The notes beneath the pieces are model-generated. The model ran no database searches. It was given only the letters and a program-made list of their open reading frames with translations, and had not been told where the DNA came from. From the NCBI GenBank assembly GCA_965242525.1, contig OZ251459.1:1472001-1536000 (forward strand): a stretch of 64,000 nucleotides of DNA, given 5' to 3'. Origin of the DNA: an uncultured Candidatus Binatia bacterium. GTDB taxonomy: Bacteria; Desulfobacterota; Binatia; UBA9968; JAJDTQ01. The position numbers were made by a program, and so were the translations under genes. This document shows, in pieces, positions 1 to 64,000 of this stretch (the first letter of the stretch is position 1; each line of letters begins with the position of its first letter).

Positions 1-1022
1 TTGCCGAAGATCTCCTTGATGATGGCCTTGTTCTCGGGGGGCGCGTTGAGCACGTCCTTCCAGAGCTGCTGGAGTTGCGCGCCGGTGGACGGGATGATGA
101 CCCGCTTGAGCTTCCTGGCCTCGTCCAGGAACTTCGGATCGCTCATGGTGGCGGTGAACGCCTTGCGCAGGATCTCCACGCGCTCCTTGGGCACTCCCGG
201 AGGGAGCGAGTACGGGCGGCCGTAGTGGGTGAGCAGGAACGTGGCCTTGATCAGCTCCCGGTCCTTGTCGCTTTTGGCGTACTCCAGCAGCGTGGGCGTA
301 TCGGGGAACTCCTTGGTCCGCTTCCCCTCGGGGGTGGGGGCCTGGGCGAGCATGGCGACCTTGCCGTCGTCCCACATGTCACCCAGTTGGTCCCGGAACG
401 AGCCGGGCGTGTTGCCGGACGACTGGACCTCGCCCTGGCGGAACGCGAGGCTGTACTGCCGGGCGCCCGGATAACCGAAGACGTAGTCGAAGATCTTCTT
501 CCCCGTCATCTTTTCCATCACCTTGCCCATGGTGTGGCCCAGGGACTGGGGGCCGCTGTTGCCGCTGGTGATGAGCTTGTCCGCGGCCATCACCGAATCC
601 CAGTCGGGGAACTCCTTCTTGTGGGTGAAGAGGATGGCGCTCTCGATGGCCGCGACGCCCACCGCGTTCATCTTCGCGAAGTCGAACCGCGCGCGCTTGT
701 CGCCGATGACCTGCCAGAACCACACGCCCCAGTTGATCTGCTCGAACAGCGTGCCGTCCCGCGGCGCCTTGCGGTAGAGGTAGTCCGCGGCCATCAGGCC
801 GCCGGCCCCGGGCATGTTCTGCACGATGATCGTGGGGTTGCCCGGGATGTGCCGGGAGATATGGCGCGCAATGAGCCGCGAGTAGGTGTCGTTGCCGCCG
901 CCCGGGGTCGAAGACACCACCAAGCGCACCTTCTTGCCCTTGTAGAAGTCATCGGCGGCGTGGACCGAACCGGATGCCACGACCGCCAACGCCAAAGCCG
1001 CGATCCCTGCCAAACGTTTCAT
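1..1022 (-). CDS. Tripartite tricarboxylate transporter substrate-binding protein (TctC/Bug family), 3' end outside window
   Basis: Manual translation: ATG at 1022 after AGGAGG RBS; signal peptide then DFYKGKKVRLVV..PGGGNDTYSRLIARH..PGNPTIIVQNMPGAGG, typical of Bug/TctC. Absent from the ORF track because it has no stop in the window. Confidence 0.9.
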   Translation of the reverse strand, partial: MKRLAGIAALALAVVASGSVHAADDFYKGKKVRLVVSSTPGGGNDTYSRLIARHISRHIPGNPTIIVQNMPGAGGLMAADYLYRKAPRDGTLFEQINWGVWFWQVIGDKRARFDFAKMNAVGVAAIESAILFTHKKEFPDWDSVMAADKLITSGNSGPQSLGHTMGKVMEKMTGKKIFDYVFGYPGARQYSLAFRQGEVQSSGNTPGSFRDQLGDMWDDGKVAMLAQAPTPEGKRTKEFPDTPTLLEYAKSDKDRELIKATFLLTHYGRPYSLPPGVPKERVEILRKAFTATMSDPKFLDEARKLKRVIIPSTGAQLQQLWKDVLNAPPENKAIIKEIFG

Positions 1023-1104
1023 CTGCACCTCCTGAAGGGTTTTTCCGAGGGTCGTCCGGGAGGCTCGTCCGCGGCTTCTCCCGGGAGCCGTGTGAAAGCG
1101 CGGG

Positions 1105-1134
1105 ATTATAGGTTGGCGACTCCTTGCCTGTCAA
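1105..1134 (-). promoter_or_regulatory. Sigma70-type promoter for tctC
   Basis: Minus strand reads TTGACA-N18-TATAAT, perfect hexamers, ~80 bp upstream of the start codon. Confidence 0.7.
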
Positions 1135-1206
1135 GGCGCGCGAGGTTGACAGGCGCGGCCTTTTCCCATAAGCGCTTCGGTTGCAGATTCGTACCGGAAA
1201 CCCACC

Positions 1207-2169
1207 ATGGCAGAGATCGTCCTGGCCCTGGCCACTTCCCATACACCGCAACTGAGCATTGAGGACTGGCGCATGCTCCAGGCCAAGGACGAGAACGACC
1301 CGAGGATCGACTACCCGGCGCTGCTGGCCGCGGCCGGGCCGGAGGTCCGGCGCGAGGCCACCGAGGACAAGTTCCGCCGGCGGTTCCGGGCGTGCCAGCG
1401 CGCACTGGAGGCGCTGGGGGACCAACTGCGGCAGGCCCGGGCGGACGTGGTGGTGGCCCTCGGCGACGACCAGCACGAACAGTTCCTGGACGACAACCTT
1501 CCCACCTTCGCCATCTACCACGGCGCCGAGCTCGCGGTGCCCGAACGCAAGGGCGCCCTGCCCGAATGGAAGAGGGCCGAGCAACGGCGCTGGGCCGAGA
1601 CCGCGCCGGCCTATCCCAACCACAGGGAACTGGCCGAGTACCTCATCGCCTGGCTCTCGGACCACGAGTTCGACGTGGCCCGCTCCAACCGGCTGCGCCA
1701 GGAGGGCATCGGCCACGCGTTCAGCTTCTTCTACCGGCGCCTCCTGCCCGGCGGCGCCCTGCCCCTGGTGCCGGTGATGGTCAACACCTACTACCCGCCC
1801 AACCAGCCCACGCCCGGACGCTGCTACGCCCTGGGGCGCAGCATCCGCGAAGCCGTCAGGTCCTGGGAATCGGAGGCGCGCGTGGCCGTCCTGGCCTCCG
1901 GCGGCCTGAGCCACTTCGTGGTGGACGAGGAGATGGACCGCCGCACCCTGGACGCACTGGCATCCGGGGACGCGGACGCGCTCTGCGCGCTGCCCCGGGA
2001 GAAGCTCCGCAGCGGCACCTCCGAGATCCTCAACTGGGTCGCCCTGGGCGGGGCCGCAGAGTCCATGGAGATGACCCTGGTGGACTACGTGCCGGGCTAC
2101 CGCTCCCCCGCGGGCACCGGGTGCGGCATGGGGTTCGCATACTGGAGACCGGACTCCCGTGGCGGCTGA
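1207..2169 (+). CDS. Class III extradiol ring-cleavage dioxygenase, LigB-like
   Basis: SHTP N-terminal motif, GHAF, VPVMVNT, ASGGLSH and SGTSE motifs. Confidence 0.85.
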   Translation: MAEIVLALATSHTPQLSIEDWRMLQAKDENDPRIDYPALLAAAGPEVRREATEDKFRRRFRACQRALEALGDQLRQARADVVVALGDDQHEQFLDDNLPTFAIYHGAELAVPERKGALPEWKRAEQRRWAETAPAYPNHRELAEYLIAWLSDHEFDVARSNRLRQEGIGHAFSFFYRRLLPGGALPLVPVMVNTYYPPNQPTPGRCYALGRSIREAVRSWESEARVAVLASGGLSHFVVDEEMDRRTLDALASGDADALCALPREKLRSGTSEILNWVALGGAAESMEMTLVDYVPGYRSPAGTGCGMGFAYWRPDSRGG

Positions 2170-2827
2170 ACCCGACCTCGTGCAACGGCTTGCGCGGCTC
2201 GACACCTGCGCGGTCTCCGACGCCCTGGACCGGCTCCGCCTGCCCGGGGCCGCGGTCGGGGTGCACCCGGTGTGGCCCTGCCCGCGGATCTGCGGCCGCT
2301 CGGTCACCATGAAGCTCAAGCCCGCGGGGCTGGACAAGTCGAAGCTGCACCTGGGCGCCCGGGCCATCGAAGCGGCCCGCCCCGGGGACGTCATCGTCAT
2401 CGACAACGGCGGCCGACCGGTTTCCGGCTGGGGCGGGCTGCTCTCCCTTGCGGCCGGCCAGAAAGGGGTCTCGGGCGTGGTGGTGGACGGGGCCTGCCGC
2501 GACGTGGACGAGAGCCGCGAGCTCGGGTTCCCCGTGTACGCCCGGAGCGTGGCGCCCATGACCGCCCGGGGACGCATCCTGGAGCAGTCCTGCAACGAGG
2601 AAATACAGTTCTGCGGGGTCCAGGTGCATCCGGGAGACTTGGTGATCGCCGACGGCAGCGGCGTGGTCTTCATCCCGCGCCCCCGGGAGTCGGAGGTGGT
2701 GGCCCAAGCGGAACGCATCGCCCATCGGGAGAGCCTCATGGCCGCGGAGGTGCGCAAGGGGCGCTCCGTCGGCTCGGTCCTGGGCCGGGACTACGAGTCC
2801 ATGATCGACGAGGGGAACGAGCCGTAG
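2159..2827 (+). CDS. RraA family / 4-hydroxy-4-methyl-2-oxoglutarate aldolase-like protein
   Basis: VSDALD, WGGLLS, GVVVDGACRD and PGDLVIADGSGVVFIP motifs; overlaps the upstream dioxygenase. Confidence 0.85.
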   Translation: MAAEPDLVQRLARLDTCAVSDALDRLRLPGAAVGVHPVWPCPRICGRSVTMKLKPAGLDKSKLHLGARAIEAARPGDVIVIDNGGRPVSGWGGLLSLAAGQKGVSGVVVDGACRDVDESRELGFPVYARSVAPMTARGRILEQSCNEEIQFCGVQVHPGDLVIADGSGVVFIPRPRESEVVAQAERIAHRESLMAAEVRKGRSVGSVLGRDYESMIDEGNEP

Positions 2828-2914
2828 CTTTCGGACGCTGCGCACGCGGCCGCCCCCCGGCGCCGCGGCCCTGATCCCTCGACCCACCGCGCCCCCTTCC
2901 CGCAGGCCCGCCAC

Positions 2915-4090
2915 ATGCCCAGCCCCGCCGCTCCCGAGCACCCTCCCTTCTGGCAACAGGCTCCGGCGATCCTGCTGCTGACCGTCGTCTTCCTCATGAA
3001 CTTCACCGGACGGGTGGTGCTCGGGCCGTTGCTGCCGTCGGTCGAAAAGGACCTGGCGTTGACCCATGCGCAGGCGGGCATGTCCTTCCTGTTCCTCTCC
3101 GCGGGATACCTCATCGCCATGACCCTCTCGGGCTACTTCTCGGCCCGCCTGAAGCACCGCGGCGCCATCGTGCTGTCGCTGACGCTGCTGGGCGTATCGA
3201 CCCTGGGAGTGGCGTGGGCGCCGACCCTGGCGGCCATGCGCGTGGGGCTGTTCAGCATGGGGTTCGGGTCGGGACTCTACCTGCCGTCGGCCATCGCCAC
3301 CATCACCTCCCTGGTGGCTACCCGGGACTGGGGAAAGGCCATCGCCATCCACGAGCTGGCGCCCAACCTGAGCTTCTTCGGCGTGCCGCTGCTGGCGGAG
3401 TGGTTGCTCCGGGTCTCGTCCTGGCGCGCCTGCCTGCTCTACCTGGGCGTGGCCACCGTGGTGACCGGCGGCGTCTATGCGGTGTTCGGCCGAGGCGGCC
3501 GCTCCGCGGGCCGGCCCCCGGAACTCGCGGTGGTGGGCCAACTCGTGCGCAACCCGCTCCTGTGGGTGGTGCTGCTGCTCTTCGTCACCGGGGTCGGCGC
3601 CACCCTGGGGGTGTTCGCCATGCTGCCCCTCTACCTCGTGTCCACCCGCGGGCTGGAAGAGGGCTGGGCCAACACCCTCACCGGGCTTTCCCGTCTGGCG
3701 TGTCCGCTGGTGGCGCTGGCCGCGGGCTGGGTCTCGGACCGGTTCGGCGTCCGCCGCACCCTGGTGGTGACCCTGATCCTCACCGGCCTCACCACCATGC
3801 TCCTGGGGACTGTGGCCGACTCCTGGCTGACGCTGGTGGTCTTCCTGCAACCCTCGGTCTCCGCGGGCTTCTTTCCCGCGGGCTTCACCGCCCTCTCCAC
3901 CATCGGCGACGCCGGCAGCCGAAGCACCGCGGTGTCGCTGGTGGTGCCCCTGGCCTTCGTGTTGGGCGGCGGGCTCATCCCCTGGTTCCTGGGCCTCAGC
4001 GGCGACCTGGGGGCGTTCCACATGGGCTTCGTGTGGGTGGGGCTGTTCTTCCTGTGGACCGCCTGGCTGGCGCGAGCCACCCGGAACTGA
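2915..4090 (+). CDS. MFS transporter
   Basis: 391 aa, ~12 hydrophobic segments, GWVSDRFGVRR motif A. Confidence 0.9.
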   Translation: MPSPAAPEHPPFWQQAPAILLLTVVFLMNFTGRVVLGPLLPSVEKDLALTHAQAGMSFLFLSAGYLIAMTLSGYFSARLKHRGAIVLSLTLLGVSTLGVAWAPTLAAMRVGLFSMGFGSGLYLPSAIATITSLVATRDWGKAIAIHELAPNLSFFGVPLLAEWLLRVSSWRACLLYLGVATVVTGGVYAVFGRGGRSAGRPPELAVVGQLVRNPLLWVVLLLFVTGVGATLGVFAMLPLYLVSTRGLEEGWANTLTGLSRLACPLVALAAGWVSDRFGVRRTLVVTLILTGLTTMLLGTVADSWLTLVVFLQPSVSAGFFPAGFTALSTIGDAGSRSTAVSLVVPLAFVLGGGLIPWFLGLSGDLGAFHMGFVWVGLFFLWTAWLARATRN

Positions 4091-4153
4091 CCGGACGCCG
4101 GGGCGCTTGCGGGGAACCCTCCATGCGTTGTAGGGAAGATCGGGGGAGCATGG

Positions 4154-4197
4154 GCGCGTCCTTCGACTTCGCTTCGCTACGCTCAGGACGAACGGGG
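4154..4197 (+). repeat. REP-like core of dispersed MITE family A (copy 1)
   Basis: GCGCGTCCTTCGACTTCGCTTCGCTACGCTCAGGACGAACGGGG, near-identical to 12 other copies in the window. Confidence 0.9.
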
Positions 4198-4320
4198 ATG
4201 GGAGTGTCGAGGTGGGGGAATCCATCCCGGATGTTCCGGATGTCCCGACTGTCCGGATGTTCCTCAGGTCGGTTCCCCAGGTCGAAAGGCCGCACGCAAA
4301 CGCCGCACGGGAGGATGGCG

Positions 4321-5025
4321 ATGCAGCGAATCATCGGGTACGGACGGGACGACGACTCAGGACAACCCCCCTACCTCCACGCGGACTACCGTTCCACCGA
4401 GTCGAGGGCGCCCCGGCGCCCGCTGGTTCCCCTGGCTCACACCCTGTCGGAGGTCACCGGACCCGTGTACGGCCACGAGAAGGTGGGGGCCATGGACCAC
4501 GACCTGACCCGCCAACACGACGGGGAACCCTTGGGGGAGCGGATCATCGTGTTCGGCCGGGTGATGGACGCCGACGGCAGGCCGGCGCCGGACGCGCTCG
4601 TGGAGCTCTGGCAGGCCAACGCCGCGGGACGCTACCGCCACGACGCCGACAGCCACCCTGCGCCGCTGGACCCCAACTTCAGCGGCGGCGGCCGCTGCGC
4701 CACCGACGCCGCTGGGCGCTACCGCTTCGTCACCATCAAGCCCGCGGCCTATCCCTGGGGCAACGGCCCGAACGCGTGGCGTCCGGCCCACATCCATTTC
4801 TCGCTCTTCGGCGCCGCCTTCGCCACGCGGCTCATCACCCAGATGTATTTCCCCGGCGACCCCCTGATGGCGTGCGACCCGATCCTCAACTCCATCCCCG
4901 ACCCCCGGGCGCGGGAGAGGCTGGTGGCGCGCCTGGACCTGGACGCCGCCGAACCGGAGTGGGCCCTGGCCTACGAGTTCGACATCGTGCTGCGGGGCCG
5001 TGACGCAACCCCCATGGAGTCCTGA
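4321..5025 (+). CDS. pcaH: Protocatechuate 3,4-dioxygenase beta subunit
   Basis: GERIIVFGRV, ELWQANAAGRY, PLDPNF, YPW..WRPAHIHFS and LITQMYFPGDPL motifs; start 4315 or 4321 after GGAGG. Confidence 0.95.
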   Translation: MQRIIGYGRDDDSGQPPYLHADYRSTESRAPRRPLVPLAHTLSEVTGPVYGHEKVGAMDHDLTRQHDGEPLGERIIVFGRVMDADGRPAPDALVELWQANAAGRYRHDADSHPAPLDPNFSGGGRCATDAAGRYRFVTIKPAAYPWGNGPNAWRPAHIHFSLFGAAFATRLITQMYFPGDPLMACDPILNSIPDPRARERLVARLDLDAAEPEWALAYEFDIVLRGRDATPMES

Positions 5026-5029
5026 GGCC

Positions 5030-5614
5030 ATGGCCCGGAAACTCGCCACCACACCGTCCCAGACCATTGGCCCGTTCCACCGGATCATGGTCCCCTGGGA
5101 AGGGGGCGCCGACCTGGCGGCCCCGGACGACCCCCACGCCATCCGGGTGCAGGGACGGGTCCTCGACGGCGCCGGGCAGCCGGTGGACGACTGCTTCATC
5201 GAGGTCTGGCAGGCCAACGTCCACGGCCGCTACGCCCATCCCGAGGACGGCCGTGAAGTCCCGCTGGTCCGGGGTTTCGACGGCTTCGGACGCACCCTCA
5301 CCGACCGGGACGGCCGCTTCCGTATGGTCACGGTCAAGCCCGGCCGCGTCCCCGGACCCGGAGAGACCCTGCAGGCCCCCCATATCTCCCTCTCCCTCTT
5401 CGCCCGGGGCCTGCTCAAGCGGCTGGTGACCCGCCTCTACTTCCCGGACGAGGCCGCGGCCAACGCCGAGGACCCGGTCCTCCGGTCCATCCCCGACCCC
5501 GCCCGCCGCAACACCCTGCTGGCGGCAAGACGGCCAACCCCCAAAACCCCGCCCGTGTACGAGTTCGACATCCACCTGCAAGGCCCCCGGGAAACGGTGT
5601 TCTTCGACGTGTAG
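5030..5614 (+). CDS. pcaG: Protocatechuate 3,4-dioxygenase alpha subunit
   Basis: TTPSQTIGPF, EVWQAN, QAPHI, RGLLKRLVTRLYF and ETVFFD motifs; directly follows pcaH. Confidence 0.95.
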   Translation: MARKLATTPSQTIGPFHRIMVPWEGGADLAAPDDPHAIRVQGRVLDGAGQPVDDCFIEVWQANVHGRYAHPEDGREVPLVRGFDGFGRTLTDRDGRFRMVTVKPGRVPGPGETLQAPHISLSLFARGLLKRLVTRLYFPDEAAANAEDPVLRSIPDPARRNTLLAARRPTPKTPPVYEFDIHLQGPRETVFFDV

Positions 5615-5715
5615 GCTTCCGGCGAGGCCCGTAGCGGCCTGCCTGCCGAAGGCCAAGCGCCATGCCGCTACGCAGGATTCCGTCACCGGCGGTACCCGTG
5701 GCGGTGGGAATATAG

Positions 5716-5832
5716 GGAACATCTGAACAATCGAGACATCCAGAATGGATTCCCGATTCCCTCACCCTGACGCCCTTACTCCCGTTCGTCCTGAGCGTAG
5801 CGAAGCGAAGTCGAAGGACGCGCTCATGCCCC
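5716..5832 (-). mobile_element. MITE family A copy (long form)
   Basis: GGAACATCTGAACAAT terminus, GGATTCCCGATTCC segment and REP core at 5781-5823. Confidence 0.75.
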
Positions 5833-5923
5833 CTGATATGAAAGTTAGCGAAGTTAGGGTTTTTTTGTAAACCGGGATAACTTTGCTATAAACCGACGCC
5901 GCGGACCCCATCCGCAATCCACA

Positions 5924-6033
5924 GGAAGGTCTGATCCATTCCGGCTTGGACTCCCTGTCCCTGTGGGAAAGCGCGTCCTTCGACTTCGCTTCGCTACGCT
6001 CAGGACGAACGGGGGTAATCGTTCAGGATTTCC
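5924..6033 (+). mobile_element. MITE family A copy (110-bp form)
   Basis: Imperfect termini GGAAGGTCTGATCCAT...AATCGTTCAGGATTTCC with REP core at 5971-6014; colinear with 50664-50773 and 62289-62398. Confidence 0.8.
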
Positions 6034-6097
6034 CGTGAGCTCCCGGAGGCGGCACGCCGCCACCGGAACCGGGCGAGGGGGCTTCGTCCGTGGAACC

Positions 6098-9000
6098 CTA
6101 CGACGAAGTCTTCAGGTCTTTCGAGACCTCGTCGGCAAGGAGTTGGTCCAGGGCGGCGCGGACCTGTTCCGGGGCGTCCTCATGGAGGGTGACGCGGACG
6201 TGGAAACGCAACTCGCTCCCTGCGCCGGCCTCCAGGAGTCGGGGGACCAGGTCCGCGAGCTCCTGTATCTGGTGGCCTTCGAGCACCGCGGCCGGCTCGG
6301 GCCGGGGCGGAGGCTTGGGCTGGGTGGGCCGCGTCAACCGCAGGTTCCCGGCGCCGTCGTAGCCGCAGTCCATGGGGCCGCTGTCCTCGGCCACCATGAA
6401 CCAGCGGCTCTCCACGCCGGCCCGGACGCTGTCGCGCACGAGACCCCAGGGAAGCGCCGCGCCCCGGGCCTGGGAAGCCGCCTGGGCGAGGGTGGCCCCG
6501 TTGGCCCTCCCGTCGCGCCATGCGCCGGGCAGGGCGTGTTCCCCGAGTTCCTGGGGCGGGATCATCCCGGGCGGCGGATGGAGCACCGCGCCCCGGTCGA
6601 GCACGCCGTAGGGCAATGTCTCCTTCCATACCGAGGCGGGTCCGTTGGTGAGCCACACCGTTCCCCGTTCCACGCCTCGCTGCACCGCCTCCCGGAGGAC
6701 CGTCTCCGGGCAACGCGGGACGGGGAAGGCGTCGTCGTATCCTTCCCGCGGGACCCGCGCCTCATGGCCGCCGCGGAAGTACTCCATCAGCGCCGGCCAC
6801 GTGAGCGCCGCCTCCGGACCCGCGTGCTTCGCCCCGTGCGCGTCGCCGCTTGCACCGGTCCAGAGCTCCGGCAGCGATCCCGGGGCCAACAGCCCTTCGG
6901 ACAGACGGTTCAACTCGGCCTTTTCCGGCAGCACCACCTCGAGCAACGGGTCCGCGCACGACTCCGGGTCCACCGCTTCGCGCCACCAGGTGCGGGCGCT
7001 GCCGTCGGGCCGGACGAGGCGCGCCGCCAGCAGGCCGCGTTCCACCCCGCGCAGCACCGTGTCCGCCACCACCTTGGGGTTCAGGACCTTGGGAAGACGG
7101 GGATACCGGGCGAAAGCCCCGGCCAGGTCCTTCACGAAGTGGGCCTCTTCGCCCTTGCGCCATAGGTCGTAGGGACCCTCCGGCAGCAACGCCTCTGCGT
7201 TCACCGCATCGCCCTTGATGCGCGCGCGTTCGTCGCTCCTGACCTCGGTGAACAGCGGTCTCGCGCCCGCGGGGAGCTGGAAGGCGTGGACTTGGTTGCG
7301 CTCGTCCACGGAGACCACCACGGAATATGCCTGCCGGACGGTGTCGGGCACTCGCCCGCGGGCCTCCTGGAGCCGGCGCCGCAGGCGCTCCGACCGGATC
7401 GGGTCCACATGGTGGCTGGAGAGCTGGCCCTGGACGTCCTCCCAGCCGAGCAGCGCGCGCACCGCGAAGCGCGCCGCTTCCAGCCCGTTGTGCGACGGGA
7501 CCGCCAGCACCACCGCGTTCCGGTGCACCCGCGGCCGGTCCGGTCCACCGGCCTCGTCCAGGAAGCGGCGCGCCCGCACGCTCGGCTTGCCGGAGTCGGA
7601 GACCGCGTCGGCCCCCAGCAGCACGTACCGGAAGCTGCCGTCGTCGCCCACGTCCCCGGGCGACTGCGGCAGCGTGTGCACGTTGGCCCCGGCCGCGCCG
7701 GCGCCCTCCGTCAGCGCTCTGGTCTTGCGTATGGCGTCCTCCAGCCGCGCGTCCACCGCCTCGGCGCTCACCCGCTGCTTGCAAGCCTCGTCGTGCATCT
7801 GGCGCAGGTTCGGCCGGTTGCCCAGCCGCCAGGACTTGGGCAGTTCCGGCGCCGCGGCCCGCCCTTCCGCCTCGCCCGCGTCGTCGTCGTCCAGGAACCA
7901 GGAGAGTTCCCGCCAGCGGCCCAACCCTTTCTCCATCTCAATGGCGTCCGGCGCGCGGGTCCCCGCCATCCGCATCAACTCCGGGGTATATGCCTTGTGC
8001 CCCACCGGCTGGGAATGGAGGAACACCGCAACCACGGACTGCTCGGCCTCCCGCCCTTCCCGAAGCGACGGAATCTCCTGCTGGATCTGCCGCGCCTTGG
8101 CCAACTCCGCCTCCAAGAGCGGGGTCCAGTCCGTCCGATTGCCCTCCGCGCCTTCGGTGGTGGCCACTCCCGCCAGCTCGCGCACCGCCTCCGACACCCT
8201 CGGCTCGCCGGGCGCGGCCAGCAGCGCCGAAGGGCCGATGAGGGGACAGTTGTCCCAGGGCTCGGCCTCCCGGAGCGCGGTGGCGAGGGTGCGCAGGAGG
8301 CCGCGGGTGCGCTGGAACCCTTCGAGCTGGGTCCAGCGGCTGTAGAAGACGTCGGTCAAGTCCGGGTGGAAGGGGAAGCTCTTGACGTAACGCTCTTCCG
8401 CGGCCGATTTCTCCCGGGCGGTGGCGTCGTCGAGCCTGGCAACCCCCCGCACCACGCCGATGACGTGGGAGCGGAAACGGTCCGGGTCCCGCACGTCCTC
8501 CGGCTCGAAGAAACGCCGGCGCAGCACCTCCGCCACGTCTTCCTTCTGCACCGGCTGCACCCCTTCCTCGCGCTGCCGCCGGAACACGTCGAACAGCCCG
8601 GCGATCAACTCCCGGCCCACGTCTCCCCGCTGCTTGGCCGGGTCGGTGGCCAACAGGGACGCCACCATCGCAGCCCGCTCCACCTTGGCCACCGCCTGGG
8701 TCAGGTACTGGAAGAAGTCCTCGATGCGGTCGCGCCACACCGGGTCCATGCCCGCCTTCTCCCGGGCGTACATCAACACTTCGTCCACCAGCACCAGGGT
8801 CGCCAACCCCTGCTCCTGCGGCTTCTCCAGGAGTTTCACCAGCAGCGGCTCCGCGGGCGGGGTCTCGCGCTCCTGGTCCCGGCCTTCGGCGTGGATGGCG
8901 CAGAGCCCCTCCGCCCCCGCGAGCTGGAAGGCGAGGACGCTCCAGGGGTGGCGCAAGGTGCGGGTCTCGCCGTCCGGCGCCCGCACCTCGTCCATGCCCC

Positions 9001-9430
9001 GCTCCACGTCGATCTTGTCGAAGCAGAGCGTCGCGGTGAACGCCCGCGGCAGCGGCGCGCCCACGTGCTCCCGGAACTCCTGCACCGCGGGCAGGTCGGG
9101 CAGCGCCTCCGGGTCCCGGAACAGGTGGTAGAGGGTGATGAGCGTATGGGTCTTGCCGCCGCCGTAGGTCAGCTCGAGCTGCCGCACCGCCTTGTCGCTC
9201 CGGCCCGCCAGCCGCCCGGCCACGTCCTTCACCAGTTCCCGCAGCGTGTGGGTCGGGTACGTCAGCGCAAAGAACTTCCCCGGCTCCTCGTACACCGCGC
9301 GCCGGCCCCGCCCCAGCGCCACTTCGTGGAGGTCCGCGGCGAACTCCGCAAGCGCAAGCTCGCCGGAACGCAACTCGTCCTTGAGGCGGACCACCGAGCG
9401 CCAGGGTTTGAGTTGGTTGTTGCGGGTCAT
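6098..9430 (-). CDS. DUF499 family AAA+ ATPase (restriction-like defence system)
   Basis: Start MTRNNQLKPWRSVV..EFAADL; Walker A LTYGGGKTH, Walker B VLVDE, FPFHP and FQRTRG motifs; ATGA overlap with the upstream gene. Confidence 0.88.
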   Translation of the reverse strand: MTRNNQLKPWRSVVRLKDELRSGELALAEFAADLHEVALGRGRRAVYEEPGKFFALTYPTHTLRELVKDVAGRLAGRSDKAVRQLELTYGGGKTHTLITLYHLFRDPEALPDLPAVQEFREHVGAPLPRAFTATLCFDKIDVERGMDEVRAPDGETRTLRHPWSVLAFQLAGAEGLCAIHAEGRDQERETPPAEPLLVKLLEKPQEQGLATLVLVDEVLMYAREKAGMDPVWRDRIEDFFQYLTQAVAKVERAAMVASLLATDPAKQRGDVGRELIAGLFDVFRRQREEGVQPVQKEDVAEVLRRRFFEPEDVRDPDRFRSHVIGVVRGVARLDDATAREKSAAEERYVKSFPFHPDLTDVFYSRWTQLEGFQRTRGLLRTLATALREAEPWDNCPLIGPSALLAAPGEPRVSEAVRELAGVATTEGAEGNRTDWTPLLEAELAKARQIQQEIPSLREGREAEQSVVAVFLHSQPVGHKAYTPELMRMAGTRAPDAIEMEKGLGRWRELSWFLDDDDAGEAEGRAAAPELPKSWRLGNRPNLRQMHDEACKQRVSAEAVDARLEDAIRKTRALTEGAGAAGANVHTLPQSPGDVGDDGSFRYVLLGADAVSDSGKPSVRARRFLDEAGGPDRPRVHRNAVVLAVPSHNGLEAARFAVRALLGWEDVQGQLSSHHVDPIRSERLRRRLQEARGRVPDTVRQAYSVVVSVDERNQVHAFQLPAGARPLFTEVRSDERARIKGDAVNAEALLPEGPYDLWRKGEEAHFVKDLAGAFARYPRLPKVLNPKVVADTVLRGVERGLLAARLVRPDGSARTWWREAVDPESCADPLLEVVLPEKAELNRLSEGLLAPGSLPELWTGASGDAHGAKHAGPEAALTWPALMEYFRGGHEARVPREGYDDAFPVPRCPETVLREAVQRGVERGTVWLTNGPASVWKETLPYGVLDRGAVLHPPPGMIPPQELGEHALPGAWRDGRANGATLAQAASQARGAALPWGLVRDSVRAGVESRWFMVAEDSGPMDCGYDGAGNLRLTRPTQPKPPPRPEPAAVLEGHQIQELADLVPRLLEAGAGSELRFHVRVTLHEDAPEQVRAALDQLLADEVSKDLKTSS

Positions 9431-10068
9431 ACAGCCGCCTCCCTCGGAAACCAGGCCTGGAGGGTCTTCCTGAGATCGTTGAAAGCGGGGTCCCGGCAGC
9501 CGTCGAGTCGGACGGAGGCGGCCAATTCCCGGAACAGGGCCGATGAAAGCACCTTTCCCTTGCGGCGGAGCGCCTGCTCCACGGCCCGTTTCGGGTCGGA
9601 AGGCTTGGGTTGCGGCGCGGGCCAGAAGCCTTCCGCCTGAAGCCATTCCCGTAACGGCTCGAAACTGCGGCCCCATCCCAGCACATGGGCGACTCGCCCG
9701 GACCGGCTCCAGACCCAGGACTCCAGTTCCGGATCGATGACGATGGCTCTGGAACGCTCCCTCCAACCGTTGCGTCCCAATTCGTCTTCGACTTCCTTCC
9801 GGACCTCCGCGGGCGCCTTTTCTTCGTTGCCGCACCCCCGGTGATCGAAGACCACCAGCGCGTGTTGATAGCTGTTGATCAACGGACGCAGGAATTCCGC
9901 GGACCGGGTTCGACACCCCGGGTCCGATTCCGGGTGTCGGCGGACGTCGAACGACATGGCGTGGATTCCCAGGTCCGAGGGGCGGCTGAGCAACGTCTCC
10001 AACACGGACGCGATGTGTTTGTCCGCCGCCAGAACGATGAGGTGACGCGGCGCTGTACCGGACATCAT
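9427..10068 (-). CDS. ATPase-associated protein, MAD4-like / DUF4276-like (putative TOPRIM-type)
   Basis: LIVLAADK..LLSRP..LGI..HPESDPGC..VFDHRGCG..IDPELESWVW..DPK pattern, recalled from MADS Mad4-like proteins; translationally coupled on both sides. Confidence 0.65.
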   Translation of the reverse strand: MMSGTAPRHLIVLAADKHIASVLETLLSRPSDLGIHAMSFDVRRHPESDPGCRTRSAEFLRPLINSYQHALVVFDHRGCGNEEKAPAEVRKEVEDELGRNGWRERSRAIVIDPELESWVWSRSGRVAHVLGWGRSFEPLREWLQAEGFWPAPQPKPSDPKRAVEQALRRKGKVLSSALFRELAASVRLDGCRDPAFNDLRKTLQAWFPREAAV

Positions 10069-11333
10069 CCGAGCACTCCTGCCGCAAAGAAGACGCTCAG
10101 GTTCGGGGAACCCTGCCAGTCCTTCAGGCCGGGATGCGACCGAGCCGGAACCACGTCCGTCGCTCCGTCAGCGTCCTTTCCGAAGCACAGGACGTGCTCC
10201 AGGTCCACGCGGCTCAGGAAGACCGGGGAGTGGGTCGCCAGAAGCACCTGGGATTCGTACACGGAGCACAAGGCGTCGTAAACGTCCTCCATGACCCCCG
10301 GATGCAGTCCGTTTTCCGGCTCTTCCATGAGATAGACTTTCCCGGGGTCCCGGAGATAGGCCGGCAAGGTCAACGCCAGCAGCCGCAGCGTTCCGTCCGA
10401 GAGCATCCACGAAGGGACCTCCACCCCCGACTCGTAGCGGAGCATCAGGTAGCAGTGGCGGTCGTCTTCGCGTTCCACCACTCGGATGTCCCCGATTTCG
10501 GGCAGCGCGGCGCGGACGTGGCGCAACCAGTCGTCGAACGCGGCGCCGTGTTCTTTTCGGAGTCGTCGGATCACCCGTGGAAGGTTGGAGCCGTCCGGAG
10601 AAAAGACCTCCCGCCGCCTCTCCGGAGGGTTGGACTGGCGCATTCGGGAGCTGTCCAGGAAGAGTCTCTGCATCCCCGTATCCAGTAGCCGTTTCAGGTA
10701 AGTGGAGACCGGGAAATTATCGGGGGACTCGGGCAGGTTGCCCAGGGTCGATCTTCCGGGGCCGAACGAGACATTGATCGTCCATCCTTTCCCCGCTCGT
10801 TCGGATACCTCGCTGTGGAAGCTGTCCCCTCCTCCGCGGGATTTGCTCAGTATCGTTCTCGAACCCGGGGGTCCGCCGCCGATCAAGATGGTTTCCGGCG
10901 CCGCGGGAGGACCCGGGAAAAGTACGCCTTGCCGCATGGGAGACTGCTTCTTGCGAGGCATCAGGAGGCCCCTTTCGGAGTCGATGCGTATTCCGTCCTT
11001 CCCCTCCCGGATCGCTATCTCGTAACGGAACGACTCGAACGGCTTGTCCCGAGCCAGTTTCTCCTTCACCTCCACGGGGATGTCGAACTCCAGCGCCAAC
11101 TCGAAGCCGAGGCCTTGCCCGGGTCGGTCCCATACCAGGTCCTGGAAATTCCGCGTGCGCTTTTCCACCGCTGCTTCCAGACCCGCGGACACCACGTCCC
11201 CCATGAACTGCACGACGTCCAGCAGCGTGCTCTTGCCGCTGGCGTTGGGGCCTACCAACACGTGGAAGCGGTCGAGGCGCACGTCCACGTAGCGAAGACA
11301 ACGGTAATGGAGCGCCTGGATGCGGCGGATCAT
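10065..11333 (-). CDS. ABC-type/AAA_21 ATPase, MAD3-like
   Basis: Walker A GPNASGKST, signature LSDGTLR, Walker B LMEEPENGLHP, H-loop ATHSP. Confidence 0.88.
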   Translation of the reverse strand: MIRRIQALHYRCLRYVDVRLDRFHVLVGPNASGKSTLLDVVQFMGDVVSAGLEAAVEKRTRNFQDLVWDRPGQGLGFELALEFDIPVEVKEKLARDKPFESFRYEIAIREGKDGIRIDSERGLLMPRKKQSPMRQGVLFPGPPAAPETILIGGGPPGSRTILSKSRGGGDSFHSEVSERAGKGWTINVSFGPGRSTLGNLPESPDNFPVSTYLKRLLDTGMQRLFLDSSRMRQSNPPERRREVFSPDGSNLPRVIRRLRKEHGAAFDDWLRHVRAALPEIGDIRVVEREDDRHCYLMLRYESGVEVPSWMLSDGTLRLLALTLPAYLRDPGKVYLMEEPENGLHPGVMEDVYDALCSVYESQVLLATHSPVFLSRVDLEHVLCFGKDADGATDVVPARSHPGLKDWQGSPNLSVFFAAGVLG

Positions 11334-11342
11334 GGGACGAAC

Positions 11343-14300
11343 TTACAACAAAGCACTCTGGCGCGGAACCTGCGCGCCGCCGCGGGTGCGGACGTGGTTC
11401 TGGATGGACTCCAGGAGCGAGCGCTCTTCCGTGCCGGTCTCGGCCAGTTCGATGAGGGCCTGCACCACCCGGGCGAACAGGTCGTGGCGCCACAGGCCCT
11501 GGGACTCCAGGTAGCCGTCCACGCGGCTCTGCTCGCCGGTCTTCCAGAGCTGCATCAGCTTGTGCACACGGTCGATGAGCGGAGCCGGGCCGCCCCCCGC
11601 GGACGGTTCGCCCAGGTCCCGGGCGCCCCGGCGGCGCCACTCTTTGAGCCGGGCCTCGCTCCCGGAGACCTCCCGCCCCTCCTCCCCTTCCCCGTCTTCC
11701 GCGGACCCATCGCGCCCGCCGCGCGCCAGCAGGTCCAGCCGCCCGGTCAAGTCCGCATCCGACAGGTTGCACGACAGGGCGTAGAGGATGCACGCCCCGG
11801 CCGGGGCCGCGCCGAGGCCGAAGTCGTTGCGGTGCAGCAGGTAGTAGGTGGTGAGGTCGTCCAGGTCGTCGTTCGCGCCGCCCTCGCCTTGCAGCAGCCG
11901 GCTCACCACGAACCCCACCACCATGCGCCGCACCTGTCGCAGGAACTCGGCCACCGACAACCGCTCCCCCTCCCGGTCCGCCTTCCGCACCACCGGATGC
12001 CGGCTGAACGCCTCCAGCGCCGGCCCGGTGGCCGCCCACACGAAGTCCGGCCCCCGTATCCCCGCGTCCCAGAAGTCCCGCAGCCGCTCGACGATGTTCT
12101 CCTGCATCTCCGACAGCACCCTGCCGTCCCAACCCGGACGCGCCGCGGCCGGACGCTTCTTGCACACGAGCCAGATGGAGGAAGAAAGCGCCGCGGAAGA
12201 CAGCGAACGCTGGCGGGTCTGCATCTCGGTCTGGATGGGCCAGGAGCCGTCCACCACGAAGCCCGCCCGGATGAGCGCCGACACCAGGGTCTCCCAGGCG
12301 TCCGGCTGCTTGTTGGCGAAGACCAGCACCAGCCGCCCGTCCTCCCGCAAGGCGTGGTGGAAGCGCGCGAAGGCCCGGGCCATCCCGTCCTCGTAGTTCC
12401 GCTTGGACGCCTGCCGGTCGCCGCCGAAGCGGCTGGCGTCGTCGATCAACTCGCCGTCGCCCGCGTCCGCGTCCCATTTCGGGCCGAGCGGCTCGGCGAA
12501 CGCGGCGTCGGTTTCCGGCGACAGCCCGTGCAACGCCCGGCGCAGCCAGACATGGAAGAAGTCCATCAGGTCGGAATACGGGATCGCGTCGTAATAGGGC
12601 GGGTCGGTGCAGATCAGGTCGAAGCCGCCGGGCTCCAACTCCATGAACCCCTGAACGATCCGGACAGGGGGCATGAGCGCGTCCTTCGACTTCGCTTCGC
12701 TACACTCAGGACGAACGGGGGACTCCGCTTCGCTACGCTCAGGACGAACGGAGACAGGGGCGTCAGGATGAGGGAATCGGGAATCCATCCCGGAGGTCTC
12801 GATTGTCATCTGCCGGCGGAGCGCCGGGTCCTTGTCGCCCTCGCGGAATCGGGAATCCGTCCCGGATGTCTCGATTGCCATGGCCGATTGCCGCAGCACG
12901 GTCGGTGCGGGCGCCTCCGCCGTAGCAGTCTGGAGGTGCTCGACTACGCGAGCGATCCACTCCACGGCCTGGATGAAGCCGCCGCTGGTGTCCTCCAGCG
13001 GACACGACTCGGCGAAGTCCCACACCATGGGCAAGGCGAAACGGGCGAAGGTGCTGCGAGTGTTCTCACGATCGTTGGTCCACGTAGCGAGCGCGCTGCC
13101 GCGGTCGGCCAGTCGGCTGATGGTCGGCGCCAAGTACGCAACCAGCGCCTCGCGCCATTCCTCCGGGTAGCCACCGACAGGCTCCGCGCCGGGAAACCCT
13201 GAACCATCAGCCGTGGATGGAGATATTCCCTCACCTGACCCTCCCATCCCCGTTCGTCCTGAGCGTAGCGAAGCGAAGTCGAAGGACGCGCCCATCAGTT
13301 CCGCGTTGCGGCGGATCTCCCGGACGAACGTTCCCAACGCAAGGAGTTGCCGGTTGGTGAAGAGCTTGCGCCAGGAGTCGAGACCGTAGCGCGGTATTCG
13401 CATGCCCAAGCTCTGCTCGCCGGGCGTAGGTTCGTCAGGCAGACCAAAGGGAATCTCCCTGTAGAGCGCATCGAGTTCCTGCTCCGTTACGCGCGCTGCT
13501 TCGACCTCAGCCTCGGTGGGCAATCGGTATTCCTTCCCCTCCTGCCCGTCCACCACCACCGCGGTCATGCGCTCTCCGAGGCGGCCCATGCGACCCTCGG
13601 TGCGGATGTCCCGCATGGGGACGATGGCCCCGCAGCACGGACACTTGGCGCCGCTCCCGCTCATGGTGCCGGCCCCGAGACCCCGGTCGTGCTCGCGCTT
13701 CTGCGCAGAGCTGCCGCTGCCCGCCGCGGCGTTGCCCTCAATGCCGAACACGACGCCGGCCCCGTCCTCCCGCGGCTCCATGGTGAGCCGCACCCGCTTC
13801 TTCGCGGTCTTGCACAGCCATCGCGTCTTCAGCAGAGGCACCTCCGCCCGACAGCCGCCGCACCGCACCGTGCGCGCCCAGAGATACGCCACCGCAGGCT
13901 TCGCCACCCACCGCGGGTTGGCCTCGTTTTCGAGATAGAGCGAGTCGAACTCCGCGTTGAGCGAAGCCGCGGACGCCCGCCCGTCTTCGTCCGGTTCCAG
14001 CAGCCTCGGCTGCCGGGGCCGGTAGCGCGCCGCCCGCGACAACCGGGTCCGCCCGCCCCCCTTGCGCCGGACCGGCTCGAACTCCGCATACGTGGGATAA
14101 CGCCGCGCCAACTCCCGCCGCGCCCCGGACAGCACCCGCCTTCCCCACGCCCGCAGATGCCACGCGAAACCCGCGCGCGCCTCCGGCGCCGCCGCGTCCA
14201 GCCAGGGCGCCGGCGCCTGCACCCCCTCCCCGTCCTCGTGCCCGTACCGCGCCATGGCCTCGCGCACCATGGCCGCGGTCGTCACCCCCTGCGCCTTGAG

Positions 14301-14858
14301 GAACGCCGCCGCGAACTCCCGGTCCTCCAACGCCCACTCGGGCAACTCCCGTGTCTTCCCCGCCAGCAGCCGCGGATAATGCAGCGTGCAGCGCAGGAGG
14401 AACCACGCCACCGGGTTGATGTCCGCAGCCACGGCCTCGCACCCGAGCCGCATGGCCTCCAGCGGAATCGCCCCGCCTCCGGCAAACGGGTCCAGCACCC
14501 GCGGCGCCCGCCCGCCGAACGCCTCCCGGACCTCCTCCCGGAACCGCGCCACCTCCGGGCCTCCCTCCCGCCCCCACCGAAAGATCCCGCCCCGGGTCTC
14601 CGCCCGCTCCCCCGTAGCGCCCCGCGTCTCCACCACCTGCCCGGCCATCCGCTCCAACACCTTGCGGCGGGCCTCCCGTCCGTCCGGCGCCGGCAACAAC
14701 GTCGCCAGCAACGCCGCCCGACTCGCCGCCAACGGCCGCCGCGCCGGCCAGATGTGCAGCGTGGAAACGTGCCCGTGCCGCACGTTCTTCTCGTGCACGG
14801 AGTCCAGGGACACCTGCCTGAGAGGGAAGGCGGATTCGATGAGACGGCGGTGCGTCAA
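11343..14858 (-). CDS. DUF1156 adenine-specific DNA methyltransferase carrying two in-frame MITE insertions
   Basis: LHIWPARRPLAASRA, motif I VLDPFAGGGAIPLEA, CxxC pairs, motif IV TDPPYYD; TTG start. Confidence 0.9.
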   Translation of the reverse strand: MTHRRLIESAFPLRQVSLDSVHEKNVRHGHVSTLHIWPARRPLAASRAALLATLLPAPDGREARRKVLERMAGQVVETRGATGERAETRGGIFRWGREGGPEVARFREEVREAFGGRAPRVLDPFAGGGAIPLEAMRLGCEAVAADINPVAWFLLRCTLHYPRLLAGKTRELPEWALEDREFAAAFLKAQGVTTAAMVREAMARYGHEDGEGVQAPAPWLDAAAPEARAGFAWHLRAWGRRVLSGARRELARRYPTYAEFEPVRRKGGGRTRLSRAARYRPRQPRLLEPDEDGRASAASLNAEFDSLYLENEANPRWVAKPAVAYLWARTVRCGGCRAEVPLLKTRWLCKTAKKRVRLTMEPREDGAGVVFGIEGNAAAGSGSSAQKREHDRGLGAGTMSGSGAKCPCCGAIVPMRDIRTEGRMGRLGERMTAVVVDGQEGKEYRLPTEAEVEAARVTEQELDALYREIPFGLPDEPTPGEQSLGMRIPRYGLDSWRKLFTNRQLLALGTFVREIRRNAELMGASFDFASLRSGRTGMGGSGEGISPSTADGSGFPGAEPVGGYPEEWREALVAYLAPTISRLADRGSALATWTNDRENTRSTFARFALPMVWDFAESCPLEDTSGGFIQAVEWIARVVEHLQTATAEAPAPTVLRQSAMAIETSGTDSRFREGDKDPALRRQMTIETSGMDSRFPHPDAPVSVRPERSEAESPVRPECSEAKSKDALMPPVRIVQGFMELEPGGFDLICTDPPYYDAIPYSDLMDFFHVWLRRALHGLSPETDAAFAEPLGPKWDADAGDGELIDDASRFGGDRQASKRNYEDGMARAFARFHHALREDGRLVLVFANKQPDAWETLVSALIRAGFVVDGSWPIQTEMQTRQRSLSSAALSSSIWLVCKKRPAAARPGWDGRVLSEMQENIVERLRDFWDAGIRGPDFVWAATGPALEAFSRHPVVRKADREGERLSVAEFLRQVRRMVVGFVVSRLLQGEGGANDDLDDLTTYYLLHRNDFGLGAAPAGACILYALSCNLSDADLTGRLDLLARGGRDGSAEDGEGEEGREVSGSEARLKEWRRRGARDLGEPSAGGGPAPLIDRVHKLMQLWKTGEQSRVDGYLESQGLWRHDLFARVVQALIELAETGTEERSLLESIQNHVRTRGGAQVPRQSALL
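12646..12882 (+). mobile_element. MITE family A derivative inserted in frame (79 codons) in the methyltransferase
   Basis: GAACCCCTGAACGAT terminus, REP core 12677-12720 plus partial core 12726-12752; CCATG at 12641-12645 and 12878-12882, 237 bp apart. Confidence 0.8.
13191..13292 (-). mobile_element. MITE family A copy inserted in frame (34 codons) in the methyltransferase
   Basis: GGAAACCCTGAACCA terminus at 13192 and REP core 13248-13291; translates as SFDFASLRSGRTG within the enzyme. Confidence 0.8.
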
Positions 14859-14947
14859 TTTCCTGCTCGGATGAGATCAAAAAAGAAAGGAATGCGACCT
14901 GATTTCGAGTGTCCACACCTTTCAATGCAACATGATCTAGTCACTGT

Positions 14948-15249
14948 CAATAGTGTCCGGTTAAGGATGGAATAAAATCAGAAACTGCTCGGCGCAACTC
15001 AGTGTGCGGACGCGGTGGTCGCCACGGTAACGCGAGACCAGTCGGGCAAAGGTGGTCCAGGGCAGAAAGTCCATCAGTTGAGCGAACAGCGTCTTGCCAT
15101 GATACATGGGATCCTCCAGGGCTTGGACTCCCCAAAGCATGCCCGAAACGGCAATCCGCGTTCAAATCCACACCACCCTTTTCCGCCTGTAACTCCCTGT
15201 CATATATGAAGATTTTCGACCCTACGCGCTCGTTAACCGGACAGCAGTG
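14948..15249 (-). mobile_element. Non-autonomous IS4-family deletion derivative (302 bp)
   Basis: TIRs CAATAGTGTCCGGTTAA / CACTGCTGTCCGGTTAA (14/17), perfect 9-bp flanking duplication AGTCACTGT at 14939-14947 and 15250-15258, internal truncated transposase N-terminus. Confidence 0.88.
14961..15107 (-). pseudogene. Truncated IS4 transposase N-terminus (DUF4372-like), 48 aa
   Basis: GGAGG RBS then MYHGKTLFAQLMDFLPWTTFARLVSRYRGDHRVRTLSCAEQF, joined directly to the right IS end. Confidence 0.82.
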
Positions 15250-15820
15250 AGTCACTGTCTTCTTTTATTCGCCGCGGCTTCCGCCAAGAAGAGAATAGCA
15301 GCCGCCGTCATATGCAACACATAACCAACGATATACCCTGGAACGGTCCGTGGAGCCGAGCCCTGTCCGTGGCCGCCAAGCTTGTTTCTTCCGGTAGGTA
15401 CGCTGCTCTCAAGGAGGCTTTTCAGTGATTGAAAATTCTGCTGCCAGAAAGACGGAATTAGCCCGTTGTCGAGACAAATACCGATCAGCTTGCTTGCGCC
15501 GGCTCCATCATCGTAAAGCCAGCCCTTTTTGTCGCAGATCGACTTCATCACGCTCTCGAATGCCTTCAAACATTCATTAAGAGCCTCTTCTGCATTTCCC
15601 TGCCGGTAATGCTTATGGGCACGAAGGAACTCCTGTTGTGCTCCGGCATATTTTTTTCGACAAAGCAGAGTTAGTGCAGGTTTGACGACTTCTGCATGGA
15701 TTAACTGGGAGTCCATACGGATGATTTCACCGTTGACAAAAGAGTAACCGATGCCGTGTTCCCTGAATCTGTGGTTGAGTTCTTCTATCGCTTGATCTGT
15801 GACATCTGATAACTTATTAA

Positions 15821-16916
15821 GGTTCTCAGAATAGAAACCATTACAAGTTCGTATAACAAGTAGTGGGAGCATGGAAGAAGCTCCGTATCAAAGCAGGCAG
15901 TTGTTGCATCCGACGCAGGTGAGACATGGTCATGGCTCGCAAGGTTTCCCGGGATGTGATCCGCTTGCGCCCCAACGCCTGGTTCTTCAAGTTGTTCCAC
16001 ACCAGTTCGTCCGGGTTGAGTTCCGGCGAGTACGGCGGCAGGTAATGCAACTCGAGCATCCCTTCCTGTTCCTCCACGAAACGCCGCACCGACTTGGCCC
16101 GATGGACCGGGTGGCCGTCCACAATCAGGAAAATGGGAGAGGTCGCATTCACCATCAGGCGTCTGAGAAACCCGATGAACACCGGCGCCGTCACTCGCCC
16201 CGGAGTCACCATGAAGCGAAGATGCCCACGGGCGCTGATGGCAGAGATGAGGTTCGCCCCGAACCGCGCCCCCGTGCCCGACACCACCGGAGTATGCCCC
16301 CGAAGCCCCCAGGTCGTGCCCCAATGACTGTCCGAACGAACCCCCGCCTCGTCTCCGAAGAAGATCTGCGCCCCCACACGCTTCGCCCGGTCATGCAGCT
16401 TCGGGTATTCCTCCTCCCGCCAATGACGGGCCGCCTCCGGATCCTGTTGATAGGCACGCCAAACAGGACGCTGCACGCTCAATCCCATCTGCCCCAGCAA
16501 CCGGCACACCGTACTGTGACTCAGCCGCACACCCCATCGCCTGTCGATCAGCTCCTGCACCATCTTCGCCGTCCACAGCGCAAACGGAAACCGCAACTGC
16601 AACGGGTTCTTCTCCACCACCGTGTCATAAACCCATTTCAGCGCCCTCGCATCCAGCTTCGGAGGCCGCCCTCCTCGCTTGCGGGCGTCCAGCTTCCCCC
16701 ATCCCCCGCTGCGGTACAACGCCAACCAACGGAACACCGTGCGCAGGTTCACTCCCATGGCCGCCGCCACTTCTGTCGGCTTCGACCCCGCTTGCAGGCT
16801 CGCAATCCCGCGCCGGCGCAATTCCGTCAAGGTCCGATGATCCAGTTTTCGTCCGTCCGTGTTCATACCCGTTATCATACTATACTTCTGGTTCTATGGC
16901 AACTAAAATCGGACCC
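15821..16916 (-). mobile_element. IS630-family insertion sequence
   Basis: Flanked by TTAA at 15817-15820 and 16917-16920; weak imperfect terminal IR; single transposase ORF. Confidence 0.9.
15841..16878 (-). CDS. IS630 family transposase
   Basis: HTH N-terminus, FGDEAG, LIVDGHPVH and LPPYSPELNPDELVW DDE motifs. Confidence 0.95.
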   Translation of the reverse strand: MITGMNTDGRKLDHRTLTELRRRGIASLQAGSKPTEVAAAMGVNLRTVFRWLALYRSGGWGKLDARKRGGRPPKLDARALKWVYDTVVEKNPLQLRFPFALWTAKMVQELIDRRWGVRLSHSTVCRLLGQMGLSVQRPVWRAYQQDPEAARHWREEEYPKLHDRAKRVGAQIFFGDEAGVRSDSHWGTTWGLRGHTPVVSGTGARFGANLISAISARGHLRFMVTPGRVTAPVFIGFLRRLMVNATSPIFLIVDGHPVHRAKSVRRFVEEQEGMLELHYLPPYSPELNPDELVWNNLKNQALGRKRITSRETLRAMTMSHLRRMQQLPALIRSFFHAPTTCYTNL

Positions 16917-17237
16917 TTAATAAAAGATAGTTCAACTGCATCAAGGACTTTTTCCGTATCTGATTCTTGTATCAGATAGTTGAAAAGGTCTGTGACTTTA
17001 TTTTTATCGTAGTCCATTCCTGGATAATTAACCGGAAGACGAAGAATGCCGTACTCTCGACACAATGTATCAACAACGAACTCATATGTTTGCGTAGCAT
17101 GGTTTGCGTAAGGATATTTATCAAGTGGATCCCTCAAAATATGTACTATCTGAACTCTAAGCGGTTCCGGAATAGAATCATAGGAATAAACATCAGGCAC
17201 TTCACCTCGAAGTTTCTTCTGTCGTTTGGAAAAAAGG

Positions 17238-17477
17238 TCAAATATCGGCATCGCCCCTGACTCCCTTCCGTCCCTTTGGTTGCCCTGGTCTTTGCGAAAG
17301 CCACTCCGGACCCGGCTTCTCCCAGACCATCTTTCCGTTCTCGAACACGACCACCCTTCCACCGACCGCCGCGGCCTCACGGCGCGCACGTTCTCCTGCT
17401 CTCCGCAGCGCTGCCTCAACGCTCGTGAAGTCCGGGTCACCGAGCCGCTCAGGCGGTATCTCTTCATGGGTACTCAT
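17238..17477 (-). CDS. Small putative antitoxin partner of zeta-like ATPase
   Basis: 79 aa, AALRRA..AR..VVVFENGK pattern typical of genes after zeta-like ATPases; 4-bp overlap. Confidence 0.6.
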   Translation of the reverse strand: MSTHEEIPPERLGDPDFTSVEAALRRAGERARREAAAVGGRVVVFENGKMVWEKPGPEWLSQRPGQPKGRKGVRGDADI

Positions 17478-18007
17478 CGTCTTCGACTCCCTTCAGCCAA
17501 CAGTATCGGGACGCGCCCTGAATTGTCATAGACCTTCCAGTCATCTACCAAGTCACGATACACGTTCTCGAAATTGAGCCACCCTTTGGAAAAACGCCGT
17601 ACAACCACGGATTCCGGTATGTCGTGCCCACCATGCAAAACCCGCTCTGCAACCCGGGAGATTGCCATGTCAGGCGTCGGCAACCGCAAGAAAACGACCC
17701 GTACCCGATACCCCTGATCCCGCCATCGGGGAATCAGCCTGGCGTAACCGCGTCCGCTCAACGTCGTTTCAAAGGCGAAGCTGTCTCCCCTTCTCGCGTG
17801 TTCGCGGATCTCCGCCAGCATCAGCCTGCCAGCCCGAACCATGACCGACTCCGGACGAAACGGGCTCAACCCCGCGGCGATGAGGTCCGCGTTGACGAAG
17901 ATCGGGCAGTCCGCCTCGTTCGGGAGATACTCCATGGCAAAGGTCGTCTTCCCCGCCCCGTTCGGGCCAGCGATGATCAGGATCTTCCTGGAGTCCGTTC
18001 CCGCCAT
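17474..18007 (-). CDS. Zeta-toxin family P-loop ATPase/kinase
   Basis: IIAGPNGAGKTT, FVNADLIA, FAFETTLSG, RV..GGHDIP and YDNS motifs. Confidence 0.88.
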   Translation of the reverse strand: MAGTDSRKILIIAGPNGAGKTTFAMEYLPNEADCPIFVNADLIAAGLSPFRPESVMVRAGRLMLAEIREHARRGDSFAFETTLSGRGYARLIPRWRDQGYRVRVVFLRLPTPDMAISRVAERVLHGGHDIPESVVVRRFSKGWLNFENVYRDLVDDWKVYDNSGRVPILLAEGSRRR

Positions 18008-18068
18008 CAAGCCCCCCCTCAATATACCCCATCAGACCCGCCGCTTCGACCAGGAAGCACACGGGGAC

Positions 18069-18872
18069 CTACCCATCCTCGTACCGCGCCGCGTAGATCG
18101 TGAGCTTGGTCGCTTCCCCGACCTGCTCCAGGTCCGGCCGGCGGCCCGACAATTTCAGGCTGTCCCGCACCAGGTTCAGGAATCCCTCGCCCCGCGCTTC
18201 CATGAAGCTGCCGCCGGTGACCGTGCTCTTGTAGTCTCGCATGAAACCGGCCAGGAGTTGGTTGCGGCGGACGGGTTGGCAGCCGGCGTAAAGGTTCTCC
18301 ACGGTCAACGTGTTGTAGAGCGCGCCGGGGTTCTGGAACTCGATGCGGCCCGGAAACACGCGGATGAGGACCTGCGAGCCTCGAACCTCGTAGTCCCGGT
18401 GGACCACAGCGTTGACCACGGCCTCCTGGAGCGCCCGGTTGGCGTAGCTCGGATAGTCGTGGCGGCCGTCGTCCTCCTTCCTGGACACCGTCGGCGTCAG
18501 AGGCGACAGCATCAGGTACTTGGTCGCCTGCCTGATCTGTTCCGGCACAGGCCCGGTGATGCGTTCGCTGTCCGCGGAGTTGCCGTCCGGCGCGTCATGT
18601 CTGTAGGAAGCCATGTCGATGAAGGTGCCCGGGACGTACTGCTCGGGCTGATCGGCGAAGAGGAGGATTCCCAAGTGCGTCGGCGTCGGGCCGGAGTCGG
18701 TGACCGCGGCGAGCTTGTGAGCCGTCAGGACCGGGAGCCAATCGTCAGGCGGCGACCACTCCGGGAAACGGGCGCGGAAGTAGTGCTCCAGCCGGTCCCT
18801 TTTCAGGTCATCCAAGCCGCTGCCTATCACAGGCCGCTCCTCCAGCGGACCGAGCGGAGAACCCGGGATCAT
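18069..18872 (-). CDS. HATPase_c_4 / RecG-C-like ATP-binding protein lacking the usual N-terminal AlbA_2 domain
   Basis: GILLF, ALQEAVVNAVVHRDY, IEFQNPG, RNQLLA and MEARGEG motifs. Confidence 0.78.
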   Translation of the reverse strand: MIPGSPLGPLEERPVIGSGLDDLKRDRLEHYFRARFPEWSPPDDWLPVLTAHKLAAVTDSGPTPTHLGILLFADQPEQYVPGTFIDMASYRHDAPDGNSADSERITGPVPEQIRQATKYLMLSPLTPTVSRKEDDGRHDYPSYANRALQEAVVNAVVHRDYEVRGSQVLIRVFPGRIEFQNPGALYNTLTVENLYAGCQPVRRNQLLAGFMRDYKSTVTGGSFMEARGEGFLNLVRDSLKLSGRRPDLEQVGEATKLTIYAARYEDG

Positions 18873-19330
18873 TGCAAAAGCTCTTCCATCTTCCGAGCGA
18901 ACTTCCTGGCGTTGTCGAAATACTCCGTAATTCGCCCAACGCTGATGTTTGCGAAGCGTCCATGGGCAATCCGGTTCCGAAGTCCTACGATACTGTTCAC
19001 GCTCTCGCTGATGTTCTCGTCAACGAAATCGCGGAGATCATCAGCGATGTCGCTGTCGAGTCTTTGCACCAGATTCAGTATGTTGTCCATACTCGGGTTC
19101 GGAAACCGATCCAGGCTTCGGCTCACAAAGTTGACAACCTTCGGATTCGCCCGCTTTCTCGTATATTCCAGCACTGCGCCTCGACACATGGCTTCCAGGT
19201 AGCCCGAAGCCCATATCGTCATGAGCTGGGCAAGCCACACTTTATTTTCCTCCGACAGTTGCGGGGAAGCAGCATCATTGCGCGCGGAATCGATAGCCGT
19301 TTCCAAGCGCCTGCTGTCCTGAAAACTCAT
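18869..19330 (-). CDS. HEPN-domain protein (MAE_28990/RiboL-PSP-like)
   Basis: SGYLE N-terminal motif, NPS, and RNRIAHG (Rx4H) catalytic motif. Confidence 0.8.
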   Translation of the reverse strand: MSFQDSRRLETAIDSARNDAASPQLSEENKVWLAQLMTIWASGYLEAMCRGAVLEYTRKRANPKVVNFVSRSLDRFPNPSMDNILNLVQRLDSDIADDLRDFVDENISESVNSIVGLRNRIAHGRFANISVGRITEYFDNARKFARKMEELLQ

Positions 19331-20433
19331 TCGACCGCCTCATATTCGGCGCGGGCAAGCTCGATCCGTCTGTTGACTCGTTCCTTGCTGGTAGTCCCGG
19401 TGGTGTACAATTCTTCCTTCCTCAGACCTTCCAACAACCGCTCATGCGCAACCCGTAAACCTTCCCGATCTTGGATCGGGCCGGATTCCAGACGGTGAGC
19501 GAGCCCTACCAGCACTGCCTCGGCGACGGAAACATTGAGGTTTCTCTCGGGGCGAAAGGCTTTCGGTCCGAGAATCCTGGCCGCCGTTGTGATGGTGTTC
19601 TCGAATCCTTGACGAAACCGACCTATCAGCTCATCATCCATGTTCTTGTGATCTTCCATGAATTCATTCAGAAATTGCTTCATCGGGCGCTTATACTTCT
19701 CTTGTGCATGATAGAGTGCAAAGAAGCGCAAAAGGATCTCTTCGTCCTTCTTTCTCTCACTACTCAGGCCATATATCTTCTTCCAATTGGGGTTATCCGC
19801 AAGTTCCGATAGGAGGTCGTTGAAGTTTCCCAGGTACACACAAGCACGGATTTCTTGAGGTTGCAGCGGAGTTCCGCCGGTATTCAAGCGCTCGAAGATG
19901 GAGTAAACGGAACCTCGGTTGTCGTCTGGTTTATCTTGTCGGAAGATGGTTGCATGCAGCAAGAATTCGTTGAATTCGCGCTGATCGTCATAGGTCAGGT
20001 CCTTGTAGGTTTTCCCCTGGAATTCTCCCGATACGCCGACCAGACGGAACTCGCGTCCACGAAGGATGCCTTCGCGAAAACATTGCAAGGTTCGCAGGCG
20101 TTGTTGGCCGTCCACGACCATGAGTCTCCCCGAATCGGGTTCCCGGAAGAGGAAGATTTCCGGCACCGGAAGTCCGATCAGCAAAGATTCGATGAACCGG
20201 GACGCCTGCGCCTGCGTCCATACGAATTGCCGTTGAAACGGAGGAATGAAGATGTCTTCCCGGTCGAGACGCTCCACCAACTTCTCGACCGGCATGTCGG
20301 CCCCGTAGCTCGTTATGGAGTAGCGGACGATCCCTTCAAGCTCTTCATCGCCATCCTGTGGATCTTCGATCCCGCCTTCCGGGAGTCCGTCTTCCAGAAC
20401 CGCTGTCCCATCTTTCTGCTCGTACTGTTTCAT
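19327..20433 (-). CDS. DUF262 (ParB-like) domain protein
   Basis: IPPFQRQFVW, FIESLLIGLPVP, VVDGQQRL and IFERLNTGG motifs; start MKQYEQ. Confidence 0.9.
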   Translation of the reverse strand: MKQYEQKDGTAVLEDGLPEGGIEDPQDGDEELEGIVRYSITSYGADMPVEKLVERLDREDIFIPPFQRQFVWTQAQASRFIESLLIGLPVPEIFLFREPDSGRLMVVDGQQRLRTLQCFREGILRGREFRLVGVSGEFQGKTYKDLTYDDQREFNEFLLHATIFRQDKPDDNRGSVYSIFERLNTGGTPLQPQEIRACVYLGNFNDLLSELADNPNWKKIYGLSSERKKDEEILLRFFALYHAQEKYKRPMKQFLNEFMEDHKNMDDELIGRFRQGFENTITTAARILGPKAFRPERNLNVSVAEAVLVGLAHRLESGPIQDREGLRVAHERLLEGLRKEELYTTGTTSKERVNRRIELARAEYEAVE

Positions 20434-20588
20434 GTCGTCCCTCGTCTTCCAGAACCGTTCCGGCGCCTTGCCACGGTCGTCGGGGAACGGCCGCTCCTGG
20501 CAACTCCACCGCGTCAGTCGAATCGCCATGCTCTCCGGTCGGAAGTTTAACGAAGGGGTCCCGCACATGCAACGAACGGTCTCCCCTT

Positions 20589-23500
20589 TCACCCGCGCTC
20601 CGCGGCCTCCGCGAGGGCCTTGGCGGAGATGGCGTAGGTTGCGGAGTCGCGGCGGGAGGCCAGGAGTTTGGCGAAGGGGTCCTGCACCCGCAGCAGCCTG
20701 GGCGCGGGGGTGGCGCAGTCGAGGACCACGTAGAGCCAGTAGCGGGCGTTCAGGTGGCACGCCTGCTTCCACTCGTTGACCTCCATCCGGATGTTGCCCT
20801 GCCCCGCCCGGCCCTTGACTTCGACGTTCCGCACCTCGCCGTCGGGACGGGTGGAGAGCAGGTCGAAGCCGGGCCAGTCGGGCAGGCCGGCTCCGCGGGC
20901 GAGCTCGGGGCGGGAGACGTCGCGCACTTCCGCGCCGTGTTCGCGCTCCCAGGCCAGGGCGATGCCCACCGCGACCTCCTCCACCCGGGCGTCGTGGCGT
21001 TCGGTCTCCCCGGCGTCGTCCGCGGGCACCACCAGGGCGTGAGCAAGGAAGCGCACGCCGCCGGGGACGATGCGGCCGGGGTCGGCGTCGAGCCCGGCGA
21101 GGGCGCGCTCTTTCTCCGCGGCGAGGGTCCGCTGCTCTTGTCGGACCTCGTCCATGGCGTCGCCCGATTCCCCCGCGGCGCCCAGTTTCGTGCGGTGCTG
21201 GGCCAACGCCGCGGCGCGCAGGTCGAACCCGACCCCGGTCCGGCGGCGCTGGTCCGGCAGGCGGGCGCGCGCCGCGTCCCTGTGCCCGGCCACCAGCCGT
21301 TGCAGCACCTGCCCCTCTGCGAAGTCCGCGGCTTCGGTCCTCATGTGGATGGCGCGAGCCGCCAGCGGCACCGCGCCGGGAAAGACCTGCGGCGCCCCGC
21401 CCAGCAACAGCAGTCGCTCCACCGGGCACTCGGCCACGCCGTCCGGGTCCTGGCGCAACCCCAGCAGCCGCCGTTCGACGATTTGGCGTTCACGGGGCTC
21501 GGCCGGTCCCTCGGGCCGGCCAGGGGCTTCCGTCCGCCCGTCGGTTCCGTCCGAGGCGCCGAGGCGTAGTCCGACCCCCGGTCCGCCCGCGGCTTTCGTC
21601 CGTCCGTCGGCCTGGTCCAGAGGCTCGGCCCCAACGTCGGTTCGGCCCGCGTCCTCCGCCTCGAACAACTCCGGCTGTTGCGGCGCGTCCGGCGCAGGCT
21701 CCGGCTCCCGTTCGACCGAGGTTTCGGCCAAGTGGAAGAAGTAGGGGGCGTCGGCCCTGGGGTCCGTGAAGATGGCGCCGCGCAAGGCGTCGCGGCCGAA
21801 CCTCGTCAGCACCAAGTCGGAAAGCGCATCGAACACGGGCTCCCCCGGGTGCAGCCAGATGCAGGGGGCGTCGGACTCGATGGCCGACCCCCGCATGGTC
21901 TCGGGGCGGCGCGCGCACAGGCGCTCCCGGGCCGGCGCCGGGTAGCTTTCGAGTGCGGCAAGGAGCGGGTCCGGAGCGCCTGCATGGCCGGGGACCAGGG
22001 AGAAGAAGCCGTCCAGGTCGCCGCGCACCTCCAGGCCGAACATGTCCGCGGCCTTTTCCACGAAGCGCCGCACGTAGCCGGGCAGGAGTCGCAGGTAGCT
22101 TTCGTGCTCCATCTCGTCCCGGAGCTCGTCGAGGCGCTCGGCCACCTCTCCCCGAGCGCCGTACACCTGCCGTTCCCGCTCGTCCAGGCCGCGCACCCGC
22201 TCCGGGGTGAGGGCGCTCTCGATGCGCTCCACCACGCGCCGCTCGCCCTCGTCCGTAAGCGCTTCGATCATGTACTCCCGCAACGAGACGTTCTCGAACA
22301 GGCGTCCCACCACGTCGAACACCTTGTCGGACCGGAGTTCCGCGCGGATGGCGTCGAGCTTTTCGAGCAGCACTTGCAGCACCCGCCCCTCGTGGGCGCC
22401 GCCCGCCACCAGGTTGACGATGCGCACGTCGTGCTTCTGGCCGTAGCGATGGATGCGGCCCATGCGCTGCTCGAGCCGCGCCGGGTTCCAGGGGGCGTCG
22501 TAGTTCACCATCAGGCGGCAGAACTGGAGGTTGATGCCCTCCCCCGCGGCGTCGGTGGCCACCAGGTAGCGGGCGCCGTCCGGGCGTCGGAAGCGCTCCA
22601 CCTGGGCCTCGCGCTCGGGCCAAGCCATGCCGCCGTGGATCTGCGCGAGCTTCCCGGAGAAGCCGATCCCCTCCAGGCGGCGGACCAGGTAGTCCAGGGT
22701 GTCCCGGTGCTCGGTGAAGACCAGCCACTTCTCGCCTGCCTGGCGCGGGTCTTCGAGCACCTCGCGCAGCTTCTCGAACTTGGATTCGCGGCCCGATTCG
22801 TGGAGCCGGCGCGCCCGCGCGCCCAAGGCCCGGAGCTGGTGGATCTCCTGCCGCAACTCCTCGACCGTGACCGCGACCAGCGCCCCGAGCACCGCGTCTT
22901 CGTATTCCTCGTTCCTCTCGCCGCGGTCGTCCAGGGCGTCCTCGTCGGCGCCGTAGGTGTCGAAGAAATCGCTCCGGTGCCGGCCGTCGAGCCCGCTCTG
23001 CCGGCGCTGCAACTCCGCCGCGTCCACGCGCCCGGACTGCAAGTCCTCGATGGCGCGCTGGAGCTTCTCGACCCGGCGTTCGAACGAGCGCCACAGGGCC
23101 CAGGTGGAGCTGGCCAGCCGCCGCTGGAACACGCTCATGGCCAGCCGCACCGCGGGGCGGTCGTCCAGGGCGCGTCCGTAGGCCCGGCGGAGGTAGGCGG
23201 TGGTCTCGTCGTAGAGGGCCTGTTCGCCGTCCGGGCCGGGGCTCAGGTCGTAGCTGAATGTGTCGCACGCGCGCCGCGGGTAGAGGGGCCTTCCGTCCAG
23301 GCCCACCATCTCTTCCTTGGTGCGGCGGATGAAGTGCCGCCGGCGCTCCTCCCGCGGGAAGCGGCGGAGGGCCTCGTCGGTGGAGAAGACCCGGGCGTCC
23401 AGCAGCCGCCAGAGATGGCGCCACGGCGAGTCCTTGCCCATGTGCGGAGTGGCGGTGAGCAGCAGCAGGTGCCGCGCCGCCCAGCCCAGGCCGGCGAACC

Positions 23501-24140
23501 GGCTCGAGGGAGAGGCGCAGCCGGCCAGCGCTTCCGCCAACTCGTAGCGCCGGGTCTTGCGCACCCGGTGTTCGTCGGCCTCGGCCGCCAGCTTGTGGGC
23601 CTCGTCGAAGACCGCGAGGTCGTAGGGCGGCGTGCCGGCCTCGCGCAGCGCCTCGAACGTCCGCTCGCCGGTGAGGGTGTCCAGGGACACGATCACCCGG
23701 TCGCTCCCCGGCCCCCGGAACGGGACGCCGGTCCGCGCGTCGGCGCCGGTGACGATGCGGAACGACAGGCGGAACAGGGTGCGGAGCTCCCGCTCCCAGT
23801 TCCCCACCAGGCCCGCGGGCGGGACCACCAGCACCCGGCGGATGCGTCCCCGCGACAGCATCTCGCGCACGTACAGGCCGGTCATGACGGTCTTCCCGGC
23901 CCCGGCGTCGTCGGCCAGCAGGAAGCGCAGCGGGTCCTGGTCGAGCATCCGTTCGTAAACCGCGATGCGCTGGTGCGGCAGCAGGTCGATGCGCGAGGTC
24001 TCGCTGGCGAACGCGGGGTTGAACTGGTGCCCGTGGGCCAGCCGCAATGCCTCCGCCACCGCGGAGAACGCAGCCGGGGCGCTGGCGAAATCCAGGGCCG
24101 GCGGGGCCGAAGGGACGGTGGACGCAGGGCGGGGGGTCAC
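20589..24140 (-). CDS. SNF2-family helicase with C-terminal DUF3883 (PD-(D/E)xK) domain
   Basis: LLPHQ, LLADDAGAGKT, DEAH, LTATPH, TDAAGEGINLQ, LEQRMGRIHRYGQ; C-terminal GFDLLS..EVKGR. Confidence 0.92.
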   Translation of the reverse strand: MTPRPASTVPSAPPALDFASAPAAFSAVAEALRLAHGHQFNPAFASETSRIDLLPHQRIAVYERMLDQDPLRFLLADDAGAGKTVMTGLYVREMLSRGRIRRVLVVPPAGLVGNWERELRTLFRLSFRIVTGADARTGVPFRGPGSDRVIVSLDTLTGERTFEALREAGTPPYDLAVFDEAHKLAAEADEHRVRKTRRYELAEALAGCASPSSRFAGLGWAARHLLLLTATPHMGKDSPWRHLWRLLDARVFSTDEALRRFPREERRRHFIRRTKEEMVGLDGRPLYPRRACDTFSYDLSPGPDGEQALYDETTAYLRRAYGRALDDRPAVRLAMSVFQRRLASSTWALWRSFERRVEKLQRAIEDLQSGRVDAAELQRRQSGLDGRHRSDFFDTYGADEDALDDRGERNEEYEDAVLGALVAVTVEELRQEIHQLRALGARARRLHESGRESKFEKLREVLEDPRQAGEKWLVFTEHRDTLDYLVRRLEGIGFSGKLAQIHGGMAWPEREAQVERFRRPDGARYLVATDAAGEGINLQFCRLMVNYDAPWNPARLEQRMGRIHRYGQKHDVRIVNLVAGGAHEGRVLQVLLEKLDAIRAELRSDKVFDVVGRLFENVSLREYMIEALTDEGERRVVERIESALTPERVRGLDERERQVYGARGEVAERLDELRDEMEHESYLRLLPGYVRRFVEKAADMFGLEVRGDLDGFFSLVPGHAGAPDPLLAALESYPAPARERLCARRPETMRGSAIESDAPCIWLHPGEPVFDALSDLVLTRFGRDALRGAIFTDPRADAPYFFHLAETSVEREPEPAPDAPQQPELFEAEDAGRTDVGAEPLDQADGRTKAAGGPGVGLRLGASDGTDGRTEAPGRPEGPAEPRERQIVERRLLGLRQDPDGVAECPVERLLLLGGAPQVFPGAVPLAARAIHMRTEAADFAEGQVLQRLVAGHRDAARARLPDQRRRTGVGFDLRAAALAQHRTKLGAAGESGDAMDEVRQEQRTLAAEKERALAGLDADPGRIVPGGVRFLAHALVVPADDAGETERHDARVEEVAVGIALAWEREHGAEVRDVSRPELARGAGLPDWPGFDLLSTRPDGEVRNVEVKGRAGQGNIRMEVNEWKQACHLNARYWLYVVLDCATPAPRLLRVQDPFAKLLASRRDSATYAISAKALAEAAERG

Positions 24141-25648
24141 CTGCCCATGCTCCGGGTCAGCGCGTGATGGGCCTGGGCGGACACCGCCATCAGGAAGAGG
24201 TCCAGGGGCAGGGTTCCCGGGGTGGACTCGTCGGGGTGGAGGGTGGACGCCTGGGGGGCCACTAGGTAGCAGGCGCCGCGGAATTGCGGGTGGCGTTCCA
24301 TGAGGGCGTGCAAGCCCGAGCGGGCGTGTCCCGGGGACGAAGCGACCTCGAAGGCCAGGGGACGCCCCGGGTGGTTGAAGACCAAATCCACCTCGTCCCT
24401 GCCTTCACGCCAGTAATGCAGACGGACCCCCGACCGGACGGCCAGGGAATACAGGGACGAAGCCGCCAAGTTCTCCAACAGGGACCCCATCTCCACGAGG
24501 TCCTCCAGGAGCGCCGGACCCCGCTGCAAGGCAGCGTTGCGAACCGCGCCGTCCAGGAAGAAGAGCTTGCGGCCCCGCTTCTGGACCGTGGCTTCACGAC
24601 CGGAGAAGTTCGGCAGGGTGAACACCAGGAAAGCGCTCTCCAGGTAGGAGAGGTAGCTGTCGAACGTGGGTTGGGACATCCCGAGTTCCTTGCAGACGTT
24701 GGTGGGGGAAAGGACCCCGGTCATCTGCCCGGCAAGGACGTAGAGCAACCGTTCCAGCATCAGCGGGTTGCCTACCCCGAAGGACTGGGGGATGTCCTTG
24801 TAAACGGCCCGTTCCACCGCGTCGCTGCGCAGCACCTGTTGGGACCGGAGCAACCGGTCCCGTTCATCGTCCCCGGGGCCGCGCCGGGCGGGGTCGAGGA
24901 GCTCGGGGAAACCGCCGGTGAGCATCAGGCTCTTGCGCCCGTCCGCGGCCTCCCGGGGAGCGCGCTCGCCTCGCCGCAGGGCCCGCAACGTCTCGGCAAG
25001 GGTATCGCCCGTGTGGGTCTCGTGGGGCTGTCCGATGAGGTCCAGGTACTCGGTCAACAGGTAGGGGGTGAGGTACTGGACTTCCCAGCGTCCCACGCCG
25101 CTCTCGTGACGGCGCTTCCGCAGGGCGGCTGTGGCGCTGGAGGTCGCGGCCACCTTCACCGGCCACCGGTCGTCGCAGAAGGTCTTGAGCCAGACGTCCC
25201 AGTCCGCGGCATAGACCAGTTCGTCCAGCATCAGGAAGACGGGCCGGTCGGCCGCGGCGCCGGAGCGGTGCAGCACTTCCCGGGCGAGGTCGCCCAGGCT
25301 CTGCTGCATCAGTAGCGGGTGGTCCATCCGCAGCCACCACACCCGGCGGGGGCTGACGCCTTCGCCCAGCAGGCGGCGGACCGTCTGGTAGAGGACGGTG
25401 GTCTTGCCCACTCGCCTCGGACCCACGATCAACTGGTAGCGCGGCAGCCGCCGGTCCATCAACCGCCGCCACAACAGGGCCGCCAAGGGGCGCTCCGTGG
25501 GCGGGGCGGAGACGGCATCGACACGGCCGGTCTCGTGCCACGGGTTCTGCTCGTCGAACACCCGCTCCAGGTCCCGTGAGCGGGAGGCGGGAATAACCAA
25601 GGTCTCCTCCCCGGGATTTATGCTAACCGCCGAATAACATAAAGGCAA
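24137..25648 (-). CDS. AAA_14 ATPase with DUF4143 domain (start uncertain)
   Basis: QNPW, GPRRVGKTT, LMLDE, TGGFPE, ENL and EVDLV motifs; stop overlaps the helicase GTG. Confidence 0.85.
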   Translation of the reverse strand: MPLCYSAVSINPGEETLVIPASRSRDLERVFDEQNPWHETGRVDAVSAPPTERPLAALLWRRLMDRRLPRYQLIVGPRRVGKTTVLYQTVRRLLGEGVSPRRVWWLRMDHPLLMQQSLGDLAREVLHRSGAAADRPVFLMLDELVYAADWDVWLKTFCDDRWPVKVAATSSATAALRKRRHESGVGRWEVQYLTPYLLTEYLDLIGQPHETHTGDTLAETLRALRRGERAPREAADGRKSLMLTGGFPELLDPARRGPGDDERDRLLRSQQVLRSDAVERAVYKDIPQSFGVGNPLMLERLLYVLAGQMTGVLSPTNVCKELGMSQPTFDSYLSYLESAFLVFTLPNFSGREATVQKRGRKLFFLDGAVRNAALQRGPALLEDLVEMGSLLENLAASSLYSLAVRSGVRLHYWREGRDEVDLVFNHPGRPLAFEVASSPGHARSGLHALMERHPQFRGACYLVAPQASTLHPDESTPGTLPLDLFLMAVSAQAHHALTRSMGR

Positions 25649-25694
25649 ACTACCTTATTCGACAGATAGCATAAACGACCGGGAGAAAACAGGG

Positions 25695-27524
25695 TTAACC
25701 CTTCTTTTTCGCCATGCCGGCCCGCTGGTCCACGCCGGTCTCGGCGTATCCGGGCTCCACCAGGGCGTCGATGACGTAGCGGCCTCCCTTGGCCACGGCG
25801 CGGGCGCCGCGCTCCAGGGCGGCGGCCAGCTCCTCGGACGTGGAAACCGGCGCCTCCCCGTCGAAGCCCTGGGCCCGGCCCATGGCGATGAGGTCCACCG
25901 GCGGGTCGTCCAGCCGCTGTCCGATCCAGCGGTTCCGCACCGGCCGCTTGCGCATCAGCGCCACCCGCTCCTGGTGCATCTCGTCGTTGTAGTAGGAACG
26001 GTTGTCCGCGATGACCACCAGCAGCGGCAGGTCCATGTGGGTGGCGGTCCAGAGGGCGTTGCAGCCCATGAGGTAGTCCCCGTCGCCCAGGACTCCCACC
26101 ACCAACCGGCCCTTGCCCTTGAGGGCCAGGGCGGTCCCCACCGAGTGGCCGGGTCCGCTGCCCACGCCGCCGCCGCCGTCGTTGCCCATGAACGACAGCG
26201 GGCCGGAGAACTCGGCGCCCTCGCCGGGCCAGCCGATGGGCAGGCGGGCGAAGGTGACGGGCTTGCCGCGGGCGAACTCCCGCACCGTCAGCGCCATGTC
26301 CGTGAGGGTCATGGGAGCGCCCTTCCTCGGCTGCGCCCGGCCCGTGGGCGTGCGGGTCCAATGGGTGAGTTTCGCCAGGCCCGCGGCCGCGGGGCGCTTG
26401 CGCCCGAAACCGTCCAGCAGTTGCGCCACCAGCGTGTCCGGGCACGCCGCCACCGGCACGTCCACCGCGGGCAGGGCCTGGTGGTCCATGCTCCAGCCGT
26501 TGGTGCGGTAGGTGTCCATGGAACAGTGGACGATGGCCTTGCCGGCCGGCGACTGGGTCTGGGACGCACCGAGGCAGCCCCGGAGGAAGCCCGCCAAGTC
26601 CAGCCAGTCGAGGCTGAGCAGGACGTCGGCCTTCTTCACCAACGCCGCCGCCTGTTTGGAAGGGCGCAGTCCCGGCGGGGCCACGTGCAGCGGATGCGTG
26701 GTCGGGAAGGAGGACGGGTCGTTGGAGCTCGTCAGCACCGGCGCCCCCAAGGCCTCGGCCAACCGCACCCGGCGGTCCCAGTCGGCCTTGCTGCGGGACA
26801 TGCGCCCCATGAGGACCACCGGGAACCTGGCCTTCTTGAGCAGGGTCCGCGCCCGGTTGACGACGGCCGGGGGCGCGCAGGGCGGCGCCGGCGGAGCGAA
26901 CCGCGACGCGTCCGGGATGAGCACTTCCTCCTTGAGCGGCTCCTCCTGGAGACCCACGTCCAGGCAGACGTAAACCGGGCCGAAGGGAGCGGTCCGCGCC
27001 ATCTGGTTGGCCCGCAGGACCGACTCCACCGCGGCCTGCGGCGAGGCCGGCTGGTCGTCCCATTTGGTGTAGTTGCGGATGATGGCGCCCTGGTCCCTGG
27101 CGGTATGGATCCAGTCGATCCACGGACGCCTCTTGTGCGCGTCCACCGGCCCGGTGGCGCCGAACACCACCATGGGGGTGCGGTCGCACCAAGCGTTGAA
27201 CAGGGTCATGGTGGCGTGCATCAGCCCCACGTTGGAGTGCAGCGCCACCGCCATGGGCTCGTCCGTGGCCTTGGCGTACCCGTCCGCGATGGAGACCGCG
27301 TGCTCCTCGTGCAGGCACGTGACCATCTGCGGGTTCTCGTTGCCCAGGTAGTTCACCAGGCTGTCGTGGAAACCCCGGTAGCTGGCGCCCGGCACCAGCG
27401 CGATGTACTTGAGGTCCAGCTCCCGGGCGACCGCGGCCACCACGTCGCTGCCCCAACGCATCTTCGGGCTGCCCAGGTCCTGCGGCCGATGTTTCGATGC
27501 GGTGCTGTCGTTGCGTCTTGCCAC
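25695..27524 (-). CDS. Thiamine diphosphate-binding enzyme (acetolactate synthase-like superfamily)
   Basis: PGASYRGFHDS, LHEEHAV, LHSNVGLMHA and GDGD..N ThDP motifs; GTG start. Confidence 0.88.
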   Translation of the reverse strand: MARRNDSTASKHRPQDLGSPKMRWGSDVVAAVARELDLKYIALVPGASYRGFHDSLVNYLGNENPQMVTCLHEEHAVSIADGYAKATDEPMAVALHSNVGLMHATMTLFNAWCDRTPMVVFGATGPVDAHKRRPWIDWIHTARDQGAIIRNYTKWDDQPASPQAAVESVLRANQMARTAPFGPVYVCLDVGLQEEPLKEEVLIPDASRFAPPAPPCAPPAVVNRARTLLKKARFPVVLMGRMSRSKADWDRRVRLAEALGAPVLTSSNDPSSFPTTHPLHVAPPGLRPSKQAAALVKKADVLLSLDWLDLAGFLRGCLGASQTQSPAGKAIVHCSMDTYRTNGWSMDHQALPAVDVPVAACPDTLVAQLLDGFGRKRPAAAGLAKLTHWTRTPTGRAQPRKGAPMTLTDMALTVREFARGKPVTFARLPIGWPGEGAEFSGPLSFMGNDGGGGVGSGPGHSVGTALALKGKGRLVVGVLGDGDYLMGCNALWTATHMDLPLLVVIADNRSYYNDEMHQERVALMRKRPVRNRWIGQRLDDPPVDLIAMGRAQGFDGEAPVSTSEELAAALERGARAVAKGGRYVIDALVEPGYAETGVDQRAGMAKKKG

Positions 27525-27610
27525 TGTGCGTCCCCCTTGCGTCGCTGAAGTTTTCGCCCCGGCACGGACCCTTCGAACCCCTTTTGGACGTTGCGCGCCT
27601 TGCAGCCCGG

Positions 27611-29176
27611 TCACCCTGCGCCGCGCAGGGTCTGCCGGTCCACTACCCCCGGACCCACGCCCTCTTCCCGAAGGAGGTTCTTCTGCACCTTCGAGCTCGG
27701 GGTCTTGGGAAGCTCCGGCCGGTAGTCGAGGTAGCGAGGGACCTTGAACGGCGCCAAGTGCTCGGCGCAGAACTCCCACAGTTCCTTCGGCGGCAAGTCC
27801 TCCCGGGAACCGCCGGAGTCGAGCACGATGCACGCCTTGACTTCCTCCTGCCGAATGGCGTCGGGCACCGCCACCGCCGCGGACTCGGCGATGAGCGGGT
27901 GCGAGTTCAGCACCCGCTCCACCTCCGCGGACGCGATGTTCTCGCCGCTCCGCTTGATCACGTCCTTCTTGCGGTCCACGAAATAGAGGAAGCTGTCCTC
28001 GTCCACGTAGCCGAGGTCGCCGGTGTAGAGCCAGCCGTCCCGGAGGGCGGCCGCGGTGGCGTCGGGGTTCTTGTAATAGCCCATCATCACCGCGGGGCTT
28101 CGCTTGACGATCTCACCGGTCTGTCCGGGCGGACAGACCTCCCCTTCGTCGTTGCAGATACGCACCTGGTGCACTTCGGGGGCGATGGCCACGCCGCAAC
28201 TGCCGAGCTTCCGTGCCGACGGCTCCAGCGGACCGAGGACGCTCAGCAGGTCCTCGGTGAGGCTGTAGGACGGGACCGCGGTGACGCCGAAACGCCGCTC
28301 GAACTCCAGGTGCACGTCCGGCGGCAACAGCGCCACCGCCTGCCGCAACGGCGTGTCCGCGTCCGCGGGGTCCGCAGGCAGGTTCAACAGGATGCGGGGG
28401 ATCGTCTGCATGATGCTCGAGGTCGTGATTCCGTGCTTCCTTACGTCGTCCCGGAAACGGGAAGCGCTGAACCGTTCCCCGAGCACCGCCGCGCCGCCCA
28501 CCGACATCATCGCAATGGTCATGTGGCAAAGCGCGTTCACGTGGAACAGGGGCATCACCACCAGCACCCGGTCTTCCTCGGTCCATCCCAGGGCGCGCGC
28601 CCGGCAGCTCGGGGCGAAAGCGAAGGCGTAGTGCCTGAGCATCACGCCCTTGGGCCGGTCGGTGGTGCCGGAGGTGTAGATGATGGACGCCAGGTCGTCG
28701 GGGGACGAGTCCGCGAGATCCTCCCCGCCGCCCGCCTGCCCGACGAAGTCCTCCCACCCCAGAGCGCCGTTGCCGGAACCCAGGGTGACCACGTGCTCCA
28801 GCTCGGGGCAGTCGCCGCGGACGCCGTCCACGAGCGGCAGGAAGGCGTCGGTGGTCACCAGGCAGCGGGCCTCGGAGTGGGCCAGGAGGTATTGCAGCTC
28901 CCCGGCCGTCTGCGCGGTGTTGAGAGGGACGAACACCCCTCCGACGCGCCCCAGGGCGAAGACCGTCCAGAGGTACTCCGGGCAGTTGGGCAGCAGCAAC
29001 GCCGCCTTCTCGCCCCTCCGCAGGGGGAGGGCCCCGAAGGCCCGGGCCGCCCGATCCACTTCCCGGGCGAACTCGGCGTAGCTCCAGCGCCGGCCGTCAT
29101 GGACCAGGCAGGGAGCGTCGGGCCGCTTCTCCACCCGGTCCCGCAACAGTTCTTGCAGGGTCGCGTACGCGGTCAT
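27611..29176 (-). CDS. AMP-dependent acyl-CoA ligase (CaiC-like)
   Basis: IIYTSGTTDRPKG, YSLTE, GWLYTGDLG, DRKKDVIKRSGEN and PKTPSSK motifs. Confidence 0.9.
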   Translation of the reverse strand: MTAYATLQELLRDRVEKRPDAPCLVHDGRRWSYAEFAREVDRAARAFGALPLRRGEKAALLLPNCPEYLWTVFALGRVGGVFVPLNTAQTAGELQYLLAHSEARCLVTTDAFLPLVDGVRGDCPELEHVVTLGSGNGALGWEDFVGQAGGGEDLADSSPDDLASIIYTSGTTDRPKGVMLRHYAFAFAPSCRARALGWTEEDRVLVVMPLFHVNALCHMTIAMMSVGGAAVLGERFSASRFRDDVRKHGITTSSIMQTIPRILLNLPADPADADTPLRQAVALLPPDVHLEFERRFGVTAVPSYSLTEDLLSVLGPLEPSARKLGSCGVAIAPEVHQVRICNDEGEVCPPGQTGEIVKRSPAVMMGYYKNPDATAAALRDGWLYTGDLGYVDEDSFLYFVDRKKDVIKRSGENIASAEVERVLNSHPLIAESAAVAVPDAIRQEEVKACIVLDSGGSREDLPPKELWEFCAEHLAPFKVPRYLDYRPELPKTPSSKVQKNLLREEGVGPGVVDRQTLRGAG

Positions 29177-29261
29177 GGACGAGCCTGACCATAGACCAGG
29201 GCCGCTGCCGTTGCAACGTTGCAATCGTCCCGGGGAATCCGGGGACGAAGGCCGTTCTCGG

Positions 29262-30149
29262 TCAGGACTCCGCAGGGACCACCGTGACCTCGTCCGCGAT
29301 CTCGAAGCGCATCAGGTCCTCGCCCATGACCAGCTCGCCCGAGTAGCCTGCCCTGGCGCGTTCGAGGACCTCCCGGCGCTCGACGCCGTACGTCACCACG
29401 TGGGTGAAGGCGGCGACCTTGGGGTTGACCTGGGAGAAGACCGAGGCGGCTTCCTCCGGAGAGGTGTGGTGGCCGATGACGTGGGCCAGCCGCTCGGAGC
29501 GTTGCAGGTCCTCGGCCGGGGCCGCGGCGACCTCGTGCACCAGCAGGTCCACGCCGCGGGAGAACTCGATGAGGTTCTCGCTGTAGCGCGTGTCGCCGGA
29601 GAGGACCGCGGACCGGCCCTTGTAGTCGATGCGGTAGCCGAAGGCGGGCTTGACCGGAGCGTGGTCCACGTCGAAGACGGTGACCCTCAACCCGTCCTCT
29701 TCGTAAACGAAACCCTGCTCCACGTCCTCGGCGACCACCTCGACGCCGCCGGGGTCGAGCCGCTCGTCCACGTCCCGGCGCAGATGGATGTCGTACTCGA
29801 AGGCTTCCGCCAGCCTGGACATCATCCGGGAGGCGCCTTCCGGCCCCCACACGCGCAGGGGCCGGTGGCCCCGGCCGAAGATCCACGGGGTCAGCCAGAA
29901 GTCGGGGATGCCGACGATATGGTCGGAGTGGAGGTGGGTGAGGAACAGGTAGCGGAGCTCGCCCATGGGAACCCCGGCCTCCTCCAGGCGTTGCAGCGTG
30001 CAGCGGCCGCAGTCGAAGACGAGGTACTTCCCCGCGGCCTCCACCAGAGCCGCCGGTCCCGTGCGCCCCGGCTGGGGCTTGGGCCGTCCCGTTCCCAGGA
30101 GCGTCACCCGGAGCGCGTCCGTTCCTTCCTGCGCGCGCTCTCCGTTCAC
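29262..30149 (-). CDS. MBL-fold metallohydrolase (RNase Z / arylsulfatase AtsA-like)
   Basis: LLGTG, THLHSDH, SGDT, LVHE and HHTSP motifs; GTG overlaps the ligB stop. Confidence 0.88.
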   Translation of the reverse strand: MNGERAQEGTDALRVTLLGTGRPKPQPGRTGPAALVEAAGKYLVFDCGRCTLQRLEEAGVPMGELRYLFLTHLHSDHIVGIPDFWLTPWIFGRGHRPLRVWGPEGASRMMSRLAEAFEYDIHLRRDVDERLDPGGVEVVAEDVEQGFVYEEDGLRVTVFDVDHAPVKPAFGYRIDYKGRSAVLSGDTRYSENLIEFSRGVDLLVHEVAAAPAEDLQRSERLAHVIGHHTSPEEAASVFSQVNPKVAAFTHVVTYGVERREVLERARAGYSGELVMGEDLMRFEIADEVTVVPAES

Positions 30150-30994
30150 GGCTCCGCGGCGTCCTCCAGCAGCAACAGCCCCATGCCCGTCAGCATGGGC
30201 GCGTAGTAGTTCCGGTGCACGAGCTTCACCCGGGGCGACAGGGCGCCGCGCATGCCCAGCCACATGATCATCTCCACCGCCTCGGCGCCTCCCTGCCGCA
30301 TGTACTCGTGGTGCGACAGGGCCGCCAACTCCTCGGGCCGGGCCACGATGCGCTCCATGAACGACCGGTCCCACTCCTCGTTGCGGAACCCGAAACGCTC
30401 CCCGTGGAGCTGGTGCGACAACCCGCCGGTGCCGAGGACGGCCACGCGCACGTCCTCGGGATAGCTCTCCACCGCCTGGCGCAGGGCCTTGCCCAGCTTC
30501 CACAGGCGGCGCGCGGTGGGGAGCGGGTGCTGCACCACGTTGACCACCACCGGAACCACCTTGATGTCCCATTGGGGCAGGTGGTCCCAGAGCAGCGGCA
30601 GCGGCGTCAGCAGCCCGTGGTCCACCGCCAGCTCCTGGCACACGGTCATGTCGAACTCGCTCTCCCGGATCAGCGACTCGGCCACGTGCCAAGAGAACTC
30701 CGGGTCGCCGGGAACCGGCGCCAGCGGACGCGGGCCCCAGCCCTCGTCCCCCGGCGGATAGCTGTCGGCCACGCCCAGGGCGAAGGTCGGGTACTTGTCG
30801 AAGAAGAAGTCCGTGCCGTGGTCGTTGTAGATGAAGACGGCCACGTCGATGCGCGCCTCCCGGAGCCATTCCATGGCCGGCCGGTAGCCGTCGAACAGCG
30901 GCTTCCACTCCGGGGCGTCCTGCTTGCCCTGGTCGAAGGCCGCGCCCACGGAGGGCACGTGCGAGGACCCGATGCCGGCGATGATCCGTCCCAT
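30146..30994 (-). CDS. ligB: Protocatechuate 4,5-dioxygenase beta subunit
   Basis: SSHVP, YNDH, YPTFALGVA, VDHG, GTGGLSHQL.GER.G and E.IMWL.MRGAL motifs. Confidence 0.9.
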   Translation of the reverse strand: MGRIIAGIGSSHVPSVGAAFDQGKQDAPEWKPLFDGYRPAMEWLREARIDVAVFIYNDHGTDFFFDKYPTFALGVADSYPPGDEGWGPRPLAPVPGDPEFSWHVAESLIRESEFDMTVCQELAVDHGLLTPLPLLWDHLPQWDIKVVPVVVNVVQHPLPTARRLWKLGKALRQAVESYPEDVRVAVLGTGGLSHQLHGERFGFRNEEWDRSFMERIVARPEELAALSHHEYMRQGGAEAVEMIMWLGMRGALSPRVKLVHRNYYAPMLTGMGLLLLEDAAEP

Positions 30995-30995
30995 G

Positions 30996-31358
30996 CTACC
31001 GCGCCCCCCGGACCTTGCGGGTGCTCAGGAACTCGTCCAGGGTCTGTCCGCGGAACGCCGCGCCGATGTGCTGCAGGCTGTCCCCCGTCACCGAGCCCAT
31101 CTTGTACATGACGAAGATGTTGGCCCCGCCGTCCCGGGCCAGGGCGAGCCAGTCCCTGTCCCGTATCCTCCCCTTCTCCCAGTCGGACAGGCCGAAGCGG
31201 TCCATCAACCCCTCCGGGTCCTCCCCGAAGGCGGCGCGGTTCTCCGCCCTGTTCAGGGAAAAGAAGAACTTGTTGAGACGGTAGCCCTTGCGCGACAGGG
31301 CTCCGTCGAACACGTAGGTGCCCTCGATCTCCTGCGGGGCCTGTCCTGACCGTTCCAT
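30996..31358 (-). CDS. ligA: Protocatechuate 4,5-dioxygenase alpha subunit
   Basis: IEGTYVFDG..SRKGYRLNKF..SL..AENRAAF, GANIF..K; directly upstream of ligB. Confidence 0.9.
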   Translation of the reverse strand: MERSGQAPQEIEGTYVFDGALSRKGYRLNKFFFSLNRAENRAAFGEDPEGLMDRFGLSDWEKGRIRDRDWLALARDGGANIFVMYKMGSVTGDSLQHIGAAFRGQTLDEFLSTRKVRGAR

Positions 31359-31386
31359 CCTCGCGTCCCTCCGGCAACCGGCTTTC

Positions 31387-31530
31387 GGAACCACTGAACG
31401 ACTTCCGGAACCACTGAACAGAACTACTGAACGACTATCCCCGTTCATCCTGAACGTAGCAAGTTCGTCCTGAACGTAGCAATTATCCCCGTTCGTCCTG
31501 AGCGTAGCGAAGCGAAGTCGAAGGACGCGC
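31387..31530 (-). repeat. MITE family A REP core (31487-31530) with adjacent stutter repeats of its own ends
   Basis: GGAACCACTGAAC twice and GTTCRTCCTGAACGTAGCAA twice precede a full core. Confidence 0.8.
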
Positions 31531-31629
31531 CCTTGCCTCCGTCCCGATGGTCCAGAGGTTCCTTTCGGCTTTCGCCCACCATAAGACGATTCGGAGGCGG
31601 CGTCAAACCTCGAACGGGCGAGGACCGGC

Positions 31630-31659
31630 TTGACACCCGACGGACGCCATTGGTATATT
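31630..31659 (+). promoter_or_regulatory. Sigma70-type promoter candidate for the ThDP enzyme-tct operon
   Basis: TTGACA-N18-TATATT with TG extension. Confidence 0.55.
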
Positions 31660-31722
31660 TTCCCTCGCCGCACAGTAGGCAAGCAACCCAGCAGGCAACC
31701 CACTCACACGGGAGACCTCCCC

Positions 31723-33480
31723 ATGCCGGAACCCTCTTTCCAGGACGTGGCCGTAACCAACGGGGCGGAAGCCTTCCTGGCCCAGATCAACGCCAACCCG
31801 GACGTGGACTACATCTTCGCCAACACCGGCACCGACCACGGTCCGATCCTGGAAGCCCTGGCCAAGATGCGCCGCAGCGAGTCCAGGGGCGCCGAGATCG
31901 TGGTGGCGCCCCACGAGCAGGCCGCGGTTTCCATGGCCCACGGCTACTATTGCGTTTCGGGCAAGCCCCAGGTGGTGCTGGTGCACACCCTGCCCGGCAC
32001 CGCCAACGGGCTGGGAGGGCTCATCAACGCCAAGTCGTGCCAGGCGCCCATGCTGTTCGTGGCGGGGCGCACCCCGGTCACCGAGGGGGAAGTGGCGGGG
32101 GGCAAGAGCCAGCACATCCACTGGCGCCAGGAATCCCGGGACCAGGGCGGCATCGTGCGCGAGTTCGTCAAGTGGGACTACGAGAACCGCGCCAACGAGC
32201 AACTCGGCGCCATCATCCCCCGGGCCTTCAAGATCGCCATGGCCGAGCCCCGGGGTCCCGTATATCTGTCGCTGCCGCGGGAGTGGCTCTACGAGTCCAT
32301 GGAATCCACCCGCGTGTCCGCGGAAGCGTTCAAGCCCCCCGGCAAGCACCAGGCTCCCGAGGACGACCTGGAGCGGGCCGCGGAGCTGCTCATGGACGCC
32401 GCGGAGCCGGTCATCCTCACGCGCTACCTGGGGCGGAACCCCGAGGCGGTGTCGGCGCTGGTGGAGTTGGCCGAACTGCTGGCCATACCGGTGGTCCAGC
32501 ACTTCATGTCCCAGTACGTGAACTTTCCCGCGAGCCACCCGTGCCACGGCGGCCACGACGTGGACCCCCACCTGTCCCGGGCGGACTTGGTGTTCCTCGT
32601 GGACACCGACGTCCCGTGGACGCCGGCCACCCGGGAGCGGCTCCGGCCCGGGGCCTCGGTGCTGCAACTGGAGGCGGACCCGCTGTTCTCCTCCATCCCG
32701 GTGTGGAACTTCCCTGTGGACCACGCCATGACCGGGGTCTCCGACGTCACCCTCCCGGTGCTCAACCGCATCGTCCGGCGGAAGCTCGAAGGCGCCGGCG
32801 CGGGAACCCGGAAGGCGGTGGAGGAGCGGCGCGCCCGGGTCGAGGCCGCCCACCGGCAGCGGCGCGCGGAACTCGCGGCCCGCATCGATCGAGTGAAGGA
32901 CGAGCGGCCCATCCATCCATTGTGGGTCTCCCGCTGCATCGCCGAGGCCATGGACGAGAAGACCATCGTCATGGGGGAGGCGGTGACCTCGCCGGTGGAG
33001 GCCGTGCTCGGGCTGGAACGTCCCGGCTCCCACTTCGGCCAGGCGCCGGCCGGGCACCTGGGGTGGGGTCTGGGCGCGGCCATCGGGGCCAAGCTCGCAG
33101 CCCCGGACCACACGGTCATCGCCGCGGAGGGCGACGGCTGCTACATGTTCAGCGTCCCCACCGCATGCCACTTCACCGCGCAGAAGTACCGGGCCCCGTT
33201 CCTCACCGTGGTCTATAACAACGGGGCGTGGAACGCCTCCCTCAGCACGGTGCGGGAACTCTACCCGGACGGCGCGGCCCAGCAGACCGGGGTCTTTCCG
33301 GGCACGGACCTGACGCCCTCGCCCCGGTTCGAGCTGGTGGCCCAGTCCTGCGGCGCTTACGCGGAGCGCGTCGAAGACCCCGCGGAGCTGCCCGGCGCGC
33401 TCGGACGCGGCCTCAAGGCCGTCAGGGAGGAGGGACGGCAGGCCCTGTTGAACGTCATCTGCCGAAACCCCGCGGGCTGA
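31723..33480 (+). CDS. Thiamine diphosphate-binding enzyme (second paralogue)
   Basis: FANTGTDH, PHEQAAVSMAHGY, GPVYLSLPRE, LGWGLGAAIG and GDG..NN motifs. Confidence 0.88.
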   Translation: MPEPSFQDVAVTNGAEAFLAQINANPDVDYIFANTGTDHGPILEALAKMRRSESRGAEIVVAPHEQAAVSMAHGYYCVSGKPQVVLVHTLPGTANGLGGLINAKSCQAPMLFVAGRTPVTEGEVAGGKSQHIHWRQESRDQGGIVREFVKWDYENRANEQLGAIIPRAFKIAMAEPRGPVYLSLPREWLYESMESTRVSAEAFKPPGKHQAPEDDLERAAELLMDAAEPVILTRYLGRNPEAVSALVELAELLAIPVVQHFMSQYVNFPASHPCHGGHDVDPHLSRADLVFLVDTDVPWTPATRERLRPGASVLQLEADPLFSSIPVWNFPVDHAMTGVSDVTLPVLNRIVRRKLEGAGAGTRKAVEERRARVEAAHRQRRAELAARIDRVKDERPIHPLWVSRCIAEAMDEKTIVMGEAVTSPVEAVLGLERPGSHFGQAPAGHLGWGLGAAIGAKLAAPDHTVIAAEGDGCYMFSVPTACHFTAQKYRAPFLTVVYNNGAWNASLSTVRELYPDGAAQQTGVFPGTDLTPSPRFELVAQSCGAYAERVEDPAELPGALGRGLKAVREEGRQALLNVICRNPAG

Positions 33481-33546
33481 CACGGGTCCACGCTTCCGGC
33501 CGACCACGGCCGCTACCCTAGGGAAACACTACCGCAAGGAGGGAAC

Positions 33547-34509
33547 ATGCGTTTGACGAGGATTCTGACCATTGCCCTGGCGTCGGGCGTCCTGGCGCTG
33601 GCCAACGCCCCCGAAACGCCCGCCGCCTACCCGGACGGACCCATCACCATCATCGTGCCCTTCGGGGCCGGCGGAGCCTATGGCCGTCTGGGACGGAAGA
33701 TGGGCGCGGACCTGGAGAAGAAGCTCGGCGTGCCCGTGGTGGTCAAGAACAACCCGGGCGCCGGTGGACGCAAGGGCGCCGTGGTCCTGTTCAAGTCCAA
33801 GCCCGACGGCTACACCATCGGCTTCGTCCACTTCGTCTCCTTCCAGTCCAACGAGATCCTGCGCGGCAAGAAGGCGTCCATCGACTACAACCGCTTCAAG
33901 GTCATCCTGAAGATCTCGGACGCCAAGCAGTTCGTGTTCGTGAACAAGGAGTCGCCCATCCGGAGCTTGGCGGACTTCGAGAAGGCCGGCCGCGCCATCA
34001 AGTTCGCCACCACCGGAGTCGGCGCGGTCACCTGGATCGAGGCCAACGCCCTGGGCGCCACCCTGGGGTTCCCGGTGAAGTTCGTCACCGGCTACAAGAA
34101 CCTGCCCAAGGCCGCCCTCGCCGTTGCCCGGGGTGACGCCGAAGCGGGCGCCGGCGGGTACGTGCACGTCCGCAACGTGCTGGACGACTTGCGCATGCTG
34201 GCCTTCATCTCCGACAAGAAGGACCCCAACCTGCCGGACGTCCCCACCACGACCGAACTGGGGTATCCGCAACTGTCGGTCCTGGGGGTCCCGCGCATCA
34301 TGGCCGCGCCGCCGGGCACGCCCGACGACAGGCTGCAAGTCCTGCGCAAGGCCATGCAGGAGATCATGGCGGACGCCGCTTTCAGGGAGTGGGCCTCGAA
34401 GGGAGGGTTCTTCCTCGACCCGGATGGCCCCGACGCCACCTGGAAGGTGCTGGAGGCCAACGCCGGGATCATGCGCGACATCAAGCCTCTGCTGACCGGC
34501 AAGAAATAG
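33547..34509 (+). CDS. tctC: Tripartite tricarboxylate transporter substrate-binding protein
   Basis: Signal peptide, YPDGPITIIVPFGAGG, NNPGAGG, PDGYTI and LPDVPT motifs. Confidence 0.9.
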   Translation: MRLTRILTIALASGVLALANAPETPAAYPDGPITIIVPFGAGGAYGRLGRKMGADLEKKLGVPVVVKNNPGAGGRKGAVVLFKSKPDGYTIGFVHFVSFQSNEILRGKKASIDYNRFKVILKISDAKQFVFVNKESPIRSLADFEKAGRAIKFATTGVGAVTWIEANALGATLGFPVKFVTGYKNLPKAALAVARGDAEAGAGGYVHVRNVLDDLRMLAFISDKKDPNLPDVPTTTELGYPQLSVLGVPRIMAAPPGTPDDRLQVLRKAMQEIMADAAFREWASKGGFFLDPDGPDATWKVLEANAGIMRDIKPLLTGKK

Positions 34510-34540
34510 CCCGCGCACGGGCAAGCGTCCCGACCATGCG

Positions 34541-36058
34541 ATGCAGACGGCGCTCGCAGAAGCCGCCCTGAGGGTGACCGACCCGGCCGCCCTGTTCATG
34601 CTGCTCACGGGGACGGCGCTGGGCGTCGTCTTCGGGGCGCTTCCCGGGCTCGGCACCATCACCGCCCTGGCGGTGGTGCTCCCGTTCACCTTCGGCATGG
34701 ACCCCATGCTGGCCATGTTCCTGTACTCGGGCATCATCAGCAGCGGCACGTTCGGCGGGTCCGTGCCCGCCATCCTCCTCAACACCCCCGGCACCCCGCC
34801 CAACGCCGCCACCTGCCTCGACGGCTACCCCATGACCCGCAGGGGCGAGGGCGCCCGGGCCCTGGCCGTGTCCGCAACGGCCTGTTTCGTGGGCTCCCTG
34901 GGCGGCGCCGCGGTCCTCCTGGCCCTGCTCCCCGCGGTCAAGCCGGTGGTGTACGCGTTCGGTCCGCCGGAGTTCTTCTGGCTCGTGGTGTTCGGGCTCG
35001 TGACCATCGCGTTCGCGGCCAAGGGCAACATGGTCAAGGGGCTCGTGGGAGGCGGCCTCGGGATCCTCCTGTCCCTCATCGGGTACACCGAGATGTACGG
35101 CGTTTACCGCTACACCATGGACAGCGAATACCTTTGGGACGGCCTTCCCATGGTCCCCTTCGTCGTGGGGATGCTGGCCGTGAGCGAACTCGTCAGTTAC
35201 TCGGCGAGCGGCGGGATGACGGCGAGCGCGGCGGCCGGCGCCACCGGCGCCGACTGGCGGCGCCAGACGCTCCAGGGGATCCGCGACACCCTCTCCAGGC
35301 CCCTGGCCGCGGCCCGGGCCACGGCCATCGGCGCAGGCATCGGCGTGATCCCGGGAGTGGGAGCCGGGGTCGCCTCGTTCCTCTCCTACGTGGTGGCCAT
35401 CCAGGGCTCGGACGAGCCCGAGACCTTCGGGTCGGGGAACCTCGAAGGGATCATCGCCAGCGAGACCGCCAACGACGCCAAGGACGGGGGTTCGCTCCTG
35501 CCCACGGTGGCCTTCGGCATCCCGGGCAGCGCGGACATGGCCCTGCTCCTCGGAGCCTTCGTCCTCCACGGGTTGCAGCCGGGGCCGCTCCTGCTCCGGG
35601 ACCACATGGACCTGGTCTATGCGCTGCTCCTGGGGATCGTCATCAGCCAGGTGCTCACCAGCGGCCTGGGACTGCTGGCGGTCCCCTGGCTGGCGCGGCT
35701 CAGCACGCTGCCTTCGCGGACCATCGCGCCGTTCGTCCTCGTGCTGGTGTTCGTCGGGATGTACATGCTGCGGAGCAGCATATTCGACGTGGGCCTGGCC
35801 GTGGCGGCCGGCGTCTTCGGCTACTGCATGCGCCGGTTCGGTTTCCCGCTCATCACCGTGGTCATCGGTTTCATCCTCGGACCCCTGGCCGAACAGGCGT
35901 TCCTGCAATCGCTGATGATCTCCGACGGGAGCTACGACATCTTCTACGGCCAGCCCATCGTGGTGGTGCTCATGGTCCTGACCCTCGTCACCGTGACCTT
36001 GCCCGTCGTCAAGTCGCTGCGCCGAAAGGCCGCGGAGAAGGGGGCCGGAGGCCCATGA
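34541..36058 (+). CDS. tctA: Tripartite tricarboxylate transporter permease
   Basis: GALPGLG, AILLNTPGTP, DGYPM, ETANDA and GIPGS motifs. Confidence 0.92.
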   Translation: MQTALAEAALRVTDPAALFMLLTGTALGVVFGALPGLGTITALAVVLPFTFGMDPMLAMFLYSGIISSGTFGGSVPAILLNTPGTPPNAATCLDGYPMTRRGEGARALAVSATACFVGSLGGAAVLLALLPAVKPVVYAFGPPEFFWLVVFGLVTIAFAAKGNMVKGLVGGGLGILLSLIGYTEMYGVYRYTMDSEYLWDGLPMVPFVVGMLAVSELVSYSASGGMTASAAAGATGADWRRQTLQGIRDTLSRPLAAARATAIGAGIGVIPGVGAGVASFLSYVVAIQGSDEPETFGSGNLEGIIASETANDAKDGGSLLPTVAFGIPGSADMALLLGAFVLHGLQPGPLLLRDHMDLVYALLLGIVISQVLTSGLGLLAVPWLARLSTLPSRTIAPFVLVLVFVGMYMLRSSIFDVGLAVAAGVFGYCMRRFGFPLITVVIGFILGPLAEQAFLQSLMISDGSYDIFYGQPIVVVLMVLTLVTVTLPVVKSLRRKAAEKGAGGP

Positions 36059-36119
36059 GGGGCTCCCTGCCCACCGGACGCTCGCGCCGCCCGCGGCCAC
36101 CTGGAGGAGCCGGAGGCCC

Positions 36120-36644
36120 ATGAAGGGTTCCCTGGCCTTCACCGCGTCGGTGGGCGGGTTCATCGCCCTCCTGCTGTGGGTCGGACTCGGCTATCCTCCG
36201 GAAGTCCAGGTGCTGCCGCTGGTGGTGGGCCTCCCCACCCTCGCGTTGACCCTCGTGCTGCTGGCGGGGGAGTTCCATCCCCCCGTCATGCAACGGCTCG
36301 ACTCCGCACTCGACGACCTCTGGGGCGGCCGCCGGGAGACGCCCGACCAAGCCGCGGATCCGTCCCCGGTCGCGTGGCTCCCGGTCGTGCGCATGATGGG
36401 CTGGGCCGTGGGCTTCTTCGCGGCCGTCTTCCTGCTGGGCATGTTCGTGGTCCCGCCCCTGTTCATCCTGGCGTACCTCGTCACCGAAGCCCGCATGCGT
36501 CCTGCCGGCGCGCTCCTCGCAAGCCTCGCGGCCTCCACCTGCCTCTACGCCGGCATGGCGCTCCTGGGCGTGGACCTTTGGCCCGGCAGCGTCACAGAGG
36601 TGGCGCCCGGGATCCTCGGGGGCGGCATCGTCCCGCCTCTTTGA
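36120..36644 (+). CDS. tctB: Tripartite tricarboxylate transporter small membrane subunit (TctB family)
   Basis: 174 aa, 4-5 hydrophobic segments, position after tctA. Confidence 0.7.
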   Translation: MKGSLAFTASVGGFIALLLWVGLGYPPEVQVLPLVVGLPTLALTLVLLAGEFHPPVMQRLDSALDDLWGGRRETPDQAADPSPVAWLPVVRMMGWAVGFFAAVFLLGMFVVPPLFILAYLVTEARMRPAGALLASLAASTCLYAGMALLGVDLWPGSVTEVAPGILGGGIVPPL

Positions 36645-36767
36645 GCCGGCCGATTGCGGAACCTCCGGGTTCGCGTTTACAATGGTCTTGCGGCGGTGGG
36701 GGACCGAGGCTTCCGGCCCTTCGCCGACCCGCGCGGCCGTCCGATACCAGTCCGTCAGGAGGGAACC

Positions 36768-37085
36768 ATGGTCTGCAGGATCTTCTGGGGCAAGCTTCGA
36801 CTCGGGAAATGGGCGGAGTACGAGCAGTATTACAACGATGTGGTGGTTCCGGCCACCGCGAACATGCCGGGGTTCCGCGGCCGCCAACTGCTCCAGAGCT
36901 CGGAAAACCCGGACGAAGGGGTCTCCCTCACCTTCTGGGAGACCAAACAGGACATGGAGCAGTACGTGGCCAGCCAGGCCCGGGCCAACATGGTCAAGGG
37001 CGCGGAGAACCTGTACACGGGCGAGTACTGGGTCAAGGACTTCGAGGTGAAGTCCCTGTCCCTGTTGTCCCTGGGGAGCGTGTGA
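36768..37085 (+). CDS. Antibiotic biosynthesis monooxygenase (ABM) family protein
   Basis: AGGAGG RBS; PGFRG..LL..SLTFWET dimeric alpha-beta barrel pattern, 105 aa. Confidence 0.8.
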   Translation: MVCRIFWGKLRLGKWAEYEQYYNDVVVPATANMPGFRGRQLLQSSENPDEGVSLTFWETKQDMEQYVASQARANMVKGAENLYTGEYWVKDFEVKSLSLLSLGSV

Positions 37086-37116
37086 CCCGCGCCGGCGCCC
37101 TCCCGGGGTCCGGTCC

Positions 37117-37959
37117 CTAGGCCGCGTGCTCCCTGAGCCAGCCGTCGATGGCGTCGATCACCACCTGTTCCCGACCGGCGTAGAAGTGGTTGGCGCCAGG
37201 GACCATGACGCACGTGCAGACGTCGGGTCCCGCGGCCTCGGCCAGTTCCCGGGCGTATTCGCGGAAGTAGGCGGCCTCCACCTCTCCCGCGGTCACCAGC
37301 AGGGGACAGCCCAGGGCCGCGGCGTGGGGGCGCACGTCGGTGGTGTGGTGGCGGCCGTACTTGTTGACGTAGGTCCTGCAGGTGAACAGTCCGGTGGCGC
37401 CGCTGGCCGGCGCCCACAGGAACTCCTCTCCCTCGCCCCTGGCCACCCGTTCCTCCGCCGTCGCCATGCGCGCCTCGAACTCCGGGTCCTCCGCGGCCCG
37501 GGCGGCGTAGAACTGCTTGGGGGCGGAGCACGAGACCACGCCCACCACGTCGTCCCGGCGGCGGACTCCCTGGTAGTAGAGGGACTTGACCGAGCCCAGG
37601 CTGTGCCCCACCAGCACGAAGCGCGCGTACCCCTGCTGCCGCAACCGTTGGATGGCGGCGTCCACGTCGAGCAGGCAGTCTTCGAACTCCTCGCAGGTGG
37701 CGCCTCCGAACGCGGTCAGGTCGCCGGCCCGGGCGATCCAGTCATGGCCCCGGGTGTTGATGGAAAAGGCGTGGTGGCCGCGCCCGGCCAGGGCTTCGGC
37801 GAACACCGGCAGGGGGCCGGTGTAGAAGCTCATGGCCACGCCGTGGACCATCACCAGCGCCAAGTCGTCGCGCCGCGGCGCGTCCGCGCGGAACAGGAGC
37901 CCGTGCAGGGTCTCGTGGTCCGAGGTCACGAACGAAAGCAGTTCGGCTTGCCGCGCCAT
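37117..37959 (-). CDS. Alpha/beta hydrolase
   Basis: MVHG, RGHD, GHSLG nucleophile elbow and GANHFY motifs. Confidence 0.88.
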   Translation of the reverse strand: MARQAELLSFVTSDHETLHGLLFRADAPRRDDLALVMVHGVAMSFYTGPLPVFAEALAGRGHHAFSINTRGHDWIARAGDLTAFGGATCEEFEDCLLDVDAAIQRLRQQGYARFVLVGHSLGSVKSLYYQGVRRRDDVVGVVSCSAPKQFYAARAAEDPEFEARMATAEERVARGEGEEFLWAPASGATGLFTCRTYVNKYGRHHTTDVRPHAAALGCPLLVTAGEVEAAYFREYARELAEAAGPDVCTCVMVPGANHFYAGREQVVIDAIDGWLREHAA

Positions 37960-37988
37960 GGATAACCTCCCTGTCCCGGTCCCGCGGG

Positions 37989-40565
37989 TCACGCGGACCG
38001 CGGCCGGTACGTTTCGAGCCACCTTGCGATGGACTCGCCGTCGCGCTCCAGCCACAGGGCGTTGGAGCGGATGCGCTCCAACGACTGGCGTATGGTGCGC
38101 GCGGCCGCGGGCGCCGGATGCGCCTCGAAGAAGGACTCCACCTCCCGGGCCTTGTCCAGTGTAGTGAAGTCTTCGGTGGTGATGGACACGATGCGGGCGA
38201 TGATGAACCCGCCCTGGCCGTAACGGCCGTCGAACTCGGCCCACCGCTCCCGCAGGAAGTCCCAGGCCAACTCCCGTCCGAAGCGGTTGGCGGCCACCGC
38301 GGCCACCGCCAAAGGCGTGTCCTGGGCGCGCACCTCCCCGGACAGCGAGAACTCCAGCGTGCGCCGCAGGAGCTCCCGGTCCGCGCTGCATCCCAACCCG
38401 TGCAGGCAGCGGTTCTTCTCCTCGTGGAGCTCGGCCTCCCGGTACGCCCGGAGCACCGCCTCGTAACCCTCCAGGCCCCGGTTCTCCACCACCGCGGCAT
38501 ACACCGCGGCCCGCAGGTCCGGGGCCAGGGCGCTGCCGCCGCCCGCCTCCCCGTCGAACCGGCGCAAGGCTTCCCCCACCGATCGGGGGTCGCCGTAGCG
38601 CACCAGGATGCCGATGACCATGGCCCGGAGCATGGTCGCGAGGTGGCCCTCCCCGGGCCGCGGGTCCCACCCGACCCTCGCGCAAACGGGTTGGTACAGG
38701 TCCCGGGCGAAGGCGCGGAACGGTTCGTGGCAGGTCCGGTCGGAGAGGAGCACGTCGTAGGCCCGGAGGTTGTGGGACAGGTCCGCCCACACCGTGTAGT
38801 CGGTCTCGTTGCGGTAGGCCGACGCCATGCCCAGGGCCCGGGGAGCGCCCACGCGGCCGGCCCGGGCCAGGGCGAACGCGTCGTTCTGGATCCCCAGGCG
38901 GTCGGTGGCCGAGAGCCCGCCCGTTTCCACCGCCGCGGCCAGCCGGTCCCACAGACCGGGGCCGTAGTTGACCCGGTAGAACCCGGTCTGGTCCGGGTTG
39001 AGCTTCAGCCAACCCCGGGGCGCCGGTCCCAGGTTCGCCTCCGCCTCTTCGAGGAGGCGGAAGGCGTCCGCCTCCCCTTCGGCGCGAAGGCCCACCGGGA
39101 CCGACCACCGGCTCGGGTCGTCCCGGTCCGGCGCGCCGCTCAGCAGGTACCGGCTCTGGCGGACCTCCACCGCGCCCCGCCCCACTTCCACCGACAGCAG
39201 CGGGTAGCCCGTCTGCTTGGTCCACGTGTCCATCACCCGCTTCACCGGCCGGCCCGACTCCTCCCCAAGGGCCTGCCACAGGTCCTCGGTGGTGGCGTTG
39301 GCGTACTGGTGACGCCGCAGGTAGCGCTGCAACCCCCGGCGGAACGCTTCCTCGCCCAGGTAGGCGGCGAGCATCCGTATCACCGAAGCGCCCTTGCTGT
39401 AGCTGATGGCGTCGAAGATCTCGTTGATCTGCTTCGGGTCCCGCACCTCCACCTCGATGGGGTGCGAGCTCTCGAGGCCGTCCAGGGCCATGGCGCGGCT
39501 GAAGTCGCTGAAGACGAACTGGGTCCACATGTCCCACTCCGGGAACAGGTGATCCACCGCCAGGTACTCCACCCACGAGGCGAACCCCTCGTTGAGCCAC
39601 AGGTGCGTCCACCACTCCATGGTCACCAGGTTGCCGAACCACTGATGCGCCAGCTCGTGGGCGATGACGATGGCCACGCGCTGGCGCGTGGCGGCCGAGG
39701 ACTCCTCGGGGTCCACCAGGATGGCGGTCTCCCGGTAGGTCACCGCCCCCCAGTTCTCCATGGCCCCCGCGGCGAAGTCCGGGATGGCGATCAGGTCCAT
39801 CTTGGGCAACGGATACGGGATGTCGAAGTACTCCTGGAAGAACGACAGGGTCCGGGAAGCCACGTCCAGGGCGAAACGCCCCTGCTCGCCCTTGCCCGCA
39901 GGCGTATAGACCCGCACCGCGACGCCTTCCCGGGTGCGCGTCTCCACGAAGTCGAACTCGCCCACGACGAACGCCAGCAGGTAGGTGGACATGACCGGCG
40001 TCTCCGCGAACCGCACCGTCTTGCGACCGTCCTCCCCTGTCTCCGTGCCGCTCGGCGGCATGTTCGAGATGACCGTCCGGTCCTGGGGCGCCGTCAGCGT
40101 GACCTCGAACACCGCCTTGGCCGCGGGCTCGTCCCAGCACGGGAACGCGCGCCGGGCGTCGGTGGCCTCGAACTGGGTCACCGCCATGTGCCGCTTGCGG
40201 CCGTCCACCCGGTACTCGCTGCGGTAGAACCCGCGCATCTTGTCGTTGAGCTGCCCGGTGAAGTCCAGGAGCAGCTTGGCGGGACCCGGCGCCACCGGCC
40301 GGTCGAAGACCAGGGTGACGGTCTCCCGCTCCTCGTCGGTCTCCACCTGTGCGGGCTCCACCGTGCTCCCGGCCTGCTCCAGGGCCGCCCGCCGGATCTC
40401 CAGCTCCGCGGCGTGCAGCACGATGCGCCGGGTGGCGCTCTCCACCCGGACGTCCACGGACTCGCTGCCGTCGAAGGTGAAGCGGTCCAGGTCCGGCGCG
40501 AGCGTGATGCGGTAACGCTCGGGACGAACGTCGGCGGGCAGCAGCACCCGTCCCTGCTCGGTCAT
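37989..40565 (-). CDS. M1 family aminopeptidase (puromycin-sensitive/PepN-like)
   Basis: TQFEATDARRAFPCWDEP, GAMEN, HELAHQWFG..WLNEG and YSKG motifs. Confidence 0.95.
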   Translation of the reverse strand: MTEQGRVLLPADVRPERYRITLAPDLDRFTFDGSESVDVRVESATRRIVLHAAELEIRRAALEQAGSTVEPAQVETDEERETVTLVFDRPVAPGPAKLLLDFTGQLNDKMRGFYRSEYRVDGRKRHMAVTQFEATDARRAFPCWDEPAAKAVFEVTLTAPQDRTVISNMPPSGTETGEDGRKTVRFAETPVMSTYLLAFVVGEFDFVETRTREGVAVRVYTPAGKGEQGRFALDVASRTLSFFQEYFDIPYPLPKMDLIAIPDFAAGAMENWGAVTYRETAILVDPEESSAATRQRVAIVIAHELAHQWFGNLVTMEWWTHLWLNEGFASWVEYLAVDHLFPEWDMWTQFVFSDFSRAMALDGLESSHPIEVEVRDPKQINEIFDAISYSKGASVIRMLAAYLGEEAFRRGLQRYLRRHQYANATTEDLWQALGEESGRPVKRVMDTWTKQTGYPLLSVEVGRGAVEVRQSRYLLSGAPDRDDPSRWSVPVGLRAEGEADAFRLLEEAEANLGPAPRGWLKLNPDQTGFYRVNYGPGLWDRLAAAVETGGLSATDRLGIQNDAFALARAGRVGAPRALGMASAYRNETDYTVWADLSHNLRAYDVLLSDRTCHEPFRAFARDLYQPVCARVGWDPRPGEGHLATMLRAMVIGILVRYGDPRSVGEALRRFDGEAGGGSALAPDLRAAVYAAVVENRGLEGYEAVLRAYREAELHEEKNRCLHGLGCSADRELLRRTLEFSLSGEVRAQDTPLAVAAVAANRFGRELAWDFLRERWAEFDGRYGQGGFIIARIVSITTEDFTTLDKAREVESFFEAHPAPAAARTIRQSLERIRSNALWLERDGESIARWLETYRPRSA

Positions 40566-40644
40566 TCCATGTCCTCCAAGGCCGGTTGGGGAAGGTCGTC
40601 GGTGGTTGGTCCTCGTCCGGGCCGGCCGACAAGCCGGGCGGGCG

Positions 40645-41415
40645 CTAGAGGTTCCTGTCGAAGAACTCCAGGGTCCGCTTCCACGCGGTCTCGGCCGCGG
40701 CCTCGTCGTAGTTGCGGCTGTCGGCGTTGGCGAAGGCGTGCCCCGCGTTGGGATAGATGAAGACCATGTGGTCCCCCTTCAGGGTCTTGAGCTTCGCCTG
40801 GAACTCACGGACGTTGTCCACCTCTATGCCGCGGTCCTTCTCCCCGAAGTGCCCCAGGATGGCGGCGCGCATCCTGCTGAGGTCGTCCCTGGGGTTGAAC
40901 CGGCCGTAGTAGATCACCGACGCCTTGACGCCCAGGTCGTTCCTGGCCATCTGGTAGGACCAGCCGCCCCCGAAGCACCAGCCCACGGAGGCGATCCGGG
41001 CAGGGTCCACCTCCCCCTCCAGCCCGGCGAGGTAGCTCACAGCCTGCCGGAGGTTGGCGAAGGCCGAATCCGGGTCCTTCCGCACGCCGCCGGCGAGCTT
41101 CCGCGCCCCGTCCCGGTCCGAGGCCACCCGGCCGTCGTAGAGGTCCACCGCCAGGGCCACGTAGCCCAACTCCGCGAACCTGCGCGCGTTCTCGCGGATG
41201 TTGTCGTTCAGTCCCCACCACTCGTGGATGAGGACCAGGGCGGGACCCGCCTTCCCGTCCGCGGGACGGGCCAGGTAGCCCCTGACCTCGTCGTTCCCCG
41301 CATGGTAGGCCACATCCCCGGCCGTGACCTTCCCGGCCTGTGCAAAGGCCGACCCGGCCGCGGCGTGGCACGCCAGCGACAGGATCACGGCGCACATGAA
41401 GAGGTTGCGTTTCAT
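40645..41415 (-). CDS. Dienelactone hydrolase family protein (signal peptide)
   Basis: IHEWWGLN, GWCFGG, HFGEKD and AGHAF motifs. Confidence 0.9.
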   Translation of the reverse strand: MKRNLFMCAVILSLACHAAAGSAFAQAGKVTAGDVAYHAGNDEVRGYLARPADGKAGPALVLIHEWWGLNDNIRENARRFAELGYVALAVDLYDGRVASDRDGARKLAGGVRKDPDSAFANLRQAVSYLAGLEGEVDPARIASVGWCFGGGWSYQMARNDLGVKASVIYYGRFNPRDDLSRMRAAILGHFGEKDRGIEVDNVREFQAKLKTLKGDHMVFIYPNAGHAFANADSRNYDEAAAETAWKRTLEFFDRNL

Positions 41416-41467
41416 CGTGTCCCTCCTTCCCGGACCCTTGGAAACCAAAGGTCCGATTTTACGTTCA

Positions 41468-41779
41468 GGAAACTCGGAACAATCCCCGCTCGAACCCCAT
41501 CTCCCGTGGAAAAGCGCGTCCTTCGACTTCGCTTCGCTACGCTCAGGACGAACGGAAATAAGGGGTCAGGGTGAGGGGATCGGGAATCCATCCTGGATGT
41601 CTCGATTGTTCAGAGGTTCCTCAGGACGAACGTGGATAATCGTTCAGGGTTTCCTTTACAGCTTTCAGGGAGCATTACCACGGCTTCCCTGATCCATCGA
41701 GCCGCAGGTGGGCTATTCCCTTACCCTGATCTCCTGTCCCCGTTCGTCCTGAGCGTAGCGAAGCGAAGTCGAAGGACGC
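41468..41779. repeat. Cluster of MITE family A copies (cores 41514-41555 + and 41738-41779 -)
   Basis: Two inverted REP cores plus terminus-like motifs at 41468, 41603-41620 and 41638-41654. Confidence 0.8.
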
Positions 41780-41833
41780 ATATCGGTTTCCTTGGCAGCT
41801 GCGCGCCCCGCGGCGGCCTGATGAGCAAGCGAG

Positions 41834-41910
41834 TGGCGCGCCCGAAGGGAGTCGAACCCCTAACCTCCAGATCCGTAGTCTGGCGCTCTATCCAATTGAG
41901 CTACGGGCGC
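41834..41910 (-). tRNA. tRNA-Arg(ACG)
   Basis: GCGCCCGTAGCTCAATTGGATAGAGC..CTACGGA..GGTTCGACTCC..CCA cloverleaf. Confidence 0.95.
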
Positions 41911-41915
41911 AGACA

Positions 41916-42006
41916 TGGCGGAGAGAGAGGGATTCGAACCCTCGGTACCCTTTTGAGGTACACACGCTTAGCAGGCGTGCGCCTTCGACCGCTCGGCCAT
42001 CTCTCC
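41916..42006 (-). tRNA. tRNA-Ser(GCT)
   Basis: GGAGAGATGGCCGAGCGG..CTGCTAA, long variable arm, GGTTCGAATCC..CCA. Confidence 0.95.
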
Positions 42007-42194
42007 AGTGACATGCGATGGAGTAGAGACTATGACACACACCGCCCGCGCGGTCAAACTTTTCCGCGTCCTTCCGGCTTTCATGTGGGCAAGGCAGGAG
42101 GGGAAGGCAAGCGAAAGGGGTCACGACGTCTTTGCTCCGCAGACGCCTGCCCCGCCATTCCCGCAGACGCGCACCCTCCGTCATTCCTGCGAAG

Positions 42195-42362
42195 CCCACC
42201 TCGTCGTTCCCGCAGACTCCCACCTCGTCGTTCCCGCAGACTCCCACCTCGTCGTTCCCGCAGACTCCCACCTCGTCATTCCCGCAGACTCCCACCTCGT
42301 CATTCCCGCAGACTCCCACCTCGTCATTCCCGCAGACTCCCACCTCGTCATTCCCGCGAAGC
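42195..42362 (+). repeat. Tandem array of seven 24-bp units CCCACCTCGTC(G/A)TTCCCGCAGACT
   Basis: Exact 24-bp period from 42195; three G-type units, three A-type units, one variant. Confidence 0.95.
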
Positions 42363-42370
42363 CCCACTCC

Positions 42371-42570
42371 CGTCATTCCCGCGAAAGCGGGAATCCACTT
42401 TGCCAGATCCACGGAAAGGGATTCGACGTGACACCCACATATGGAGCGATGGACTCCCATCCCCGTTCGTCCTGAGCGTAGCGAAGCGAAGTCGAAGGAC
42501 GCTCTCATGCCTTCTGCCCGATTGTTCAGGGGTTCCTGGAAAGTGGATTCCCGCTTTCGCGGGAATGACG
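42371..42570. repeat. Inverted pair of REP family B (CGTCATTCCCGCGAAAGCGGGAATCCA) enclosing a family A core (42461-42502)
   Basis: 42371-42397 and its reverse complement at 42544-42570. Confidence 0.9.
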
Positions 42571-42852
42571 GAGTGGGCTTTTGCGGAATGACAGGGGTGG
42601 GCCTTCATGGGAATGACGGGAGTGGGCTTTCGTGGGAATGACGGAGGGTGCGCGTCTGCGGGAATGACGAGATGGGGCATCTGCGGGAATGAGGAGGTGG
42701 GGCGTCCGCGGCGCGCTGCCCGCCGGGCCCGCGCGGTTTGACAAAGCCGGACCGCGCCAGTAACAATCAGGGCCGCGAGGCGCGGGGCGGAACCCGTGAG
42801 CGGAACGGCTCCGCGCTCGCGTTTCCGCGGCCCCGCGCAAGCGGCTCGTTCC

Positions 42853-44292
42853 ATGCCCGAAGTCCGAACACGTTTCGCCCCGAGCCCCACCGGATACCTG
42901 CACATCGGCGGCGCGCGCACCGCGCTGTTCAACTACCTCCACGCCCGGGGCCTCCAGGGCAGGTTCATACTCCGCATCGAGGACACCGACCGCCGGCGCT
43001 CCACGCCGGAAGCCATCGACGCCATCCTCCGCAGCCTCGAATGGCTGCAACTCGACTGGGACGAGGGGCCGTTCTACCAGACGGAACGGAGCGGCCTCTA
43101 CCGGGAGCGCATCCGCTCCCTGCTGCGCGCGGGCGACGCCTACCCGTGCGTGTGCACGGCCGAGACCCTGGACGCCAAGCGGCGGGCCGCGCTGGAAGGG
43201 AAGCGCAAGCCCATGTACGACGGCGCCTGCCGCCCGCGGGAGCGCGCGGAAGCGCCGCTGCCGGAAGGCGCGCCCTTCACCGTCCGGTTCCGCTCGCCGG
43301 AGCGCGGGACCACGGTGGTGGAGGACAAGGTCAAGGGCCGGGTGGCCTTCGACAACGCCGAACTGGACGACCTCATCATCGCCCGCTCGGACGGTACTCC
43401 CACCTACAACTTCTGCGTGGTCTGCGACGACATCGACATGCGCATCACCCACGTCATCCGGGGCGACGACCACCTGTCCAACACCCCCCGGCAACTCCAG
43501 CTCTACCAAGCCCTGGGCGCCGAGCCGCCGGTGTTCGCCCACGTGCCGCTGATCCTCGGAGTGGACAGGAAACGCCTCAGCAAGCGGCACGGGGCCACTT
43601 CGGTCACCGCCTACCGGGACATGGGCTACTACCCCGAGGCGCTGAACAACTACCTGGCGAGGCTGGGATGGTCCCACGGCGACCAGGAGATATTCGACCG
43701 CGGGGAACTGGTGGAGAAGTTCGGCATCGACTCGGTGGGCAAGTCCTCCGCGGTCTTCAACCCCGACAAGCTGCTGTGGCTCAACGCCCACTACCTCAGG
43801 GCCCGTCCCCTGTCCCGGCTGGCCGAGGACGCGGTCCCCTGGGTCACGGCCCAGGGCCACGACGCCCCGGACGACCGCGCTTGGCTCGAGAAGATGGTGG
43901 CCACCTTGAGGGAGCGCGCCAAGTCCCTGGCGGAGCTCGCGGAGATGGGGCGCTTCTACCTGACGGATGAGGTCTCCATCGACGAGAAGGCCGCGCGGAA
44001 GCACCTGACCCCCGAGACCCGCCCGCTCCTGGAGGAGGCCGCGGCGAGGCTGGGGGCGCTGGCCGACTTCGACCCGGCCGGCATCGAGGGGGCCTTCGGC
44101 GAGATGGTGGCGGAACGGGGCATCGGCCTGGGCAAGGCGGCCCAGCCGGTACGGGTCGCGCTCACCGGCTCCACCGTGAGCCCCGGCATCTACGAGGTCA
44201 TCCACGTCCTCGGAAGGGACCGGACCCTGACGCGCTTGGCCGGGGGCATCCGGTACATCGACTCCGGCCCGGAGGGGCTCCGGGGCCCATGA
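42853..44292 (+). CDS. gltX: Glutamate--tRNA ligase
   Basis: RFAPSPTGYLHIG (HIGH), LRIEDTD, THVIRGDDH and LSKRHG (KMSKS). Confidence 0.97.
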   Translation: MPEVRTRFAPSPTGYLHIGGARTALFNYLHARGLQGRFILRIEDTDRRRSTPEAIDAILRSLEWLQLDWDEGPFYQTERSGLYRERIRSLLRAGDAYPCVCTAETLDAKRRAALEGKRKPMYDGACRPRERAEAPLPEGAPFTVRFRSPERGTTVVEDKVKGRVAFDNAELDDLIIARSDGTPTYNFCVVCDDIDMRITHVIRGDDHLSNTPRQLQLYQALGAEPPVFAHVPLILGVDRKRLSKRHGATSVTAYRDMGYYPEALNNYLARLGWSHGDQEIFDRGELVEKFGIDSVGKSSAVFNPDKLLWLNAHYLRARPLSRLAEDAVPWVTAQGHDAPDDRAWLEKMVATLRERAKSLAELAEMGRFYLTDEVSIDEKAARKHLTPETRPLLEEAAARLGALADFDPAGIEGAFGEMVAERGIGLGKAAQPVRVALTGSTVSPGIYEVIHVLGRDRTLTRLAGGIRYIDSGPEGLRGP

Positions 44293-44329
44293 AAGGGAAG
44301 CGGGCGCGGCCGCGCCGCCCGCGCTCGCC

Positions 44330-45199
44330 GTGGACCCCCTCATCCCGCTGCTGGCCCTGGGCGCCGCCCTGTGCTTCTCGTCCGGCCAGATCTGTTCCCG
44401 GCTGGGCCTGAACTACGGCACCCCCACCGGCGCCATCTCCTTCTCGCTCTTCACCTCCACCGTCATCCTGCTGCTGGCCCTGGGTCCCCTCGCTTCCCTG
44501 GACCGCGCGCCCCCCGCGGGGCTCCTGCTGCTCACCGGCGCCGGGGTGCTGTCGCCCTTCTGCACCCAGATCCTGCTGTTCGTCTCGGCCAGCAAGGTGG
44601 GCATCTCCCGGGCCTCGCCGCTGCGCAACACCACCCCCCTGTTCGCCGGGGTGGTGGCGGTGGCGCTCCTGGGGGAGACCGTCACCGTCCCCATCGCGGT
44701 CGGGACCCTGCTCATCGTGCTGGGCGCGAGCCTCCTGGGCATCAAGGAATCCGAGACCGCCTTCCCCTACCGGCGCGTCTATCTCCTGCTGCCGGTGATG
44801 GCTGCGTTCCTGGGGGGCTTCTCCAACCCCATGCGCAAGCTCGCCTACACCATGATCGAGTCGGTTCCGCTGGCCATCTGCGTGGTGCAGGGAGGGGCAT
44901 TCGCGGCCCTGGTGACCTACCTGCTGGCCACGGGAAAGCACCGCGAGCTGGTGTTCCGGCGCGAGACCCTGGGCTGGTTCGGCCTGTCCGGGGTGCTCAA
45001 CAGCGCCGCGGTGGCCTGCAACATGACCGCGCTGGAGATGGGGGACGTGGTGCTGGTGTCGCCGCTCATCGCCACCACCCCGCTCTTCACCGTGCTCCTG
45101 AGCACGGTCTTCCTGCGGTCCTTCGAGAAGGTGACCCTCAAGGTGGCCGCGGGGGCCGGGGCCATCTTCCTGGGGGGAGTGGTGCTGACGGCGTTCTGA
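44330..45199 (+). CDS. DMT/EamA family transporter
   Basis: 289 aa, ~10 TM in two repeats, LLGE and PLFTV..F..E motifs. Confidence 0.85.
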   Translation: MDPLIPLLALGAALCFSSGQICSRLGLNYGTPTGAISFSLFTSTVILLLALGPLASLDRAPPAGLLLLTGAGVLSPFCTQILLFVSASKVGISRASPLRNTTPLFAGVVAVALLGETVTVPIAVGTLLIVLGASLLGIKESETAFPYRRVYLLLPVMAAFLGGFSNPMRKLAYTMIESVPLAICVVQGGAFAALVTYLLATGKHRELVFRRETLGWFGLSGVLNSAAVACNMTALEMGDVVLVSPLIATTPLFTVLLSTVFLRSFEKVTLKVAAGAGAIFLGGVVLTAF

Positions 45200-45269
45200 G
45201 GGCGGGCGGCCCCGCCTCGGGAAGCGCGGCCGACCCCTACCGGGGGAACGGGAACGGCGCGGCCTCCGC

Positions 45270-45983
45270 TCAGCCGATGGTCCCGTCGAGCAGTCTTCCG
45301 TATCCGGGAAGCGACGGCTCCAGGTCCAGCCCCTTCAACGCCTCCCAGATCCATGCCTGGGTGTTGGTGATGACGGGCTTGCCCAGGTCCGCCTCCAGCC
45401 GCTCGATGACGGACGAGACGCGCCACTTGTTGCAGGGCATGTAGATGCCGTCCACGTTGGGGCACTCGGCGAGGACCGCGGCCGCCAAGTCGTAGCCGGT
45501 CTCGGGGGCCAACTCCCAGATCTCCTGGGTGTTGTGGTAGCCCAGACCGCGGTTGGCGGCCACCTCCACGTTGTAGTGGTCCAGGAACCGGATGAGGTTC
45601 TCGTCCTGGTCGTGGGGAAACGGCGAGGCCATGACCACCCGATAGACGTCCAGGGATTTGAGCGCCCGCACCACCGCGGTCAACACCGTCGAAGCGTTCA
45701 CCGGGGTGATCTCCCTCACCGAGTCGAGCACCAGCCGGTCCGAGCCCGGACCGCGGTAGGAAAGGAACAACTCGCCGGTGATCATCAGGAAGTCCAGGGA
45801 CTCGCCGGCCAAGTCCCGGACCACGTCCGCGAAGGCCTCGTCCACCCTGGCGAAGTCCTCGTCCGTGAACGCGCCGACCTGCAAGGGCCGGCCCTTTATC
45901 TCGATGCCTTCCGGCAGGATGCGGTAGTACTCCTGGATGGTCGGGTCGTCCAGGTTGGGCGAGATCAGGCCCAAGCTCTTCAT
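45270..45983 (-). CDS. Maleate isomerase / arylmalonate decarboxylase (Asp/Glu racemase) family protein
   Basis: ASPF, GIYMPCNKW and LEADLGKPVITNTQA.IW motifs. Confidence 0.8.
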   Translation of the reverse strand: MKSLGLISPNLDDPTIQEYYRILPEGIEIKGRPLQVGAFTDEDFARVDEAFADVVRDLAGESLDFLMITGELFLSYRGPGSDRLVLDSVREITPVNASTVLTAVVRALKSLDVYRVVMASPFPHDQDENLIRFLDHYNVEVAANRGLGYHNTQEIWELAPETGYDLAAAVLAECPNVDGIYMPCNKWRVSSVIERLEADLGKPVITNTQAWIWEALKGLDLEPSLPGYGRLLDGTIG

Positions 45984-46339
45984 CGGGTCCTCCGTGAGAC
46001 GCTGCCGGACACGCCGCCCCGGGCCTCCGGCGCAACGCCAACGCCTTCGACGAAAAAGACCAGCGCGCCCTCTTGGCCTGGCCAAGCGGCGGCTGGTCCG
46101 TCGTCGGGTTCAGTCGTTCATCTCGCTCGCGTTGCGCGGCCGGTCCGGACGCCGTGCCCGGTCGGGTGTAGGACGCCTACCAGAGCCGTCTTTCACTGTC
46201 AAGAGCGCCCCGGCGGGGGGACGCAGCTTGACTCGCGCCCCGGTCGCTGCTATCCGAAACGGTGACCCGAAGGGGTCGAACGCGGCCCCGCTCCACGAGG
46301 CCTGCGCAGAGGTCCAGAACCCGGGAGGGCTCCGAGTCC

Positions 46340-47170
46340 ATGGCTACCATGATAACCAGCGAGTGCATCAACTGCGGCGCGTGCGAGCCGGAATGCCCCA
46401 ACAACGCCATCACGCAGGCGGACGAGATCTACGTCATCGACCCGCTGCTGTGCACGGAGTGCGTGGGCTTCCACGACTACGAGGCCTGCGCCGCGGTCTG
46501 TCCGGTGGACTGCTGCGTGACCGATCCCAACAACGTGGAGAGCGAGGAGGCCCTCATCGGCCGCGCGCGGGAGATCCACGCCGACACGGACTTCGGCGAA
46601 GCCTTCGAGTCCCGGTTCCGGCAAGGCGAGACGGCCGCCCCGGCCAAGCCCCCGGAGGCGGCGGCTGCCGCACCCGCCCCGGGCGCGCCGCCGCAGGCCG
46701 CCCCGACCGCGGCCGGCGCTCCGGCCCCGGCGTGGGTGGACGCGTCGCAGCCCTCGGTGGCCATACCCGCTCCCGACCAATGGCCCGTGTCCCTCCCCTG
46801 CTTCTCCTGCGGCCAGGCATACGAAGTGGAGACCGGCCGCCTCACCATCGGGAACGTGCTGTTCTGCCCCCGCTGCTACAGGTCCACCGTGGTCAAGGAC
46901 GACCTCAACTACCTCGTCCGCACCGCGGTGGCGCGATTCCACGACCAGTGGGACGCCGAGCTTTCGGAGTTCCTGGAGCAGCGTGAGCGGGAGATGGCGC
47001 TGTTCCGGGAACGGCGGCAGAAGGAGCTTCGGGCCTTCGAGAAAGGCCTGGAGAAGCGCGCGGAGGAGTTCCGCAAGCGTCTCGCCCGGCTCACGGAGGA
47101 CTACCAGGCGCCGGGGAAACAGATCGAGAAGCGGGCGTTGCTGGGCTGGCGCTCCAGGGCCGTTGACTGA
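46340..47170 (+). CDS. YfhL-type 2[4Fe-4S] ferredoxin fused to an Ala/Pro linker, Zn-ribbon and coiled coil
   Basis: CINCGACEPECP..CTECVG..CAAVCPVDC; then CFSC..CPRC and a charged helical tail. Confidence 0.85.
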   Translation: MATMITSECINCGACEPECPNNAITQADEIYVIDPLLCTECVGFHDYEACAAVCPVDCCVTDPNNVESEEALIGRAREIHADTDFGEAFESRFRQGETAAPAKPPEAAAAAPAPGAPPQAAPTAAGAPAPAWVDASQPSVAIPAPDQWPVSLPCFSCGQAYEVETGRLTIGNVLFCPRCYRSTVVKDDLNYLVRTAVARFHDQWDAELSEFLEQREREMALFRERRQKELRAFEKGLEKRAEEFRKRLARLTEDYQAPGKQIEKRALLGWRSRAVD

Positions 47171-47172
47171 AG

Positions 47173-47637
47173 TTGGCCGCGGACTTCCACATACTCTCCC
47201 TGACCCTCCATACCGGACTCGCCGCCGCCCTGTGGCTCATCCTGCTGCCGGCCTTGCGGCAGGATTCCTTGCGGGAAAGCCGCGCGGATCTGCTGGCGCG
47301 CGTGCTGCAGGTATACAACCCGGCGCAGGTTGCGCTGCTGGGCGTGCTGACCTTGACCGGAGCGTCGCAGATCACCGACCTCAAGGCCCTCCACCGGGCC
47401 TCCTACGCCGCTGCGTTCGGCGACGCCCTGACCGTCAAGCTGCTCTTGGCCTTCTTCGTCGTCATGCTCGGGGTCTGGCAGTGCATGGGCATCGGCCACC
47501 GTTTCGTCCGGCTCCACGAGTCCCCGGAAGGCGTCGGCCACGAGGACACGGAGGCGGTCCTGCGCAGGCTGGACCGTTCCTCTGTGGTGGTCCTCGCGTT
47601 CCTGGCGGCTGCGGTGTTCGCCGGAATCTCCCTGTAG
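47173..47637 (+). CDS. Four-TM membrane protein (CopD/DUF4149-like)
   Basis: LTLHT, LTLTG and L.VKLLL patterns; 2 bp after the ferredoxin fusion; TTG start. Confidence 0.6.
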   Translation: MAADFHILSLTLHTGLAAALWLILLPALRQDSLRESRADLLARVLQVYNPAQVALLGVLTLTGASQITDLKALHRASYAAAFGDALTVKLLLAFFVVMLGVWQCMGIGHRFVRLHESPEGVGHEDTEAVLRRLDRSSVVVLAFLAAAVFAGISL

Positions 47638-47710
47638 CGGGCCGCAACCCGTATCCGCCGCCGGGGAGAGGGACGTTCGTATTGCCCAATCCCGCTGATA
47701 TATGCTATAA

Positions 47711-47838
47711 GAAATCCTGAACGATCGAGCCAGGGGCCATGAGCGCGTCCTTCGATTTCGCTTCGCTCAGGACGAACGGGGACGGGATCGTCAGGGTGAG
47801 GGCATCCACCCTGGATGTCTCGGTTGTTCAGAGGTTCC
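47711..47838 (+). mobile_element. MITE family A copy (128-bp form)
   Basis: Termini GAAATCCTGAACGATCG...CGGTTGTTCAGAGGTTCC with a core carrying a 5-nt deletion. Confidence 0.8.
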
Positions 47839-47942
47839 CGTAAACAGACGCCGTGAACATGGTTGCAGTAGCGCAAAAGAATCCGGCCATGCGTCGAAAT
47901 CGTCCGCTGGAACCCATTGCCAGGAGACCCCCCCCCCCCCCC

Positions 47943-48102
47943 CGTCATTCCCGCGAAGGCATGTCATCGCGGAAGCGGGGACGGGAATCCGCTTTCTTCA
48001 TCGCTCTCGTCGTACAAACATCTCCAGGTCGGATTCCCCTTCTCGGTCAACTCGATCCTCCATGCATGATTCCTCCGGATTCCCGCTTTCGCGGGAATGA
48101 CG
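47943..48102. repeat. Inverted pair of REP family B (left copy interrupted)
   Basis: CGTCATTCCCGCGAA..CGGGAATCC at 47943-47990 and GGATTCCCGCTTTCGCGGGAATGACG at 48077-48102. Confidence 0.8.
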
Positions 48103-48261
48103 GGTGGGCGTCTGCAGGAACGACGAAGTGGGCGTTCGTATCTCGGGAAACCCTGAACAATCGAGACACCCAGGATGGATTAGCGGTTCCCTCGATGGGT
48201 TGGGGAGGATCGACCCCGTTCGACCCCGGGCGCTCCGTATGAACCAGGAAGGAGACTTCAC

Positions 48262-50148
48262 ATGAGATCAACCGAAGACCGTTTCCATCCAAGGCGCTTC
48301 CGGAATTCGTGTGGGTTGCGACACTCCCCATCCCGAAATCCCGCTTCATGCAAAGGTCTCGGGACAATCCTCCCCGTTCGTCCCGAGCGTAGCGGAGCGA
48401 AGTCGAAGGACGCCCTCTTCGTCCTCGCAACCGTCCTCATGGTCGCGGCCCTCGCCGGCTGCGGGGGCGGCAGCAGCAGCAAGATGGCGGCGCTGCCCAT
48501 GCCTACCCCCATAGCGCTGCCTCAGGGCATCGTGCTGGAACCGGGCGCCATCTTGACCATCCCGGCAGGAACGAGCCGGCCCGTCGGACAGGCCGATGGC
48601 CTCAGGGCCGTCGCCAGTTGCCCCCAAGGCGGCGAAGACTGCGTCATCACCGGTGGCCCGGACGGCGCCGCCCAGTACACCGGCGGCACTCCCACCGTAG
48701 ATACCGTTCCCTATACCACCATCCAACTGCCCGAAGGCGACCTCATGCTGCCCGAGGATCCCATCACCATCCTTGCCGGCACCTCCTACATACTTCGCCA
48801 AACCTTCGACGCCAGGACCGAACTCAAATGCCCCGACGCCGGCCCGGACTGCGTCGTCTCCCTTGCCGAGAACGGCGCCGCCGAATCCACCGGCGGCGCC
48901 CCCACGGTCGTGACCTACACCACCCTGTACCTGCCCATTGGCCATACCCTGACCGAAGGCCCCATCCTTGCCGGTGAGAGCCGGCCGTTGGGCGGCTATT
49001 CCAAGGGCAGCAGCAATGTCCTCGTGTGCCCGGCCGACGGCCCGGACTGCGAGATCGTCCTTGGGAAGTACGACTTCGAATCCACCGGCGGCGCGCCCTA
49101 CGTCGAGACCACGGTCATCAACCAGATGGTCTGGCAGGCCAACAACGGCCCTGACGGGACTTCCGACGGAGCCCACGCCAGGGGCCTCGAAGGGAGGCTG
49201 ATCCGGGGCAGCAACCTCAACGTCACCAACCCCCTGCTCGGATCAGGGGGGAGCCAGCGGGCCCAAAGGCAGACAGCCGTGGTGAACAACACTCGGAACA
49301 TGGGATCGGATCCCATGCGGACGGTGACGCCCACCGCAAGCTGGGCCAGCAGCGACGCCGCGCCGACGCTGGGGTTGACCGTGTCGAGCACGGGGGCCAA
49401 CACCTTCTCGGTTGACGACGACAGTGATCTCCCCAGCCTTGGAACCGGTTGGAACGGCGCCGTGCTGCACAAAACCGTCCCCACCGGAAACACCGCGCAT
49501 GCCATCCTCTACTCGGACATCACGAAGCAACCTGCCGGGGGAAGCGCGGACACCTTCTACATAACCCTCGGAGTATGGCTGGTGATGCCCGACGACCCCG
49601 CCGCCGCCAGCACCTTCTACGACCTGGGGGCCTTCGCGCATGGCTCGTCGGGCCTGCTCAGCAGTGTGACCGGCTCAATCCACCCTATCACCGGCATGGC
49701 CACCTTCAGAGGTCCGGCAGCCGGTCTCTATTCCGCGGCTACCTACAGCGACTCGGGCGGCTCGCGCGCGCTGGAAACCGCAGAGGTCGGCTCCTTCACC
49801 GCAACCGCCACCATCAACGCGAACTTCGGCGGGGCTGGCTCCTTTTCAGGTGTCAGCGGAACCGTGACCGATTTCATGGAGAACGGCGAATCCCTCGGCA
49901 ATTGGAGAGTGAACCTCGACACTACGTCCAACAGCACCGCCGGCAGTCCGGGACTCTTCATAGGCCAGATTTCTGGCGGTCAAGCAGGCAGTCGTAGTCT
50001 GGGTACCGGAAACTGGGGAGTCGAGTTCTACCGGAGCGGGGCCAGCGGTCACCCGGACTTGGCCCTGGGGATTTTCACTGCCTCCACCCTCGGCCCCGCT
50101 GAAGATGCCCTGCACATCGTCGGCGCCTTCGGCGCAGAACGACAATGA
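48262..50148 (+). CDS. Putative surface lipoprotein with three Cys-pair repeats and a transferrin-binding-like C-terminal beta barrel
   Basis: RBS AGGAAGGAG; lipobox LAGC followed by GGGSSS; repeats CP.GG.DC..TGG.P; C-terminal ATFRG.AAGLY..GSFTA.ATINANF..GTVT.F..IVGAFGA. Confidence 0.75.
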   Translation: MRSTEDRFHPRRFRNSCGLRHSPSRNPASCKGLGTILPVRPERSGAKSKDALFVLATVLMVAALAGCGGGSSSKMAALPMPTPIALPQGIVLEPGAILTIPAGTSRPVGQADGLRAVASCPQGGEDCVITGGPDGAAQYTGGTPTVDTVPYTTIQLPEGDLMLPEDPITILAGTSYILRQTFDARTELKCPDAGPDCVVSLAENGAAESTGGAPTVVTYTTLYLPIGHTLTEGPILAGESRPLGGYSKGSSNVLVCPADGPDCEIVLGKYDFESTGGAPYVETTVINQMVWQANNGPDGTSDGAHARGLEGRLIRGSNLNVTNPLLGSGGSQRAQRQTAVVNNTRNMGSDPMRTVTPTASWASSDAAPTLGLTVSSTGANTFSVDDDSDLPSLGTGWNGAVLHKTVPTGNTAHAILYSDITKQPAGGSADTFYITLGVWLVMPDDPAAASTFYDLGAFAHGSSGLLSSVTGSIHPITGMATFRGPAAGLYSAATYSDSGGSRALETAEVGSFTATATINANFGGAGSFSGVSGTVTDFMENGESLGNWRVNLDTTSNSTAGSPGLFIGQISGGQAGSRSLGTGNWGVEFYRSGASGHPDLALGIFTASTLGPAEDALHIVGAFGAERQ

Positions 50149-50301
50149 AACCGCACGCTCCAGGCTTTCGGCCCCCCGAAAGCATGAAGCGCCCTCCCGC
50201 CCAACCCCAACTCGCCTGCCCCGGGTCCGGTGGCGGACCCGAGGCAAGCTCCCCGGTTGACAATCGGAAACCGAACGGCTATTCCCTCATGGGCGCCACG
50301 G

Positions 50302-50658
50302 ATGACTCCAGCCAGAGACAACAAGCCTCGAACGGCCAAGGCCGGGAAGGCGGCCCGCAGCAGCGGACAGGCCAAGGGCGCGGCCAAGGATCCCAGAACG
50401 GACGAGGTCGAGGACCAGGACCTTCCGGGCGACGCGGCCGGCCGGCTGAAGATCAAGCGGCAGTACGAAGACCTCCTGGGAATCCGCATCGAGAAGCTCA
50501 AGGGGCGCGTGCTCAACCGGGAAAAGATCAACAAGACCTTCGAAGGCATCTACTACATCTGCCACGAGTGCAGGAAGATCTGCCACAACCTGGACGAGGG
50601 GCTGGTCCAGGACGCCGAATCCCACCTCTGCTACTGCGGGGGCTGCCGCAAGAAGTGA
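50302..50658 (+). CDS. Small hypothetical protein with Cys-rich C-terminal (Zn-binding) motif; start uncertain
   Basis: Host-like codon usage; CHECRKIC..HLCYCGGC; upstream TTGACA-N17-TATTCC at 50257. Confidence 0.65.
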   Translation: MTPARDNKPRTAKAGKAARSSGQAKGAAKDPRTDEVEDQDLPGDAAGRLKIKRQYEDLLGIRIEKLKGRVLNREKINKTFEGIYYICHECRKICHNLDEGLVQDAESHLCYCGGCRKK

Positions 50659-50663
50659 CCCCG

Positions 50664-50773
50664 GGAAACTCCGAACAATTACTCCCGTTCGTCCTGAGCG
50701 TAGCGAAGCGAAGTCGAAGGACGCGCTTTCCCGCAGGGAGAGGGGGGCCAAGCCGGGATTGATCAGACGTTCA
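50664..50773 (-). mobile_element. MITE family A copy (110-bp form)
   Basis: Colinear with 5924-6033 and 62289-62398; core at 50684-50726; lies between convergent genes. Confidence 0.8.
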
Positions 50774-50784
50774 TTGGAGCGGCT

Positions 50785-51603
50785 TCACGGGCCCGGCTCG
50801 ATGCGCCGGGCCGCGGTGACGAAGCCCGTGTGCGCCACCATCCTGTGCTGCGGCCGGACGCTCATCTCCTTCACGCGCCAGTAGCGCACCAGGGTCTCCA
50901 TGGTGTCGATGCAGGCGAACCCGCCGTGCTCCTGCAGCGAATCCACGAAACCCTTCACCTGCAGCACGGTGGGCACGTAGCCCAGGAAGACCCCGCCGGG
51001 GCGCAGCGCGCGCCAGGCGCGTTCGGTCTGCCGCCAAGGCTCGGGGAGGTCGAGGAAGATCCGGTCCGCGCTCAGGTCCCGGAGCCCTTCGGACACGTCG
51101 CCCACCTCCAGCGTCCACTGGGGCGCGGGTCCGTAGTACCGGGCCACGTTCCGCTCCGCGGCCCGGGCGAACTCCTCCCGCAACTCGTAGGAGACCACCC
51201 GCCCCCCGGGTCCCACCGCCCGCAGCAACGCCAGCGTCAACGCCCCGGGGCCGACCCCCGCCTCCACCACCGTGGCCCCGGGATAGACGTCACCCCACAT
51301 GAGGATGAGCGCCAGGTCCTTGGGATAGATCACCTGGGCCTTGCGCGGCAGGTTGGGGATCAACCGCTCCAGGGTGGGCCGCAGCACCACGAAGCGCTCC
51401 TTCAGCGAAGAGCGCACGACCACGCCGTCGGCCTTGCCCAGCACGTCGTCCGCAGCGATGGCGCCGCCCCGGATGGAGATGGTCTCCCCGGCCCGAAGCG
51501 TCTTCAGGTACTCCCGGTCCTTGCGGTCGAAGAAGACCACAGACTCCCCGTCGCGGAGCGGCTCCCCCGTGGTCCGAAGGCCGTGGAACTCAGCCGAACT
51601 CAT
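50785..51603 (-). CDS. trmI: tRNA (adenine(58)-N1)-methyltransferase
   Basis: LPRKAQVIYPKD, VVEAGVGPGALT, SYELREEF, FLDLPEPW and RP.HRMVAHTGF motifs. Confidence 0.92.
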   Translation of the reverse strand: MSSAEFHGLRTTGEPLRDGESVVFFDRKDREYLKTLRAGETISIRGGAIAADDVLGKADGVVVRSSLKERFVVLRPTLERLIPNLPRKAQVIYPKDLALILMWGDVYPGATVVEAGVGPGALTLALLRAVGPGGRVVSYELREEFARAAERNVARYYGPAPQWTLEVGDVSEGLRDLSADRIFLDLPEPWRQTERAWRALRPGGVFLGYVPTVLQVKGFVDSLQEHGGFACIDTMETLVRYWRVKEMSVRPQHRMVAHTGFVTAARRIEPGP

Positions 51604-51641
51604 GATGGTGGTGTCAGGCAGAAAGAGGGGGCGCCCCGGAG

Positions 51642-51734
<93 letters not shown>

Positions 51735-51931
51735 ATGCTCATGCGGCGGCCTCCGGAAGCCGCCCTCCACAGGGCGTCCTCCGCAAGGGAGCCTGTCCGG
51801 ACAGTTTAGCATACCCGCGCAAGTTGGCGACTCCCGGGCGCGGGGCGGCGGAAAAAATCGCCGGAAGGACCCGGGGAAGCATGCATCAGGCGGCGGTGTC
51901 CCGTCCCCGCGGCCGCCCGGGGAAGCAAGCC

Positions 51932-52918
51932 TCAGGTGGCGATGTCCCTGGCCCAGCGGCGGTTGCGGCCGTACCACGCCGCCAACTCGCGCACCCCGCT
52001 CTCGAAGTCGGTCTCGGGCTTCCAGCCGAGCAGCCTCCGGGCCTTGGAGATGTCCGCCCAGGTGGCCTCCACGTCGGCGGGATGCCGCTCCTGATGCCGC
52101 ACCGCGGCGCTGCGGCCCACCGTCCGCTCGACCAAGCGGATGGCCTCGTTCAGGACCACGGGCTCGTCCGAGCCCAGGTTGATGACCTCGTATCCCCGCA
52201 CCGACACGAGGGCGGCGAGCACCCCGTTGGCCACGTCGTCCACGTAGGTGAAGTCCCGCTGCTGGCTTCCGTCGCCGAAGACGGTCACCTCCCGGCCCTC
52301 GCTGATCCACTGGACGAACCGGAAGAGGCTCATGTCCGGCCGGCCCGCAGGCCCATAGACGGTGAAGAAACGGAGCACCGCCAAGTCGAAGCCGTACAGG
52401 AAGTGGTAGCTGTAGCTCATGGCCTCCGCGGCCTTCTTGGATGCCGCGTACGGGGAGAGCGGGCGGCCGGTGTCGGCGTCCTCCCGGAAAGGGCGCGGGG
52501 CGTCGCCGCCGTAGAGGCTGGAGGTGGAGGCCAGCACGAACCTGCCCACCCCCAGGTTTCGGCAGAGCTCCAGCAGGTTCAGGTTCCCGGTCACGTTGGC
52601 GGCCACGCAGGTCCACGGGTCGGCCACCGAGGCGCGCACCCCGGCCCGGGCCGCCAAGTTGACGACGGCGTCGATCCCGCGGCCTCCGCCCAAGGACCGC
52701 CCGAAGGACTCCACCTCCTCCCGGTCGCTCACGTCCACTCGGTGGAACGCCCACCCGGGCCGCGCCTCCAGTTGCGCCAGACGCCACTCCTTGAGGCGCA
52801 CGTCGTAGGCCGCGTCGAGGTTGTCCACCGCGATGACGGAATCGCCGCGGGACAGGAGCCCTTCGCAAACCTTCCAGCCGATGAAGCCGCAGGCTCCGGC
52901 AACGATGACGGTTCCCAT
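51932..52918 (-). CDS. NAD-dependent epimerase (UDP-glucuronate 4-epimerase-like)
   Basis: GACGFIG, NLAARAGVR, YAASK and LRFFTVYGPAGRPDM motifs. Confidence 0.92.
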   Translation of the reverse strand: MGTVIVAGACGFIGWKVCEGLLSRGDSVIAVDNLDAAYDVRLKEWRLAQLEARPGWAFHRVDVSDREEVESFGRSLGGGRGIDAVVNLAARAGVRASVADPWTCVAANVTGNLNLLELCRNLGVGRFVLASTSSLYGGDAPRPFREDADTGRPLSPYAASKKAAEAMSYSYHFLYGFDLAVLRFFTVYGPAGRPDMSLFRFVQWISEGREVTVFGDGSQQRDFTYVDDVANGVLAALVSVRGYEVINLGSDEPVVLNEAIRLVERTVGRSAAVRHQERHPADVEATWADISKARRLLGWKPETDFESGVRELAAWYGRNRRWARDIAT

Positions 52919-53229
52919 GGGATTCGACCACGGGCGCCGGATCCCGGAATGCCGGGAGCCGACTCCCACAGCGACCGCCGCGCCGCCGGCGACTCCGCCG
53001 GACCCCGGAGCGCCGGGAGCCGACGCCGCGCGGACGGAGTCGGGGCGTTGGCCCGCGGCCCGGAGCGCGAGACGGGTTGAACAATCGTGACGCTATTGTT
53101 AGTCGGAACCTTGTTCCCAAGTCAAGGAACCCGGCGCGCCCGCGGCGCCTCCGGACCCCGCACGGAAGCGCCGCCGCGCAACGACGGGCCGGCAGCCGTG
53201 AACGGTGCGAAGGCAGGAGCGAGGCTTCC

Positions 53230-53682
53230 GTGAACGTGGTGCTCTTCGAACCGGAGATCCCTCCCAACACCGGCTCGGTGGCGCGCCTGTGCGCGGCCAC
53301 GCGAAGCCCGCTGCACCTGGTGGAGCCCCTGGGCTTCCGGTTGGACGACAAACACCTCAAGCGGGCGGGTCTGGACTACTGGCCCCACGTGGACCTGCGG
53401 GTGCACGGTTCGTGGGAACGGTTCATGGAGCGGCACGGCCGCGAGCGGTTGCATTACTTCTCCAGGAGGGCGGCGAGGTCCTACGTCTCGGCCCGGTTCC
53501 GGCGCGACGACTTCCTCGTGTTCGGCCCGGAGACCCGGGGGCTGCCTCCGCACATCCTGGACGCCAACGAGGCGCACAGCTACGTCATCCCCATGATGAG
53601 CCCCGCGGTGAGGAGCCTGAACCTCGCCAACGCGGTCTCCATCGTGCTCTACGAAGGGCTTCGCCAGCTCGGCCAACTCTAG
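53230..53682 (+). CDS. trmL: tRNA (cytidine(34)-2'-O)-methyltransferase
   Basis: LFEPEIPPNTG, LKRAGLDYW, FGPETRGLP and RSLNLAN motifs. Confidence 0.95.
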   Translation: MNVVLFEPEIPPNTGSVARLCAATRSPLHLVEPLGFRLDDKHLKRAGLDYWPHVDLRVHGSWERFMERHGRERLHYFSRRAARSYVSARFRRDDFLVFGPETRGLPPHILDANEAHSYVIPMMSPAVRSLNLANAVSIVLYEGLRQLGQL

Positions 53683-53825
53683 CCGCCCGCGGTCGCCCAT
53701 GCGCGCCCCCTTCGTGGGCACGGGCCGAAAAAGTCAAATCCGACGGGCGGTTGCGCCCGCGTTATTGACCCGGCCGCTCCCCGTGCTTTACTATAGGGAC
53801 CACACCAATCCTGGAGGAATTGCTT

Positions 53826-55061
53826 ATGAGTGTCCGCAAAGCTCGTCTCGTCTGGCTGGTGCTGGGCCTCCTGCCGGTCTTGCTGCTGCCGGTATCGGGG
53901 GTCTCGCACGAAACCGGGGAACCGGCGACCGCCCGCGAGTCGGACGTACCCGACGAGGAGAAGGAGCCGTTCGAGCTGATCATGGCCTACACCCACGTCA
54001 CCGTGGGGCCGGGCCAGGAATTCGAGATGGACGCCGAGGTCGTCAACCCGAGGAAGGCGACGGTGCAGGTGGCCATCGACGTGGGGTCGGCGCCCGAAGG
54101 GTGGACCGCGGGGTTCCATTCCCGGTATCCGAGCTACCCGGTGAAGGGCATCATGGTCCAGGGGGAGAAGTCCACCACCCTCGAACTCAAGGTCAAGCTC
54201 CCGGACGACGTGGAGCCGGGCAACTACGAAGTGGCGGTGACCGCCAGGGACGGCAAGGGGGAGAAGGTGGAGAACGCCAAGCTCTTCCTCAGCGTCTCGG
54301 CCGGGAAGGTGGATACCGGCGGGCTCAAGATGGAGAGCCAGTACCCGGTCCTGAGCGGCGCCAGCGGCCAGACCTTCAAGTTCGGAGTGGATCTCAAGAA
54401 CGAGACCGACAACCCCCTCACCACCGCCCTGGCCGCCCAGGCCCCTCCGGGCTGGGTGGTCAAGGTCAAGCCCCAGTTCGAGGACACCCAGATATCGTCC
54501 ATCGCCCTCAAGGAAGATTCGTCGGAGACCCTGAGCGTGGAGATCGAGCCGCCGCTGCTCGGCGACCCCGGTGACTACCCGGTGGTGGTCAGGGCGCGCT
54601 CGGGCGCTTTCACCGCCCAGGCCGACCTCCAGGTCACGCTGTCCGGCACCCGGGAACTCAACCTGGGCACGGCCACGGGCCGGCTCAACGGCTCGGTGAC
54701 CGCGGGCAAGCAGGGCCAGATCGACTTCCTGGTGGCCAACGCGGGCACCGCGCCCCTGAACAACCTCGCCTTCATCTCCAGCAAGCCCGACCAGTGGGAG
54801 GTCAACTTCAAGCCCGACAAGGTGGATTCCCTGAACCCGGGGGAGCTCCGCGAGGTGAAGATGGAGGTCACCGCTCCGGACCGGGCGGTGGCCGGGGACT
54901 ACGTGCTGACGGTCACCACCAACAGTCCGGACGTCAGCAAGTCCATCGACTTCAGGGTCACCGTGTCCACGCCGACCATCTGGGGATGGATCGGCGCGTT
55001 GATCGTGGCCGTGGTGGTGCTGGGGCTGGCGGCCGTCTTCATCCGGCTGGGACGGCGATGA
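53826..55061 (+). CDS. Membrane-anchored Ig-like (NEW3/NPCBM-associated) repeat protein of an ABC exporter operon
   Basis: Signal peptide, three P.GW/W...PG.Y-type beta-sandwich repeats, C-terminal TM ending GRR. Confidence 0.8.
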   Translation: MSVRKARLVWLVLGLLPVLLLPVSGVSHETGEPATARESDVPDEEKEPFELIMAYTHVTVGPGQEFEMDAEVVNPRKATVQVAIDVGSAPEGWTAGFHSRYPSYPVKGIMVQGEKSTTLELKVKLPDDVEPGNYEVAVTARDGKGEKVENAKLFLSVSAGKVDTGGLKMESQYPVLSGASGQTFKFGVDLKNETDNPLTTALAAQAPPGWVVKVKPQFEDTQISSIALKEDSSETLSVEIEPPLLGDPGDYPVVVRARSGAFTAQADLQVTLSGTRELNLGTATGRLNGSVTAGKQGQIDFLVANAGTAPLNNLAFISSKPDQWEVNFKPDKVDSLNPGELREVKMEVTAPDRAVAGDYVLTVTTNSPDVSKSIDFRVTVSTPTIWGWIGALIVAVVVLGLAAVFIRLGRR

Positions 55062-55990
55062 GCGGCCATATCATCGAAACCAGGAGCCTGACCAAGCGTT
55101 ACCGGGACAAGATCGCCGTGAGCGACCTCGACCTCGGGATCGCCCAAGGCGAAGTGTTCGGTTTCCTTGGTCCCAATGGCGCCGGCAAGACCACCACCAT
55201 CCTGATGCTGCTGGGATTGACCGAGCCCACCCACGGGGCCGCGTCGGTGTGCGGTTTCAACCCCACGACCCAGCCTTTGGAGGTCAAGCGGCGAGTCGGC
55301 TACCTGCCGGAGAACCCCGGTTTCTACGAAGACCTGACGGCCCGGGAAAACCTCGCCTACATCGCCAGGCTCAACCGCATCGAGGAGGGGAAGGTCCCCG
55401 GACTGCTGGACCGGGTGCTCGACCAGGTGGGACTCATGGGCGACGGGAACAGGCCGGTGCGGGAGTTCTCCCGGGGCATGAAGCAGAGGCTGGGCATCGG
55501 CGAAGTGCTGGTCAAGGATCCCGAGGTCATCGTCCTGGACGAGCCGACCCTCGGCATCGACCCGGACGGGGTCAACCGGCTCCTGGACCTCATCATCGAG
55601 CTCCGGCGCGAGGGCGGCCTCACGGTGCTGCTCTGCTCCCACCTGCTGCACCAGGTGCAGCGGGTGTGCCAGCGCATCGGCATCATCGTCCACGGCCGCA
55701 TGATCGTGCAGGGGAGCCCCGACGAGCTCGGCAAGGCCGTGCTCGAGGAACACCAATGGAACTTCCTGGTGGAGGTCCGGGGCGAGCACCCCATGGAGGA
55801 AGCCCTCGGGAAGCTGCCGGGGGTCGATCAATGCGAGAGGCGGGAGTCCGGATGGTTCATCCGGTGCACCCGTGACGTGAGGCCGGAACTCATGGAGCTG
55901 GTGAGGGAGAAGGGGCTGGACCTCTTGCAGCTTCGCGCCGAGGACCCCACCCTCGAAGAGATCTACCTCAAGTACTTCAGGGAGGCCTAG
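55058..55990 (+). CDS. ABC transporter ATP-binding protein
   Basis: GPNGAGKTT, FSRGMKQR, LDEP and SH motifs. Confidence 0.95.
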   Translation: MSGHIIETRSLTKRYRDKIAVSDLDLGIAQGEVFGFLGPNGAGKTTTILMLLGLTEPTHGAASVCGFNPTTQPLEVKRRVGYLPENPGFYEDLTARENLAYIARLNRIEEGKVPGLLDRVLDQVGLMGDGNRPVREFSRGMKQRLGIGEVLVKDPEVIVLDEPTLGIDPDGVNRLLDLIIELRREGGLTVLLCSHLLHQVQRVCQRIGIIVHGRMIVQGSPDELGKAVLEEHQWNFLVEVRGEHPMEEALGKLPGVDQCERRESGWFIRCTRDVRPELMELVREKGLDLLQLRAEDPTLEEIYLKYFREA

Positions 55991-55992
55991 CC

Positions 55993-56922
55993 ATGACGGT
56001 CGTGTATTGGAAAGAGCTCTCGGACCATTTCGGCAGCCTCCGGTTCATGATCCTCCTGGCCCTCATCATGCTGCCCGGGGTCCTGGCGGTCTATATCTCC
56101 GGGCAGGCCATCCGGCAGGAGGTCCAGGACAACCCGACGCAACTGGTGTTCCTCCAACTCCTCACCACCGAGGCATTCTTCTTCTCCCTCGCCACCTTCC
56201 TGGGATACTTCGGGCCGCTGGTGGGCATCACCCTCGGGTTCGACAGCATCAGCGGCGAGTACGGACGGGGGACCTTGAGCCGGGTGCTCTCGCAGCCCAT
56301 CTACCGGGACAGCCTCATCAACGGCAAGTTCCTGGCGGGCCTCACCACCCTGGCGATACTGTGGGTGTCCATCCTGCTGGTGGTGATCGGCCTCGGCATC
56401 AACCTCCTGGGCTTTCTGCCCAACGCCCAGGAGCTCTGGCGGATGCTCTTCTTCGCGGTGGTGGGGATCGCCTACACGGGCTTCTGGCTGGCCCTTGCCA
56501 TGGTGCTGTCCATGCTCCTCCGGCGCACCGTCACCGCGGCCCTGGCTTCCATCGCCCTGTGGCTCTTCCTCGGGATCTTCGTGGGCGTCCTCGCCAGCGT
56601 CGTGGCCGGACTCATGGTCCCGAACCCCGGGACCGCCGCGGAAACGGCCCGGCTCGCCACCATCGAGACCGTGCTGGGGCGCATGTCCCCGAGCGTGCTC
56701 TACAGCGAGTCGGTGCGCCTGCTGCTGAACCCGGTGGCGCGGACCCTGGTGCCGATCCTGCCGGAACAGCTCGAGCAACTCCGGGGGTTGATCGTCACCC
56801 CCCTCACCCTGGGCCAGAGCCTCCGGTTGATGCTGCCCATGTTCTTCACGCTGGTGGCGCTGGTGGCGGTGTGCTTCGGCATCGCCTACATCAAGTTCAT
56901 GCGAACCGAAATCCGCGCCTGA
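55993..56922 (+). CDS. ABC-2 type transporter permease
   Basis: WKELSDH, GFDSISGE..GTL..LSQPI.R..GKF; multiple TM segments. Confidence 0.92.
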   Translation: MTVVYWKELSDHFGSLRFMILLALIMLPGVLAVYISGQAIRQEVQDNPTQLVFLQLLTTEAFFFSLATFLGYFGPLVGITLGFDSISGEYGRGTLSRVLSQPIYRDSLINGKFLAGLTTLAILWVSILLVVIGLGINLLGFLPNAQELWRMLFFAVVGIAYTGFWLALAMVLSMLLRRTVTAALASIALWLFLGIFVGVLASVVAGLMVPNPGTAAETARLATIETVLGRMSPSVLYSESVRLLLNPVARTLVPILPEQLEQLRGLIVTPLTLGQSLRLMLPMFFTLVALVAVCFGIAYIKFMRTEIRA

Positions 56923-56940
56923 GGAAGGCGCGGCGAGGCC

Positions 56941-56978
56941 GGGGGTTTCCCGGAGCCGCGGGGTTCCGGGAAACCCCC
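56941..56978. terminator. GC-rich hairpin between convergent genes (probable bidirectional terminator)
   Basis: GGGGGTTTCCCGGA...TCCGGGAAACCCCC, 14-bp perfect stem; no clear U-tract. Confidence 0.55.
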
Positions 56979-56997
56979 GTAGCTCCGCGGGAGGGGA

Positions 56998-57489
56998 TCA
57001 GGAGGGTCCGGCGCCGCGGCCCGCCCCCATGATGGACTCGACGATCTTCTTGTAGCCGGTGCAACGGCAGAGGTTGCCGTTCATGTACTCGATGACCTCT
57101 TCTTCCGACGGGTTGGGGTTCTCGTCCAGCAGGGTCTTGGCGGTGAGGATCATTCCGGGAGTGCAGAACCCGCACTGGAAACCGCCGTACTCGATGAAGG
57201 CTTCCTGGAGCGGGTGCAGCTTGCCGTCCTGGGCCATCCCCTCGATGGTGAGTACCTCCTTGCCCCTGGCCTCGAATGCCGGCAAGGTGCACGAGCTCAC
57301 CGGGCGCCCGTCCAGCAGCACCGTGCAGGCGCCGCAGACCTGCACGTCGCAGGAGCGTTTGGCGCCGGTGAGTCCCAGCCGTTTGCGGATCACGTCGAGC
57401 AGGAGCTCGTGCGGCTCCACCTCGATGTCGTGGCGGGTCCCGTTCACGTGGAAGGATAGCGGAAGGGTCTGCCGTCCTCTCTCCGTCAT
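56998..57489 (-). CDS. (2Fe-2S)-binding small subunit of molybdenum hydroxylase (CoxS-like)
   Basis: C....CGACTV, QCGFCTPG and NLCRCTGY motifs. Confidence 0.92.
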   Translation of the reverse strand: MTERGRQTLPLSFHVNGTRHDIEVEPHELLLDVIRKRLGLTGAKRSCDVQVCGACTVLLDGRPVSSCTLPAFEARGKEVLTIEGMAQDGKLHPLQEAFIEYGGFQCGFCTPGMILTAKTLLDENPNPSEEEVIEYMNGNLCRCTGYKKIVESIMGAGRGAGPS

Positions 57490-57527
57490 AGCTGATGCCT
57501 CCGCTCGGTTCGGGCTGGCCGCGCGGT

Positions 57528-58397
57528 TCAACCGGCCAACTCGGCGCGAATGTCGTTGAAGGCCCGGGTCAACAACACCTTGACGATGTGTTCCTTGTAC
57601 TCGGCCGACCCGTGGAGGTCGCTGATGGCGTCCGCGGCCCTGGCGGCCACGTCGCCGGAGTCGGCGATCCGGCTCGCAGCCTCGTCGAAGCCCTTCTGCC
57701 GCAGACCCTCCTCCGCCTCTTCCACCCGCATGGACTTGGGGCCGACGCAGCCCACCGCGATGCGGACGTCGCGCACCGACTCCCGCGCCTCGTCCGCCAC
57801 CACCTGGAGGGCCACCCCGACGCTGGGGCGTTCCAGGTACCCGAACTTGCGGTAGCGGACGGCCGCGTTCCGGTCGGGCAGAGGGACGACGATCTCGGTG
57901 AGGATCTCGTCCTCTTCGAGGGCCGACTCGAAGGCGTCCACGAAGAACCCGGTCATGGGGATCTCCCGTTCCCCGTCCGCCTTCTGCGCCACCACCGAGG
58001 CGTCCAGCGCCAGCAGCAGCGTGCCGGGGTCCGCGTGCGGCTCGGCAAACGTCAGGTTGCCGCCGATGGTCCCCACCTCGCGCACCCGGAGGTTGGCCAC
58101 GTTGCGTTCCATCTCCGCCAGCACCGGCAGCCTGTCCTGCAGCTCCTCGGAACGTTCGAGTTGCCTGTGGGTGGCCAAGGCCCCCAGCCGGAGGCTCCCG
58201 TCGTCCTGCCGGATCCGGTCCAGGCCGGCGATCTTCTTGACGTTGACGAGACAGTCGTAGTGGACCAGCCCTTCCTTCATGGCCAGCAGGAGTTCGGTGC
58301 CCCCCGCATAGACCTTGGCGGAGTCGCCGTAGCGGGCCAGCGCCCGGGACGCCTCCCCGACGCTCTCCGGCTCTTCCAGGCGGAACGGACGCAGCAT
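57528..58397 (-). CDS. FAD-binding medium subunit of molybdenum hydroxylase (CoxM-like)
   Basis: AGGTELL, IGGNL..A.P.AD and DLHGSAEYK motifs. Confidence 0.92.
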   Translation of the reverse strand: MLRPFRLEEPESVGEASRALARYGDSAKVYAGGTELLLAMKEGLVHYDCLVNVKKIAGLDRIRQDDGSLRLGALATHRQLERSEELQDRLPVLAEMERNVANLRVREVGTIGGNLTFAEPHADPGTLLLALDASVVAQKADGEREIPMTGFFVDAFESALEEDEILTEIVVPLPDRNAAVRYRKFGYLERPSVGVALQVVADEARESVRDVRIAVGCVGPKSMRVEEAEEGLRQKGFDEAASRIADSGDVAARAADAISDLHGSAEYKEHIVKVLLTRAFNDIRAELAG

Positions 58398-58400
58398 GGG

Positions 58401-58853
58401 TCAGGCTCCTCCCTCGAGTTCCTTCTTCACCGCCTGCGCAAAGGCCGCCACGTCGTTGTCGGCCTTGCGTTTGATGATGCTGTGTCCCAGGGTCGCCAGC
58501 TTGCCCAGGATGTCCACGGAAGCGACGAAGGAGACCAGCGTCGAACTCCCCTTCTCTTCCAGGGAAACGTCGAGCTCCACCTTGAGATGGCTGCCGATCT
58601 TGTTGTCGCTGCCCGACGCCCGGGCCTTGATGCGCTGCTTGGGCTCGCTCTCCAACACTTCGATCTTGATGGGGAACGTCACCTTGAAGGGACCCACCCG
58701 GGCCACCATCGTGGCGTTGTAGTGCTTGCCGGCTTCCACGGTGGTCGCTTCCTCGCAACCCGGAACGCAGGAAATCAGCCGGTCCACGTCCCACAGGAAG
58801 TCCCACGCCTTGTCCCGGGGGACGTCGATTTCGATGCTGTTCTCGAAGATCAT
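58401..58853 (-). CDS. CoxG / SRPBCC family protein
   Basis: W.FL.D....SCVPG, VGPFK and GKLA.LG motifs. Confidence 0.85.
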   Translation of the reverse strand: MIFENSIEIDVPRDKAWDFLWDVDRLISCVPGCEEATTVEAGKHYNATMVARVGPFKVTFPIKIEVLESEPKQRIKARASGSDNKIGSHLKVELDVSLEEKGSSTLVSFVASVDILGKLATLGHSIIKRKADNDVAAFAQAVKKELEGGA

Positions 58854-58886
58854 GTCCGGGTTCTTAGCAGAATCCCGCCCGGAACA

Positions 58887-59867
58887 TCAAGCACGCTCGC
58901 GGAACCCGTCGAGCTGGTCGAACTCCTCCGACAGGTATTTCTTGAGCTTCTTCTTGACCCGGTTCTCGATCTGCCGGACCCTTTCCCGGCTGATGCCGTA
59001 CCGCTCGCCGATCTCCCGCAACGTCAACGGCTGCTCGGCCATCAGCCGTTCCCGGAAGACCACCAGGTCCTTGTCCTCCAGGCCCTCGCCGAAGGTCTTC
59101 AGGCGCTCGCTGACCGCCCGGCGGTACTCGTCCTCGGCCAGGCTCTCTTCCGGGGTCGGGCGGTCGTCCGTCAGCGTATGGAGCAGCGTCGGGGCCTCGC
59201 CGTGACCCATGGGCGCGTCGGTAGAGAGGTCCCGGCCCGAGAGCCGCTGGGTCATCTCCACCACCTCGGACTCCTTCACGTCCAGCCGCTGGGCGATGAG
59301 TTTGGCCGCGGGCACGAAGCCCTCGGCTTCGAGCTTCTCCTTCTCCTTCTGCAGGTTGAAGAACAGCCTCCGCTGGGCCTGGGTGGTGCCCAGCTTCACC
59401 ATGCGCCAGTTGTTCATGAGGTAGCGGATGATGTAGGCGCGGATCCACCAGACCGCATAGGACGGGAACCGCACGCCGCGGTAGGGGTCGAAGTTCTTGA
59501 GGCTCTCCATGAGCCCGATGTTGCCCTCCTGCACCAGGTCCAGGAGGTTCCGAAACGCCCTCTCGTACTCCCGGGCGATCATCACCACCAGGCGGAGGTT
59601 GGACTTCACCAGCTTGTAGGCGGCCTCGATGTCGCCGAACTGCTTGTACTGGACCGCCAACTCGTGCTCCTCCTCGCGCGTAAGCAAAGGGTAGCGGCGG
59701 ATCTCCGACAGGTAGCTTTGTAGCGCGTCGAAGGGAACCAGTGCCCCGGACGGCTCTTCCACGGGGTCGGGGCCGTCCACCTCGTCCAGCAACACCGCAT
59801 CCTCGGACGCCTCCGCAGCCGGAGCATCGATCTCGTCGGCCGTTTCGATGGGTGGATAGACAGCCAT
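58887..59867 (-). CDS. rpoH: RNA polymerase sigma factor, RpoH (sigma-32) family
   Basis: NLRLVV.IA, DLVQEGNIGL, YAVWWIRA, VKLGTTQAQRRLFFNL (RpoH box) and TL.EIG..ISRERVRQIE. Confidence 0.85.
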   Translation of the reverse strand: MAVYPPIETADEIDAPAAEASEDAVLLDEVDGPDPVEEPSGALVPFDALQSYLSEIRRYPLLTREEEHELAVQYKQFGDIEAAYKLVKSNLRLVVMIAREYERAFRNLLDLVQEGNIGLMESLKNFDPYRGVRFPSYAVWWIRAYIIRYLMNNWRMVKLGTTQAQRRLFFNLQKEKEKLEAEGFVPAAKLIAQRLDVKESEVVEMTQRLSGRDLSTDAPMGHGEAPTLLHTLTDDRPTPEESLAEDEYRRAVSERLKTFGEGLEDKDLVVFRERLMAEQPLTLREIGERYGISRERVRQIENRVKKKLKKYLSEEFDQLDGFRERA

Positions 59868-60045
59868 GGGAACCTGTCCAACTCTATCGTTTTTGCAGGA
59901 TTTTTTCAATCATCCGGCGCTTGCATTCCCGCACGGGATGACTTATCAACCCACGAGACAACCCGGGAGAAGGAAGACTCGATCATCCAGGGGGTTTCCC
60001 AGGACGGTCGAGCAGGCGCAAACGCCCCGAAACGAGGACGCGGAC

Positions 60046-60588
60046 ATGAAAGAACCCTTCAAGACGGACCTTCAGGAGATCCAGCGGCGGGCCCGGGCGA
60101 AGATGGAGGAAGGCGCCATTACCGGGGCCTACCTTGCCGACCGGGAGCAGGTGCTCGACGTGCTGAACGAGGTGCTGGCCACCGAGATCGTCTGCATCCT
60201 GCGGTACAAGAACCACTACTTCATGGCCAGCGGCATCAACGCCGGGCCGGTGGCCAGCGAGTTCCTGCAGCACGCCAACGAAGAGCAGATGCACGCGGAC
60301 TGGGTGGCCCAGCGCATCACGCAACTCGGGGGCACGCCCAACTTCGACCCGGAGGGTCTCGCCACCCGGTCCCATGCGGAGTACCACCAGGGCGGCTCGC
60401 TGGAAGAAATGATCCGGGAGGACCTGGTGGCCGAGCGGGTGGCCATCGAGACCTACTCGGAGATCATCCGCTGGCTCGGAAACGACGACCCCACCACCCG
60501 TCGGACCATCGAAGACATCCTCAAGATGGAAGAGGAGCACGCCGACGACCTGGCGAGCCTGCTCGTAACCCTCGGAAAGTCCCCTTGA
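60046..60588 (+). CDS. Ferritin-like / bacterioferritin (DPSL-type) protein
   Basis: LATE, EEQMHAD..RI.QLGG.P, DLVAERVAI and EEEHADDL di-iron motifs. Confidence 0.88.
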   Translation: MKEPFKTDLQEIQRRARAKMEEGAITGAYLADREQVLDVLNEVLATEIVCILRYKNHYFMASGINAGPVASEFLQHANEEQMHADWVAQRITQLGGTPNFDPEGLATRSHAEYHQGGSLEEMIREDLVAERVAIETYSEIIRWLGNDDPTTRRTIEDILKMEEEHADDLASLLVTLGKSP

Positions 60589-60755
60589 ACTGAAGCTCCC
60601 GCAGTGCGCCCACCGGAAGGGCCGCCACAAGAGAACCTGCCCATCCACGTCCGCACATGGCCCGGAGACGACGGACCGGGGGTTCAGCACACGGTTCGCG
60701 CTTCGGGCAAACCGTCCCGGATCGCCGCCTACATCGGCCGCAAGGCATACGGGGT

Positions 60756-61676
60756 TCAGCACACGGTCCGCGCTTCGGGCAGACCGTCGGGGAGGGGATG
60801 GACGTGGGGGTGGAGGGTGTGGGCCAGGATCTCCAGGCTGTCCACCAACCGCGGGCCGGGGCGACTGAAGTAGGCGTTGCCGTCGAACACGTGGACGCGG
60901 TGCTCCCTCACGCAGGGCAGGTCCGCTGACTCCAATCGGGCCTTCAGCACGGGCAGGTCCTGCAAGGTCCGCGGGATGTCCATGCCGCAACAGGCGACCA
61001 GCAACACCTCGGGCCGCGCCTCGGTGACCGCATCCCAACCGAGGGTTCGGGACGGGCCGTTCCGGTTGCCCAGGCAATCCACGCCGCCGGCCCATTGGAT
61101 CATCTCCGGGATCCAGTGTCCGGCGCTGAAGGGCGGGTCGATCCACTCCAGGAACACGACCCGCGGCCGCCCCTCCACGGGGACCTTCGACGCGGTCCTT
61201 TGCTTGACCGCGTCGAGCCTCGCGGTCAAGCCGGCGACGACGCCCTTCCCCTCTTCCACACGGTCCGTGGCCTTGGCCAACGCGCCTATGGCGGCGAGGA
61301 CGTCCTCCAGGGACGTCGGTTCCAGGTTGACGATCCTCGGCGCGCCCGGCAGGGAGCGGGCCGCCTCGCGCACCTCCGTCTCCGCCACCGCACAGACGTC
61401 GCACAGGGCCTGGGTCACGATCAGGTCGGGGTCGAGCCGTCCCAGGACCTCCATGTCCAGGGAATAGAGCGCCGGGTCGGACCGGAGCCGGCTGCGCACC
61501 AGCCTGTCGATCTCGAGACTGCCGGCGTCGTGGGGAATCGAAGTCCGGGTCACCTTGGGGAGCGCCGAGACCGAAACCGGATGGTCGCATTCGTGCGTCA
61601 CCCCCACGAGTTGCTCGCGCAGCCCCAGCGCACAGATCATCTCGGTGGAACTGGGCAACAGGGAAACGATCTTCAT
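60756..61676 (-). CDS. Cobalamin/Fe-siderophore-binding protein (BtuF-like)
   Basis: KIVSLLPSSTE..LVGVTHECD, PDLIVTQ..C.VC, EWIDP and YFSRPGPRL motifs; no signal peptide. Confidence 0.85.
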   Translation of the reverse strand: MKIVSLLPSSTEMICALGLREQLVGVTHECDHPVSVSALPKVTRTSIPHDAGSLEIDRLVRSRLRSDPALYSLDMEVLGRLDPDLIVTQALCDVCAVAETEVREAARSLPGAPRIVNLEPTSLEDVLAAIGALAKATDRVEEGKGVVAGLTARLDAVKQRTASKVPVEGRPRVVFLEWIDPPFSAGHWIPEMIQWAGGVDCLGNRNGPSRTLGWDAVTEARPEVLLVACCGMDIPRTLQDLPVLKARLESADLPCVREHRVHVFDGNAYFSRPGPRLVDSLEILAHTLHPHVHPLPDGLPEARTVC

Positions 61677-61752
61677 GGACGCGGCTCAGGCGGTGTCACG
61701 GCCCCGGTCGGGGGTTGGCCCGCATGGAGGAAACGATCTTCATGGACGCGGC

Positions 61753-62265
61753 TCAGGCCACCTGCAACGGCCGGTTGCGCCAGGCCTTCATGGTCTCGTA
61801 ACCGCCGAACAGCACGGCGCCGTAGAGCGCATTGCCCGCAAGGGTCCTCCACAGGTAGGGCAGGCCGCTGGCGTAACAACCGGCCAGGCCCTCCCAGGTC
61901 ATGGGCCAAGCCGCGATCCACATGCCGAAATTGGACACCAGGTAGAACGCCAAGGCCGCGGCGAGGACCCCTCCCCCGAAACGGGGGACAGTGCGTTGCT
62001 CGTGCAGGAAGATGCGCCCACAGAAGGCGCTGCAGGCAAAGCCCAGATAGACGAACAGCATCACCACCGGGCTGTAGAGACCCCCGGCCAGGTCGCCCGG
62101 CAGGAGGGCCGCCAGCGGCAACAGCCATGCCCAACGCCTTGCGACATAGGCGCCGGCGAACAAACCCAGGGCCCCCACCGGCGTGACGTTCAACGGATGC
62201 GGCATGACCCTCGACGCGGCTACGATGACGACCAGGACGCATAGCCCTGCGATGTTGCCCTTCAC
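61753..62265 (-). CDS. DUF6580-like putative (cobalamin) transport membrane protein
   Basis: SR..PHP.N.TP.GA..LF.GA, FYLVSNFG.W and CY..GLP motifs. Confidence 0.75.
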   Translation of the reverse strand: MKGNIAGLCVLVVIVAASRVMPHPLNVTPVGALGLFAGAYVARRWAWLLPLAALLPGDLAGGLYSPVVMLFVYLGFACSAFCGRIFLHEQRTVPRFGGGVLAAALAFYLVSNFGMWIAAWPMTWEGLAGCYASGLPYLWRTLAGNALYGAVLFGGYETMKAWRNRPLQVA

Positions 62266-62288
62266 GTTCTCCCCCTCGCTGTTCTTGC

Positions 62289-62398
62289 GGAAACCCTGAA
62301 CCATTGTCCCCGTTCGTCCTGAGCGTAGCGAAGCGAAGTCGAAGGACGCACTTTCCCACGGGGAGAGGGAGTTGAAGCCGGAATTGATCAGACGTTCC
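62289..62398 (-). mobile_element. MITE family A copy (110-bp form)
   Basis: GGAAACCCTGAACCAT...ATTGATCAGACGTTCC termini; core at 62308-62349. Confidence 0.8.
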
Positions 62399-62413
62399 TT
62401 ACGTTCCCGAAGG

Positions 62414-62584
62414 TCACAGGATCAGCTTCACCAGCGCGACGGTGAGGCTGGCGGTGAAGCCCACGATGCCGATGGCCATGATCCAGAGGTGGCGATAGAG
62501 GACTGAAAACTGGTCCGCCATTTCGGCGCGAAGGCCGCTCATGTCGGCCTTGGTAGCGACGTTCCCGGTCATGGCGTCACCCAC
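62414..62584 (-). CDS. Small coiled-coil + single-TM protein (DUF1640/CCDC90-like C-terminus), possibly a remnant
   Basis: Manual translation (V)GDAMTGNVATKADMSGLRAEM..LWIMAIGIVG..LVKLIL; ATKAD motif; not in the ORF track. Confidence 0.55.
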   Translation of the reverse strand: MGDAMTGNVATKADMSGLRAEMADQFSVLYRHLWIMAIGIVGFTASLTVALVKLIL

Positions 62585-62696
62585 TGGCCCATCACTACGA
62601 CACGCGAACCGGGACTTGTCAAGGTCCGACGCGGTTGACAGAGCCGCCCGACCGGGGTAAACCCCATCCGTACTTGGGCGGTCTTCGTTACCGCCC

Positions 62697-62865
62697 GGTC
62701 CCCGGGTCCCTCACGGGATAACAGGGAAACCGGTGAAAATCCGGTGCGGTCCCGCCACTGTAAATGGGAACCCTTGCCCTGAAGCCACTGTCCCCCGCAC
62801 GGGATGGGAAGGCGGCAAGGTCGTCGTTGCGACGAGCCCATGAGCCAGGAGACCTACCTGGGGAC
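62697..62865 (+). ncRNA. Cobalamin riboswitch
   Basis: AACAGGGAAACCGGTGAAAATCCGGTGCGGTCCCGCCACTGTAA, GCCACTG..GGGAAGG and GAGCCAGGAGACCTACC B12-box. Confidence 0.95.
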
Positions 62866-62978
62866 GGAACGAAGCCGTGCTCTCCGAGGAGAGAGGAGGT
62901 CTCGCCATTCCATATTCCTCCACAGACGTGACGCATCCCCGTTCCGCGGCGCTTCCCTGACCGGCCGCCGGGAGTGAG

Positions 62979-64000
62979 ATGCGCTTCCTCTGCTTCCTGC
63001 TGGGCTCCGCCCTGCTCCATGCGGCGTTCCTCGCCCTGCCCCTGTCCACGAGCACGGGCGACGCCGGAAAGAACGCCCTGCAACCCCTGCGGGTCCGCCT
63101 GCTGGCCCCCGGGATCCGTAAGGCTGAAGCGGCGAACATGAAGACGCCGCGTCAGCCGGCGCTCCGGGAGCACGGGTCTGCCGGTGGAGCCGCAAGGACG
63201 GAGAGGCCGCAGCCCGCCTCCAGGACCGACGAAACCGCGTCAGGGCAGGTTGCCCGAGAGCGGCCGCAAGCCTTGGCCCAGGACCGGGCCACGCTTGCAG
63301 TTCGGTCTCCTGCGACGCGATCTCCCGCAGCGCCGGAGGCGCTCGGCGAATCCGGGGCGAGGGGAAAGGCATCGCGTAAGGCAAGGAAGCCGGCCCGGGT
63401 CGGGCCGGAGCCGCGGACGCCCAGGGCGCCGAAGACCGAGTCGGTACGCGCGCGGTCCGGCGCGCTCCCGGCGGACCTTGCCGTTCCCCCCGCGCCCGTG
63501 CGGGCGGCGCTGCGGACGAGTATCGCGGCTGCGCCGGCGCCGAAGACGCCGGACGGACCCGGCCAGGACCGCGGCCCCACCCGGAGCGTCGAAGGACCTC
63601 CGGGCAAAGATCCCGGCCGCGAACGGGAGCCGTGGACAAGTCCGGGCGGCGAAACCGCGCTCGCCCTTGCCTCGGACCCGGAACGCCGTCGGGGACCGCG
63701 GGCAAGTCCGGGCCGGGACGCCGGGGCGGCGCGTACCCCGGTGCGCTATGCGCGCGTGGTCAAGCCCAAGTACCCCCGGAAGGCGCGGACCCAGGGATGG
63801 GAGGGGACCACGGTCCTGAAGGTGCGGGTGGATCGCGGGGGAAGGCCCGGCCTCATCGCGGTGGACCGCACCTCGGGGTTCGAGGTCCTCGACCGCGCGG
63901 CCATGAGGGCCATGAGTCGATGGGAGTTCCATCCCGCGCGCAACGGCGACAGGACCGTAGCGAGCTGGGTGGAGGTCCCCGTGTCGTTCCGGCTCGAGGA
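62979..64000 (+). CDS. tonB: Energy transducer TonB (3' end just outside window)
   Basis: N-terminal TM with SALLH, Pro/Ala-rich linker, in-frame PKYP..AR..GWEG..V..TSG...LDRAA..W.F.PA domain. Confidence 0.88.
   Translation, partial: MRFLCFLLGSALLHAAFLALPLSTSTGDAGKNALQPLRVRLLAPGIRKAEAANMKTPRQPALREHGSAGGAARTERPQPASRTDETASGQVARERPQALAQDRATLAVRSPATRSPAAPEALGESGARGKASRKARKPARVGPEPRTPRAPKTESVRARSGALPADLAVPPAPVRAALRTSIAAAPAPKTPDGPGQDRGPTRSVEGPPGKDPGREREPWTSPGGETALALASDPERRRGPRASPGRDAGAARTPVRYARVVKPKYPRKARTQGWEGTTVLKVRVDRGGRPGLIAVDRTSGFEVLDRAAMRAMSRWEFHPARNGDRTVASWVEVPVSFRLE

Follow-up and report, generated by a model that had tools for sequence, protein, structure and literature searches.

What is a pair of genes encoding an ABC-type ATPase and a small partner protein doing inside a DNA-methylation operon? 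The question is raised by a stretch of 64,000 nucleotides (hereafter, the window) from an uncultured Candidatus Binatia bacterium, where the two genes lie between those for a DUF1156 methyltransferase and a DUF499 ATPase. The first-pass annotation of this DNA had pictured the pair, wired into the operon, as a candidate for a new, hybrid defence system that guards the methylation core. The features concerned are the following:

10065..11333, minus strand: mad3-like gene, 422 aa, OLD-type ABC ATPase of the HEC-01A / MAD3 family (NCBIfam, PADLOC, Pfam, PDB sequence match)
9427..10068, minus strand: mad4-like gene, 213 aa, predicted Toprim-like nuclease partner (NCBIfam, PADLOC, AF2 and Foldseek)
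11343..14858, minus strand: hmaB, DUF1156 N6-adenine methyltransferase, Hma / type-1 BREX-related (PADLOC, Pfam)
6098..9430, minus strand: hmaC, DUF499 AAA+ ATPase (PADLOC, Pfam)
20589..24140, minus strand: hmaA, helicase of SNF2 type ending in a nuclease-like NOV_C domain (PADLOC, Pfam)
14947..20400 (left end approximate), minus strand: second embedded cargo block, between hmaA and hmaB (composition, Pfam, NCBIfam, PADLOC)

The layout that had been described, an ATPase and a 213-aa partner between the methylase and DUF499 genes, with ATGA overlaps and a 9-nt gap, was confirmed, and both ORFs are intact. Read as the reverse complement of 9380..11420, hmaB (14858..11343) ends in a TAA at 11345..11343 and is followed by the 9-nt spacer, the 422-aa ABC ATPase gene with its ATG at 11333, the partner gene and hmaC. 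The MAD3-like and MAD4-like genes share an ATGA at 10068..10065 (GGATGATG), and a second ATGA at 9430..9427 (GTATGACC) joins the MAD4-like gene to hmaC, which runs from 9430 to 6098. AGGAG and GGAGG motifs stand about 9 nt upstream of the MAD4 and hmaC starts; the same read revealed no AGGAG/GGAGG-type motif upstream of the MAD3-like start. Because both proteins are full length on curated profiles, their ORFs are not chance ORFs. In a scan of 5600..15400, promoter-like sites (1 vs 0.5 expected) and terminator-like sites (5 vs 5.5 expected) were at the level of shuffled sequence and thus uninformative, and none of them fell between the four minus-strand genes.

The flanking genes were also identified as proposed, with Pfam matches to DUF1156 (2.2e-17) and DUF499 (5.3e-18). 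PADLOC recognised the same proteins as HmaB (1.7e-111) and HmaC (8.7e-74), and a helicase further upstream as HmaA (7.8e-167), in which Pfam found Helicase_C, ResIII, SNF2-rel_dom and NOV_C (residues 1090-1144). With HmaA, HmaB and HmaC all on the minus strand, the operon is assigned, from these profile matches, to the Hma / type-1 BREX-related systems. The window proteins score below the cut-offs of the NCBIfam anti-phage sets for DUF1156 (NF042963; methylase 148.9 bits vs 1000) and DUF499 (NF042962; ATPase 70.8 bits vs 1200), and of the phospholipase-D type helicase profile (helicase 121.7 vs 1100). The cargo block at 14947..20400 has a lower G+C (0.58-0.61) and encodes, according to Pfam and NCBIfam, NsnA/GmrSD-like, HEPN, HATPase_c_4, zeta-toxin-like kinase and AbiJ-like proteins; NsnA is also matched in PADLOC (4.6e-71), and the AbiJ-like gene is interrupted by IS630.

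The ATPase matched the NCBIfam equivalog for MAD3 (NF047739) with 457.5 bits (cut-off 420, E 5e-137), its residues 1-421 covering positions 1-427 of the 427 in the profile. In PADLOC its best match was HEC-01A (3.6e-44), with mad3 at 6.3e-34; Pfam returned AAA_21 and AAA_15, and the PDB sequence match was the OLD nuclease of Thermus scotoductus (6p74, 6.8e-10). An alignment of 21 sequences shows no variation in the segment GPNASGKST with the Walker A lysine K34, in SDG at 312-314, in EEPE at 337-340 or in H368, and the ABC ATPase motifs, from the Walker A lysine and the Walker B/D-loop acids to the signature and the H-loop, are well supported as intact. The partner likewise matched the equivalog for MAD4 (NF047734; 218.9 bits vs 160, E 7.3e-65; residues 8-208 on positions 1-206 of 206) and the PADLOC mad4 model (2e-8). 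With both equivalog cut-offs passed, membership of the pair in the MAD3/MAD4 family is well supported by profile evidence, which bears out a resemblance to Mad3/Mad4 that had been proposed at first pass.

The AF2 model of the partner (pLDDT 88.4, pTM 0.84) was compared by Foldseek with a PDB set that ends in April 2026 and lacks the Pseudomonas MAD3-MAD4 structure. The top five matches were C-terminal Toprim regions of OLD proteins, including 6njw and 6nk8 (prob 0.95-0.99); these matches were modest (TM 0.41-0.49, all E values between 3e-3 and 8e-3, with no match reaching 1e-3). From the model we predict a Toprim-like fold holding an acidic pocket for metal binding, the fold match being modest. 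Residues D75, E114, E116, K155 and K160 are invariant in 28 sequences, with D16 and D49 nearly so, and the acidic Toprim motifs, judged from this alignment, are well supported as intact. A PDB sequence search with the partner gave 0 matches at E <=1. Assignment to the Toprim, AriB or DUF4276 families of Pfam was also considered, and neither the window protein nor its 28 relatives matched; for DUF4276, which the first-pass annotation had named as a candidate, this means 0/28 family members at E <=1. RloB was the sole weak Pfam match in the family (3/28, best E 0.069).

What the homologues do is known from Pseudomonas aeruginosa, where MAD3 and MAD4 assemble 2:2 into an ATPase-nuclease complex; it cuts DNA, including plasmid DNA in vitro without a phage trigger (PMC13662399). 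We compared the pair with a complete MADS locus (L080), in which MAD1-8 all score above cut-off, mad5 is annotated as a specificity subunit, and methylase, MAD3 and MAD4 follow one another with 4-nt overlaps. The MAD3-like protein is 34% identical to its counterpart there (E 3e-66) and the MAD4-like protein 38% (E 4e-43). As in MADS, the window genes come directly after an N6-adenine methylase gene; the Walker A K34 bears the same number as in MAD3 (PMC13662399), and the acidic residues of the partner are spaced like D12, D55, D81, E119 and E121 of MAD4 (PMC13662399). There are also differences: R77 of the window protein aligns with the second acid of the LDCD motif of the canonical locus (presumably E83 of PMC13662399), and the upstream methylase, DUF1156/HmaB, is unrelated to MAD2 (best BLASTP E 1.6). 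The window as a whole was also considered as a MADS system, for which the detection model of the MADS authors makes MAD6, MAD7 and MAD8 mandatory (10.1101/2023.03.30.534895). No MADS model beyond MAD3/MAD4 matched in the ORFs scanned, and a tblastn search of the window with canonical MAD1 and MAD5-8 drew no match.

Next, we considered whether the two proteins would bind each other. A complex prediction, which had been suggested at first pass, yielded an interface with an ipSAE of 0.76 vs 0.01 for the best control, a mark reached by 116/157 solved complexes and 2/215 mismatched pairs; since a solved complex of this kind exists (Pseudomonas MAD3-MAD4), this pass may mirror likeness to it and not be independent support. 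The runs share at least 80% of contacts, with a partner pLDDT of at least 86. Thus, the MAD3-like and MAD4-like proteins are predicted to bind each other. The predicted interface holds MAD4 residues 16-18 and 46-50, adjoining the conserved D16 and D49, which fits a catalytic site at the interface as stated in PMC13662399.

Is the arrangement new? According to Payne et al. (bioRxiv 10.1101/2024.01.29.577857), HEC-01, for Hma-embedded candidate 01, is an ABC ATPase and TOPRIM pair nested in Hma; the window shares with it the two-gene cassette between hma genes, for which models exist in PADLOC-DB. It differs in two respects. The window partner matches the mad4 model only, with no HEC-01B match at E <=1 (17/28 of its relatives do match HEC-01B, best 1.1e-7), and the window Hma carries a second, larger embedded block at the other junction. 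A 2026 survey treats TOPRIM-linked OLD-ABC modules as backup effectors that BREX and DUF499-centred BREX-related (BR) systems have recruited (PMC12839542). The window presents the same dyad class in the same host class, and fits the type-1 BR systems of that survey, with an ATPase, a methylase and a helicase that carries a nuclease at its C-terminus. The idea of a new or hybrid system therefore had to be dropped, as the arrangement is catalogued as HEC-01 (ATPase 3.6e-44) and described in PMC12839542. The locus is probably one more example of a described class, in a known arrangement, from an uncultured lineage.

A single protein family is called HEC-01 in one literature and MAD3-MAD4 in another, and the portions of text searched show no citation between the two: MADS is absent from those of 10.1101/2024.01.29.577857 and PMC12839542, and Hma/HEC-01 from that of PMC13662399. 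Because the family is the same, the 2026 structure and biochemistry of MAD3-MAD4 (PMC13662399) would supply the cassette embedded in Hma with a working mechanism.

The suggested ABC-ATPase and Toprim layout of OLD/PARIS-type modules found support in the 6p74 match, the AF2/Foldseek result for the partner and the work on MAD3-MAD4 (PMC13662399). The likeness to OLD nucleases lies in the ATPase sequence (6p74) and in the partner fold (6njw, 6nk8). In OLD and in Gabija GajA, ATPase and Toprim occupy one polypeptide, whereas the window has two genes with a stop between them; by this comparison the pair may work like an OLD nuclease while not being a fused member.

We consider it fairly probable that the pair is a portable split-OLD nuclease cassette (MAD3-MAD4 / HEC-01), co-expressed with Hma as an extra, co-regulated defence layer. 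An OLD-type nuclease split over two proteins would be nested between hmaB and hmaC on the same transcript. Co-expression is suggested by the 4-nt overlaps and the 9-nt spacer, alongside which we list the GC3 of the MAD3-like gene (0.79; the ORFs that contain hmaC and hmaB have 0.84-0.88). By analogy with the homologues of Pseudomonas aeruginosa (PMC13662399), the pair would assemble as a heterotetramer with two chains of each protein. Assembly would activate DNA binding and ATP hydrolysis, and DNA would be cut at the Toprim site with Mg2+. Comparative data suggest that the cassette would be self-contained and portable, and would ride in the Hma operon as an additional layer.

The similarity to PARIS bears on the guard idea. 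In that reading, MAD3 would sense phage anti-restriction proteins (Ocr, ArdA, Stp-like) or the inactivation of Hma, and free MAD4, whose cleavage of nucleic acid would abort the infection in the manner of PARIS or PrrC/EcoprrI. PARIS resembles the window pair as a split ABC ATPase and Toprim nuclease whose activation is controlled by assembly; its AriA is a hexameric scaffold that senses Ocr, and its AriB, a DUF4435 protein, cleaves tRNA (summarised in PMC13662399). Of the expected kinship to AriA/AriB, only part was found. The ATPase is partially similar to AriA (PADLOC 2.1e-30, residues 284-374 only; PDB 6.5e-4), whereas neither the window partner nor its 28 relatives matched AriB or DUF4435. 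A classification of the pair as PARIS was rejected, as it has no AriB/DUF4435 partner and its AriA match is not full length. PrrC, in the EcoprrI type I R-M locus, likewise is an ABC-ATPase-type effector nested in a methylation-based system. PrrC-EcoprrI is the textbook precedent for a guard. PrrC differs as a single-chain anticodon nuclease that is held inactive by the R-M complex, and the analysis gave no sign of such control in the window pair. The guard hypothesis has these precedents and is already printed in 10.1101/2024.01.29.577857 and PMC12839542. Nonetheless, we regard it as highly doubtful: AriB, DUF4435 and DUF4276 are matched by 0/28 partner-family members, the characterised complex needs no phage trigger in vitro to cut plasmid DNA, HEC-01 conferred no protection against the coliphages tested (10.1101/2024.01.29.577857), and free-standing copies would have no system to guard.

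How free-standing the family is can be seen in the closest 79 loci of 553 relatives found, which are not a random sample; the context counts rest on tblastn, and gene calls in high-G+C loci sometimes picked antisense ORFs. MAD3 lies directly upstream of MAD4 in 79/79 of these loci (aligned ends -1 to 28 nt apart), and the pairing of the two genes is obligatory. Full HmaB and HmaC accompany the pair at 10/79 loci, and Hma remnants at 2 more; flanks of 1.5 kb or longer at both ends are available for 64 relatives, 54 of which have no adjoining full Hma, 2 of them keeping remnants. Neighbours with a family match are mostly housekeeping genes (such as xylB, acpS, fabD/G, leuC/D, gltX, atpD, recG). 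Since most close relatives are free-standing, the cassette would be independent of Hma. Mobility of the cassette is supported by a tree built from 53 pairs, where the Hma setting takes 6 changes, at least 5 of them forced by well-supported branches. The linkage to DUF1156-DUF499 operons proposed at first pass consequently holds in so far as the pair recurs in such operons (10/79), while the 54/64 show that it is not tied to this core.

The same 79 closest loci of 553, mostly free-standing, bear on whether the pair is core or accessory in MADS. None of them is a MADS locus; MADS models matched 0/100 of the nearest same-strand neighbours of the closest relatives, and tblastn with canonical MAD1, MAD5, MAD6, MAD7 and MAD8 hit 0/80 sequences (the best 80 of 553 relatives). 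MADS loci are probably among the more distant of the 553.

When Hma is present, the pair occupies the hmaB|hmaC junction in 10/11 Hma loci including the window (9/10 without it; closest of 553), the exception being L034, where it lies between hmaA and hmaB. Such placement could reflect a functional link with the methylase, and speaks for an integrated restriction arm, in which HmaB (with HmaC) would read methylation status and license cutting of unmethylated DNA by MAD3-MAD4, a role that MAD2/MAD5 appear to play in MADS. There, mad3 and mad4 are needed for whole-system defence, a mad3 deletion strain keeps methylation and loses defence, and mad5 can be deleted only jointly with mad2 or mad3 (10.1101/2023.03.30.534895), which argues for an integrated role in MADS and against an independent one. 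The methylase-MAD3-MAD4 order is common to L080 and the window (here with the 9-nt spacer), though the methylases are unrelated. Moreover, in 10.1101/2024.01.29.577857, HEC-01 alone in E. coli gave no protection against any phage tested, so autonomous defence by the MAD3-MAD4 family is not demonstrated by that work. Against such an arm stand the 54/64 well-flanked relatives with no full Hma and their mostly housekeeping neighbours, an Hma association gained or lost at least 5 times, and a nuclease-like domain of Hma's own, the NOV_C on HmaA (helicase-nuclease fusions occur in 79% of type-1 systems; PMC12839542). On balance, we judge an integrated arm to be unlikely.

Further observations go against the extra-layer reading. 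In the window as in MADS, the pair comes next after a methylase gene, and the window partner has no HEC-01B match and only modest Foldseek matches.

A broader version of the coupling idea, distinctly unlikely in our estimate, is that MAD3-MAD4 would act as a plug-in restriction nuclease, able to dock onto N6-adenine methylases that are unrelated to one another (MAD2, HmaB) and to borrow their self-methylation read-out. If true, it would account for the position of the pair immediately downstream of the methylase gene in MADS and Hma alike, for the use of the hmaB|hmaC junction in 10/11 Hma loci (closest of 553), and for the inactivity of HEC-01 in E. coli when no methylase partner was supplied.

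Finally, the pair is almost certainly not an inert passenger, that is, a horizontally inserted cassette whose function has been lost. Hma loci do gather many embedded genes, one neighbour has already been split by IS630, and degraded Hma remnants flank the pair in two relatives (L027 and L006). Set against this, both ORFs are full length on their profiles with conserved catalytic motifs, 4-nt overlaps link their frames to those of the adjacent genes, and the closest relative among the matches listed (L001), in a Candidatus Binatia genome, keeps both genes at about 90% identity. In the plasmid collection, a single record carries a relative of the pair, and it is a canonical MADS.

The ABC ATPase gene and its partner gene lie on the minus strand, in a window whose G+C content is high throughout (0.58-0.72 in 2-kb steps). 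Reading this strand across 9380..11420 reproduced exactly the coordinates and junctions that the first-pass annotation had given for the pair (9427..11333), with a 9-nt spacer between the stop codon of the upstream gene, hmaB, and the start of the 422-aa ORF.

11345..11343, minus strand, TAA stop codon of hmaB
11333..10065, minus strand, MAD3-like ORF (422 aa)
10068..9427, minus strand, MAD4-like ORF (213 aa), ATGA overlap with the 422-aa ORF
9430..6098, minus strand, hmaC ORF (1110 aa), ATGA overlap with the 213-aa ORF
24140..20589, minus strand, hmaA (PADLOC HmaA, 7.8e-167), SNF2/ResIII/Helicase_C with a C-terminal NOV_C domain

The 1171-aa protein upstream of the pair matches Pfam DUF1156 and PADLOC HmaB (1.7e-111), and the 1110-aa protein downstream matches DUF499 and PADLOC HmaC (8.7e-74). 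Because of these matches and that of HmaA, we assign the host system, at the sequence level, to Hma, which has been renamed a type-1 DUF499-centred BREX-related system (PMC12839542). The NCBIfam 'anti-phage-associated DUF1156/DUF499' set was ruled out as host (148.9 bits against a cut-off of 1000, and 70.8 against 1200).

Both embedded proteins passed the NCBI equivalog cut-offs at full length, as the earlier assignment to MAD3 and MAD4 of the methylation-associated defence system (MADS) had anticipated: 457.5 bits for MAD3 (cut-off 420) and 218.9 for MAD4 (cut-off 160). The best PADLOC match of the ATPase was HEC-01A, from Hma-embedded candidate 01 (3.6e-44), ahead of mad3 (6.3e-34). The protein carries Pfam AAA_21 and AAA_15 and is akin in sequence to the Thermus OLD nuclease 6p74 (6.8e-10) and, more weakly, to PtuA and AriA; K34, SDG 312-314, EEPE 337-340 and H368 are invariant among 21 sequences. 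The partner has no Pfam family and matches only mad4 in PADLOC (2e-8). Its 28 relatives all match the mad4 model, and 17 of them a HEC-01B model as well; neither DUF4276, which the first-pass annotation had named for comparison, nor any Toprim family was found in the 28 at E up to 1. The AlphaFold2 model derived from the 28-sequence alignment was confident (pLDDT 88.4, pTM 0.84), and each of its five best PDB matches was the C-terminal Toprim region of an OLD protein from Xanthomonas or Burkholderia, with probabilities of 0.95-0.99 but E-values of only 3e-3 to 8e-3 and TM of 0.41-0.49. D75, E114, E116, K155 and K160 of the partner are invariant; D16 and D49 are almost fully conserved.

Structure prediction of MAD3 with MAD4 gave an ipSAE of 0.76 (0.78, 0.75 and 0.76 in three runs), against 0.01 for the best control; of 157 solved complexes 116 attain this mark, as do 2 of 215 mismatched pairs. 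At least 80% of the contacts agreed between runs, the partner's pLDDT was at least 86, and the predicted interface includes MAD4 residues 16-18 and 46-50, next to conserved acids. The prediction supports binding between the two proteins and, because a like complex has already been solved, its pass may reflect mere likeness to that complex. According to the structural report (PMC13662399), MAD3 and MAD4 of Pseudomonas aeruginosa assemble into a 2:2 heterotetramer with ATPase and DNA-binding activity that cleaves plasmid DNA in a Mg2+-dependent manner, MAD3 alone lacking ATPase activity and MAD4 alone being insoluble; the Toprim pocket (D12, D55, D81, E83, E119, E121, K164) lies at the interface.

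Our comparisons demonstrate the family, motifs, pairing and portability of the cassette. We propose that it is probably a self-contained split-OLD nuclease, acting as an extra layer beside Hma. It would share a transcript and translational coupling with Hma and, by homology, would assemble 2:2 and cut DNA.

A protein search returned 354 partner relatives at E up to 1e-3, and scanning a single genome for each species gave 553 loci with a relative, the best 80 of which were kept, yielding 79 loci at 43-90% identity; the closest among these best 80 is in a Candidatus Binatia MAG. MAD3 lay directly upstream of MAD4 in 79/79 of these best-scoring loci (tblastn with the window proteins), with -1 to 28 nt between their aligned ends. 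Full-length HmaB and HmaC surrounded the pair in 10 of the 79, all ten having flanks of at least 1.5 kb to either side; the expected linkage to DUF1156/DUF499 recurs, but in only 10 of the 64 loci flanked to this extent. Clustering of all ORFs in the 79 loci revealed no other recurrent neighbour. MADS models at E up to 1e-10 matched none of 100 annotated neighbours (from 180 candidates; the nearest two per side, same strand, at least 110 aa, one per cluster, HmaB and HmaC excluded), and those with a family match were mostly housekeeping genes. The one match on a plasmid, from Piscinibacter gummiphilus, served as a positive control and carries a complete MADS in which MAD1-8 all exceed their cut-offs. 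Its MAD3 and MAD4, used as queries, found matches in 80/80 sequences (79 loci and the window), MAD2 a weak match in one, and MAD1, MAD5, MAD6, MAD7 and MAD8 none. The window pair is 34% (MAD3) and 38% (MAD4) identical to this canonical pair, the two methylases are unrelated, and other MADS genes were not found elsewhere in the window.

The main alternative is an integrated restriction arm, in which the pair is coupled to the methylase. MADS genetics favour it: mad2-4 and mad6-8 are required for defence, a mad3 deletion strain still methylates the plasmid, and mad5 can be deleted only together with mad2 or mad3 (10.1101/2023.03.30.534895). So do the position of the pair behind the methylase in both MADS and Hma and the inactivity of HEC-01 alone, which in E. 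coli conferred no protection from any phage on the panel (10.1101/2024.01.29.577857). However, most pairs in the 79 best-scoring loci are free-standing and Hma has its own nuclease domain, and we consider such an arm unlikely. The MADS detection model makes MAD6-8 mandatory and MAD3/4 accessory, 'not reliably detected in all systems' (10.1101/2023.03.30.534895).

The cassette also appears to have moved. A tree of concatenated MAD3 and MAD4 covered the window and 52 of the 79 loci, the other 27, including Hma loci L012, L016 and L034, being left out by a filter for an intact, adjacent MAD3 ORF. It cuts across phyla, and the Hma-embedded state changes six times for eight embedded rows, with at least five changes forced by well-supported branches; 26 of 500 label shuffles gave as few as six. 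These changes indicate, at the level of the tree, that the cassette entered or left Hma repeatedly. Two loci (L027, 8191-11882; L006, 8425-8655) hold only short HmaA, HmaB and HmaC remnants around an intact MAD3-MAD4, including the last 50-70 HmaB residues just upstream of MAD3, which suggests that some free-standing pairs are leftovers of decayed Hma. In the window and nine of the ten Hma loci the pair occupies the hmaB-hmaC junction, whereas L034 has it between hmaA and hmaB. The hmaB-hmaC junction also holds tandem MAD3-MAD4 pairs (L012, 6648-10636; L067, 2626-10624), an extra ABC ATPase with a PIN protein (L062, 6243-8672) and extra ABC ATPases (L003, 3912-5779; L016, 10546-11886), and is by gene content a hotspot for ABC-ATPase cassettes.

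The first-pass annotation had regarded the pair as a candidate for a new hybrid system, a guard triggered by phage anti-restriction proteins. This novelty was not borne out: the arrangement and, as a hypothesis, the guard idea are already in print. Embedded genes occur in 931 of 1,485 Hma systems, HEC-01 is described as an ABC ATPase with a TOPRIM partner, and anti-defence proteins are put forward as possible triggers of embedded ABC-ATPase systems, on the precedent of PrrC/Stp and PARIS/Ocr (10.1101/2024.01.29.577857); OLD-ABC/TOPRIM modules in DUF499-centred systems are interpreted as a backup layer against anti-restriction (PMC12839542). The guard is a special case of the autonomous cassette, and we judge it improbable in that specific form. 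A link between HEC-01 and MAD3-MAD4 was not found in the literature searched: 'MADS' does not occur in the accessible parts of these two reports, nor 'HEC-01', 'Hma' or 'embedded' in the structural one, and among the first 12 of 44 papers matched for HEC-01 and MADS terms none contained both.

A second, larger embedded block lies between hmaA and hmaB (14947-20400, minus strand; G+C 0.58-0.61 against ~0.68-0.72 around it), with more genes than the three-per-junction limit of the HEC survey.

within ORF 21429..19327, minus strand, NsnA/GmrSD_N-like protein (PADLOC NsnA, 4.6e-71)
19330..18869, minus strand, HEPN RiboL-PSP protein
18872..18069, minus strand, HATPase_c_4 protein
18022..17474, minus strand, zeta-toxin/AAA_33-like kinase
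17467..16880 and 15872..15252, minus strand, two parts of a split STM4504/CBY_0614 gene
15255..14947, minus strand, 102-aa ORF

The split gene (AbiJ_NTD4 and DUF7014) is interrupted by an IS630-family transposase gene (16878..15841, minus strand; NCBIfam 1.4e-71). An intact member of its family stands directly upstream of hmaB in L076 and L012, with an AbiJ_NTD4-only match in L062, and seems to accompany this clade of Hma repeatedly. The closest relative among the best 80 of 553 (L001, 90% identity) has the order hmaB-MAD3-MAD4, an extra gene, hmaC, and different cargo (2071-5219, 10783-12676): SIR2_2 and weakly Piwi-like proteins upstream of hmaB, and a Peptidase_M78 (IrrE-like) protein between MAD4 and hmaC, whose frame is apparently split in the ORF list.

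Within hmaB, two pairs of in-frame direct repeats coding repeated peptides (12688-12881, ~residues 660-725) comprise 31-33 nt at 12688-12751 and 37 nt at 12773-12809 and 12845-12881; the 37-nt unit has no further copy in the window, and the stretch coincides with the region (~q669-717) where every related HmaB alignment breaks. A gene for a 503-aa AAA_14 and DUF4143 ATPase (24137-25648, minus strand; Pfam 1.3e-18 and 4.2e-26) ends 4 nt inside the hmaA start. Aromatic-catabolism genes surround the defence locus (1207-5614 and 25695-33480), with protocatechuate 3,4-dioxygenase alpha and beta directly after hmaC on the plus strand (4212-5614) and, on the other flank, protocatechuate 4,5-/gallate-type dioxygenase subunits, thiamine-pyrophosphate enzymes and an acyl-CoA ligase.
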